DNA from: Tubiluchus corallicola
Lineage: Eukaryota; Animalia; Priapulida
Direction of reading: 5' to 3'
Length of the DNA: 64,000 bases
Assembly: GCA_030141605.1 (NCBI GenBank)
Contig: JAQGDQ010000047.1
Coordinates: 682,001 to 746,000, forward strand
In this document: positions 1 through 64,000 of the stretch, piece by piece
How positions within the stretch are numbered: position 1 is the stretch's first letter
How the letters are laid out: every line of letters begins with the position of its first letter
Notes under the pieces: model-generated
The model's database searches: none
Told to the model about the DNA's origin: nothing
Seen by the model: the letters and a program-made list of their open reading frames with translations, nothing else
Made by a program: the position numbers and the translations under genes

Positions 1-3000
1 ACTGCGAGCACTGCACCACTCTGTGCTTTATTTACTATACAGTATAATGAGCTTAGTGTTACTCATAACCCGAAAACAGAAACGAAAGATCTTTTTCTAA
101 TTGAAAGCCGTGGGCTGGTTGAAGTTGAACATGTACGCATGCTTAGCTTATGTTTCAAACCTTTTGAATGTGAATTTGTATAGGAAAAAATATAAATGAT
201 AATTATTCTAGATGTAGGGAATGCCTTTGTAAGCGCGCATGTAGGGTATTAGTAATTTCTAAAGCGCCTACTTAGTTTTTGTTAGAGTTATATAAGCAGG
301 CAGTAATAACTAATAACAGCTCCATATGGACTTATTCAGCAAGTGATTGTTCAAATATTAGGTATTTTTAAGCGGGATTTATATTGCAGTTTCTATGTAA
401 AAGGCTTGACAAATATGAAAGGTAACAGCTACGCCTGCCCTACACAAACTTGTTATTATTTTAAAAAGCCTAGATGAGTAAATGCAATTGCAAACTATTT
501 ATCGATTTCATTTTTTTATCAAGATCGACCCCAAATAAGATATGCGGCAACTCAGTGTGACAACAGCGGCTAAAAATTAAGAATAAAAATACAGAAAACC
601 ATAATTGTTATTACTGTTTTTAGTGAGAGAAAATACCTGTTGATATTCTTTATGCAAATGCGGTTGTAATTAGCAAAAAATAAGTTTCTGTTAAAGAATT
701 GCAGAGATGAGAAACAAAATGGAAAAATTATGTGATTGGGAATTAAAGTGAACTGAAAGTTAAGCATGCCTTTCAGTGATAAAATGATAATGTCTTCTTA
801 CTCTGAACTGCACTTTGATTAGTTTGATATTTCTCAGGTGCTGTCCTCGCAGATATTTTAACAAATATTAACCTGTTTCCTAGGGAAAAATAGCCTTACA
901 TCTAAGCGAAATGTGCACGCGTCTGTTCACATGATTCGGTGGGAGAGAATGAGGAGAAATCTAATGCTTCTACATCTGCTTCGAAGGAGTTGAATCTCCA
1001 CAGTTTATCCAATTATTATTGCAGATTATTTGCACGTAAATTAGAGCGCGAAACTTTTTTTCAATCGGCGCATTAGTTTTTGCGGAAGCCATGTAAATTA
1101 TTGTTCCAGATAGCTTTCGTGTATCTGAGTTTCTTGACTTCGAATAACGGGACTTCGAGATCGAATAAAATTTTTTGTTGAAATTTATGATATGAATTCA
1201 CGGAGATTTGACGTGAAAGCGTATAGTGTTATGTCACAGTGCTAAAATATTGTATGGGCATAAATATGAGATTTTCCTTTAATAAGTTTAGATATTTTAG
1301 TTTTGTGCTTTAGGTGCGCTGGTGCCGGGTTTTTGCCTAGTTGCATCCGGCATGCTGTTGGTTCAGGTCGCCTGGTTTGATTATTGAATGGTTACTAGTT
1401 GCTTGGTTGGGTGGAGGTGTTGACGGACGGAAGGTTAGTTAGGTTATGGTGGTAGAGTGGATGAATGGATGGAAAGTGTCATGGCTTATTGGACTGGAGA
1501 TGCATGGCGACATGTTTGTTCAACAAGCAAAATCACCCGTGCGCACTTACAGCGTTTTGGCTTTGGAAACCATTAAAATTGTGAATATCTGAATGTCTTT
1601 ATTTCCTTTTTGCGATTTAAACCAAGTTTCATTAATTCTTGATATCCTATCGCACAAAACACAATTTGGGTGTTTTTTCACTTTTTCACTTCCAAGGGCT
1701 AAAACGCATTAAACGATCGATCGTTTCCACCAATTATTTGTTAGTTTGTGGAAATTCTGGGAGTTCCCATTATTTTGCAGTGTGGAATAGACTAACCTTA
1801 CGCCGTTTAATGGAAACTGGGAACTGTCTGCATCTATGAGATTGACAAGTTACTTTACCTTATTTTTACTGAATTCCTATTTTCGAAAATCAATTAAACA
1901 ATAACCCAAACCAATAAGCCATTGCTCCGTTTGCCATGCATTTGTTATGTCAACTTGTCAAGTGCATAGCATCATAATCTGTTTCATAATAAGAAAGAAG
2001 TAGGTGAACTTTGTTTGGGACAATGGGACCAGCACTTGGTTTCGCATACATATAGGCGGTTCCTCTGTCACACAGTTTCTAATGAATGGAGCTACACTGT
2101 AAAACATCTAATTCGGAGGGCGTTTGGAATTTATATGGCCGTCAATAAAAGAATATTTCACTGTGAATTGGGCACTGGCTGTAGTTAGCTACCGGTAGAG
2201 CACAATGGTGATGTTGAAATCACCTCATTGATATTTTAGGAATGCCGACTGGGACATCAACTTTGGTGTCAGTTTCTTAATAGCCGTTTATAGCAGTGGC
2301 ATATGACTTGAACCGGTATTGGCCTCCTGTGTGACCTTTCACCTGCTAATATAGCTATTACCTTTCATTTCCACTTGTAATAACTGTAATACTTTATTTC
2401 GTTTGATGACCCCTTAATTTCTTCTGAACGTTATCGGAAATCATAGCATTGATGCTGCTATACTAATAATTAAAGGAGTCTGAAAAGTACCCCCTTTCCA
2501 AATTTATTTTTAGTACGTTTTCACATGTTTAAATTCCCGGAACTCACGTGTATTAATACCCAGTGCCTTGATTAACACCCACGTTGTCTGGTGTGTGGAA
2601 GAATGGTTTTCCGCTGAATTCAGAGTTCGCTTGCAATAGACGGCTAACGTTTTCTTTAGAGGTTCTGGAAATCTAAAGTGCTCATGCACGTAAACATCTT
2701 TATTCCTTTCTTATGGAGTTCACTGATTTAAATCCGGACAAAGAAACCTTTGAAAAGTATAGGTGTTACCAAATTAGATACTGCTTCCTTAAGACCTTAC
2801 ACGGCAGACCTGTGTTCACTCGTCGCCCACGGAGTCTTTAATTCAAACTCGTCTTGTTGACTCGGCACCAATTGTACGGTGTATCACCTGCTTTCTAGAT
2901 GACTCATAAGGTCAACCCCAATTTAGGGGCGAAATCTCCAAGCTCCATGCTAGATCAGCTGCTATAGACGCTTTCAATCTTTGAGCTGTATTATTTAAAT

Positions 3001-5732
3001 TTAATTGCTTAACTATTTAAAACTTGCCAAATATTTGCCAAGCCTAACTCTGTATCCTCACTGTGTGGTTTATGGATGCTGTTCCACATAGTGTATTTAT
3101 AAACCATATGTCATCTTTCTATTTTATTGTTGTAACAGGAGTTTCAGCTCAATTTGCCAGTTGTAAAATAAAAATTCCTGCCATCTCCATTTGGGCTCAG
3201 TCGCCGTTTCCTGAATGAAAGAGTGCATGGGAGGGTAATTACGTGCAGGACGTATACAGTATCTAGGTTTATAAGGATCTAAAACGTTTAGCTGTGTAAC
3301 TCTATAGCTCCTACCGCTTACACATTTTATTAGATCACAACTTCGTAAAATTTAAGCCGAAATAGGTCGTCGAGGTTCGTTTTCCGGATTTTCAACTCAT
3401 TCTCTATTATCCCCACCTGCTGTGTTGCCCACCACTTTAGAACTAGGCACATACGCTTTGTCCGAGATTTGAATGTTATTCAGAAAACCCGAATTGCATG
3501 CTTCACGTCTATAGAGGGTCCTTACAAAATGAACTAAGTCTGGAGCTTTACTTTTCGGGAACTTTTTGACCTAACACACAATTTCATGTCTTATTGAAGT
3601 ACCGTAGTTTATGCAATCATTTCAGAAGTGCCTCAGTTGGAGATTAGAAGATAGATCAAACGCTGTGTGCAAAAACTGTTATTCCCAATTGATCAGTGAA
3701 TTACATCAAACAGCTCCCAGGTTTTCGATGTTCAGCATTGCCCGTCTAATTACTCACGGGAGTAGTTTAATAGCGAGACTGGGCGTGTCAGGAGTTGGGC
3801 CATTTAACTACATGAGCTATGTAAAATTTGACTTTTTGCTTAATATGCAGCAGGTTGTGCTAGCATACCAATTTTTTATGACTTTATAATTTTGGCCTTG
3901 TTACGGTAGCCTCTTCAAAATGCTTGCGAGTGCATTTTTTGGACACACCTACCTCCATTTCAGTACTCCTTTTCAAAAACTATGAAGAGTTCATTTAAAT
4001 AACTTTGCATTCGTTATTATACTCATAAAGGAACATTCTAACTTTGAGCAAAATCTGAGATGGTGAGGTAGTCCCGAAGTGTAATGTTGGTTGCTTTCAC
4101 GTGGAATGACTCTATAATGCTATATAGTGGACTTTGACATAAAAAAGACAAAATAATTACAGTAACTGTTTCTCTTAGCTATTTACATCGTGCCAATTTC
4201 TTTTTGCGGCAAATGCATTTGCTCAGTGTAAAACCAGCTTTACTGTGTTTTTAATATCAGTATTTACTGTTTTATCTGACATGTAAACTTCCTTGTCACT
4301 CTGTCATTCTTGATGAATCTTCTTTAATCCGCGTAGAATGTCAACTATATTATCTCACAATGAGTAATTTTGGTCAAACAAGCATTTCGATTTCATATCT
4401 CTACACTGCACCTGCGAATAAGTACACCTTGACCAACTTCTGGAACTAGATCAGGCGCGTTGAGCAGAGTCCTCAGCAAGTCCACTGTCGACAAACATTG
4501 GTTGTTAATTGGGAGATAACAAACACGTAAGCCTCTGAGTTAATGCGTTTTTTTTATCTTAAATGAGTCGGCTAGTTTATGTATCATTCGTAATGGGCGC
4601 GCAATCAACGTTTGCATGTACAGTAATTGCATTTCAAAAAAGACATTATAATAATTATCCGTACATCTTCGTTAAAATGGGACATGTAGCAAGAAAAAAG
4701 CTATGGTGACATTGGCTATACGTGGTTAACTTGTCGTTATTAATAAGTACCTACAATGGTAGCAACAGGCGCACAATTAGATTTACCATTCCAGTTAGTC
4801 ACACGTAGCAATATATACAGCCATTATTGTACTAAATCAATCGGATAATTAGAAGTGTATTATGAATGATATACGCCTTGTTTTTCTTTCTTGCTGACTT
4901 AATGACCCTCTGTAATCAGTGCCTCTGATCGTCTGATGACTCATTGTGTCCATATGGCACAGTGTTTATGAAAAATGTAATAACATTTTACCCCTCTAAG
5001 TATTATATAACTCATGTATTATGCAACATTCAATTTTACGTTAATGTGTATGTTTCTACTAAATATTACGTAATTAAAATTTAAGCCAAGGATGCTATTA
5101 ATTTGTTAAATCTCTACTTAAGCCCCCTAGCACAAGCAATTATTTTATTGCCATTTGTGCAGTCTGTATTCCGCAAAAACGTTCTTGGTGAAGAAGAGGC
5201 TTACTTCACTGATAGAAATAGTTTCATAAATGAACTTTCAACATTAGTTCTTATTTTTGCATAAAGATTTGCCTGGAAGTTAAAAAAGATCTACATTAAT
5301 GTGTTTTAGCTCGTTAGTTTCTGCACTAAATCACTTCTTCATCAATTCGCCCTTCAAGGTCAGAGTCCCTGTGGCTAACAAACAGTTAACCTGAACAACT
5401 GAGCAAAGAAACATGTAAGTAGGTAACTTGTATGTAGAAGAAGCCGATGAGTAGAGTCGAGTGAACCAAAAATCGTGGGCTGATGTTACAAATGTAACTC
5501 ATGCATGTCCTTTTGCTCTTCGAAATTCCTTTATGAATGAGCTGTCATGCTTGCGGCTGTTGGGGCGACAGAGGAATTTAGAAGCCACTTCCCGCGTTGG
5601 ATTTATTGTTTGCTACTGTGTGTCGGTGCCACTTCGTATATCTTCTGAATATCTCTTTTCATCAGCTGCCATACCATTAATTACTTACATGATATCTGGA
5701 GATACTGGAAGTTCACAATGAAGGCGTTGTCG

Positions 5733-5900
5733 TGATTGAAAATATGAATGAACTTTTTCGATTGTTCCTCAAAAAATAACAATCTTGAGATTTTGAAGAA
5801 CGCTGCTGTTTTTTAATAACATTCGCTTTAGCTCGCATTAAATTGTCCTCACCTCAGTTACGTTCTCAGATTTTCAGTCAGGTTTGTAGCTAAGTTGTTT

Positions 5901-5937
<37 letters not shown>

Positions 5938-6216
5938 GTGTATATGTATATATATATATACATATAACTATGTGTATATATATATATATATACACACATA
6001 AAAGAACTTATATGTATATACATATATACATAAAATACACATATACATATAAAAGAACTTGACTGAACCTGACTGAAAATCTGAGAACGTAACAGAGGTG
6101 AGGACAATTTAATGCGAACTAAAGCGAATGTTACTAAAAACAGCTGCGTTCTTCAAAATCTTAAAATTGTCATTTTTTGAGGAACAATCGAAAAAGTTCA
6201 TTCATATTTTCAATCA
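5733..6216. repeat. Long inverted repeat (foldback) with ~170-bp arms around a TA/CA microsatellite loop
   Basis: Left arm tgattgaaaatatgaatgaactttttcgattgttcctcaaaaaa... is the near-perfect reverse complement of right arm ...ttttttgaggaacaatcgaaaaagttcattcatattttcaatca. The centre (~5904-6050) is (TA)n/(CA)n. No TSD is visible. Confidence 0.92.
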
Positions 6217-9200
6217 TATATATATAAAGTTTGATAACGTGTACAATCACATATAATTATTATATACCATTGATTCATAAACTTTGGAATATAATATTCA
6301 TGCTTATTTATGACATACTTGTACATACCATTATACCGTTTATATATACAGACGTTTTGTCAAATTTTGTATGTCTAAAAATAAGAGGCTCTCGCCATGA
6401 CTATAATGCGCCTGCGATCACGGAAGCAAAGGGGAGAGTTGGGTTTGTTTGTTGAATCCACAATGTATTTAGTGGCTAGTTAAGGTAATTACAAATGATT
6501 TTTGAGCCTTGTCAAAGGCTTACACATCTTAACATTGGGGCTGGTAGGCAATTGTGCATTTCATCTTTCTTAGTTTAACACCTAAGGTTCACAGTAAAAT
6601 GTTTAGTTGGTTAAGAAAGAGAATGAGAATTGAAGAGATCAATTGTTGGGTCATCGTTACATCAACAGTGAAGAAAACTTGGGCCACTCACACTGTGCGT
6701 TAATACCCTCCCTTTCATCTCTATTATTGTTTCTAGAAAGTGGAATTAAATAGACGTATTGTTACCACGTTGTGGGGTTAGTCTGAAGTGGCTTGTTTTC
6801 TATATTAGCCTATCTTGATTTCAGTGGAGAAGTGAAAGTTCAGGGAATCTTGGTGAAATAGAGCATTATGAAAAGGGTTTGCCATTGTGTCAGGCCTGTT
6901 CACTGGAACAGAATTAATGGAACGGATTTACTTTCTCATGCCAAGGTTCTCTAATCAGATGTTACGATTCGCTTTTACATTATTAGGTCCATCGCTAGGT
7001 TTGCTGTACAAAGAATCTGCGTGTTTGTCTACCAGGCCTTCGTGTCAATGCCAATACGACCAGAATCACCAGCTGCGTGTTGTGGCGCACCAACCTTTGT
7101 CACTGTTCATGATCAATACCACACACTCTTCCCACAAACGTGTAGGGATGCACATCACATGTTCATGTAGCTAGTTTTGAGAATAAACAACTATTGTTTA
7201 GTTTTAGAAGCCCATCGTTCATTCGATCCAGTCCGCGTTTCATCACAAATGCTGGTAACTTTATCTCATCCTCAGTTTGCAGAGCTGAAGAATATAAGTT
7301 TGGCTAATTATCATCATTACCACCCAGCTTATATTCTGAAAGGTCAAACGTTTTATTTTCTTATTCCTCGTTGGTACTGTTCTATCCACGTTGTGCATTT
7401 TTCCTGCTCTGACTTTTTAGGAACCCTTAGTAAACATAGGTTTGAAGGAAATTTAAGGTTATTCTGTTAAAAAGACCGTGTGCCCTGCAATCAAATGTAT
7501 ACAGCTTTGGCTAGTCGCTATACACAAACAAGTGTGTACTGTTATTTCATTAGATTTTATTATTAAAGATCAATTACATCCAATCTCATGCATTTGTAAT
7601 TTCACAGAGGTGCAATGAAATTTTCTCAAACATGCATTTTCATTTACAACAACGCTACCTTGTTTTTCCTGCCACAACTACAGACGTTGAACAGTCTGGA
7701 CATTCTTGGAATTCTTCAAAATAATGAATATAGTTATTGAAATAATTCTGACATTGCGTGCGTTGTTCTGCAGTAATTTCTTTGGTGTTATAAAGTATGT
7801 CACAAAGGCTATTCATCCGCTATAGTAAACAATTTCTGTTATGCAGTCAGGCAGTAATTATAAAAATCGATACAATCTTTTTTCAATTAAGTTCCGTTCA
7901 ATAAAAAGTAGTGTCGTGAGCAATGAACGTGAGGTGCATTTTACAGCTTTCTAGCTAGATATTGCAAATGCATTAAAAGCACTGACTTTCAAAAACGGAG
8001 TTTGATCGAAAATTACGGATTCGGCGTTGGGGGAGGGGGGAACTGTCAAAGATCTGGGACTTATTTATTATTTATTTATTTTAGTTTATTTTACATATTA
8101 TGATCATTAACAGTTTTCTTTGAGTAGGATCTAATATTGAGTGTATTAGTAACAATTATACATTAGCAAGTTTCGCAGAATTCACCGAGTATCGTAAATG
8201 ATTCGCAATTAAACTCTAGAAACACTACGTCGGTTTTCGGTTAGCCTAGTTTTGACAAGAGTGCGAAGGAGCAATGGCCGGTAGAATCCTGTATTGTCTT
8301 TCCTGACTTGTAAGATTTCAGATAAGAAAGTTTAGTTTAGAAAGTTTAATAAAGAGATGGTGTATCGTGGGATCTTCTCCCATACGCAGCGAGCTGTTAA
8401 TTTAATGAAAAAATAATACCCGTTTATTGAAAAGGGAAGATGAGATGAATGAAGAAGCGCTTCGATGAAGTGGGGCATATGTGTAGCGAGTGCTTCTGGT
8501 CGATGCGTGCATAAATGAATGGCTAATGTGATTTATTAATGCACGAACAATAACATCTGGGTAGGTTTGCAAATCTGAACAAAGAAACTCTTTCCCATTA
8601 TCAGTGGATTTAATGCTCAGAATTAATTGCTTTGACGAGCGTCTAAAAGTGACCACTGACCGACATGCACGATTGATTTTTGCAGATGAAGTACTGTATC
8701 ATTGTCTGAATTGCAATAACTGTAATAACCGAAGCTATCAGTTTGGCGTGTGGATAGCAACGGCTCCTTTGCAGTGATTAATAATAGTAACTACTGCAAT
8801 ATAATTGCTGCAAGTAATAAATGCGTATAACGGAGTGATACACTCTGATTTCTAGACCTTGTCCAGCTAGTTCTAGTTTCCAGCCGTCAATAACTTTCAC
8901 CGGATGTTACTTGTCTTGATTGATGACGGTTTTGCATCACTGCGTTATTAAGAGAGTGCAATCTTCATTATCATTATGTTGCAGCTCGTTACTTTGTCCA
9001 AACTCCAGTATTGTAGGGGTAAATTTTGCACGTGCCTTCATGTCACCTTGGCAAATTTATGAAATACCAGAAGTATATATGTCTTATGTCTTTTGATAAT
9101 TGGTAATCGAAATTAAAATTCAGAATTTTGATTTTGTAATTTAAAATGCTGTGTTTTTCTAAGAAAATACATATTTTAAGGATATAATGCTGACGTGTCT

Positions 9201-10890
9201 TAGTTACGTAATCCTTAATATTTAGCAAAGCGAAGAACTATTTTCTGTATTGCAGATTTTGATCGTCTTATGTTATTGACTTATTGTTATTAAAATAAAA
9301 TGTCATTGGTCATCAATTTTGAATAAATATAGTTATTTTGTTCATACGTAACTACAACGATTCACTAGCGCCCTTTCAGCTGTTTAATTGCTCAAATTAC
9401 ACGTATATGTAATATGATTTTAATCGATATCCCTATAATCATCAAATGGCGAAATCGTGACTCATCATTGTAAAGATAATCTTATGTACATTAAGTCTTT
9501 ATTATTTATTTATAAAGTTAATAGTGGCGCTATCCAACGCCCTTTACAGCTATTGCTATATAAGTCTGTGCATTATAAAGATAAGTAGGGTTTGCTAATA
9601 TTTATAATAACTGTAATAATATTAACGCAATTACCAAGTATTACTCACGAAATAATATAAGCATTAGCAATTTTCAATTTGAGTAACCTACATTACCGTA
9701 GTTAGTAAAATAGTAAATAGCTTGAAATATTTGACTTTTCATGTAGGTTTGAATTAATTCCTGCAAACACAGTTTTAAAATTTTGATTAACCTACTTTTT
9801 AATACGCGTTAAAGCAGAAAAATACAAATAAAATAGTATATGCGGGCCGGTTATTGTAGTTATCAGTGTACGGATATATAGGTAGTGTCGACTATAGGGA
9901 CAGAATGTATATTATAATATTTTTGCATTTTTGTAGCCTACATCCAGGTGAAAGGCTTCAATTATGCCGCTTTTGTGTGGTCTTCCCTATATAAACTTTT
10001 CAGTATATTCATATGTACATACATATGCAGATGGGGCATGTGCGCTGATTTGGGTCACAATGCCGAAATAGCTCATTAATCCCTTATAATCCAATCTGAA
10101 TCCTGATTAAAGCTGAATCAGATTCGCGATTATCCGCTCAAGTACTCTGCGTACGATTTTAGTAAGTATAGATGTTTAACTCCTTGACATATTATCAGAC
10201 GTCCGCTTGGCGCTTTAAATAATATTATATAATATTTAGAAATTACCTGCGTTGTTATTGTCCCTTTGCGTCTACGTTAGGGGCTCCTTATGCGACAAAC
10301 TGTTCAGATTATGTGCCTATTTTGCCAATTGCTGTGAACCTTATACCTTTAACGAAACTGAATGCCATATGAGACAAACTTGTGGCGTTTGTATAAAGAT
10401 TAAGAACTTTGATAAAGTTATTTGGGCTGTTATATTTAACAAAGTTCTCATGTTGGTGTCTCCGAGTCAACAAGAGGAGGTTTTTGCTAAGAAATGTGGC
10501 GGCAGCCATTGCTTCGGCGCTGCTCAAATTACTCAAGTCTATACATTGTTTAGCTTTTTCAGGAATGGTAGTCGCCCTGGTTCATAATTTATGTTAGACG
10601 TCGAGTACTACGCATGTGTAGTTTGACTACAATCTTCAAAGCAAGTTGTTTATTGTCTTTCACATGTTTTGTAAATATATATTTTTGGGAAGTGCCTCTG
10701 CTTAAATCTGAAGTACTTTGAAGGTCATATTAAAGTAAGGTGGTGTAGCCATATTGCAATTTTATAAATGAACTGAAGAGATTAAAAGAGATTTGTTGAG
10801 ATTAATAATAACAACACCAGTCAAAGTTTTTTGTTCTTTTGAAAGAAGCGCTTACAAGTGTCCGTAGACATACCCGCTAATTGCGCTTGC

Positions 10891-10920
10891 GCCAATCAGA
10901 CATCTGCTTAAGCCAATCAG
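10891..10920 (+). promoter_or_regulatory. Pair of CCAAT (NF-Y-type) boxes
   Basis: GCCAATCAG occurs at 10891-10899 and 10912-10920, 21 bp apart, in a CpG-containing stretch. No associated exon was identified. Confidence 0.35.
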
Positions 10921-13900
10921 CTCGAGATATTTTTAACGTGTTCCTAGTTGTTTAAACTAGACACCAAAGTTTAGTAAGATGTTTGTGGGCTCAAAACTGC
11001 ACTTTTCTGTTACGTGCTTACTTACAACGGGTGAATCCCATGAGCAGTATGGCAGATGAAACTTCCCCGAATGCGTATTGAACCCTGCAGTCACTGAGCA
11101 GGCTCGGCGTTGCTTAGCTCCGGTACTAAGTATTCGCTACTAAGTACTTAATCACTCAGCTGTTCACTCCTTCCCACACAGAACACTTGAATACTTATTG
11201 TCTTAATTTTAAAGTCTAACTTCAGTATTAAAATTTTGATATTTCTATGCTTTGAAATAATGAATTGAATAACATGCCTTTTATTTTGCGCAGTATTGAA
11301 CGAAAAATTACCCGTTAAAGCTTCTACTTACACTTCTGTAATATTTCGAGGCCTTTTTATAGTCTGAATAAATTTACATCCGTTGAGCTCACAAGCTGAT
11401 GCATTGTTCATGCGAAAAATTTAACTATATGTATAATCCGTATAAACTTTCAACAAATTCAGTGACATTTCTATCTAGATTAACAGGTGCCAGGTGAGAT
11501 GTGAATTTGTTTATCAAAAAGTCGACAAGGCTGCAGCCTAATGGAATCTAACCCATATTATAGAGACAGGGCCTTGTGCTAAAGATTTGATGCTCAGCCG
11601 AGATTAGAGACTGTAATTAGGTTATGGTAAATCGTGTACTCAACATTCCGCAAGTATGAGTCATGCAGGTGTTTCGCTGCGGTTTTGGAAACCGCACATT
11701 CAGCGTGCAGTTTACTACAGAACTACAATAATTAATAGAATGTAATGTCATTTCATTGGGTGCGCACAGTGAGAGATTCTCCAGTCTCAGCCTTGGTTGA
11801 TCTGAACCCAAACTGTTGCTATTGTTCTCACAAACAAGTGGCACTCCTTAGGCATTTAATGATTTTTATGGGTGCGAAATGGATTATACGCGAATACTCT
11901 TTGTTTCTCTCTCTTCTTTCTACTAGTATGAAATCATGTGATTTTTTAACTTGAAGCCTGTTTTGTAAGTTGTGCTGACTTGTGGCAATAACTAAGGGGT
12001 AGGTTTAGGAGCTACATTAAAAAAAGCTAAAATTCTTTCAGCTGTTTTTTCACGGTTTGTGTGAATGTAAACTTGCAAGATTAAAAAAGGCATAACTGTT
12101 ATTGATGTTGGTGTAATTTTTTTCGCAAAATGTATGTATGTAAAAATCTAGTACATAAACGCACTTCTTACACGTGTTACATAGTGCATCATCGTGCATG
12201 GCGCCAACAAACGCAATGCAAATTCAAGTGTAGCGCGAATTTGCTCTGGAATGCGTGCATAACTGAATATACACTGGCCATCGTTTTGTGAATTTGTTTT
12301 GCTTTCTTCGCTACAAAATACAAAGTGTTCACATTACATGTATACGAGCAATGCAGGTCAGAGGTGTGTACGCTGTGTTTGGCGATTTGACAAAAGAATG
12401 TTGAGAGTTGCATGAAAATTTAAGCTAACTTGACTTATTTACGTGGTTTTTCATCGTAACCTGCGACCTTCGAAACTGTTTCTGTTGTGACCATCGATCT
12501 TTCTTAAAAGAGAACTTTCGCGCAAATATTTAGGTCAGGGCCTGTAGCTACGTCACCATGCTGCCGGACACTATATGACCGGACAAGCGGACACTACTAA
12601 GTTTGCCGGAAATCAAACATTTGACGATAAATAGTTACATTCCTTTAAAAATAGAAGTATTTATGTTGATCGTTTTTTTTCGTTCTGGTCATAATTGTTA
12701 TTTTAATTCTTACCTCGACTAGTGACTGAAAGACTAAAGAAGAAAAAGACAAGGAGGACGTGGCAAATTTTCAAATATTACCGGTTTCTAGCCGTAGGAA
12801 AAATTCAACAACGTTTGTAGGGAAACAATTGTAATTTTGTGGTTAATAGCATAAAGCTCTTCCTCTCACGGTTTTGTAATAGTTTTAGAAGCATAATGAA
12901 ATTTTTGCTCAATTGCGCTAGAAAAGATCACTCACAACTTTACTAAAAAGTTCCGATTGAGACTTGAGGCGTAAAAATCTCTATCCTGCTCTACACAGGA
13001 GTTAAGCAGAGCATTACGTTGTAACTATCTATTTTCTCTCAAGTTTAGAGGAAAAGTTACCGCCAAATATTGCGGTTGGGTGGTTTTTTTAATGGGCCTA
13101 TTAACAGTCATACTAGTATGAGTATAGATTTTTGTTACATTATGGGCTGTCTTTGTCGGAAACTTAAGTAATAAGCAAAATTTTTCTCAATATCCAAAAA
13201 AAGAATAAAGGTGTGTTTGATAAGTACATGATTCTAAGGGATCCGGACTAAATAACTAATATTATCGTCACTATTGTCATAAGCATTCTTGAGAATTCTC
13301 TGATAATGTTTCGTTAGAGAACTGCGTATTTATGAATGAATTTATTTAATCCCTTTCACATCCAAACACAACACGCCTAACACATGCAGTATGCGAGGTT
13401 ACCAGATATAGAAATGATCTAATGAAAAGAAGAACGATTTAAAGTGAAGACACACATGTTGTAAACTAAGTGTGGCATCTTCAGCCTTGCCCCTCCGTGT
13501 GCCCCATAAATGTTTGTCTCCGTCTCCCATTCATGCTTTCCAAATCTGTTTTACGTTTGTGTGTTTCTTTCCTTAGCACTCATTTGATGAGGTTGACATT
13601 TTCGATGAATAGGCCAAGGATGGAGCGAATTATAACAGCACATGTTAAAAACATAGGAATTAAGTATTGTGTTTACGGGTAGTTAGTCATATATGGCATC
13701 TCAATGTTTGTCGATTACTGCCACTAATAAGCTACCTAGGAAACAGGGTTTTTCTCAACTCTCGTGAACTAGTTGTATCAGTTTTACTCATTCAGATTTC
13801 TTGATTAGCGTTCATTAGCATAATAGTATCATCAGTAGCGTGATCTTCAATTGTTATCTTTTCTAATTAGTTGTCTCCATCATCAACAACCGCTTATTTT

Positions 13901-16900
13901 GGATAATGAAGAAGACATGCATGAAGACAGTCAGATTGGCTAGATGCATTTCATTTTAATATAATGTAATGTTACTTAAATTACTCAGTGGTGAATGCTT
14001 ACTACAATGCAGTAATTGTTCTAACAGAAACTGCATATTCAGTGGAGGCATAACTAAGAAAACACCGACAAATTTTAAGTTGCAAACGAAGTGTAACAAA
14101 CGTGATACCATTTCTATTGGTATTGGAATGGGTTCAGCGACACATGTTTTAAGGCAAACGTTTCGTGGCATTATAACTCCCGTTGGGCATTTTCTGGCAC
14201 AAAATTGTCCCTAGCATTTTATATAGTCCGCGTGCAAAATTGTTCAGCCTGATGGTCGCGGTAAAGTAAAATTTCTATTGTACATATTCTATAGTCCACG
14301 AATCTTGATGTAATTGTATGAATTTCATTGATTTTTGTCGTTTACTACTTATATTATAGTTGTTTACTCATGTAGAGTTTAAATTTTTCCAAGCTAAAGC
14401 ATAAGTTAAAGCGAATGTAAGCGGGCAAATGTGAATATTATTTCTTACATAATATGACTGAATTACCCGGTCTGTGATTCAGACTACCTGTATTAAAAAT
14501 GTGTTTTTGGTAAATCGCAACAGGTAATAATTGGCCTTATTTACGGTATATGAAAATCATGCAGCGAATTTTACTACATTTAAAGTTTGATGCAGTGTCA
14601 GACCAATGGGCAAACTCAACGTATACTACAACTTCCTCATATATTGATACCATTTTAAAGAAAGGTTTAATCCGTTAGTGGACTTATAAATATAGACTTA
14701 ATCTATATCTTTAACTAACTCAAAAGTCCGCGTTTGGGCAAAATAACTGTCGCGAAATTTAACTTCATTTGCAAGTTGTTTAGTCAGCAAATTATAATAC
14801 GACTGAGACGTGCCATGGGCATAATGCTGAAGACTCACCGTGAGAAAGACGTTAAACCTTCATTTATATTCGCCAATGTGAAATTCAAAGTAAGTCTTAT
14901 TTTGCCAAGTAAACAAGTGAGTAAACAAGAAATGGGTGAAACACCGGTAGCATAACATAACCATATTGCATTTGCTCTATTGCAGCATGCATGGGATTAT
15001 CGAAATGTTTTGAACTGTACGCTGTTCCGTACTGTTTAAGTATATTAACGTAGTACTTGAGGGTAGAGTTCCAAATAAGTAATAACACGGTTAGCAAAGG
15101 ACGACTTGAAAACACTTTTGTCAGAAATGTTTTAAAAAGTCTCTAAGCGTGGTTTTTGAGAGTCAGAGACCATGATCCGTGTACACGTGTGTTGCTTTAA
15201 GGCCCTTTGTTTTTAGGCTAATACACTTCGAAGAAAGTTTATTTAGATCCATAAACTGTATATACATGTCATCGTCTCGTCAACTTTCTTGTGGATATGT
15301 TATATTATAAGCTACTCTGAAAAACTTCTGTCCGATGCTGTGCTATGGCCATTAAGATCAAAGACCTATTTCTGAAATCAGATCTAGTTCATAAAAATAT
15401 GCATAATGACGGGTTGTCGTCCTGTTAAGAAGATATTGATGCAAAATGCTGTCCTTAATTGATGTGCTACTTTGCCGAAGTGTATTATGTATATCAGCCG
15501 GACAACGTGGGCGGGAGCTCCCGGCTATTCCTAGTTTCCCATTTAGATACCCACTGCCCTGAAATCATACGTGGAATGCTCTACATTGCTGCATGTGCTT
15601 TAATTTACAATAACTATGATGCTTGCTCTATATCTTCAGGAATCTTGCCGACGATTGTTATTGGGCCTTTGAACTGACCACAAACTGTTTCCTCCGGTTG
15701 GCTTCCTTCAGGAATTCCAGAGATTCTTCTTCATCAGCTGCACACGGCGTAAACAGCAATGCTCTAATGGCTTGCTTGTTTTCATTTTGCCCTTGTTTTC
15801 ACGACCAGCTATTCTGATTTGATTTAGGCCAATTTTTGGTAATAGACTGGCTGTTTATGAGGTCTATCCGGTTGCTGGTGAGTTTGGAATTCCGTCGAAG
15901 GATTCATCAGGACAAACGGGTCTCTTTTGCCGAAATTATGCACCTTGCATGCACCCGATAGAGGCGTTTTTGTTTTGGGCTGACCATTTCGCTTGGGCGT
16001 TTATTTATTTTCCCATGATCCACATCAATGTTTTCTTCGTGTTTTGACGATATTTGAGTTGAAAGTGAAGCATTCCTCTGCATTAAAAGCCAGAAACCGA
16101 TCCACTCAGTTATTTATTTCCAAGGGCGGCTTGTACATTTATACATCGATTATACAAAACAACTTTGTAATACTATAATCTTTGCAAAACAATTATTGTA
16201 AGTATGTGGCATTTCAGATTTGTGGGTTCTTTCATTTACCCCATCGTCACTCACGATATCACTAGTATCAGTAACAGCTACTTGTTTATGTTATTTTTGG
16301 TTGGAATCTGTCTTGACATCTGCGCATTCCTAGGCACATACTTTAATTATGTAATAATAGCTATTAATACACATGATGGTCAAACGCGAGATCATATTTA
16401 ATTGCACTTCGGATATTCGTGGGCGTGATAAGGATGAATGAAAAACGTAAGTTCCGTTTTATGTTTTTGTTTATCGCTTTATTGGCTTGCATGAAGTAAT
16501 GTTTGTCAAAAGTGAGACGTGCTTGTTTTCAGTTTTATGAAAGTCCATTTAAATGCGTTTGCAGCGGTGCAAAATTGTTTTTTAAACTACACACAAAATT
16601 GCGAACCTTGGATACTTTGTTTTTATGTGAGCAATTCAATAAACTAGCCTCGATAATAAAAAACACTACAACGAGAAGACTCATATTGGAAGTTTCTATT
16701 TTTTACGCTTCTAGTCTTCTAGTCTCGTTCTAGTCTTCTAGTATTACAAAGACATTAAAACATGTTTTAAAATGCAATTTCACATAAAGACACAACTGGA
16801 AAATTCAAGTGATATCCAATCTGTGATAAAGTGTTAATGGCAAAAAATTTGGCACACGTCACGAATTTTTTTCTCTTTTATACATGCACGCTTTTATTTC

Positions 16901-19509
16901 ATACTAGTTGGATTTTTATGCTGGTCTAGTCGTCCGGCGACTATTGAACTGTTTCCATGAAATCTTATTATTGCCTGACTAACGAAATCCGCAGTGTTAC
17001 CGTCAGTTGTATTATATATTCGCGCTGCTAACAGAATAGTCATATTATATTGTCATTTAAAATTAGTTTTACCGGAGTTATGTATTGTCATTTGCATTCA
17101 TTCAAGGCTAAACACAAATTATTGTAATTACGTGAAATTCTTGAGAAAACTTGGGTTTGAACTGTAGAAAATATGCCACGTATTTTGCTTTATAGTAACA
17201 AAGAATCAAACTACCTGTTCCGCTGTGTAGTCAGTTATTCTCCAGTTTTGCAGTTTTTACGACCGTAGATAACGTACAACAGCAAGAAAGCAATCATATG
17301 CTATTTCCTATGTGTGTATGGTATTTTGATGTGGGCATGACTTTACGTAGACTACATTTTTTGCAAATCTTTAAAGCAATAAATAAATGAATAAATAAAC
17401 GCTTATTTAGTTTACAGTTTTCCTCATTAATTGAATGGTGATAATGAATAAATAAGCGTTTATTTAGTCTATTAAAGTTTTCCTCATGATATATGATGAA
17501 GTCATAGTACTTATGATAATCAAGAGGAGTTTCTTTTCCTTATGTGCGCAAGATTAATATGCTCGGATGTTCTTCAGCGTTTCAGTATTTGTCCCCGAAA
17601 AGTATGCCGTCGCTATAATAGGATTTTGCTATATTAGTTAACTGCTACAAAACTTTCGCTGCCTCAAATAGGAAGTTCACTATAATACTTAAATAGTATC
17701 TGTACGTGTTATTAAACTTGCAGAAAAAAGCAAAGCTTTGCACAATACCTAATTTTATTTTGTTGTATAGACTTTGCAGCCTTCACACAAGTTGACTAAC
17801 AAAATCTGGAAATGGTCTCGCTTTGCCTTCATTACGTGAACAGTGACCATGCACTAGTATGCTGGACAAAAATGCGGCATTTGTCCTAAATTTCTTGCAC
17901 TGACGTGTGTGCGTATCCAAATTTGGCAAGGAACGTGATAAACTTACGAGTCACTCCTCTTTGTATCAACACCGTCGTGCTTCTGTCTGGCTTCCACCGT
18001 CATTCCTTGTGGGTAACCTTCAGTTTTAATATAAATGTGTTCAACCCACATTCGCTTGTTTTGCGTTCGTAGTAAAGCGTTGACATTCTGCCCTCAATTG
18101 CTTACTCACTTTTACTTTCTCTCGCTCAATTACGACCGTTTTGCCGTCTCTCGAATATCGGTCACATGTTTTTAAATATCTTGTAGGCGTGTGTGACGGA
18201 GTTGACTCACATAACTGGCAGTGTTCTTTTGGTTTAATTCAAAAGTGTGAAATAAAACACATAGAATCAAGCAATAACATTGTGCAGAATACAGATTCAC
18301 TAAAAATTCAGTAAGGATTCACTGAAATTCTATCAACACTGCAAGGTTAAAACTGAATTTTGTGTGGCATTTTAATGCCCTTGCAGTTAGTTATTGCCTC
18401 CTAATTTTCACAACTCGCAATACTTAAACATCTGGGTATTTTATTCAGGCATGAAAGTTCGCTTTCATCACACTACAAGAGAATGATTATTTTTAAAAGT
18501 CGCGCTGCCTGTTTTTATCAACTTGGGCAATCTGGCTTCCTGGGAGTAGGAAAGTGACAGTATCCTTCACCGGAAAGCCTTACCCTCTCCAAGGACGCAG
18601 GAAATGCCGATGATTTTTGACAGGAAAACCTATGGAGCTTTTGACATCTGAAAATTTTTCTACATATATGCTTAAAGGTGAATTTCGCTTTGGGAATGCC
18701 ACTATTTTGTCAGTTTTGCTGCCCTGCACTAATAATATTTTTGGCAAAAATAGCCAAATGAAACAAAGAGAATGCAAATTTTCTGTGTTTTAATTTAGAA
18801 GAACATCAACCTGATACAAGTGATTTCCTGTAAGCGCTACGTTAAGCCATAAAACGTTCCGAAATTTTTTTCCCCTTTAACTGATACGATTTTGTAATCG
18901 TTTTTGTTTTTCAATATCGGTATCAATTAAGTAAAATTATTTTAAATTATCACATAGTATTTTTGACAAGTTTATTCAGTTTAATAGAAATTTAATAGTC
19001 ACACTGACACAATAGAAGCGATTGTGAGATTGCTTGCGTATGGGGAAACTGCTTGTTTCCGCATGCTTTACAACAATTCACGATTTGATTTTGGACTTCA
19101 AATGAAGCGTCGCAGGAAGAAAGCAATCATCTAGCCCATCTATTATCCGTCTTGCCTGTCTACGTAGTTTAATATCCGCTGCATGGTCTAGCGAAAGTAT
19201 GAGAACTGCTGAACGAGCTTAGGGAGCATGCGCAGTAGACTAGAAAGATATGAATTTATCTTCAAGTTGCCGTTCGCTACACAATAAAGACTAATATCAC
19301 AAAAAGAAGAGAAATGATTAGTAACTTAGTTATAGTGTACACGGCACTAGAGATTTTTTCATGTTAGCTGACAAAATTGGCGAAAATTGTAGTAAAATAA
19401 TTTATATCTATCAACTATTATAATAAGATGCAACACAGAAACGGACTTGCATAATGATTATGATAGTTAATACAGCAATCGAAATTTAGCATTGCCCCAC
19501 ACACTGTTA

Positions 19510-20152
19510 GGCCCACTTCACAATGAGGACGCAAGGAAAAATGATGCGCGGAATTGCTGTCAGAAAATTAGAAAATTTTCTTTTTCTCGAAATCCCACGC
19601 AGCAAGAAATTTCATTTTACAGCAAAACCGCGCGGTTTTTTCCGCGCGTCTAGGTAGCTGCAACTACTTTGCTACTTTTGTACTGTATAACCATGTCTGA
19701 CATAAGTTATATTTGCCGTATTTCTCATATATAAAGTACAATTAATAATGCTAGTTAACGTAATATCAGACCTGTTCATTTTTTAGCAAATTTCTACTAA
19801 CCACTTCAAAATCTGAAAATATACATATATAAAATAAATATATGCGAATATAGCTATTGATGTTGCATTGATCAAACATAAAATCGTCGGTCTGTTAAAA
19901 GAAAGATTAAGTCTTAGAATTTAATGCTGAAATGTGGTTAATTGTTGTTCGTTAAATAAGAAAGAAGTAATTGAGTAGTTAAATTTAAGTCTGAATTTTG
20001 CGAAGATTGGCCACGAAAATGGAACATGTAGTATTTCTACCATGCGACAAAATTCCTCACGAGGAGGACACACAGCTTCTAGCTGGCGGCAGAATTACTC
20101 ACGAAGAACTGCACGAGGAATTTTGCCGCGCGTCCTCATTGTGAAATGGGCC
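19510..20152. mobile_element. Non-autonomous PIF/Harbinger-like MITE
   Basis: TIRs ggcccacttcacaatgaggacgc / gcgtcctcattgtgaaatgggcc with a 3-bp TTA TSD at 19507-19509 and 20153-20155. No coding capacity. Confidence 0.88.
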
Positions 20153-20950
20153 TTAGTTTCTGTAATTCCTGGAACTTTTCTGCTTATTAAGAGACAGTAT
20201 GTTGTTTTGATATTCACAAATCTCCTGAGAATTTTGCACTTGAATTTATTATTGTTGACTTTGAAGATTAAGTAAACGCCTCAATGATTTTGAGCACGAC
20301 ACCAAGGTTTCGAGTTTTCGAGAGATGGTAACTCCTGTAACTCAAAACTTTCTAAAGGAATTACTATTTTTTATCGCTTTCGTCTGTAAACCAGGCAGAC
20401 TGCCTTGTAGATATTTTAAGGTTCATTGTGTCTTCTCTTAGTTAGTCCCTTAAGTCTTAACATTGCTCATCAACTTGACGTTTTGTTCCAACTATAAGCA
20501 AAACTTCTTCTTCGTATCCCTGATATTTCAAGTACAATAACTGGTAATGCTTACTGAACAATAGATGCGGTCAGGCAGTGCTGAATCCACCAGCTAGTGA
20601 ACTTTTTTATTAATCCCCAGAATGTCACTGGTTTTGTTTCGTGTTTTTCAGTTCGTTTAAGGGCGCAAGAAAGGTCGTCCTTTGTCGATCCGTTATTTCT
20701 GAAGCATGGTCATCTCAGCTCATATCAGCCGACCATGCATGCGGATTTCATTGTGTTTTCCACAATCTTTTATCTAGAGCGTATACAATTTAGGCAAAGG
20801 TTACTCGTGCAGTGTTTATGGGCAGCAGAAATTCCAAACTGTCTTTACAGATGTGGAAGCAAAATCATTATTCAGCTTATGCTATGCAAATATCAATCAT
20901 TCAGTCAATCAGTCTATCTATCTATCAATCTGTCAATCTATCTGTCTTTA

Positions 20951-20995
20951 CATATATATATATATAATAATAATTATATATATATATATATATAT
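20951..20995. repeat. (TA)n microsatellite
   Basis: Runs of TA interrupted by a short TAA run. Confidence 0.85.
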
Positions 20996-21363
20996 TAAAT
21001 ATGATTTTAAGAGAAGACACAGATAGAATCAAATTTGATTTTAATTTATAGACTGATATACCGAAAGTTATATTATGCAGTAGGAACATTTTTTAATTTC
21101 TGTGAAACGTGCGCTTAGCCGAAATTGGCAGCATTTTATGCTATTCATATAAGCGTAGTATACGTAGGTGAGAATATAAAAATTTGCAACAGACTAATAA
21201 TAGCTTTAAGGTCTGCCACTAATTAGATTTGCTGGCCGTTTTTATAAAATATGGAATGAAGTTTTGTTTGAATGATAAAAAAGGCAAGGAAAAGCGTTTC
21301 TAGCTGTAAACCAGAGTTCACAGCTCAGTTTCACAACGAAGCACACACAATGACCACTCTCTT

Positions 21364-21446
21364 GTATATTCTACATGTATATTATATTATGTATATTCAA
21401 TATATTATATATGTATATTCAATATATTATATTCAATATATTATGT
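21364..21446. repeat. AT-rich degenerate minisatellite (tatattcaatatattat-like units)
   Basis: Repeated gtatattcaatatattata units seen directly. Confidence 0.7.
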
Positions 21447-22178
21447 ACTTGGACAGCCAGTATATGTAATACTTGTGTAATATAACGTATACATACGTTT
21501 TGTGCGGATTGCCAGAGGGTGTTGCTGTACCACAATGCTGCAATAAAAAGTAAACTGGAATTACTCTTGAACATAAAATGTTATAAAAATGAACAAAAAC
21601 GCTAAGCCTGATAAAGATCAACTAAACATGTTAGAATCTGAGTCTTAGTTTATTTCAACGGAGTTTATCAGCATTCTCTACTTGCTGATATGGGAAATTT
21701 AGGGCATGATAGCTAAATGTTTTTCACAGAGTGAGCTTTAATAGAGATGAAATTTCGCGAATTGACGCCTGCGTTTTTAGTTACCAGCCGTAACGTTTTT
21801 GTTATAGCTGACTAAAATGCTTCGAATTTTTGACACCCATCTATTATAGCGCAGCTGTTCAAGCAGATTAAGGATTTTCTTGATGTCACCTAGAAACTCA
21901 TTCGAATTCACTTAAGTTACTGGACCTTCAAACCTTTCACTTGTTTGAGACTGTGATCGCGGAAATTTTACTGCAATAGTTTTAAAAATGTTATGCTTTC
22001 GTGAGGAATCTCTCAAATCTGTGCTTGCTGCTGCAGCTGTTTCTGTTATGTCACCCTTTTCGTTATAGTTATGGGCCTCACGGTCATAACTTACCAAACA
22101 GGCGAGAATCAATGGTGCAACTACATGCTAGAGCTTCCTGCACATTATGATGTTTTATGAAATGACTGTCTTCTATAC

Positions 22179-22712
22179 CACTGGTTCCCAACCTTTTGTT
22201 GACGGCGACCCCTTTCCAGAACCCTGCATCATATCGCGACCCCACGAAGAACATAATCACATGTCATACTATTAAACGTCATTATCGTTCGCATTTATTA
22301 ATTTTAACATTAGTTGACAAATTATTGAACAATGAGTGATTGTTTCATTAATTCATTAATGTCATGGTTGCACCTTTTCCTCGGCGACCAGTAACACACA
22401 ATAGGTACCAAGGTAAAATGAATAGCGACACGCCTTTGGGTGGTGTGCACTGTACACAAGTGTACAGCATGCTACAACGTGCATTTTCATTTTTCTGGAA
22501 AATCAAGCACTGGTATACTGCATTTAGAGCGGGAAAACCCAGTTTCACGTTCCAGAACAAAACGATGTGAGAGACTGAGGAAACAAGACTTACTTACAGA
22601 CTTTTCATGAAAACAGCATTTTTTATAAATAGTTTTTGATCTAGCCCGCGACCCCACGAAAAGTGCTTGGCTACCCCAATTGGGATCGCGACCCCAAGAT
22701 TGGGAACCCATG
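22179..22712. mobile_element. Non-autonomous hAT (Charlie-like) MITE
   Basis: Perfect 8-bp TSD ttctatac at 22171-22178 and 22713-22720. TIRs are cactggttcccaa / ttgggaacccatg, with subterminal cgcgacccc repeats at both ends. Confidence 0.92.
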
Positions 22713-24489
22713 TTCTATACCAAGTAACTATTATCAGTTAAATTTAGCTAATTATATTATAGCAAATTGATTTAGCAGTAATCGAAGCTCTGCATCATTT
22801 TATTTCAGTGCTTTAACAATGAACCGGAAACTAATTATACTGCGAACTATTGTGCAGTTAAGTGCACTGAATAAAATGTTATAAGCAAATTATACGATAC
22901 TGTAGAGATACTCAGGACGTGTTATGACGATTGAACAATGAACAATGCAAACGCTTTTCTTATGTCGCTTAAACGAAAATGCTTCTTTACTTAAGTGGTT
23001 GCTATTGCTCAAGTTTTTTCAGGCCACTATCACTGCTTTATTTATTTTTCAAGCTGAGAATTAATTATCTTTCAAATTCTTTCGTGAATTTTATTTTGCT
23101 TGTGTGGCGCCCTACAATTTCGCTAAAAGCAAATTTTGGAAATCGATTATTTTTGTTGCGTTTTGTAATTATTGCTTTCTACAATACTAGAAATCAGGTT
23201 GTTTGGGTTGAATTCAGTGAAAATAAGTGTTCATGCATGTGTGAAAATCATTCTAATTATTATAGCCCTGTGCTTGTCCAATCGTTGAAGTTCAGCAAAA
23301 CAGGAGCGCTTTTTATGTTCCACATTTTTTTATTGAATTACTGACTTACAAGAACAGTAAACTTACGTTGTGAATGTGTAAAATGTCTGGAACACCCAAG
23401 TGTAATCGTTCCTTGTTTTTAGTATATTTAGTAGATTAAATTCACTATATAGTACCTATAAAGATTATGTATTAATGTTATAACTCTACAATGAATGTCT
23501 TATAAATTATAATTATGAAGATCTGTTATTGATTAAACAAGTTATATAGTAAGTAATTATTCATTTGTAAACTTGTACATAATTTTGAAGACGGTGACTT
23601 GATCCAAGGTTACATCTACGTTCGCCCTCACTCAAGTGATATTTCGTCTAACGATGTACGCCCAGTAGACAGAGTTGTTTGTTCTTTGAAACTTCTCGTT
23701 TCTTTGTTTTCTGTTTGTTTGCCTAATGTTTTAGTGCACAAACGTCACATGAAGTTTTCTCGTTGAACTTGGAATTAAGAACACTCGGTATTGATACTGT
23801 AACAGGTAAATTTGAAGTTTGTTTTAGAAACTACTTGAAATTGATAGTAAAGAGACACTAAATGTTGTGAAAAAAATGCGAGACTTGGCTCTAGATTCTG
23901 AAAACGAAACTGACAGGTTAAACACGTGCACTTTAATAGTTATGTTACATAGTTTATAAGATGAGAAATATGACTTTATGTTCTTGTAGCTTAATATCCA
24001 TCGGGTTTCTTCTTGCATGGTTCGCAATTTTTATTCGAATTGTTATTTTCTCCATCAAATGAACCGTGACGTTTATTCCTATTACTGAAATTAACCATGA
24101 AGCTTATCTCTTCCTGCCAATACTAGCTTCAGTGGAGGGCTACCTCACTACCGCGCTAGAATACGCTTGCATGCAGTCTCACAACTTACTTTTGGAGACA
24201 TGAAGATGGGGGTACTAAGAGAAATGAGACTGTGTTCATGCGGTCAAGATCAGGTACAAGGGGAAGAACATGTTGTTATACCTTCGTGCCTATTAACGCA
24301 ACACTTAGGGAACTAGTATCCATATGTAAATTTATATATATGTAAATATATGTAAACAACACATATGTAAATTTTACCGATTTTAGCGAACTTTTGCTAG
24401 GCAAGAATTCTGCGTTCTAATTACACACCGATGCTTTTTTAATAGTTTGATAACGAATTTAGCGGAACACAGCTTAATAAGCAACGACC

Positions 24490-24534
24490 AGAAAGAGAGA
24501 GAGACAGGGAGACCAGAAAGAGAGAGAGACAGGG

Positions 24535-24632
<98 letters not shown>

Positions 24633-24651
24633 GAAAAGAGGCGGGAGTGAG

Positions 24652-24690
<39 letters not shown>

Positions 24691-24742
24691 AGAGAAAGGG
24701 AGAGAGGCTGAGAGAGTGAGAGAATAAAAGAAATAGAGAAAA
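24490..24742. repeat. (GA)n microsatellite / polypurine tract
   Basis: Pure GA run ~24541-24628 with degenerate GA flanks. It explains several spurious SL/ER ORFs. Confidence 0.95.
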
Positions 24743-25012
24743 GATGCACGGTCACCGAAATGAACCTCCGAGTATAGCGAGTAGCAGTGTAAAAAGTCAA
24801 GGGAATCAAGGCTCGCCAGGTTTTGCTGGTCATTTTAAACACAGTAAAAATAAACTAAATAAGCGAATAACCCAATCCTTTTCGCATTCCGTACTAGTTA
24901 CAAGTTAAACTGTAATACAATAAAACATACGAATTATATAGTGTGAAAGAGCAAAATAAGAGAAAGTTCACTGCGCCTCTGCACGTAAAGCAAAAGATAA
25001 TTTCAAAACCAA

Positions 25013-25086
25013 ATGTTTCCAGTCTTCTCTGTAGAAAAACCGTCTTCAATTTCCGATACCTATCCCGTGTTTAAAAAAGTCTGCAG
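25013..25086 (+). CDS. Candidate first coding exon of the DRAK/STK17 kinase (MFPVFSVEKPSSISDTYPVFKKVC-R)
   Basis: ATG follows an in-frame stop. The exon ends CAG|GTGATG in phase 2, matching the phase-2 acceptor at 26940. The join gives DTYPVFKKVCRGKF, with the spacing of the D-x-Y-x-V-x-x-x-L-G-R-G-K-F kinase start but Cys at the first Gly. Confidence 0.3.
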
Positions 25087-25794
25087 GTGATGTTTTAAGA
25101 AGTGGGACCGCTCTCGCAGAGCGCGGCTAGGGAGGTTGTTTTTAACATTCCTGGCGATGGGATACGTTTCGAAAAGCGAAATGTGTTTGTTTTTGTACGA
25201 AAAGCTCGCAGAAGCCGGCACCAAATCAGCTTTATATTTAGTAGCTGACATAATAGCTTTTGGCTAATTCTCGAGTTTGTTGTCAGGTTTACTTTCACAG
25301 GATTAATACGGTTTATATGACATATATATTGCAATGTCCATGGTCAAGCCCTACTTACGCCGAGAACCATATAAGCTGCAGTGCAGATTTAGGATTCAGA
25401 TATGAACCCAAGTAGCTTAGCTGTTACATTCCCGAGACCTTTAACAGACTGTCATTATACATTTATAATACATTTAGCCCTACAAGGGTAAAATGAAACA
25501 ATATGCATAATAAAATCTTCAATTTATTAGGATTGTTTATTTGACTGCTTATTTTGAAGTCGCTGAGGTTTTGCTTTGATTACTAGCTGTATAAATCATA
25601 GCATTCCTTTCTTACGGTTTATTTAGTTTTTACATCACCACAGGTACAAAAACTCTTTCAACTGAAACGACTTATGTATTGCCACAGCAGGTAATATATT
25701 TAATGTAGCTCTCTATAATAAATGACGTACGCTTGTGGGTGCGAAATGAGAAAACGTAATTGTGACCTTTTATTACTGCACCTACCCACGCATC

Positions 25795-26032
25795 CTGAGT
25801 GACTTGTTCTTTCCTTTAGCACACCACAAACAGTTTAAGTGATAACAGTAAAATAAACCCAACATACTGAGTGACTTGTTCTTTCCTTTAGCACACCACA
25901 AACAGTTTCAGTGATAACAGTAAATAAACCCAACATACTGAGTGACTTGTTCTTTCCTTTAGCACACCACAAACAGTTTAAGTGATAACAGTATAATAAA
26001 CCCAACATACTGTGTGACTTGTTCTTTCCTTT
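25795..26032. repeat. 72-bp tandem repeat (at least 3.3 copies) running into the assembly gap
   Basis: Unit starts at 25795, 25867, 25938 and 26010 (ctgagtgacttgttctttcctttagcacaccacaaacagtttaagtgataacagtaaaataaacccaacata). Confidence 0.95.
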
Positions 26033-26442
26033 NNNNNNNNNNNNNNNNNNNNNNNNNNNNNNNNNNNNNNNNNNNNNNNNNNNNNNNNNNNNNNNNNNNN
26101 NNNNNNNNNNNNNNNNNNNNNNNNNNNNNNNNNNNNNNNNNNNNNNNNNNNNNNNNNNNNNNNNNNNNNNNNNNNNNNNNNNNNNNNNNNNNNNNNNNNN
26201 NNNNNNNNNNNNNNNNNNNNNNNNNNNNNNNNNNNNNNNNNNNNNNNNNNNNNNNNNNNNNNNNNNNNNNNNNNNNNNNNNNNNNNNNNNNNNNNNNNNN
26301 NNNNNNNNNNNNNNNNNNNNNNNNNNNNNNNNNNNNNNNNNNNNNNNNNNNNNNNNNNNNNNNNNNNNNNNNNNNNNNNNNNNNNNNNNNNNNNNNNNNN
26401 NNNNNNNNNNNNNNNNNNNNNNNNNNNNNNNNNNNNNNNNNN
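26033..26442. other. Assembly gap (410 N)
   Basis: Run of N. Confidence 1.
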
Positions 26443-26939
26443 CAGTTGTTGATAGTGAAAGTGAACAAAATTCTTTGGGCATTCCCATATGGCCGGCGCC
26501 TCGATTTAATCCCCCTTCGTAAATAAAGGATTTACGGCGAATTTTTCCTGATTTCGTAAATAAGTGCACGGGACTTCATTCGGGACACAATTCCAAGATT
26601 ATTCCAAAGCTAGCTTAGTTTCTGACGTAAGCAATCCTTTAGTTTCGAGCCCTGTCTGTTATCCATACCTTTTCTTCCGGTTCACGTACTTCAGTTTCTT
26701 CGGAATGTGCCAGAAGTAATGCGTCTTTTCATCAGATGCTAAGCGCCTTTATGTATGTCAGTGACTTTACTTTTTTCAAGGCGAAGGTGTTTATGCAATC
26801 TATAGCCCACCCTGTACTTGAACACGTATGAGGTTCAACTACTTTCCGTTACCACTCATTAACATGCCAAGGTCAGAAGTAGAAAAGTCTAAACAGTGCC
26901 AAACTTTTCAATAATTGTGATTTTATTGTTTTTTTTCAG

Positions 26940-27152
26940 GGGAAAGTTTGGCGTGGTAAGGAAAGTAAGGCACAAGTGCACAGATCAGATATACGCCGCA
27001 AAGTTCATTCGAAAGAGGAGGCGAGGTCAAGACGCCAGAGCTGACATACTGCACGAAATAGCTGTTCATGAGATTGCTAAAGATCATTGTAGGCTCATCA
27101 CACTACATGAAGTATTTGAGAACAACCACGAGATGGTGCTGGTATTGGAATA
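26940..27152 (+). CDS. STK17: DRAK/STK17-family Ser/Thr kinase, exon with subdomains I-V
   Basis: tttcag| (R)GKFGVVRKVRHKCTDQIYAAKFIRKRRRGQDARADILHEIAV...EMVLVLE(Y) |gtaagt. Contains the G-loop, the AAK lysine and the DRAK basic loop KRRRGQD. Confidence 0.95.
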
Positions 27153-30100
27153 GTAAGTACATCTTTTCTATAGTAATATCATTTTTTCTGGCTGGCCATT
27201 TCTTTCCGCAGCAGCCATGCTTACATGCATTTATGACGTTGTGTGTGTCATACGTGCTGCTCTAATATACCTTCATCGTAGCACATTTTGTGGGTGTTGC
27301 TATTAATAGCAAGTGTTGTTAGCATTTAAATTCGTTAATTTGCTGTCGCTTGAACTAGATCACTTTAATTTTACTGAAATATGATTGCTGATATTAACAA
27401 TGCTCATAAATTTACTTCATAAATTTACTATCCACATGATGAAATAAGTCTAATGTATGTATGTGTGTTAAAAGGTTTTGAACTTGAAAAGGCTTCTAAA
27501 CGTTTAATAGTTTAACAACATCTAACAAATAAACATCACCATCAAACAGTAAAGCTTGTCCATTTACTATGTGAAAAAGGCGCAAAACATTATTTATCTT
27601 CATCGGTTGGCATGTATGCTAAAATACATTAAATGGGTAATTTTGATCTGAATCGCTCCTTTGGTAAAGGGTAATTGGTGTCGTCGACGATCATGTTTTG
27701 TTACTAAATAGATCTGATTATTGATACTCCTTGGGCAGCAAGAGATTTGTTCCTGCAATGTGGCGAAATTGAAGCCACGTGTGTGAGCGCTGTTAAAAAC
27801 TCGCTCAGCATACCGAAAGAATTCCACGGTCTGATGCAAGCGAAGCACTCGTTCTTACACAAATACCTATGTTAGAAGAGTAAGGGTCCAAATAATTGTA
27901 CGTTGTGTGAACAACGTTTATCGGACACTGAACCTTGCGCTGCTGGTGTGTATATACTATATACGCATATTTTATAATAGTTTTTAAGAACTATATATAT
28001 ATAGGCTTAATTTAAGTAATAAGTATAGTCGACAATGAGGCAAATAATTGAATTTTGAAAACGATTAAATACTTCTATATTGTATAAACGTGGAGGCTGC
28101 AACGTGCCACTTGTGCCATTTTGTGTTATATTTTAACTTTTGTATATGTATATGGACTACGTGTAAATATTCGAAGGTCTTCAAACGCATCCTTTTTATG
28201 CAAAATGTATTATGTTTCTGCTATTGATGTTGCTGTTCAGGATGGACTTTAAGCTTTTAATGCGGTTGCTCATTTTGCTTGCCAGATGACAGCAAGTTTA
28301 AACGAAAGTTTTCCAAGTTTTTCAAGAAACAAACTTCTATCTGTTTTCGTTGCTCTAATCTGTGGTTTTCTGGTCTGCGGCTGGAAGAATCTTTGACGCA
28401 AGCTGTGCGCTTTCCGGTCTCTAAACATGGCGATGTTTGGTGTACCTGGTGTCACAGATACGGGTGCACGTCGTGAGAAAAAGAAAGTTGGCACAGGGCA
28501 GTGAATTCCAGCGATGCCGCGTGCGAATTGATATCATTCATCGGATTTTTCCGCCTTTTTCTCGTCTCCACAGGAACTTCAACAACCGCAGAAGGACCAC
28601 CTGCGGACTTTCACGGCTACCAAAACACTGGCACCGACTGAAAACCTACCCCAAACAAACTGCAGTCGTGTCAACCAAACTGGCCACAAATAGATCGCCT
28701 CACAGAAATGACTGAATTATGGCTGAACTACCCGCTCACGGCTCTGCTGTCCCAGAGAATTTTTTCTCTAACGCTAGTTTATTTGAGTTGAGATTGTGAA
28801 AGTTTTGGAAGACCAGAAGCAATGTGGTCGTCGGATTTTGTTTATGTACGTTTCCTCATATCTGAGATTGCTACCACGTCTTCTTTCAAAGCAGTTCATG
28901 GCCGCAGTAATACAATAATTTCTCTATATTAACTGCATTAAGATATTTGGTCGTGGTTAAAAGACTGCGCTACATCTAACTGGAGTCCATTGGAGAAAAG
29001 ACCAATCTGGCAAACAAATGACGTCAAGCATAACGTCAATCATTCTCGTTGACTAAGATTTTTCACACCTCTGCCGGGCATCTAATACTGTTATGAAAAA
29101 TGCCCAACTTTTCATTAGTTAGCGGGAGAAATATTGGCTTGGCTCTAGGTTTTATTATTGTCGATTGAAATTTCAAGTGAATTAGTGGAATGTTTAATCT
29201 AGTTTCGTTTATTAGAGGAAGAAATATAGAATGGAATGCCAAGTGCAAACTACGGTGACTTAGAGAACCGTTTGTGCATTAGTTATTCTTATTACAATTT
29301 CGTTAACTTCCCTTGACATTTTGGAGTTTGATGGCGTTTTCGCTCTCTGAAGCACTGCTTGGACGTACCAGAAATAGCTGACACCTCTGGCGCCTCTGTG
29401 AGGGATATTCTAATAAAAACTATTCTAGACAGACTTACGAGGTGATAGTCCGATTGTAGATGGTGGGGCCTTGTTTGAACCTAACTTGGAAGTTATACTG
29501 TGGAAATGATACATGTTGACTTTTTTTACAGGTTGAACGAAAGTTCACCCGACGATTTTTGTCATTGGGTGATTGGTGGCTCACCCCAGAATTATTGTCT
29601 TTTGTATCCAAAATGTTGTGGGATATCGGCTCGAGTCCACCCCCACTGAAAACAATTTACTGCACGTTTCAGCAGTTTTCGCCATGTTGTTCATTTTTTC
29701 CTGACTTTCACTTAACGCGGAATGCAATGCTGAGCTGCTGTTGAAAAGAGACGCTGCGGGCACCACAGATCGCTTAACCTTTCCTCGGATGGCTTCAATT
29801 CCTGCCTCATTCTTTCCCCATCGCATGTCATTGTGCAGAAAGAAGGTACATGATTATTGGGAATTTTGGGCCTGCTCCATGAGCTTTTTCTACAGCCTTG
29901 GCTGGCCTGTCGTTTCACCGCGTGTCGCTTTGCTGCCTAACACACGTGCTAGAAAAATAATCTTTTACTGTTTGTATACACGCCGCTATCACCAACTGCA
30001 CATACATATACCCAGTTGCAAATTTCTGAAGTGTCTTCTGTGTGTATAAATGGCTGTCATGTGAGTGGTGAAAATGTGAACCCTTAGATGTATTTGGCTT

Positions 30101-33100
30101 TTTCGTCGGGTACTTTTATGAAAGCGATGTTCAGCAGGAGATATAGCCTTGCTGTGTCACTTTGGGCAATTTGCCATGTTGCGCTTTACCGGTAAATATT
30201 TTCATTACGCGTCTAATGTTAAGCCACTTAGGCCGCCCTGACACGGCAAGGCCAAACAGGCACACGGTCAGTTTGGAATTTGTAAATAGATACGGTAATA
30301 GATAATATATACTTTTAGAAATTTGTGTCGGATATTTGTGTAATTACTAATTTACAAAAATGAGCTACTGCTGTTTACACCATCAAGAGGGCTAAAGCAT
30401 TAACTAAGATTTCATTTTTACAGATGTGCTATTTTAGTACTCGCAGCGAGTGTTTGCGCGTTTAATGTGAATATGACACAATTAGTTTGTGAATTTCTTG
30501 AATTAGTGTGTATTTACACTGCAGAAAAAGGCTTCATAAGTGCATCTATTCAGGTAAATGGTGATAATGCAGACCCTTTGTTCCTTGGCTCAGGACAAGC
30601 TGTCAAAATAAAAGGCACGAATATAAAAGTAGCAAGGATTACACATTGGGATCAGACATCTAAGATCCCAAGCTGATAAGTAAAATGAGCCTAATGAGTT
30701 TGATAAGTAATAATGAGATTGTAAACATGTCAAAAGACTATGAACAGAATGATGTCATAGGCAACATAGATTATGGTAAGATATCACAGATCCCAAGATT
30801 ATGTTCCGATATAGTGTAAATCAAAAGATTGTGAAAATATGTTATGGATTCAGAAATTGTAAGTACATATGACCGACCTAAAGTAGGTCCAAATTTTGTG
30901 AATGGATATCGCAGACCGAAATATTATGATCAGCTGTTTAGACTCAAAAATTGTGATCAGATGTCATAGTCTTAACTATCATAATGAAATGTCACTCAAA
31001 AGTAAAATAAGCAGATGGTACAAACTGAACGACCAATGTGAGGACAAAGATGCTAAAGGCAGAAAATTTACCATACTGAGCACACAAATAAAAAATCAAG
31101 ATAAGTGGCTGGCACTAGTTAACAGGTATCTCTCACAGACTCACAGCAGATAGGCCTATTACCGGCCCATAATTAGGTTAGGCCCAACGTCAACAAGGTG
31201 CTCTAAAGAAGCTTGAAAATCAACATTCCATTGCAGTAATTTATTGCGGTTTTTCTTGTGATAGTAATGTAAACCTCAAGTGTAGTCCCCAAAGTGCGAT
31301 CAAAGCAACGTTCAAGAAAAACTCAGATGTAGTTGGATGAGTATACTTATATCTCTATGAAAGGTTTACTTTGTAAAAAGCCTTTCATGTGGCGTTTTCC
31401 ATAAAAAGTTTTTCTCCAAGAAAATCCTTTAGAAAGCGTTTTCAGATGTAGAGTTTTTCCGATATTCCCTTTAAGGTTCCTCATTTGGTACACTAGGAAA
31501 ACCATTTTAAATCTTTTAAAACCCCTTCTTTTTAACAGTATATCATAAATCGCCATTTCTGTGTTCGACGTTCTGTAGTTGAGTTGACACTTTAGTCAAA
31601 GAATTTTCTGTCTTCTAGTGCTTCTATGCTTCTGATTGTAACTTATTCTCTATACGGATTACAATTAAATAAAAAATAACTCATTGAGAAACTTTGATTC
31701 AAGAATGGTGCCATTTTTACTGAACGATAAACACCTTGCTTCAATTGTAAAATTCGTTAATCATGCTAACTGCAGTAACTGTCGTCATCATGAGTTTACG
31801 TGTAAAATATGTCGTTTTTGTGTCGCCGCCGCCCGTGTTTTCCGTTTATTCGCCCTCGCAAAAATGTGAATAACGTCGCGACGCGCGCAATCATAGTGCT
31901 GCTTGAAATTTTACATTCTTGCGTCTTAAAAACTGCGCGTAATGACTGATAGCTCCTAATTCGCTTTGCCATTAAAACGCGAGTTTATGTTTTACGAAGA
32001 AATTCGGATTATTCACTTTCTTTTGTGCGAGTAAAAAGCGTTTTTGCTGCAGCATATGAAGCCCAGAATTTATTTTATCAGGCATTCCTAATTTATCAGT
32101 TTGAGATACCACATAACAGTAACTGTTCTGTTTTAGAATTTACGGGGCTGTAAATCACTGTTTGACACATGCTGAAGCACTTGGAAGTTTGATAAAAATA
32201 GTTTTACTGACTTCAGAAAAATGCTCAACTGATCCTGCACTTTTCAATTACGACGGGAAATAAAAATTCTTGTAGAAAATAAACTTGCACGTGCAGAAGG
32301 ACGCTTTATATGGAAGTTCGCCTTATAGTGGTATATTCTAACATACTATAAATTTGATGGCCTCTATAATATAGTTAGTTATATAAAGTACTGTGAACAT
32401 TTTTCCAAGGACTTCCGGTTGTATGAATTATACATCCTATGTAAAATATTTCTGTCATAGCCGCAAGGCATGCACACGTATTTTATTTTTGCTAGAGAAA
32501 AGTAATGACTGTCAGCCAAAGGGATACCTCTTCTATATCATCGTCATATCGTCTTCGTCGTCGTCGTCATTACTTTATCAACATGATTAAGATCATCATT
32601 ATCCTTATCAGCACCACCGTCATCGTCACCATTGTCTCGTCGTCGTTTCGTTTTCATTGTAATCATCTCGGACACATCTAGAAAGTAGGACCAGTGGAAC
32701 TTATGCGAGTTTGCAAGCACTTGAAGCAAGTGTGCAAAGAACTTAAGTAGTATATTTTGGTGGGCATTCGGTGACCTTGGTTGAGGAATTCAATTTTGAA
32801 AAAAAATTGTGTTTAGGTGTGTCATTCTTCAAATTTCAGTTGGTCGAGAGATGAAACTGTCCCGTGTATGTATGCGCCTGCTGGTCTTATGGGATACTGA
32901 AAGTGGTGCGGGTACATTAGAAATGCAAACTGCAAAAGTGTACTACGAAAATTGTTTGCAGTAGATATTGTCACTTGTATACACGCAGACTCCTTTGCTT
33001 CCCTTCTCTGAATTACAATTAATCAAGATCAATTAATATTTACACCTGATAAGTCTATATGAGGATTTATGCCCATTTGTAGGTCAGTCGCAGGCAGGAC

Positions 33101-33416
33101 AGGATAGCCAATGTATTACTTTGGTTTGCATTTCCTATGTTACGAATTCCTGGGGTGAATGAGGAATTTTCCCAAATTAAACTCAGGAAGTGCGTACGCA
33201 CGCAAAATTTTACTGGAATGTAGGCCGGGGTTGCATTGACCCTGGTCAAACAATCTGCTGTCGTGTTGGATTTCAACTTGTTCAAGAGTTAATAGCAGTG
33301 ACCTGGTCAGTAAGGATATACATAACATCGGGTATTAACCTGAATTTTTCTGGAAGCATCTGAACTTCAATTAGCTAAGAGTTAAATAGGTAGGTAAACA
33401 GATCACCCACCGAGTT

Positions 33417-33432
33417 TGGCGCCCCCTAGAAG
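33417..33432. promoter_or_regulatory. CTCF-like motif in DRAK intron
   Basis: tggcgccccctagaag matches 13 of 16 positions of TGGCGCCCCCTAGTGG in an AT-rich background. Confidence 0.3.
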
Positions 33433-35114
33433 TGTAATAATGTGTTTTCATGCATACTGATGAAAACTACCGGACGTTGCTCTCTCTCAGCCGCAAACTA
33501 TGCTTCGTTTCTACTACGGTCTTGAGACTGACTGATTGACAGACTCCAGAAATTTGTTGAATGAGTTGGAAATGTCAGTTTACAGCGAGCTTGGAGTGTT
33601 TGTCGTGTTTTAAACATTCGATAATTGCTTAATATAAAAATGCAAATAGAGGTGAAAATCCAACATAGACGCTATCTTTTATGAGTAAGTGCCAAAATTT
33701 CCGCATACTAAATATACTTTGAGAAAAATTCATTTAATAAATGCCTAGTCTTTTTTATACTAAAATGTTCACTCAGAAACTTACAAAAAACGCAGAATGA
33801 CTACAAGCTATAATAGGCCTGAAATAGAAACCTCCGTTATTACCAAATCATTTTTTGGTTTAGAAATACTATAGTCATTAATTAGAAGATTCTCAGAATG
33901 AAACGTATGGAAATATTTTAGTTGGTTATTTACTGGTTGTTTATAATGTTAAAGTAAGTTTGTTTATAATGTTAAAATATGTTTGTTTACATCGCCCTAT
34001 TTCACTGTGTTATTGTACCATGCATTGAACCTTTGTTTAAAAATCTGCAATCTAAGGGTTTTGTTTCTTTGCTTTTTATTTTGCCAATGTGTTTACCTTA
34101 ACTCAATTCTGTGCAATGAACTGTGTGTATTTCTGGTGAGGAAATCTTAGTCTAAACCATACAGTTTCCCAAAGAACATATAAGCCTAACGTTATTATAG
34201 TCAGGGTCCGCGGCTTAATGTCAGCTCCTGCTAAATAATAATTTTAGTAAATTAACGACCTTTTAGTGATCATTTAGAAGATGGAATTAAATTAACCTAA
34301 TTGTACTGAATTAGGTAGTTACTATTACCAGACATACTGTTACCGTAACAACTAGTATTTTTTGTGAACTTGAAAACTCGAATTACAGCAATTATGGTGA
34401 AAATAACCACACGTTCGTGCATTATGTGTGTGCACACTTCCTTTTTACTTTTTTTGTCTGGCGAAAAGCGGTTGAATTTTTTGCATTTTAGTGGCTAAGT
34501 ATTTTAATTGCTATTCCGAATGTCGCGTATCATTGACCTTGTATTTTGCCGTCTGTTTTGTGGTAGAGCGTTCAATTTCCCAAATTCCGTTACGTTTTGT
34601 GACCCATACCTTCAGGCGCTGTCTGAAGAGCGCATTTTTTGCTTTGGTGTGTGAGAAAATATGCAATTTTTACACAAAATGTAAATTCTTTGTGGTGTTC
34701 TGAGATTTCAAGCATTGCAGTTTGCTTAATGGAGCAGATGGCATTTACTGTTTAATTTCCCGTTGAAAGGCCGGAAACTGGTTATGCACTTATATATCTA
34801 TGCTTAATAACAATCGTTGCAATCGAATTGAATTGGTCAGCTTGCATTTCAACTCTTCGAATTCATACTGTCTGGAACGTGTGTCTGGAACAAATGGCTT
34901 CAACCAGCTTCAATCCTCGATTAAAATTTAATGTGAACTTATGTGCTATATCATTTTTTGTTAATTAGTATAAATCAAAGCGAAGTCAGACTTGGAGCCG
35001 AAAAAGTCCAAGAATAACATTGCTGTACTGAAACTTAAGTTATCTACAAAAATTGAAAATTGTAAAATTTAATGGTTGTATATAGTTGCTAAGGTTTTTG
35101 TGTTTTATTTGCAG

Positions 35115-35253
35115 TGCTGCTGGCGGTGAGCTGTTCAACCAATGCGTTTATGAAGACACTTTCAAGGAAAGAGACGTCATCAGACTGATGAGACAAATTC
35201 TTGAATCTCTAGCCTTTTTACATGACAGAAATATTGTGCACCTTGACATTAAG
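35115..35253 (+). CDS. STK17: DRAK/STK17 kinase exon (hinge to catalytic loop)
   Basis: ttgcag| (Y)[46 protein letters not shown] |gtaaat. HLD catalytic loop typical of the DAPK/MLCK group. Not in the ORF track. Confidence 0.95.
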
Positions 35254-38200
35254 GTAAATGACTAAAACTTATCATTAATTATAGTTCAATTATAGACAGG
35301 CTTTGACTTTGCCAAAAAAAATTATTCACTTAGGTCAGGGATCGTCAGTTGGTTAACAGATTTTGAGACACTAGATAAAGCATATAATGGGTGTGAAAAG
35401 TCTTTATTTAGTAAATTCCATCAAGGGGTGTGCGTTAGTTTTGGTATATTAGTTACAAGGTAATATTGTAGAAAGGGCAGCACCATATAAAAGTGCTAGG
35501 GGGCTTGGATGGGGCCACTGATGATTGTGGAAAAGTATTTCGTCTTGCAGAATGACTTCATTCAGTTTGCTTTCAGTTTTACCAGATCATCTATATAGCT
35601 TTCTTGCAAATTGCAAACTATTATCCGATTTGCTTCTACGCTAATTCAGAAGGGCGTACACACTATATATGCCGGACTGGAGATGTTTTGTTTTGATTTT
35701 TTCCTTGTCACTGAGAGAAATTTTTGTCATTTTTGTCACAGAGAAAAATTTTTGTCACCAGAAACTGTGTTAGCAGTATAAGGCTCTGTAATTACTGAGT
35801 CAAGTTGCAAAATGAAGGCCAGTATATCCTTACGTTCACCCAAGAAGCGTTTGTAAACCGGTGGGCTGTCTGTAACAGCAAAAAGCTTTTCCTTGCCTCT
35901 ATGACTATTTATCAAATTTAAATTTTTCATAAAATAATGAACAAAACAATTGGACTGTTAGACCATGAGTAGTATAAATTAACGTAATTCAGTGTTTGAA
36001 CTGCGTTTTAGCTCATTAATCTCTCATTGCTCAATTCCGTCTCAGCTGTCGCAAGGGAGTGGGGGTATTTGGGCAGCTACCGGGTGTAAGTCAATAGCAA
36101 CCAAAGGAACCACCAGTCAAAGGACCACCGGTCAAAGTTTTTATCACTAAAATTAAAGCAAATTGAAAATATCTATTGCATGATAATTATTTTGTGATAA
36201 AAAACAAAAGGGATCTAGGAAACCTTTATGCAAATAACAGGAATTAAGCTGATGAAAATGAGCTTACGTTGTTATGGAAGATTTAGAAATCTTTTGTTCC
36301 AATCTGGTGCATCCTTTGATCCTTTGATTGCCTCCGAGTTACGGTACAGGGATACATATGGGGTGGGGTGAATATCAGCAAAATTGCAAAAAAAGTTGTT
36401 GAGGGCTTTTTATATGGCTCAACCTTTTATGTATAAAATCGTGTTGTACTTGTATAAGGCCTCCATTTTCTCAGACTATACACATCTACAATGTACTTCT
36501 CTTTGACAGGTTTTCTTTTAAGCTTAATAATTATTTTAACTGGAATTAGCTTTAAATAAGCGTGGCTTAGCGTGCGCTCAAACAGGAAGTGGGAGCACAG
36601 TGTTACTAAATCATTTAAAAAGCTTGTTTTGTTGCACGATGCATAGCTTTTGTTTCGCGGTGACATTATTATTCTATTAGAGTTATATAATAGAGTAGAA
36701 TTACCTGTTTGACTGTTTCTGTTTGGTGTATAATGGCTGGCTTAATAACCAAGTAATAAATTATTGTTTGGGATTAGTAATCAAACTGACGCTTGACTAG
36801 GGTAGGATAGGGATGTACGCACGTTTGACTCATCACATTTCATTCCCTTTACAGTGAAGGTTAATTAGTTTAAAATAACTTTTCTTCCCTTTTATAAATT
36901 AATCGTTTTCATAATTTAAACCACACGACGTATTAAAGAGCCCACGCAGGGTTTTAGCGTTAATTGCGAAAACTAAATGTGTTGGCGCCATCGTTGTGTG
37001 AATTTTTTGTGAACATTTAATTTTGTAGGCATTTGTGCGCCATAGGTAGGCCTCTTAAAGGCTTTAACTGGCAATTCTCATGCATCTACCCTTTTTTGAA
37101 CAGGTGATTTAATTAAAATTTGTCAAATTCTTGGCATGTTCTTTTACCTGGTTTTTGCTTGGTGGAACAGGAAGTCATCGTTTGTTATGCTGTTCTATAT
37201 TGGTGTGCACTGTGCAGTTTAAATCTTTCGTCGATCTAATGATCTTTATTTACTTATACTGGCAGATAGCAGTTGATAAAAACCAGCAAGTGTAAGCTAA
37301 ATCGTCCTAGTTATTAAATAATTGAATATGCACTGTAAGTTGTTTGTGGTTTTGAATCATTGTACAAACCGATTTTGTAGTGAAGGTATTTATTTAGAAA
37401 GCTTGTTAAGCACCAGATGGTGGTACTAATGATGATGTTGATAGCCAGATTCTTATTTGGTGCGCAGCGGCTACTAAGCTGGGTGTTTTTTAACAATTTT
37501 ATTTTAAGATTATGCCAACACGAATTGTAGTTGTAGTAATATCACATTCACAATAATCCAATTTGCTGATAGCAAGGTCCATGGTTTTTAGAGACGATAG
37601 ACGATTTTATAAGCTTAATTTGTTTTATTATTAATTGTTTTTATTAACTGGGCTGTAAAAGATAAGAAGCCAGACCAGTTCAGTAACGGGTGTTACTTTT
37701 TAGAATTTGAGCGGGCTATATGAACCTTATTTATGTGATAAAGATGATCTAACTATCTAAAAATACGAAAATTCGAAAAATGTGCGAACATAGGCCACAT
37801 ACAACAGGACTGCAAGACCTATCCAGACCTATTTTGTCAACGTGCCCTTGTACCGTACTTCTTAACACATAATTTCTTTTAATGACGGGCCATTTTCTTT
37901 TTTTTTGTTTTTTCCCATATTCAATTTTTTTTACAAATAATGAGGATACAATACAGTAGAACATATGCGTATCTTCTAAATAGTTGTTTCGTGAAACGTG
38001 ACCACCTTCCTGACCCAGAGAGCGGTGTGTGCACACACGTGCTAGCCAGTGAAAGGTGAGGGTAGACCTCGTACCAGCACACTCGATCTGGTTTTAACTC
38101 AAATTCACACTTCTGTGACAATAAACACACGTTTTACAACCAGATTTGTGGTAAATGTTGGTTTGTGAGCTCAGGCAGATTGTTTAATTTGCAATGACTC

Positions 38201-40144
38201 GACAACAAGCAAAATATCTCATAAACCTATTTTATTTTTCAGAGTGTATGGTTTACTAAATACAATAACTATTTAACAAAACATATATTATATCATGTCG
38301 CACCAGCCAAGTCCCGATTTTATAACGACTTTAAATACATATAAATTCTGAATTTTTGTGCATAATTTTACAGGTAAACTTAAAATATGTTTCTATGGTA
38401 AAAAGAATTTTGTTTTTTATAAGGTTATTGGTTAGACCTAAAAACCAATCTGTATACGTGTAAATTGATTTGCGTTTTTGTGACGTAAACTACCAAATAA
38501 TTAAATTTTATATTTAAAATTATAATAATTTAAATATTTTGCAAGTCCTGGATACACTGTATTAATTTTGAAGGATGAATGTATGGTTACGTATATAATT
38601 ATTTTAAATGTTGCTGTTTCTAATCTCAATCCACACCAGTGAATTCAAGATATACACGTATTTTTTGATTACTTGCTCCATAGAAATCTATCTTATTAAT
38701 ATCGAACACACGTCGGATCTCAGAGGGCAAAGGTGTATTCAACAGAAAAGATTTATAATCGCTGCCTAAATGACAAAACAGCATGCAGAGTAAATAAAGA
38801 TGGTTAATTTGTCAGGTGGATAATACTTGTAGCGAACAACAAATATGCTTCATGTTTCAGTAAACAGCCGGTGGCTGATTCACCTGTATAACGGTTGCTT
38901 GTTTACCTGCGCCTGGCTCTGATTGGTTCATCGATTCTTTATTTTATTTACGACCAGGATAGTCGAGTTTTCCGCCTCTGGGTAAACATAACTTCAAGAC
39001 GGTTGAAGTGATGTAGACCTACTTTTAAACTTTAAGTAACCGAGAAATCTTGGAATTTTGGCTAACCACGACTTTTTTACACGCAAATTTGCCTGCAGTC
39101 TTAGGCTTTCTGTAGCGGCTGGGCTGTAAGACTCTGTCAATTTCTTTTCAGTTTTGATTTATTTTCTATTGTAGATGGTTTTCATTAGATGGTTTTTCAT
39201 GGATGGACGACAGAAGAGAATGTAGTCCAGTATAGTCGTGTTTGTAAAATAATTCCGTTTATTGGTGGGCGATGAAAAATGACGCCTGTGAATTTAGCTG
39301 TCTATTTTGGAATGCATGTTACTCGACAAGGAACACCTAATTTATTTGAGTAAAACTATCGTGTGTGACGTCACTTTTATACCACAAAGCGGCTGTTGAT
39401 TTCAGAATAAGTTAGTTTTACGGGCAAAAATGAATTATTTAAGTCAAGAGCCGGTATACATAATCAGCGAAAAGGAAAAGGTAATGATACCGGAGAATTC
39501 TTTTGGAGAAATCCTACGACCTCCTGCTGACAAAGTTCTCAATGGGGCCTTTACACAGTTTTTGTGGCGTTCAAAAACAACTTTCAAATTCCATTCTTTT
39601 CTTGAACATGAAACTTACTACAATTGAAGCGACGTTCGCCTTGTGAGAATAAGCGAGATGTCCCTGGTTCATATGTACGCTGGGCCTAGACTTTTTCACA
39701 TTTCCAGTTTTTCGTAGAAATTTGGCTTCCAATTCAACAATTACTTCCATCATTTACCGTTCTCAATCAACTACTGTTTAGGCACATGTGGCTCTAACTA
39801 TATGCATGTGAATTAAGACTCCAGGAATGAAAATAAGACAGTTGATCATTAAGTTTCTGTTGTTGAATATCGAATGGAAAACTCTGTTTATTATGTCAGT
39901 AATATCACGTAAAACTATAATGCTAACAACTATGAAAAACTTTCGTAATCCTTTGGGATGTAAAAAAACGTACATCTATACATGCTATTACTATCTATAG
40001 CACGTTATTAAACATGTAAAAAAATCGTCACTTTGTTTAATTCAAACTTCTGAATTTTTCAGGTTATTACATACCATATTTTCCAGAATATACTAAGTAT
40101 CCTATCTAGGCATTTTTGTAACGAGAAAGTTTTTTTTCTTTCAG

Positions 40145-40271
40145 CCACAGAACATCTTGCTCACAAATCCGCTTCCACACGGTGACATTAAGTTGTGTGA
40201 TTTCGGACTGGCGAGATTAGTGGACAGCAGTACTGACTTCCGAGAAATCGTTGGGACGCCTGACTATATTG
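40145..40271 (+). CDS. STK17: DRAK/STK17 kinase exon (DFG/activation segment)
   Basis: tttcag| PQNILLTNPLPHGDIKLCDFGLARLVDSSTDFREIVGTPDYI |gtgagt. Confidence 0.95.
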
Positions 40272-40585
40272 GTGAGTTTCGGTTTTTTTTTTGTTTGCAC
40301 TAAAATAATGTTACTTTATTGTGGCACTACATTTTTGTAGTGAATTTTCCAGAAATCTAAATTTAGTGTATTGAATTGTTTCATTATGCATACTTACAAC
40401 ACACACACACTGTACATTTATACTATATTTAGTTAAACGCTTTTAATGGTAGGCAGACCTAGTTATCTCCATTAGCTCTGTCATTTGAGTGCCAGATGGC
40501 TTGCTTAGGCCATAAAAGTTATGATAGAAATGTAAGCCTAAAGAGGTTTATGCTGGCTTACTCAGGTTTAATTTTTATTTTACAG

Positions 40586-40634
40586 CTCCTGAAATTTTGA
40601 GCTATGAACCAATCAGTACACAGACAGATATGTG
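40586..40634 (+). CDS. STK17: DRAK/STK17 kinase micro-exon (APE to DMW)
   Basis: ttacag| (A)PEILSYEPISTQTDM(W) |gtgagt. Phases are consistent with both neighbouring exons. Confidence 0.95.
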
Positions 40635-41014
40635 GTGAGTGCCAATAAACAACTGCTACCTATAATACATGCTTGGATTTTCCTAAACTAATTTTAATGA
40701 AAGTGTCAACATTTACAGAAAATTAGGGATATTTCTATACATTCCAGGAGTTCGGAAAGATTAGCTGACATTTGCCAGTTATTTTGATTGCTATAAATTG
40801 AGTGTAGGCCTTGTTCTTTCTATTAAGTGTGTAATTCAGTGGTAATGTATTTGGATCATCAGTACTCAGCTATTCAATTTAAACCGTGGATCTTTCTATA
40901 ACAGATTTTTTTTGATGTTTCAATACTCTGCCTATAGCAAATCTGTAGGTGCATAGTTTTAGCTATTTTTATTTTAACAGTTGAACTAAAATTAATGCAT
41001 TTAAACTTTTCCAG

Positions 41015-41194
41015 GAGCATTGGCGTGTTAACTTACGTCATGTTAACGGGCTGTTCGCCGTTCATTGGTGCTTCAAACCAGGAGACCTTTCTCAATATAT
41101 CACAAGTCAATCTCGATTTTCCTGATGAACTGTTTGAACATATATCTCCACAGGCAAAAGACTTTATTTGCCAGCTTTTGCAGTCAGATCCAAG
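41015..41194 (+). CDS. STK17: DRAK/STK17 kinase exon (subdomains IX-XI)
   Basis: ttccag| SIGVLTYVMLTGCSPFIGASNQETFLNISQVNLDFPDELFEHISPQAKDFICQLLQSDP |gtatga. Confidence 0.95.
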
Positions 41195-41472
41195 GTATGA
41201 ATCACAGGCAAATTGTGTGTGTCACGTAGCTGTGAATAGTTCTTCTTATAGGCAAGGCATGATAATGATCTTGTTTTTGAGGCTTGTTCATTTAACGGTA
41301 CTTGCGGGAGCACATAAATGCACGAAAGGAACACTAAATTGAAAAGTCTGAAAATTTTTGCATTTGAGACTCGATTGCGAGATATTCTGCTTTCTGGGCA
41401 GCTATGCTATTCATTATGTCACAGAAATTTATTACACTTTTTTGCAAATTAAAAATATTCTTTGCCTTGCAG

Positions 41473-41668
41473 TGACCGCGCGACAGCACGTGACTGTTTA
41501 AATCATCCGTGGTTATGGCACGACAATCACAACCACCAAGAGACAATCCTGCTAATTACGTCACCAAGGTGCTTACGGCGACCGCATCCCATCTGTAACG
41601 ATGAAACAATGGAGGATGACGTATCACAACCAAAGCGCGCTAAGGTCGATGATGAATTTGTTTACTAG
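41473..41668 (+). CDS. STK17: DRAK/STK17 kinase last coding exon
   Basis: ttgcag| (S)DRATARDCLNHPWL...SQPKRAKVDDEFVY*. The six exons total 904 nt (1 + 301 codons) with no internal stop. Confidence 0.92.
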
Positions 41669-42802
41669 TATTGTTTGTAAATTATAAAGAATTATCACAA
41701 AGCAATTATTACTTGTAACATGAAGTCTACAAACTGAAAACAGTTAAAAATTACGTATACGTAATATGCATAATATATCTTCCAGATGGGAACTGTCTGT
41801 TTGTTACACACTCAATAAAAGAAAATTATTGATGGATACCTATCCTCGGTTAGTGTTTTTCTTACAAATTACAACATGTTTTTACTGAAAAACATTTTAC
41901 ACAAAAAAGTTTTATTTCATTTAAATTGTTTTTTACCATACTAACAGACACTAATAAGTGTAAATAATGCTTTTTGCAATATTATTTTTATACTGTGATA
42001 TGTAGTTTTGAGAAAGTAAATGTGTTGTTTCTGTGTAATTACTAAAATAAGCCCCTTCTTTGTGCTGCCTGAAAAGAACAGCAGTGTCGTGAAACAAATA
42101 AACTTGTGATGTATTTATTTGTAAAAATCATAGTTGTTATTGCTTTAGAAGTGTTGTCAATAGTAAAGAATATTACTCTGTCCTCATTTCAGCCTTGTTG
42201 TAAATGTGTTTATTATCATTAGTCACAAAACATAGATTTAAGTATTGAAATTTGATATTTTAGTCAAGGTTGGCAAGTGTCAAATGCTGATGGTGATGAA
42301 TTTTCCACAGCAATTAGCAGGACTTTTGTAATAACTTTAGACAAGAATGAATAGAGGTACAAAGATCCTACTGCACTGCATTATTTGCTTGTATGTACAG
42401 AATAGTAGCAAAATGGCTTAAATATGTAAGGAATTTACTTGCAATTACAATCCGAAAAATGTGTCTTTGTTATGCATTGTTTAGATTAGTTGTGTATGGT
42501 GATAGCATCTATTTTTTTCAACTTGTCTGAAATAATACTGGCAGACAACATAATTAAGCGTCAAGTGTTTTGAGTGTGTGTGGATTGCTTACACGGGAAA
42601 CTTGCATTTCCTAAGAATAGTATTAATACAACTTTACAATCATTTGTAAATATTGTTCCGCTAAAATAGTTATTAATGGGTATAGTATAAATTATCTGCT
42701 TTGCTATTTTGCTTGATTTTGCTTTCACATAAATGTGAATGTGTGTAAATTTTCTGTATAGAATTTCTGTTCTGCAGAGTGCCCTGTCTGTACTGCAATT
42801 AT

Positions 42803-42812
42803 AATAAATAAA
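42803..42812 (+). terminator. Candidate polyadenylation signal(s) of the DRAK gene
   Basis: Overlapping AATAAA at 42803 and 42807, at the end of a U-rich tract where strand composition flips to A-rich. A proximal AATAAA also occurs at 41814. Confidence 0.45.
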
Positions 42813-43118
42813 TCTTTTCAGAATTGTTTAAGAAGTCATTTTAAAAGTAGCATTTTATAATTATAATTCACGAAAGCATTGTTAGATACTATCAAGAATA
42901 CCAAACAATACAAAAATATACGTTTTAAAAATAATCACTTTTACAAACTTTATAAAATGTATAAAAATTATAAAATAAAAACAACAATTAAAACATGAGA
43001 TAAAATAGTTCTAGTTGATTAAATACAACAATACAAAGTAAAAAAGAATTTAGTAGAAACTGTATAGTACTAGTACATAAAATAAAAACAACATATAGAC
43101 TCTGGTTACAAGTTTACA

Positions 43119-43306
43119 TCATTTTTCCCTTTCGTCGCTTTTTTTACGATTTTTCTTCTCCAGTTCTTCTTCACGTTGCTGTTCAAAGATGTCCTCGGCG
43201 TCTCTTCGTTCTTCATCATCGTATTTTTCCTTATCAAGACGATCTAATTTCCTCAACCGGATGAGCACTTCTATCCTGTATTCTACTTCATCCACCAATG
43301 GATTAT
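43119..43306 (-). CDS. LRRC23: LRRC23-like protein, last coding exon (LRRcap and charged tail)
   Basis: ttgcag| (D)NPLVDEVEYRIEVLIRLRKLDRLDKEKYDDEERRDAEDIFEQQREEELEKKNRKKSDEREK*. Confidence 0.92.
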
Positions 43307-44127
43307 CTGCAATTCAAAGAATTATTCACATAACTTTTTTGTGCAGCATTGTGCAAGATAAATAGTTTCACAATCTTTCAAAAAAAATTGTGACAAAAAA
43401 TAAGCATTATTTTGGCAATAACATAATACTACATGGCTTGCAACACCATTGCTGTTCTATATAATGAGAAATTCTTGATGGGCAGTTACAACAAGTTCAC
43501 AGAATTTGTTTTGAGATTACAGAAGTGGTTGATAGGTGTCGCCACAATATTGGAACATAAAAGATGAGACTCTTGTTTTGCAAACACCATGCAGCAAACA
43601 AAATGCAAAAGACCTTAACAAGAACTCTAATGGAGCATGATTAATTCTGAGATCACAGCAAATATTAAGAATGGAATAGGTAATGTTATGAAAGAATTAA
43701 CAGAGGAAAATCCATAGATTTAAATAAAGCCACAGAAAGGTTGCCAGACTGCAAAGTGTGAGGCAACAATAGGTGCCATGGTGTACAATACAAAAAAATT
43801 CTTGCATAGTCTACAGCTTATTGTTGCAATCTCGGAAATGTGTAAACCCCAATTGTTTTCACAAACACCTAGTAAGTCCATTAATTTAAAAACCACTTTA
43901 ACTATTTATTTTTTCTTCTTTTTTCTTCACCAAAAAAATAATACCATGTTTAAAGAATGCTTATTTCATCAAAGTAATCCAATAAATCAATGTTTTTCAA
44001 TAAACGAAAACACTTTCAAAACTAGCTGAAACAAATTTACTTCGTATTTTAAAAAAATGGGAGAATATGTCATTAGTAAATGCTGAAGTGCCGACACAAA
44101 ACTGTATCAGTACTCCAAGTAATTTAC

Positions 44128-44204
44128 CTATCAATATTAGTTCTTTGAGAAACGGCAAGCATTTCAGCTTATCCAGTTGATCAATGTCTGCCAACTCATT
44201 ACTT
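44128..44204 (-). CDS. LRRC23: LRRC23-like exon
   Basis: ttgcag| (R)SNELADIDQLDKLKCLPFLKELILI |gtaaat. Confidence 0.92.
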
Positions 44205-44245
44205 CTGCAATAATAATATAAAACTTATTAGTGCCATAATAAATA

Positions 44246-44250
<5 letters not shown>

Positions 44251-44302
<52 letters not shown>
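44251..44302. repeat. (TAA)n microsatellite
   Basis: Uninterrupted TAA run close to an LRRC23 splice acceptor. Confidence 0.95.
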
Positions 44303-44303
<1 letters not shown>

Positions 44304-46250
44304 TTATTCTGCACTTGAAATAAAAATGTTCAAGCATCCCAAATTTTTGTTAAAGAAAAATTTGAATATTAATTTTATATTAATTTTTTTTGAGAAAAAT
44401 GTTAGAGAGTTTCAGCAATAAAACTGTGATCTGTGATAAGCGCTTCGTATAAGTAGTAAAACCAATTTAAAGTCACAATTACTTCGTGCTTGGGTTCACT
44501 AATTTTGAACGAAAAATGGCATCATCTGGCTACCGTCCAATATAAATACTTATCCACCCAGGTTCTTGAGTGAACTTTTTTGCAGCTGCAGTTCCTATTA
44601 TGAATTATACAACCCAAAACATTAAATGAGAGATTACTAATAATTTTTTTTGCTTGTGATGACTCCCGTTGCCACTATGCAATGAAAACTATTTACTGAG
44701 GATAAAATAATAGTGTCAACTCGGCTAGTTAATACCAACAAAGCAACAGAATTATTTTAACAAGTTAAAAGTGAACTGTATAAACTAAGTAACTTGCTGG
44801 CACCTACTGTGAGCCCGCAGCCTCGCAGAATTCCACTCTCATCTGGAGCATAATTATGTTATGTGTAGTACTTACATATTTTGAATGTATAATCTATGAA
44901 TTAAAGCTATGTATGCACTTTGAAGGTATTGTTAATTGATCCAATGACTGATTTTTACAAAAATACAGAGTTAAACACAAAAATTTAGCAAATAGCTAAA
45001 TTTTCGAGTGAAATGCAGAAATTTTGTTATGTGTGCCTTCATGCTGTCCATCAGCTTATGTCATTTTCAAATACGCCTGCAGAGAGGATTGTTTGGCAGG
45101 AGATAAGAATGATTTAAATTTCTTTTGCGTTTTTCAGCAAGGCATTTTATGGGCATATATTATATGGCAATTTCAGTATCTCAAAGTGTATTATAAATGT
45201 TCAAGGTTGGTTTTCCCTTTAATACAGCAAATCAAAAGGCTCTACACAAAGACTTGGTGAATAGTGACCCATATTTAAATAATGCATTTGTGTGGTGTAT
45301 AATAGTGCAGCTAATTAAAAATTGCATTGAATATTGTCAATGGAAAGTGTCAGCTCAAACATAAACTAACAAAAATGTTTGTTCAACCCTTATCCTTTCT
45401 TCTTTTTTGCCTAAATTTGACAATTTGTTTATTGTATAATAATTTTGAGATTACTGTAAACTGTATAATCAGTGCATGCTGGAAATATCTGAGAATTTTG
45501 TGAGGAAAGCCAAACGCAAAAATTTCTAGGCGCATCAATTACACTAGTATTCAATTTGCTACTGCCTATGTACTAGCATTGTTCAGTTTAGTTCAGAACA
45601 TAAAACCGGAAAGCATTGGCTAATGCTAGTATGCTGTCACAGTTAACTGTCCCAGCATACATGTTACCGATTAGCTAGTGAAAGGTATCGCCTACTTTTG
45701 TTGATTCTCATCACTTGATTTGAACTGTTCACACCTAATACAGTACATTAACGTGACAGCAGGCATTGATAAATGCGTATAGGTTCTTGTATATGCTGGT
45801 AAATACAGACAGTAATATTATTAATGACAGCACATTGCTTGGCAATGAGCCTTACTGTGAAATGAAGCCATAAATTTTTGTCAATCTTTAATTTGCATAG
45901 CATAATTTGCTTGGGATACTGTATCGCAAACTTGTATTATTATGCAAACAGGGCTTTAAAGCTCAACTCTCAAAAATTTAGCTTACATTTTTTCCCAGTT
46001 TACAGTATAGCTGTCACATATTTTCATGTTTGTATCATTGATGAGCACTGAATGATGCATAAGTAAACAGATCCTACAGGAACATTAAACTGAGCACAAA
46101 TCAAATGAAGTTTGTTCTACTTTTCAGTTTTGCAAAATTTGCTTTAGTTTTGCCAGCTTTTTTCAAAATTATCACACACACATGTCCAAAATCAGACTAG
46201 TGTGGCAAATGCAAAATTAATTAAGTATAAACAGTATTATCATATACCAC

Positions 46251-46387
46251 CTGACATTGAGATATTGTAGTTCCTTCATGTTGGAAGAAAATCCTTCCAG
46301 TGTTTCAAGATTGTTGTCACGTATGTGAAGGTTCTTTAATGAAACCAGGTTTTCTAATCCAGCAAGTTCTTGTATCCTATTTTCTGC
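46251..46387 (-). CDS. LRRC23: LRRC23-like exon
   Basis: ttacag| AENRIQELAGLENLVSLKNLHIRDNNLETLEGFSSNMKELQYLNV |gtggta. SDS22-type LRRs. Confidence 0.93.
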
Positions 46388-46522
46388 CTGTAATTTAAAA
46401 CTATTCTAGCTTTTGCAACAAGTGAGTTAGAAATATAATTTAACCCTTTCACATTACACAGAGACTTATATTTATATTACATTATAATTGATTTTTACCA
46501 ATACATAGTATCAAAGCCAAAA

Positions 46523-46762
46523 AACACAGTGCCATTATTTACTTTTTTCTATTTCAACTTTTCCTGTGTTTTGCTATAATTGTCCTGTAATTAAGTTTTA
46601 TTTTTAACAGTTTTAGTGTAATAATTATGTTTACTTCATGCTAACACACAGTGCCATTATTTACTTTTTTTGTTCATATTTTTCTGTGTTTTACTATAAT
46701 TTTTTTGTAATTAAGTTTTATTTATAACAGTTTTAATGTAATAATTATGCTTATTTCATGCT
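46523..46762. repeat. Two-copy ~120-bp tandem duplication in LRRC23 intron
   Basis: aacacagtgccattatttactttttt...gtaataattatgtttacttcatgct is repeated immediately, with scattered substitutions. Confidence 0.9.
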
Positions 46763-47425
46763 TTATTTCAATATGGCATACATAGTGGTTCAAAGGTAGT
46801 TGTATTTGTTGTGCAGAAGGCCAACGATTCAAATCTCGAAATGATTTCAGGCTTTCTTGTTGGCACCCAGAGTGTATCTGGATAAAAGCATTGTATCTTT
46901 AAATTGTTTAATTTCTGTGTAAACTATACAGCCTTATTATTTGGCACCTGTACCTGTACAACATGTGCGATAACACAATTTGTCATTTATTAAAACATTC
47001 AAGTCTATAATGGAGGTGTTTTGAATTTTAAAAAAATAGATCAAGTTACACAAACTCTTGTTTTGAAACATTTTTTACAAGCACTTCAAGGTGGTCATCT
47101 TATCAGAATAAGTGCTTAGAGTTATTTGAACAAAAACTATAAACCAAATACCAGCTTTTTTAAAGTTTGTTAGTCATGTACAGCATCAATTTAGGAATTC
47201 TGAATAACCTGTTAAGAAAAACTTGAAAAAAAATCAAAGAATCTATTTAATATATGCAGCAGTAAATTGTCACAAATTAAACATAAGATATACAAATCTT
47301 ACAACAAAGGCTACAAAAAGCTGTATTTAATCAAAATTCAAAATATTTTTGGATTTTAAAACAATGCCAATGCATTTATCTGTATCCATTTTTTTTAATA
47401 ATGAGTGTTGGATTTATTTACATAC

Positions 47426-47556
47426 CAAGAATAGATTCTTTAATGATGGTAACTCAAGACCGGCAGTAGATCTGAGTTTATTACCCCTTAGTTCAAGTGT
47501 ATGCAGATTAGAAAGCAGATGCTTATTTAGTCCTGTCACCTTGGAAATCATGTTAT
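47426..47556 (-). CDS. LRRC23: LRRC23-like exon
   Basis: ctttag| (Y)NMISKVTGLNKHLLSNLHTLELRGNKLRSTAGLELPSLKNLFL |gtatgt. Confidence 0.94.
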
Positions 47557-47753
47557 CTAAAGTACACAGAAAGTTAGTGTTGATATTAGTTATTGCTGGC
47601 ATGCCAAAATAAACCTCAAAGTTAGTAGTGAAACAGTTAAATTACCAAGAGGTTATTATTCCATAAATCTTTGCACATATCACTGAGGCACTCTTTTTCT
47701 GAGTTAAGTTATGAGAAAAATGATAACAAGACAAAATATAGTTATATACTCAC

Positions 47754-47857
47754 ATGAAAGACCAAGAAATTCAATGAGCGGATAGTCCAAGTTTTCTGTT
47801 GTCTCAATCTTGTTATTGCTAAAAGAAGCCACTTGCAAGTATGGCAGATCAGATATG
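47754..47857 (-). CDS. LRRC23: LRRC23-like exon
   Basis: ttttag| (S)ISDLPYLQVASFSNNKIETTENLDYPLIEFLGLS |gtgagt. The LPYLQxASF motif is recalled from LRRC23. Confidence 0.94.
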
Positions 47858-48937
47858 CTAAAACACAAAAAAGTGAACTAAACATAAGTTTTCAATGTGC
47901 AACTGAACATCCGCACTCTACAAAATATGAATGAAAATTTTAGGACTTTATGTTATGTTCTGCAATATCGTGATTTCCTGTGGCGCAAGTGCCGGATGAT
48001 ATCGCACCACAGAATTTTTCCTTTTTGCGATAATGATATTTGAATCCTATTAGTAAACAAAAGCAGTATTCATTTGCATACTGTACTTGTAACATGCCTT
48101 ACTAGCACCAGAAAGTTTTTAAAGACAACTATCGTTGTTATTTCCATTTATAATTTAGCTGCATGAAATGTATGTCATATACTGAACATTCCAGATATAT
48201 TTACTTTTTTGGGTAACTTTATGCTGTCAGTAACACAAACAGAAATGTGTTCTGTCTTTTTAGTTAGCTACAGTTTTCCATTGACAGCGTACTGTTGAAA
48301 AATTTTCTGGACAATATGCCCTTAGTGCTTTTCGACATTTGCAGGTATGTAGTCGTTTATGTGGGATAAATCATGTGTGCTGTCTTGACAAGTCTATAGT
48401 TCTTTTGACTACAAAATTGTGAAATACGGAAATTTCTGATAAATTAACGCCAACAATTTTTTGAACCATACTTTTGAACAATATTCATTGAACCATACAG
48501 AGCACTAGCTTTATGTATGTGCCTGAGGAAAATTTTGGTCGACGAAAGGCACATGGCATAACATTATGCATGTATTTCACTGTTGTTATTAATGTATTTA
48601 GATATAATACATTATTTACAGTACAGTCTTGTTCATAATTCCAAGTACAATTTTTTAAGCATGAGATAAAAGCAGAAAGTTTTCCACGCCAAAAACGAAA
48701 GAAACACTACTCTTTTTTTAATAACACAACGTTCTCTCAAACTCCGATAAAAGCTGCATCATTGACAAAACAAATGTCTTGATGGAGATTTTGGTAGCAT
48801 TTGATACCCATATCTATAGTTAACTCTATATTGAAACAACAACGTAGCAGTAACATTATGAATCCTATTTAAAGCAATTAGAAACTTCAGAAAGAATGGC
48901 ATTTGTAGTAAATATTGAAGAACATTTAAATATTTAC

Positions 48938-49087
48938 CTGGCAGTTGTTAACTTATTATAGTCAGCTTTCAAAGTAAGCAGCTGTGAGCAGTTAGAAAGA
49001 ACTGCGAGCTCTTTTAAGAAATTACTCGATAAATCAATGTAGCGCAAATGGTGATACGTAGCTAAAATGCTAACGTCGTTTAAATTC
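48938..49087 (-). CDS. LRRC23: LRRC23-like exon
   Basis: tttcag| (R)NLNDVSILATYHHLRYIDLSSNFLKELAVLSNCSQLLTLKADYNKLTTA |gtaaat. Confidence 0.94.
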
Positions 49088-49814
49088 CTGAAATTAAATA
49101 ATATATTCTAGCTACACAATGTCCAAATTCATATAAACCACCACATTTATGCACCTACATGAATATGCAGCAAAACACTCTAGTACTATGCACTGAAGAA
49201 GTGTGGGACTGAAGACTGAAATTATATTAAAAGAAAACTTCCCTGTTTACTGTAGTTGTTCAAAATCAAGCACTCTTTTAAACAAATGGGTGAGAAATCA
49301 TAAACAAATCTTGAAAAAATATCTCATTCTTCTCTCAATGGACTGACATAAAGTCAGCTGGTTTTTTAAAAGCTTCACTTAAAGCCTATTTGGACTGTAT
49401 GGACGCTTAAGTTGTCATCCTCACATGTTACACAATCTTGTCAGATGACTGTGATGAGTATCATGTTTTTAGACTATAGGGCCTTCCCATAGGTACGCAA
49501 AGCTCTGAAACAAAAGCAGTGGTCACATGCGAGAAATTCTGGGACTTGATTAGGTAAACTCATGTGCACATCATTCAGGAATTATACATGATCAGTTTCA
49601 TCTGTATTACGCAAAGCTATCATTCACGTGTATTCAGACTGTCAGAAAAGCATGTTACTCACTCACTTTCACCAAGAATAATTACAACATTGCCTGAAAC
49701 TTAGGAGAAATAGCAACAAAAAAGTTTGTTACCACTTGCTCTTATCTATAATTTATTTTAATGTTAAGTTTGCCACTTATTCATCAAAATAAATTAATTT
49801 GACATGTTATATAC

Positions 49815-50026
49815 CTTTTATGAATGTCAAGATTAACAAATGCATAAGCGAATCCGCTGCCCGTCTTGCATAACATTGACAAGCATTCAACGATATCATC
49901 TTTGATCAATGCACGACCTTCTTCCTCTTCTGCCTCTTCTTTTTCTTCCCCTTCTTCTTCTTTTTCTCTTTCTTCTTCTTGCTCTTCTGCTTCTCCTTCA
50001 CTGCCTTCGTCTCCTTCTATGAGTAA
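49815..50026 (-). CDS. LRRC23: LRRC23-like exon (acidic tract and LSMLCKTGSGFAYAFV motif)
   Basis: ttgcag| LLIEGDEGSEGEAEEQEE...ECLSMLCKTGSGFAYAFVNLDIHK |gtatat. Resembles the recalled LRRC23 motif LSLLCKTGNGLAHAYV. Confidence 0.94.
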
Positions 50027-50698
50027 CTGCAAGCACAAGTAAAACAGATTTTTATATAAAAAAAGGAGATTTATGACTTTAATATCTTACAAATTAAGCA
50101 TCTGAAAAAAACATTGACAAAAATTACAAAATAAACGATAACGCATTTTCGTACCATCTTTGGTTGACTAGCTGAGAATGCAGCATGGTAACAGTTGGGC
50201 AGCTGTTTGTTATTACGGATCCCATGTGAATGACAAAACCCTGTTCAGATGTAGAATGCAATTACAGTTTTGTGCTATAAGCTTTTGATATCATTATGTA
50301 GTTCAAATTGTATTCACACTTTATATGTATTAAGAACTTAGGATGATAGCAATTTACAAAAAAGCAACTGATAATTTGTTTTCCAGCGCTGTCAAGGAAT
50401 TAGGCTATTCATTAATGTGTAATTCTGTGAAAGAAGTTTTATAGAATTGGCAAGCTAGCAATGGAAAACCCTTGAATTCAATGCTAAGTGTGCACAATTT
50501 TTTGGCATAAAACTATAAACATATTTAACCTGTGCTGCAAAATAGATCTGTCAGTGACAGTTAAATAATTTTTAAAATGTGAAGTTAAACTTGTCTGTAA
50601 CTTAAGTTATTCATCAGTAAAATATTAAAATTAGCAATTTGTGTTGATAAGTTTTTTGACTTTCCAGGATGTCTATGTAATTACAATGTGTATATTAC

Positions 50699-50821
50699 TC
50701 TTTCTTCACCATGATCTTCTTCTTCTTCCTCTTCTTCTTCTTCTCTTCCTCCTCCTTCTATTTCCTCTTCTTCTTCCAAGCTACCTTCCTCAAGATCTGG
50801 CGAATCTTCATCAGGATCCAT
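50699..50821 (-). CDS. LRRC23: LRRC23-like first ATG-containing exon (acidic N-terminus)
   Basis: ttttag|aat ATG: MDPDEDSPDLEEGSLEEEEEIEGGGREEEEEEEEEDHGEER |gtaata, phase 0 into the next exon. The eight exons total 1122 nt = 373 aa + stop. Confidence 0.8.
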
Positions 50822-52739
50822 ATTCTAAAATAAGGGCAAGTGCTATTACAGTCTCAAAATTTACATGATGAATTTCCTCATTGCATTGTAATACATACAC
50901 AGATGCACAATGAAAGGTTGTAGCCTCTGTTATGGAACTTTATATATGACTGTACTGAAAAAGCAAACCATAGAAAATTGATTGATGTAAACGTGATTAA
51001 ATATCAAATCTAAAAATAAATTTATCTTTTCTAACTTCAAGCAACACATGAGAATTTTGGAAATGATGTGGTAATTGCATTTTTCCCATACCATTGTAAT
51101 AAGTGACACAGGACTTGCTTAAACGAGTTCAAATCAGCTAAAATGACTGATTTCAGACTGCAACACTGTGGTCAAAGTGTCTAACCACAGAACTAAATTT
51201 GACAAAAATGTTCAACAAGCTTCAAGTTATAAACATAAGCACTTACAAAAACATTTTGTGAACAGAAAGACTTTCGAAAAAGTGGCAGAGAAAATATTAT
51301 GTAGTGTAACGTATTATAATATTGTCAGCATAATCATTTCTCTCACTTGATAGAAGATCAGCCCCAACATTGAGGTTTTTATCAAGAGACAAGAGCTCAT
51401 TTGCTTAGTAACGTACAATACATGTTTTACAGCTATATGATTAATTTTCTTATTCTTTTCTAAGACAACTACAGGCAGTAGTGTAATGGTAAACCTAGAG
51501 GTGAGTATACTGACTCTAACTTGGTGGGAGTTGGAAGCTAAGGGAGACAGCACTGACATCCTTTGCACCCCCTTTCCCATGAAATTCTTGATTAAATGTA
51601 TATATATATATATATGTGTAGATGCTTAATCATTATCTGGAAGAGTTAAAATTTTAGAAAATGAACTTCTTCAGAAAATCCCGCCTTTAAAATGTTACTT
51701 TTTTATTAATATATCAGTAAAATAGACTTATTTATATTATAACAGACTCCAAGGCCCTGATCTTGGTAAATGTGATGTGCATGCATTGTTTCCTCTGCAC
51801 CAAAAAACCTAACCGCTATGTCTGGTAAAATCGTGGTTTACCCATGATAATCAATTAAAAGTTGCAAACTACTCCCACTGTTTTTAACTAAAACGAGCAT
51901 GCCATCCGCAATAATAAAATTGAAAACTACAGATACCAATGGCACCTGTCACACAGGTAATCAATTTGCCGTCTTCTGCCTACTGTGGGCTGCCCAACGT
52001 AAACCGTCAGCCATAATCTGTGGTAAGACTTTTTACAAGCTGTTTTGAGCAGTTCATAAGATGCCTTATTGCAAAGTGAATATGGCCACTTATTTTGAAT
52101 TGCCGTAAGGTGTTTTTGACCTTCGCTAAAGTGATAATTATTTGTGCATATGTATTTGTGAGTTTTACAATACGTAATTCCTTTATATCATAAGATTCCG
52201 TAACAGAATGGGCTCATAAATATTATAACCAATTTTTTGAATACAATACTTCACTAATACTATAAATTAGATGCGTGCAAAGAAACTGTTATTCTGTAAT
52301 GAGCAAAACTACCTAAATATACATGACAGCATTTTTAAATTAATACATATGTTTGACAACAAGCCATTTTATATAACTATATTAAACTATTTATCTAGAA
52401 CTACACACAAACATGAAATAGAACTTTTCAGACCAAGCATAAAATTGTTGAGTTATAGCAAGGCTTTCACTAAAATACAAGAAGCACTGTTTGTAGAAGT
52501 GTATGATCTCGGTCTATAGGGCTAAGTTCCCTAACGAATATCGTAACAATAAATTTTATAAGTGCACTTCGTGGCTTAGTACAATGAACGATCACATGGT
52601 CATCTTTTTCATTGAAAATAAAATATTCTATTTAATATACTTTTTAAAACTGTTTTAGATGATTTAGTTTAGCTATGTACAGGTCAAAAATTAATTCTAA
52701 TAAAAAACAATTTTTCAGGCCCTGTCAATATAGATTTAC

Positions 52740-52833
52740 CTCAACATAATCATCGCCTCCCGTTACTTGTCCATCCTGTGCTATGCGATCTTCTGTATGC
52801 GCCAAAAGTTGGTAAAGTAAATGAAGAAATAAT
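52740..52833 (-). other. Candidate upstream (5' UTR or non-AUG coding) exon of LRRC23
   Basis: Ends GAG|GTAAAT and is in frame with the MDPDE exon (LAHTEDRIAQDGQVTGGDDYVE|NMDPDE). It has no in-frame ATG, and the 5' boundary is uncertain. Confidence 0.35.
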
Positions 52834-52904
52834 CTGGTTTAGTTGAAAAATTTCCCATTATTTTGCTTGACTGTTTGCAATATTGTTACAAAATACGAAT
52901 TACA

Positions 52905-55200
52905 CTTCACCTGCCTGTTGCTGAAAATCTTCTTTACAAAGACATCAGGACCTAGAGTTCAACTCGCGTACGGTCCCTTCTCATATTCATTTTAAATTTA
53001 TCGATAGATGGTGCACTGACAGTATCAGCTGAGAGTGAGTTTCATGGACCGGCCACACGAGAGGCAAAAAAATGAGAACGGATGTTGGTTCGGCTATATT
53101 CGATGAAGAGTTTGGAATAATGGTCTCATAGTTCTCTCCATGGTCTTGAGAAGAAATCTTGTTCTTGTAAAAGTGAGACTCTTTTCATAATATTATAATA
53201 GTTGACAAGATCAGCAGCACATCGGCATTGTTCCAAAGTGGAAAACACTGCAGGATCTGCATCATGGACTAGCCTCATACATCTGTCTTGAGTTTTCTCC
53301 AAAGCATCTTCGAGAGTTACATACTGTGGTGACTACACTACTGATGCAAATTCCAAAATAGGACGAATGACTGCTTTGTATAGAAGGACTATAACATTAG
53401 CAGGTTCTTAAAACAACATAACGTTTGACCATACCAATTCGACTATTTGCCTGAGCTATTATATGATTAACATGGGTATTCCACTATAGGTCATTGGATA
53501 TGTACATGCCTAAATCACGTACAACAGAATTCTCTTCTATGACTCCATCACTGATATAATATGGTATGTGAGATTTATTCTGCACACGTAATAAGCAACA
53601 CTTACTTCTCTTAAGTTGCATCAACCATTCATTGCACCATTTTTCAATTTCATTAAGATCATTTTGTAAAATAAATAAATCTAAGTAACCCCAGATTGGG
53701 CGATAGGGCTTAAGATCATGTACAAATAAAAGGATGCTTGTATCAGGAGACACACAATTAGTAATGTCATTTATAAAAATAAAAAGCAGTAAGGACCACT
53801 AAGAGTACCTGGGGGATTCCACTAGCTACTGGTTGCCAGTTTGTAGTTATACCATTCATAACAATTCGTTGTCTACGATGAGTTAAGAAAAAAATCAAAC
53901 CATTTTAATATATTACCATAGATTCCTGAGAACTCCATCTTGAGCAGTAGCCGTCTTAGGGGCACAGAGTGAAAAGTTTTTCTAAAGTCTATTTATAAAA
54001 TATCAATACCAGGTAAGGATGGATCAGCAAAAAATTTAATCCATTCATTTAAGCAAGAGAGTAAATTAGTTACAACAGAGCGATTTGGTAAAGAGCCATG
54101 CTGATTTTTGCAAATACGCTTAGAATTGACAAGAAATAGAAGTACCTCATCCCATATAATGGACTGAAGGCACTTGGTAACAACTGATGTTAAAGAAATA
54201 GGCCTTAAATCATCGCAAGAAGGAGTTGCAGAGAGTTTCTTCGGAACAGGAGTGACATTTTAGTCAAGCCAGTTCAAAGGAACTTTGCAAGAATCAAGAA
54301 TTTCTTAAAAATCAAAAATAGTAGTAAAGCAAGTTGCAGGGCACAGGTTTTGAAAACAAAACATGAATATTGTCCAGGCCTGTGGCTTTAAAAGGCTTTA
54401 ACTTAATGAGCTTGAGATATACCTCATTTATCAAAAAGACAACACTTGGTTAACTATTGCAATTCCAACCATCAGATGGGAACTGTAATTCAATGTTCTC
54501 AGGTTCTTGGGTAAAAAAAGAGGCAAAGTATCATTTATGGTAGAAGCAATAGTGGCAGGATCGCTGACAATCTCTTGTTGTTGATGTACGATACTGCTTA
54601 TACGGTTCGTTTTAAAAAACGTTTGCTGTAACGAAAAATTCCTTGCCATTCTTACTAATTCTACTAGCTAGTTTTTCTTCATACCTTTTCCTGGCATCAA
54701 GAATAGACTGTCTCAATTGTTGAGAAGCTTGCGTATATTCAGCTTTCACACTATTTAAAGAAGTTACACGCCACAAATTCCAGAGGCGACTTTTATTAGC
54801 TTTTGCTTTAATAACAAAAGAATCCCTTTTTCAAGTGGCACAAGCATATTTACGATCATTTGAAGAGGTTCCCTTTAGAGGTACGAAAGTATTTACAGCA
54901 TAATTATATTTATCGTAGAAGTTCCAACAGGTATAATTATATATGGGTATAGTCCACATTCATTATTAGTTTCCGATTTTATTTTTTAACACGCCCCATT
55001 ACATAAAACAAAAGCAACAAAATCCAGAAGCTGGCTCATTTTCGAACCAGGTAAATTAACAAGTTAATTAAACCTTAGGCTTAACTAGGAAATTATACCG
55101 ATTAACACATCCCGCCAAAAACGGATTAAGGTAAAAGCTATACTATTTACATAACGCAAGGAGCATACCTGTTTCTCCCAAAATTTATTATTTGAAACTA
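52905..55200 (-). mobile_element. Degenerate, 5'-truncated CR1-clade LINE (EN remnant, RT and 3' end)
   Basis: Minus-strand remnants with stops and frameshifts: LLFIFINDITNCV..SILLFVHDLK (FADD position), LQNDLNEIEKWCNEWLMQL..SKC, RDLG, YKAVIRPILEFAS, and the CR1-type C-terminus FFASRVAGP*NSL..VSAPSIDKFK. These are followed by a gggacc...ggtcct 3' stem-loop. Boundaries are approximate. Confidence 0.82.
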
Positions 55201-55524
55201 CCATTACCGTTAAGAATATTAAAAAAGCTTTTTCGCCTTATTTTTGCTCTTTGTGTTTCGGCTGCTTTCTCGGCGTGGCTTGATTTTAGGCCGATTTTGC
55301 GCCTTATCTTCGTGGACGACGTGAGTTTACCGACTGACAACGACATTTGTTTCAGCGTTAGTTTATTTATTTTATGTTTCATTTATTAGAACTGCACAAT
55401 ATAAAAATAAAAATAAAATCATTGTATGAAAATTAATAAACAACCAGTTTAGGAAACTGATTCCAAAAAAAATTACCTAAATGTACACGAATAAATTTTG
55501 GAATTAATACACACGTTTGACAAC

Positions 55525-55575
55525 TAGGGGTGAGCAATTTGAGCATTCGAAAGTTCTAATCGAATCGAGTAATCA
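55525..55575 (+). mobile_element. Solo hAT-like terminal fragment
   Basis: taggggtgagcaatt followed by ttcgaa/tcgaatcga subterminal words, similar to the ends at 60314 and 61563. Confidence 0.4.
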
Positions 55576-58500
55576 CTGCAAATTTTACATATTCCAACAC
55601 TGATACTCTGTGACCCTTCTTGAACATTCAGGTAACACTTTAATTAGACGCTCTCCGTACATTTTTCACCAGCAGACTTCCTAAATTTGCTTGGGTTCAT
55701 CCATACAGCAAGCTACAGTATGGAGGATATCAATTAGAAGCTCCAAGGTTTTGTTACAGATAATAACCAGTGCAAGTAGAGCCCTCACGGCCATAGGAAC
55801 AGACTGTCAGATTAGGAAGGCAAATGAGGCAGATAGGGTAGGGTGGAATAGAACCATTCAAGATTTTGAGGAGTTGTTGGCAGAAGCTCAGAGGAGAACA
55901 AGTAGGACATGCAGTGAGACCACACAGAAGTTTCTTCGATACTGTGCCATCACGTCATTACTGCTCCAGTCTCCGGGACATTTCTCGCTCACATTGGACT
56001 TAAGTTGCATGTTAGGGCTCGCCAACACCAGCAAACACTTGAGGTAGATGATCTTCATACTCTCTAGGCCAGGGAGTAGGGAGTAGAAGCGGGAGATAGA
56101 ATCACTACATCATTTAGTACAAACATTATGATAGTTTTGTTTTAGTAGTAATAGTAGTAAAATATTTATTTGTCATTTTAAAAACATTGACCATAATAAT
56201 GAAAGACAGACGATCAGTGTTAGTTCATATAAAAACATACACTGTTCTGTGCAAATGCGTCTGGTGCAAGCTAAATCATAAGTGCAACTAGAAATTCAAA
56301 AATAAAATATAAACTAGTTTAATAAGGTCTAGGAAAAATGAAATTATGATTTGAGTAAGTATCATCGTGTTCGTATTACGGATAACCAAAACGAGTCATT
56401 AAATGTTTTTTTTAAATTTAGACTTGAATATTGATAAAGAGCTGCTGTGTTTTAGTGATGTCGGTAATGCATTCCAAAGTTGTATTGCTTGTTTAGTAAT
56501 GGAATTCTTTCCATATTGATTGTTCGTTCTAATGTTACTTAAATTTAGTGTTCTGATATTCATACTGGGGTTTTCAAGAAGTGGGAGCTTATTGTTTTTG
56601 AAAGGAGAATTAATATATTTATATTGATATATTTATAGAGAAACAAGAGAGTTTGATAATCTCTGTGGGCTTCTAATATTGGGATTTTCATGGAGTTTCT
56701 TAAAGAAGTGGCAGAATATTTACTTGTATTGTGAGATGATTTCAAAGAATGACCATTAACTAATCATAAAGCACAGTTTTGAAGTACATTTAATTTGATG
56801 TATGACTCTCTTTTCACTTTTTGGAACAGTATGCAGGCATATAAATAATGGGGCAAAATTAAAGTTTTGTAAATTAGAATTTTTGTTTGTTTTGATAGCT
56901 GTCCTCTGATTTGTTGAAGGTACGAAGTACTTAATGTCATTTTTGTAAATGTTGATGAACTGCTCTTCCCATGTAAGCATGTTGTCCAACATAACGCCTA
57001 AGAAATTAACAACTTTTGACGGCACAATAACAGCACTTTCTATTTGCAAGGATGTAGCTGCTGTATTTTCTGTATTGTTAATTGTTGGGGATAATACCAT
57101 AAATTCTGTTTTATCATTATTCATTTTTAGCTTATAATAATTAAATGCCATGTTGATGTTCTTTATGTCTTTTTCTAAGTACTGTTTTGCAATACTGACA
57201 TTCTCGCGAGCCAGATAAATAGTCGTGTTGTCTGCATATTGCGTAATACCTGAACGTTGTAGAACGTTAGAAATATTGTTGATGTAAAGGTTAAACAGTA
57301 GAGGTCCCAACAGTGTGCCCTGCGGGATACCTCATTGAAGGTTAGCCCAATCTGAGAATGCCTCAGAGTTTATTTTAACCTGTTGCTTTCTATTTTGTAG
57401 GTAATCATTAATTAATTTTAATGCTGATTGTTCAAATCTAACTTCTTTCAAATTATCTAATAGTAGTGTGTGATTTAAACTGTCGAAAGCTTTACTTAAA
57501 TCTAGAAAAGCTGCTGCCACATATCTGTTTTTATCAAGATTATCTCACAAATTTTCAGTTACGTTTATTATAGCATCGACAGTTGAATGTTTTTTTTTCA
57601 AATCCGAATTGATGTTTCGATAAGAGTTCATTTTGATTGACATATCTAATAATTTGATCATATATTTTACTCATACAATGAACTATTGATACCAGTCTTT
57701 AATTTATTGGTTCATCTTTAGCATTCTTTTTGTGAATTGATGTAATATTAGCTGTTTTGCATTGATCAGGAAATTTGCCACGCATTATTATTTGGTTAGT
57801 GATATAGGTGATATGTGGAACAATTAAATGCATACTGTCCTTTAGAATTTTTATTGATATGTCAGATGTGCCACTACCTTTAGTGGCATCTAAATTATTT
57901 ATTATTTTTAAAATATCAGCAAAAGTAACGCTGGAAAATGAAAATTGGTTATTTGCAGGTCCTACAGTTTCTAGTTTGTCCTGTATGGTATCAGTACAAT
58001 CATTCTGCAAATTAAAGTTTCCGAGGTTAACAAACGTCTCATTTAACAGGTTTGCAATATCTTTGGGTTTCATTATTGTGGTATTGTTGATTTTAGGTTC
58101 ATTTACCCTATTTTGTTTATTTTTATGTTTATTTATAACATTGTTGATCACTGTCCATTTTTGTTTTGTAGTGGAGGTAATACTGCATTGTTCTTGAATA
58201 TATCTATTTTTTCGAATTTTATTAAGATTGTTGAATTTGTTTCTAGCTTTTTTGTACTTTATGTGGTCGTTTTTAGATTTAGTGTTAAGCCATATGTTAT
58301 ATAAGTTATTTTTATTATTTCTTAAATCATTAAGTTCAACATTTGTCCAATTACTTTCACAATTAAGCTTTGATTTGATGTTCGATTCTTTAACTTTTTT
58401 AAAAGGTGCATGAAGATCTAAGCAGTATTGGATATTGTTTATTAAAATGTCTACTTGAGTGTTTATATTTGTTGCAAGATATATCTTGCTACAGCTCATT

Positions 58501-58685
58501 TTAGCTAAGTCATTTAAAAAGTATGTCTCATTATAGTGTGTGAAATCTCTGAAATTTTTCCAACACGAATTATGATTTGCTGCATTTAAGTGGAATAATT
58601 TATCAGTAGTAATTATGAAATTGTGATCTGAATATTCACAAGGTATACTGTCATGAGCTGTAAATTTGCAAGGGTTATTAGTAAT

Positions 58686-59230
58686 TGTTGGCATCATTCT
58701 GTCTCGGAAGACAATGGGGTGTGCGCCAAGTGAGTCAGTTATTGATCACATTGATGGAACTGCAGCGTCGACTGTGACTGGGCAGTCCGATCTTTGAACC
58801 ACTGGAATGGCGCACGCCTGGGCAAGGTGTAGGAAGATCCTGAGTTGCCTAGACAACAGGAACCCCATCTCTTCCTCCCTGGTGTAGTCCAAGGGAAAGC
58901 GGAGCGATACGTTTGGCACCAGATTGGCTGCAGGAGCTGCCGAAGTCAGTGAGCATGCTGCACTGGTCCGGCTTCGGGGCTCCACTCCTGATTTGGAAGG
59001 TTTACTCCTCTACACATGACCGTTGGGTCACTTGACCTCCTTTGCCCTCTAGCCATTGGCTGCTTGTGCAGCTCTTCCTCCTAGTGTTGAGGCACAGTGT
59101 GGGCATCCCGCAAGCCTACAGCACCTGGTATTTCTAGGCGGTCACCCATTCAAGTACTAACCAGGCTCTACGTTGCTTAACTTCGGTGATCAGACGAGAA
59201 CTGGTGTTTTCAACGTGATATGGCCGTAGT
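58686..59230 (-). mobile_element. 5S rRNA-derived SINE (SINE3 class) with structured body and RTE-like 3' tail
   Basis: Exact 11-bp TSD ttattagtaat at 58675-58685 and 59231-59241. Removing the insert restores the host LINE frame (DHFITN-NPCKF). It has a 5S head, a GC-rich body without an oligo-T run, and the tail ...ccattgtcttccgagacagaatgatgccaaca. Confidence 0.9.
59112..59229 (-). pseudogene. Near full-length 5S rRNA sequence forming the SINE head
   Basis: ctacggccatatcacgttgaaaacaccagttctcgtctgatcaccgaagttaagcaacgtagagcctggttagtacttgaatgggtgaccgcctagaaataccaggtgctgtaggctt is recognisable metazoan 5S with box A and box C. It carries several transition-type changes and no TTTT terminator. 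Confidence 0.93.
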
Positions 59231-60004
59231 TTATTAGTAATGAAATGATCAATTAAAGTAAAAGACGTTTTACTGCACCTTGTTGGTTTATCGTTGTTTA
59301 ATAGTTCCACATTAAATAAATTTAGAAGTTCTTTGTACTTTGCATATGAAACAGTGTTACTAGTAAGAGTGTTAATATTAAAATCGCCCATAATTAAGAT
59401 TTGTTTGTTTTCAAATACTGCTCTTTCTAATTCTATTCCGAAGTATTTAAAAAAAGTTTTTTGGGGGTCTATAAACAGTGCATACTAAGTAATCCGTGAT
59501 GTTGCACCACAGAGATTCAATCTTTCCTGTTTGCATACCCTTTGTTTCTGTGGCTGCGAAATGCGATGGTAAATAGATGGCTACTCCTCCTTTTTTGTTC
59601 TATCCCTTCTGAATAATGTGTGATTTGGTAATTGTATTGAAGTACTTGAAACTTGATATTTAAATTGGAATTACGCATTTTATTTTAAAACATTGGTAAA
59701 CATTATTTGAACACACTGGTAATGGCAAAATGCGCATGTTGACTAGCGTAGAGCTTATTCATGAAATTGTTTAGTTTCTGCACTGTAACGACACAAAATA
59801 ACTCTGGCCGATTGTCTTCGGAACCATGGATGTAGCTACAAAGCGCAGTGAATGGAGGCGCTCTCTGCAGACGAAATTCAACATGAAAATGGTGGAGTTG
59901 CAAAGCTTTCGAAAGTTCCATAAAAGAAAACCGAGTTTTAGGTTTTCAGACAAAAAGATTTAATTCAAAGCTAGTTTCATCCTTATTATGGCAGGTTAAT
60001 ACGT

Positions 60005-60119
60005 ATGACAATGGAAAGTGCAAGATCCGATGGCAGCTGTACGAACAGCGATAGTGCTTCAGCTTCTTGGATGAAGTATTGGGATACCGAAACAAACAGT
60101 TTGTCTGGTATAAATTTAG
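60005..60119 (+). CDS. Candidate first coding exon of an unidentified plus-strand gene
   Basis: MTMESARSDGSCTNSDSASASWMKYWDTETNSLSGINL followed by a consensus donor AG|GTAAGA (phase 1). It is preceded by an in-frame stop and a CpG-containing promoter-like stretch. No downstream exon was recognised. Confidence 0.45.
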
Positions 60120-60313
60120 GTAAGAATTCTGCATTACTAAATCATTTTTCTTTAGGTTAGAGTTAAAAATTTTGTTGTGGAATTAAATGGTGGCGTATAC
60201 AACCATCCGACCAGTGTGCTGTAATAGTAATAGTATTGTTGTCTAGATATTGTTAACATCGAGTTTTACTCTTTCTGGTATGTTGTAATGATAGTTAATG
60301 CATTAGTTATAAT

Positions 60314-61563
60314 TAGTGGAGAGCAACTACTACGAGAAATCGAATTTGAATGGAATTGAATTAAGATTTTCGAAGAAGTATGTGCAAGAAAAATTTTGTA
60401 GTCTGAGATGGCGAAGACTGTACATGTAACATGACAATTAACTTACCACTAAGACTGTAATGCTTGATTTGTTTATCTAAAATTAAGAAACACAATTCAA
60501 ATGAATTTATAGTAAAAATAATTTGGTGCACTTAGCAATTTAGTGAATTTTTGCCTTACTGTATTTTAAATGATATGTTCAAGGATAACCCATTGTTTTG
60601 CACATCTAAAATTGTATATTTTATTGCTCGTCTTGCAAATTGCCTTTGGTGACTCATTATGCTTAAAGGAGAGACCAGGCCTTCTGGATCACCAGGTTTA
60701 TTTCAATATTCGCAAAAATGTTAGAATGTTTAAGTAATAAAACTGCAATAAGTGCTTTATGTAATTAGTAAAATCACTTTAAAGTTGCGATCATTTCATG
60801 CTTGGGCACTCCCATTTTCAATGCCCATTTTTCTTCCAATGATGTCATTCATCCTAAACAAAAGCAGCACGCTGTCAGTTTTTCATCAAAAGCATAACTT
60901 AAATTTTTATAAAATAATTAGCTTAGATAGTTAATTTTGTAATATTTTTGTGTGAACATTAGGTAAGCTGCAGAAATTTGAATTAGTTTTGTAAAGCGCG
61001 CTTGCGAAAATCCACGGTGAGCTTATGAAAAGTCACGAATTCTCCCAGTTAAGTCAAATTTTTGAAGTGAATGGCAGAAACCACCATGCCTGAAAATTTC
61101 TATTCAGAAGAATTATGTTTTAAATTTATGCTTTATAGCCAGCTTTTTGCAAATTTCTTTAATATATTTTTCTAAGTTTAAGTGATAACAGTAAAATAAA
61201 CCCAACACACCGAGTGACCTATTCTTTCCTTTAATACTAGGTAAGTACCTGGTTTTACAGGCCATGCCAAGGAGGCATATATAACATTTCTTAATTAGAA
61301 GGCAGACAGTCGCCATTGCTGACTCATTTGCCACTCTTACTACTTATTTCATACTTGCAAGCAGCTTGCAGAGATTGCGCATATTGATTTTGTAAAAACT
61401 AGTAATAATATGTTAAAAAATAGTGTACAAGAATCACAGGTAAATTGTTTTGACTGCTAGCTTAAAAGTTAAATGAAAATAATTTGGGTGCTGCATTATT
61501 TTAGTTTATTTTTGGTTTGAGTTTGAGGTTTAAAGTTTTTCGAATTGAATTGCTCAACCCTTT
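60314..61563. mobile_element. Old hAT-like non-autonomous element hosting a nested MITE
   Basis: Degenerate TIRs tagtggagagcaa / ttgctcaaccctt with tcgaatt subterminal words at both ends. Candidate 8-bp TSD gttataat (60306-60313) / cttataat (61564-61571). Confidence 0.45.
60667..61230. mobile_element. Kolobok/T2-like MITE (TTAA TSD, AGG...CCT termini)
   Basis: TTAA at 60663-60666 and 61231-61234. The ends align without gaps over ~40 nt as imperfect TIRs (ttaaaggagagaccaggcc...ggtttattt versus reverse complement ttaaaggaaagaataggtc...ggtttattt). Confidence 0.7.
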
Positions 61564-64000
61564 CTTATAATATGAAATATTAATTATATTTAGTGGAATT
61601 ATTCAAATGATAAAAAGTCTTACAAAAATAGAAAGAAAATGGTTATCGCCCTTATGAAAAAGGGAGTCAGACATAATTGGAATTTTACTGTTATTGTGCT
61701 AACATAGTTCTTTAAGCAAAATTATAATGTTTATAGAAATCATCATAATTAATTAGGCGTGTAACATCAGACCATGATAGAGAAAATTTGCTTTATTCAG
61801 TGTATTTGTGATTGTTTTAAAATAATTTGCTTTCCAGTTGGCTCTTTTTCTCATATTGTAGAGCTAATCAATTAATATGCAAATTTAGTTACAGTATGGT
61901 TGGTGTAAGAAAGTCTTACTCAGTTCTTCGTGTACAAGCTTTTGCTGCATGGATACATGGATCTACTGTAATTATCATTTGTATGCATTAAAAGTTGCTT
62001 ATATATTTATACATCATTGCGCAAACTTTTTAGTCAACCATTTGATGCTGGTGTTAGAATGCCGCATGTGTGAACTATGGAATATTGTATTTAGTTAGTT
62101 TAAACATAATTTATTATAGGATTAGATCAGACACTTTGAACAACATGATTTAGGATCCTCACTACAACAGACTATATACAACTGTCAGTTGTATATAATG
62201 TATTTTGATGTTATACATCTAGACGATGTATTTTCAGTCTGAGGAGAATATTATACAGTAATCAGAATTTATTATGTAAGTGCACATTAAACTGTGATAT
62301 AGGATTCACATCTTCTATTAGAAAACGATTCTATTAATTGCAAGTTTTACGTTGTAATTAACACAATACTAATAACTTTTTTTGTACTAGCATTGTTCCA
62401 ATAATTAAGTATCATTGTGTAATTTTTCTTTCATTTAACTATGTCATTTATTCATCATTTTTTGGAATTTTCCTTGTAATTTTATGGTAAATGTGTGACG
62501 TTGTATTTTGTAAAATGAACTCTGGTTTGCAACAATAGTATGAAAATCATCTCAAAAATTTCATATTTGCTTGAATGTAGATTCTCTTCTAACTTCATGT
62601 AAAACATCTTTTGCATGTATGTTTATATCAATATCAAATAACAATTTTGTAATGTCTACATTTACTCCATATTTCACTTTTTTTGGTATTTTAATGTGTA
62701 ACAAAAAGAGGGACATTTGGCCATTTCACATTCTTTTGTATTTTCTAAAGGCCATCATGTATGCCATATTTTTTATTATGTGACTATATGAGTGAGAGAA
62801 ACAATTGAAAACGTGCCTAATTATCGATTTTATGTGAATAATGCATTCAACTTATGGAAGTTTTTATGGAATGTACAGTATTTCAAGCTGGGTTCTATAA
62901 GAATTTGCTCATTTTTTGTACTGTTTAAGGAACTTTTCCTTTTCACTAGAAGCAGCAAAATTTCGTCAAAATTTCAAGTTAGGAAGAAATCTCAAGTGTA
63001 TTATGAAGTGATTCAGGGTCGTTTTTATGTACTGTATTCTCAAATAGTATTCAAAGGTAGAATCTGTAGACCTGTGGCAAAAAATACAGAAATCTTGTAA
63101 TTTCATACATAACAGGTTGTTTGATATTAGAAATATTGATCTAAAGTTTTCACTATTTGCTTTTGTAGAATTGGTATTTTAGTAACTTATACTTTATACA
63201 AGTAGGGTATATTAACATCGTAATCATCGCCAGACTCAAAAGGCAATCAAAGATGGCCTCGGATTAGTGAGTCAATTTTTTTGCACACTGAAAACAGCAC
63301 AAATTTTGTATTAGCTATACTGAGTCTGAGATAATCAAGACAGATTTGTGTATTTATCCATTAAATGCTGAAGGTGTCACTGTTCAATAATCATTCTAGA
63401 AAGAGGTTTAGAAATTATAGTTTCAAAACTTCTGAGCACATCCAAGTAAAATCTTTCGTCTTTAAACACCCAGAGTAGGGCAAGATCATCGTGAAGGGGC
63501 CCAGTTCTAACTTTTATGGTTTTATATAATTTTAATTTGTTAGGTGGTTTTGTGGATTTATATTAAAGTATATATGTTGAATTCTTCATTAAAAGTTGAT
63601 TTGATCCATTATCTTTGCCAGTAAAGCCGGATTGTTGGTAGGATAGTGTCGTTAGTATCCGTCTGTCTATTACATAGTTGTTGGCATTTTGAATATGAAA
63701 AATGAAAGTTTGAACAATCAACATTACATGACATAACTGGACCCAGACTATCCGAGCTTGGTTGGTTGCTGACATACAAATGTTACTGGTGCTCATATCG
63801 AATGTGAGGTTCGCAGCATGATTGCATACTTTGAAAAAATTATTGTGCACTAATGATCAAAATTTAATTTTGGCATAGGTATTGGCCCAAATGTACTTGT
63901 ATCTGCTGGTATGTTTCCAGCTCAGAAAGGTAAAGGTCAAAGTCACGTATCACTTCATAACATGAGTACCTTGAATATGACTGACCAAATTTCATTATTA

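What the first reader, a model, noticed from the sequence alone, without database searches (positions are those of the whole stretch)
58675..59241. Chimeric 5S rRNA-headed SINE with RTE-like body and tail, cleanly nested in a LINE endonuclease domain
Seen: a 545-bp insert with an exact 11-bp TSD. It has a virtually complete 5S rRNA including its 3' end, fused directly to ~425 bp of GC-rich sequence with no Pol III T-run. It ends in a tgtct-tccg-agaca stem-loop (58700-58713) and a short CAA-type tail. Established: 5S-headed SINEs are rare relative to tRNA-headed ones (zebrafish SINE3 has a CR1-type tail; springhare Ped-1 has a bipartite RTE/BovB part), and RTE-mobilised SINEs often carry both 5'- and 3'-derived LINE segments. 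From memory, not from a search: the tail (ccattgtcttccgagacagaatgatgccaac) resembles RTE-clade 3' ends, and body words (ggagtaaacc, ggagtggagc, ctcctgcagcc, tggtgccaaacgtatcgctc, ttggactacacc) resemble RTE 5' UTRs. Inference: a possibly undescribed invertebrate SINE3 family that uses a type-1 Pol III promoter and RTE machinery, and is unrelated to the LINE it landed in.
Basis: partly seen in the sequence, partly recalled or inferred. Interest (0 to 1): 0.8.

Follow-up and report, generated by a model that had tools for sequence, protein, structure and literature searches.

The report
Abundant 5S-headed SINE with RTE ends
This 545-base insert is one copy of a highly repeated short jumping element in an invertebrate that is likely not an insect: a whole 5S ribosomal RNA sequence joined to pieces of both ends of an RTE-type retrotransposon, whose enzyme likely copies it, a design already known from fish, reptiles, a rodent and moths.

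Summary
The insert is 545 bp between exact 11-bp duplications, with a complete 5S head (Rfam 101.7 bits); removing it restores the host LINE's frame.

It is a family, not a one-off. In two public runs, summed depth over the insert is hundreds- to about a thousand-fold that of the flanks, both ends show many different flanks, and the empty site is present.

The RTE link is now tested. Three body words match the RTE-12_AMi 5' UTR. The 3' part encodes the C-terminus of single-ORF endonuclease-RT proteins (19.0 bits; best of 500 shuffles 6.9). 7 of 11 metagenome loci with the tail motif carry that C-terminus just upstream.

Not shown: the partner RTE itself, Pol III transcription, other copies' duplications, the host phylum, or that the runs are this species.

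The design is known (CoeSINE5, SINE-1_Pmo, Ped-1, moth HaSE3), and this scan noted it in planarian-like genomes. I found no description of this family, but Repbase, Dfam and SINEBase could not be searched. Verdict: new member of a known kind.

The parts
58686..59230 (-). SINE copy, 545 bp
   Evidence: Bounded by TSDs; depth step at both edges and empty-site joint skipping 556 bp in runs X1 and X4
59231..59241 (.). Target-site duplication, 5' side of the element
   Evidence: Exact 11-mer; 'both = 11' at the empty-site joint
58675..58685 (.). Target-site duplication, 3' side; in element sense it starts with A
   Evidence: 10-12 bp is the commonest RTE length and A the usual first base for (CAA)n tails (PMC6007223)
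59113..59230 (-). Complete 5S rRNA-derived head without a T-run terminator
   Evidence: Rfam RF00001, 101.7 bits, model 1-120
59140..59182 (-). Predicted type-1 Pol III internal promoter: box A about 59168-59182, IE about 59160-59165, box C from about 59151; this copy has a change at 59150
   Evidence: Motif positions; box assignment recalled. At 59150 most depth in X1 and X4 carries the letter that matches the Rfam consensus G
59009..59112 (-). Linker of unassigned origin, part of the family unit
   Evidence: Covered at family depth in X1 and X4; X5 loose ends resemble it by eye up to about 59054; no Rfam match
58874..59008 (-). RTE 5' UTR-derived segment; words at 59008-58999, 58988-58976 and 58942-58933
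   Evidence: Same three words in the same order in RTE-12_AMi 134-237, the last two 46 nt apart in both (PMC5786205 supplement); run X5 holds 58874-59030 at about 80-88%
58735..58831 (-). Remnant of the last codons of an RTE reading frame (zinc-knuckle end, SKIGLPSHSRRCSS) with stop TGA at 58735-58737
   Evidence: 19.0 bits against a profile of 32 full-length EN+RT C-termini; 500 shuffles max 6.9; only hit in the window
58686..58734 (-). RTE-type 3' UTR with hairpin 58700-58713 and CAACA end
   Evidence: The 19-mer occurs in 11 metagenome loci; 7 have the RTE C-terminus upstream and several end in CAA repeats
56153..59700 (-). Host LINE, decayed, likely CR1-group; endonuclease split by the insert (5' limit approximate)
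   Evidence: PF14529 and RVT_1; AATAAA plus TAC-repeat end at 56170; clade by recalled C-terminal and tail features, no tree

Best explanation
This is one copy of a highly repeated SINE3 family made of a whole 5S rRNA head, a piece of an RTE 5' UTR and the last codons and 3' UTR of an RTE, likely transcribed by RNA polymerase III and likely copied by an RTE enzyme. Shown: the unit, its boundaries, its repetition with many flanks, the empty site, and RTE ancestry of both LINE-derived parts. Inferred: Pol III starts at 5S +1 from the internal A-IE-C promoter and, with the native terminator gone, reads through to the next T run (166 nt past the tail at this locus). An RTE endonuclease-RT then recognises the 3' hairpin and CAA end and inserts a copy by target-primed reverse transcription, leaving a TSD of about 11 bp. 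The family likely arose when a 5S RNA was joined by template switch to an internally deleted RTE. Landing in the CR1-like LINE was incidental.
For: Depth: X1 0.55-2.15 million over the 11 insert bins against 760-10,660 over the 19 flank bins; X4 30,000-132,000 against 44-475 (summed contig depth, not a copy number). Loose ends of low agreement (0.41-0.47) in X1: 27 contigs at 58685, 29 at 59229, 51 at 59230; in X4: 13 at 59229. Empty-site joint in both runs. The 5S bins and the junction bin have the same order of depth as the body, and one listed X1 contig (59051-59201) bridges the junction with more than 31 letters a side. RTE 5' words. RTE C-terminus. Loci fetched by the DNA tail motif alone carry it too: 7 of 11 at E <= 0.001, best L003 at 51% over 117 aa. 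The proteins are single frames of 1,037-1,132 aa with EN+RT; 4 named cluster mates in 2 of 10 clusters are 'craniofacial development protein 2-like'. Majority letters at 58793 and 58781 move the peptide toward the RTE motif. Run X5 holds the 5' UTR segment and the tail at similar depth, with little between.
Against: No autonomous RTE with both parts was recovered, and no loose end listed for X1 or X4 leads into an RTE frame (12 of 215 rows shown). No RNA evidence was obtained. No genome is held, and there is no second copy in the 64-kb window. No run holds half of the sampled words (best 0.42). This copy differs from the X1/X4 majority at 22 listed sites plus a cluster at 58798-58811 (about 4-6%), more than the older host LINE does (14 of 482 letters in X1), so the runs may be a related species or another subfamily. 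This copy's box C is altered at 59150. The RTE clade call has no tree with labelled references, and the protein chain was seeded by an alignment that included the window peptide.
Confidence: 0.84

Rival explanations
1. A non-autonomous, internally deleted RTE that uses its own Pol II signals or neighbouring transcription and carries the 5S sequence as a passenger.
For: Mid-body depth (1.8-2.1 million) is somewhat above 5S depth (1.3-1.6 million) in X1. Some loose ends at 59006 and 59041 suggest headless or 5'-truncated copies. Bipartite RTE derivatives are thought to be Pol II-transcribed (PMC5786205). Type-1 promoters are said to be weak once retroposed (PMC3272025).
Against: The many different flanks begin at 5S +1 (80 contigs at 59229-59230 in X1), and the majority keeps the consensus box C letter. 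Bipartite non-autonomous LINEs usually keep the LINE's own 5' end, whereas here the 5' end is 5S.
Confidence: 0.09
2. A one-off or low-copy chimera in this genome: a 5S RNA joined to an RTE fragment during this single insertion, with the abundant family present only in the related organisms of runs X1 and X4.
For: Single copy in the window. No whole genome to count in. This copy is 4-6% from the runs' majority.
Against: The same unit with the same two boundaries is highly repeated in runs whose host LINE is about 97% identical to the window's. An independent identical fusion is implausible.
Confidence: 0.04
3. A displaced 5S rDNA unit whose spacer contains RTE-derived sequence.
For: The 5S part is complete and scores far above the family threshold.
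Against: There is no terminator after the 5S. The unit has a TSD and a LINE-type 3' end. Flanks differ at both ends and no head-to-tail joint is among those listed (15 of 43 joints shown).
Confidence: 0.02

Closest known systems
CoeSINE5 (coelacanth) and SINE-1_Pmo (python): 5S + RTE 5' + RTE 3' (PMC5786205; text parts 1-4 of 5 and supplement parts 1-3 of 15 read)
   Same: Same three-part layout; CoeSINE5 also ends in CAA repeats.
   Different: 225 and 241 bp against 545. Their RTE parts come from other RTE lineages, with no shared body or tail by eye. No reading-frame remnant is described for them.
HaSE3 (Helicoverpa armigera) and other lepidopteran SINE3s (PMC3272025 and PMC10886601, passages)
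   Same: Invertebrate 5S-headed SINE with RTE 5' and 3' parts and an RTE partner.
   Different: 349 bp; divergent 5S head conserved mainly at the promoter; body shared with a tRNA SINE; different RTE sequences; reported as low copy.
Ped-1 (springhare; named in PMC5786205 and PMC10946416, original paper not seen)
   Same: 5S head on a bipartite RTE part.
   Different: Mammalian and BovB-derived (recalled); sequence not compared here.
OegopSINE (squid Ceph-SINE) and RTE-12_AMi (PMC5786205 supplement)
   Same: Carry the same stretch of RTE 5' UTR.
   Different: OegopSINE has a tRNA + CORE head and an unrelated 3' end; RTE-12_AMi is an alligator LINE whose 3' end I could not see.
Zebrafish SINE3 (Kapitonov and Jurka 2003; seen only as cited)
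   Same: 5S head.
   Different: Mobilised by the CR1 clade (PMC7245038), not RTE.

Membership tests
SINE3 (5S-headed SINE) | 5S rRNA-derived 5' head with internal promoter boxes | tested here: met
   Rfam 101.7 bits, full model; box positions recalled; majority letter at 59150 matches the Rfam consensus
SINE3 (5S-headed SINE) | Short, non-coding, dispersed multi-copy unit of constant structure | tested here: met
   Depth step and many flanks at both ends in X1 and X4; that these runs are the window's species is not shown
SINE3 (5S-headed SINE) | Target-site duplications, variable between copies | tested here: inconclusive
   Exact 11 bp here, confirmed by the empty site; no other copy seen with both flanks
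SINE3 (5S-headed SINE) | Transcription by RNA polymerase III | not testable with these tools
   No RNA data laid; lack of a T run is not significant
Bipartite RTE-derived SINEs (Kojima 2018) | Middle segment from an RTE 5' UTR | tested here: met
   Three words in order, matching RTE-12_AMi 134-237 as printed; compared by eye, only about 100 nt of that UTR visible
Bipartite RTE-derived SINEs (Kojima 2018) | 3' end from an RTE 3' end | tested here: met
   C-terminal profile hit; 7 of 11 tail loci carry the C-terminus; RTE label from architecture and names, no labelled tree
Bipartite RTE-derived SINEs (Kojima 2018) | A resident autonomous RTE sharing both parts | tested here: inconclusive
   Not recovered; no genome held
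CR1-mobilised SINE3 (zebrafish type) | 3' tail shared with a CR1-group LINE | tested here: not met
   No similarity to the host LINE's end; the tail follows an RTE-type C-terminus. Only this one CR1-like LINE was compared
5S rDNA repeat unit | T-run terminator after the gene and tandem arrangement | tested here: not met
   No T4 after the 5S; single copy with TSD and varied flanks

The most novel reading that the evidence does not exclude
This is an undescribed, very abundant SINE3 in an animal group with no SINE3 on record, and it succeeds because it keeps a complete, foldable 5S RNA. The head would still bind TFIIIA or ribosomal protein uL18 and bring the SINE RNA to ribosomes that are making RTE protein, as Alu uses SRP proteins. 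That would explain why it escapes the low copy number expected of 5S-promoter SINEs.
Probability: 0.1. Interest if true: 0.65.

Novelty: new member of a known kind. Interest (0 to 1): 0.3.

Why it matters
Reviews list 5S-derived SINEs as 2.3% of SINEBase, known from reptiles, insects, fish and mammals (PMC10946416). A highly repeated family in a likely non-insect invertebrate widens that range and adds another independent join of a 5S head to RTE ends. It is unusual in keeping the whole 5S and the last codons of the RTE frame, which point to the donor lineage. In practice its copies would be mis-annotated as 5S rRNA genes and could mislead 5S FISH or copy counts, and presence/absence sites like this one are usable markers. 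No new mechanism is shown.

Tried and rejected
No whole genome is held. BLAST of the element against the window found no second copy. No RNA holder was listed in the run search; this says nothing on expression. Eighteen rows with small word shares (0.05-0.10) were listed; only X5 and X9 were laid, and the rest are no evidence. A body 17-mer in prokaryote genomes gave 73 hits against 69 expected by chance; none extends. Viral collection: 5 hits that do not extend, 1 chance hit (L090), and 2 scans with none. A homolog search with a 53-aa piece of L003 found nothing, and its Atlas hit was uninformative. No ribozyme or other Rfam family matched the body. Alignment folding of nine tails gave only the 5-bp hairpin, which is invariant because it was the search motif, so there is no covariation evidence. 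CpG decay explains 2 of 22 differences from the majority. The kinase tree did not fix the phylum: long branch, and no arthropod, gastropod or amphioxus rows. Motif searches found nothing in the supplements of PMC7245038 (2 files), PMC10886601 (1 file) or PMC10294476 (12 of 33 files). The scan's earlier findings had no look-alike sequence. Horizontal transfer was considered and not supported or excluded: X5 holds only parts, at about 80-88%, and its organism is coded.

Full report
Observation. The sequence shows an exact 11-bp repeat at 58675-58685 and 59231-59241 around 545 bp on the minus strand. It is the only exact 11-mer pair at that spacing in the window. Rfam matches 5S rRNA over the whole model at 59113-59231, 101.7 bits, the only gathering-level hit in 64 kb. 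The remaining 426 bp are 55% GC. Removing the insert and one repeat opens the host frame through the site; the host has an endonuclease-like part before it and RT after it.

Is it a family? No genome is held and the window has no second copy, so I used public runs. With the body as query, 22 of 24 listed rows held some words, best share 0.42. Four runs were laid on 58186-59685. In X1, summed depth is 0.55-2.15 million in the 11 bins over the insert and 760-10,660 in the 19 flank bins; in X4 it is 30,000-132,000 against 44-475. By hand the medians differ about 430-fold and 1,100-fold. The tool warns that this is no copy number. The step falls at both TSDs. Loose ends with agreement near 0.4 sit at 58685 (27 contigs) and 59229-59230 (80 contigs) in X1 and at 59229 (13) in X4, which means many different flanks. 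Both runs hold the empty site, a joint that skips 556 bp with 11 letters fitting either side. The 5S, junction and body bins have similar depth; of the 8 X1 pieces listed, one bridges the 5S-body junction by the 31-letter rule.

Caveat on the runs. The host LINE in X1 differs from the window at 14 of 482 letters in its three listed pieces, and in X4 at 28 of 850. This SINE copy differs from the majority at 22 listed sites plus a cluster at 58798-58811 (one search's table was cut). The insert is younger than the LINE copy yet more distant, so the runs are likely a close relative or are dominated by another subfamily. Abundance in the window's own genome is inferred.

The 5' LINE part. One of six body words searched in the supplement of Kojima 2018 (PMC5786205) hit the printed alignment of RTE-12_AMi 134-237. 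By eye, that stretch shares three words with the element in the same order: GGAGTAAACC at 59008, GGAGTGGAGCCCC at 58988 and CGGCAGCTCC at 58942. The last two are 46 nt apart in both. Run X5, another organism, holds 58874-59030 at about 80-88% and the tail at similar depth, with little between. This fits both parts coming from one RTE lineage but does not prove it. The 104 nt after the 5S remain unassigned.

The 3' LINE part. The tail 19-mer gave 11 metagenome loci. One frame of the element at 58738-58848 ends in SKIGLPSHSRRCSS and then a stop. An alignment of this peptide with three locus peptides found 8 proteins. One of them, P0127, found 292 longer relatives, of which 120 were listed and 32 were at least 1,030 aa. 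All six scanned have endonuclease plus RT. A profile of the last 70 residues of the 32 scores the element at 19.0 bits; the best of 500 shuffles is 6.9 and nothing else in the window scores above zero. Because the chain was seeded with the window peptide, the more independent test is the loci, fetched by DNA motif only. There 7 of 11 carry this C-terminal region in the 600 nt upstream at E <= 0.001; L011 has a similar tail but no hit; L002, L006 and L010 look like chance. The RTE label rests on three things: the single EN+RT frame typical of RTE (PMC1291365, passages); 4 cluster mates named 'craniofacial development protein 2-like', where the ruminant BCNTP97 gene holds an RTE-1 endonuclease (PMC12129022, passages; that CFDP2 is this gene is recalled); and the RTE-labelled 5' match. 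No labelled RT tree was built. An 11-bp TSD starting with A after a CAA end fits RTE (PMC6007223, abstract and sections 15-16), though one site proves little.

Host LINE and organism. The host RT is 25-31% identical to the RTE set, whose members are a median 65% identical to P0133 in RT, and the host C-terminus does not fit the RTE profile. Its end (AATAAA, TAC repeats) looks CR1-group by recalled features. An STK17-like kinase lies at 26938-41650. After one fish row, the best named hits to one exon are bivalves at 71-73%, with no arthropod name among the 120 listed. A 38-row tree put the joined exons on a long branch beside deuterostome rows and inside no sampled group. The host is likely a non-insect invertebrate; the phylum is unresolved.

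Mechanism. Shown: unit, boundaries, repetition, empty site and RTE ancestry. Inferred: Pol III starts at 5S +1, where the varied flanks begin. It reads through to a downstream T run (first at 58520). An RTE protein binds the tail and inserts the copy by target-primed reverse transcription. Origin by template switch onto an internally deleted RTE follows Kojima's model. This copy has a change in box C at 59150 that the majority lacks, so it may be silent. Against or open: no partner RTE with both parts was found, no RNA was examined, and other copies' TSDs were not seen.

Comparison and novelty. The layout 5S + RTE 5' + RTE 3' is described for CoeSINE5, HaSE3 and SINE-1_Pmo, with Ped-1 listed among bipartite SINEs. 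Their printed sequences (Ped-1 not seen) share neither body nor tail with this element by eye. Kojima 2020 places SINE3 in vertebrates and some insects (PMC7245038, passages), and a 2024 review lists reptiles, insects, fish and mammals (passages). Eight paper searches aimed at 5S SINEs (listings only, some cut at 30 rows) showed no title or abstract describing this family. Passages of three mollusc papers gave no such SINE. Repbase, Dfam and SINEBase could not be searched; 21 of 33 supplements of PMC10294476, those of PMC11481361, and Kojima's figure S4 (held as 3 lines of text) were not seen and may bear on novelty. This scan has noted the same design in planarian-like genomes and a Rex1 version in fish (unchecked notes), with no look-alike sequence.

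Verdict. A real and abundant SINE3 family of a known design, probably undescribed as a family. Its distinctive points are the complete 5S head, the length, and the retained end of the RTE frame. Novelty: new member of a known kind. Interest 0.3.

Noticed in passing
window 11093-11124 (-): A 32-nt stretch 81% alike to the 5S box A/IE region of the element, with no Rfam hit nearby; possibly the decayed head of another 5S-derived repeat.
   Followed up: partly
window 26938-41650 (+): Six exons of an STK17/DRAK-like kinase, about 60-65% identical to animal homologs and on a long branch.
   Followed up: partly
run X9 laid on window 59138-59228: Another organism has many 5S-like copies with varied 5' flanks (53 contigs at 59228, agreement 0.45) and little of this body; possibly dispersed 5S copies or a different SINE3.
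   Followed up: no
run X5 laid on window 58874-59030, 58686-58735 and 59145-59185: Another organism has a repeat sharing the RTE 5' segment and the tail, and separately a short 5S promoter core in foreign context; whether these are one element is unknown.
   Followed up: no
window 58730-58835: Runs X1 and X4 show variants here: the majority differs at 58798-58811, and some contigs lack 50-120 nt of the reading-frame remnant, suggesting subfamilies.
   Followed up: partly
window 5733-6216: A 484-bp imperfect palindrome (84% self-complementary), MITE-like.
   Followed up: no
window 25791-26032 and 61175-61233: A tandem repeat of about 72 bp beside an assembly gap, with a related single unit at 61175.
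   Followed up: no
window 53484-53798 (-): A fragment that reads like the RT region of a second decayed LINE; no Pfam hit at E 0.01.
   Followed up: partly
L001 and L007: RTE 3' remnants lie next to homologous membrane-protein-like reading frames in two metagenome contigs, suggesting an old shared insertion.
   Followed up: no
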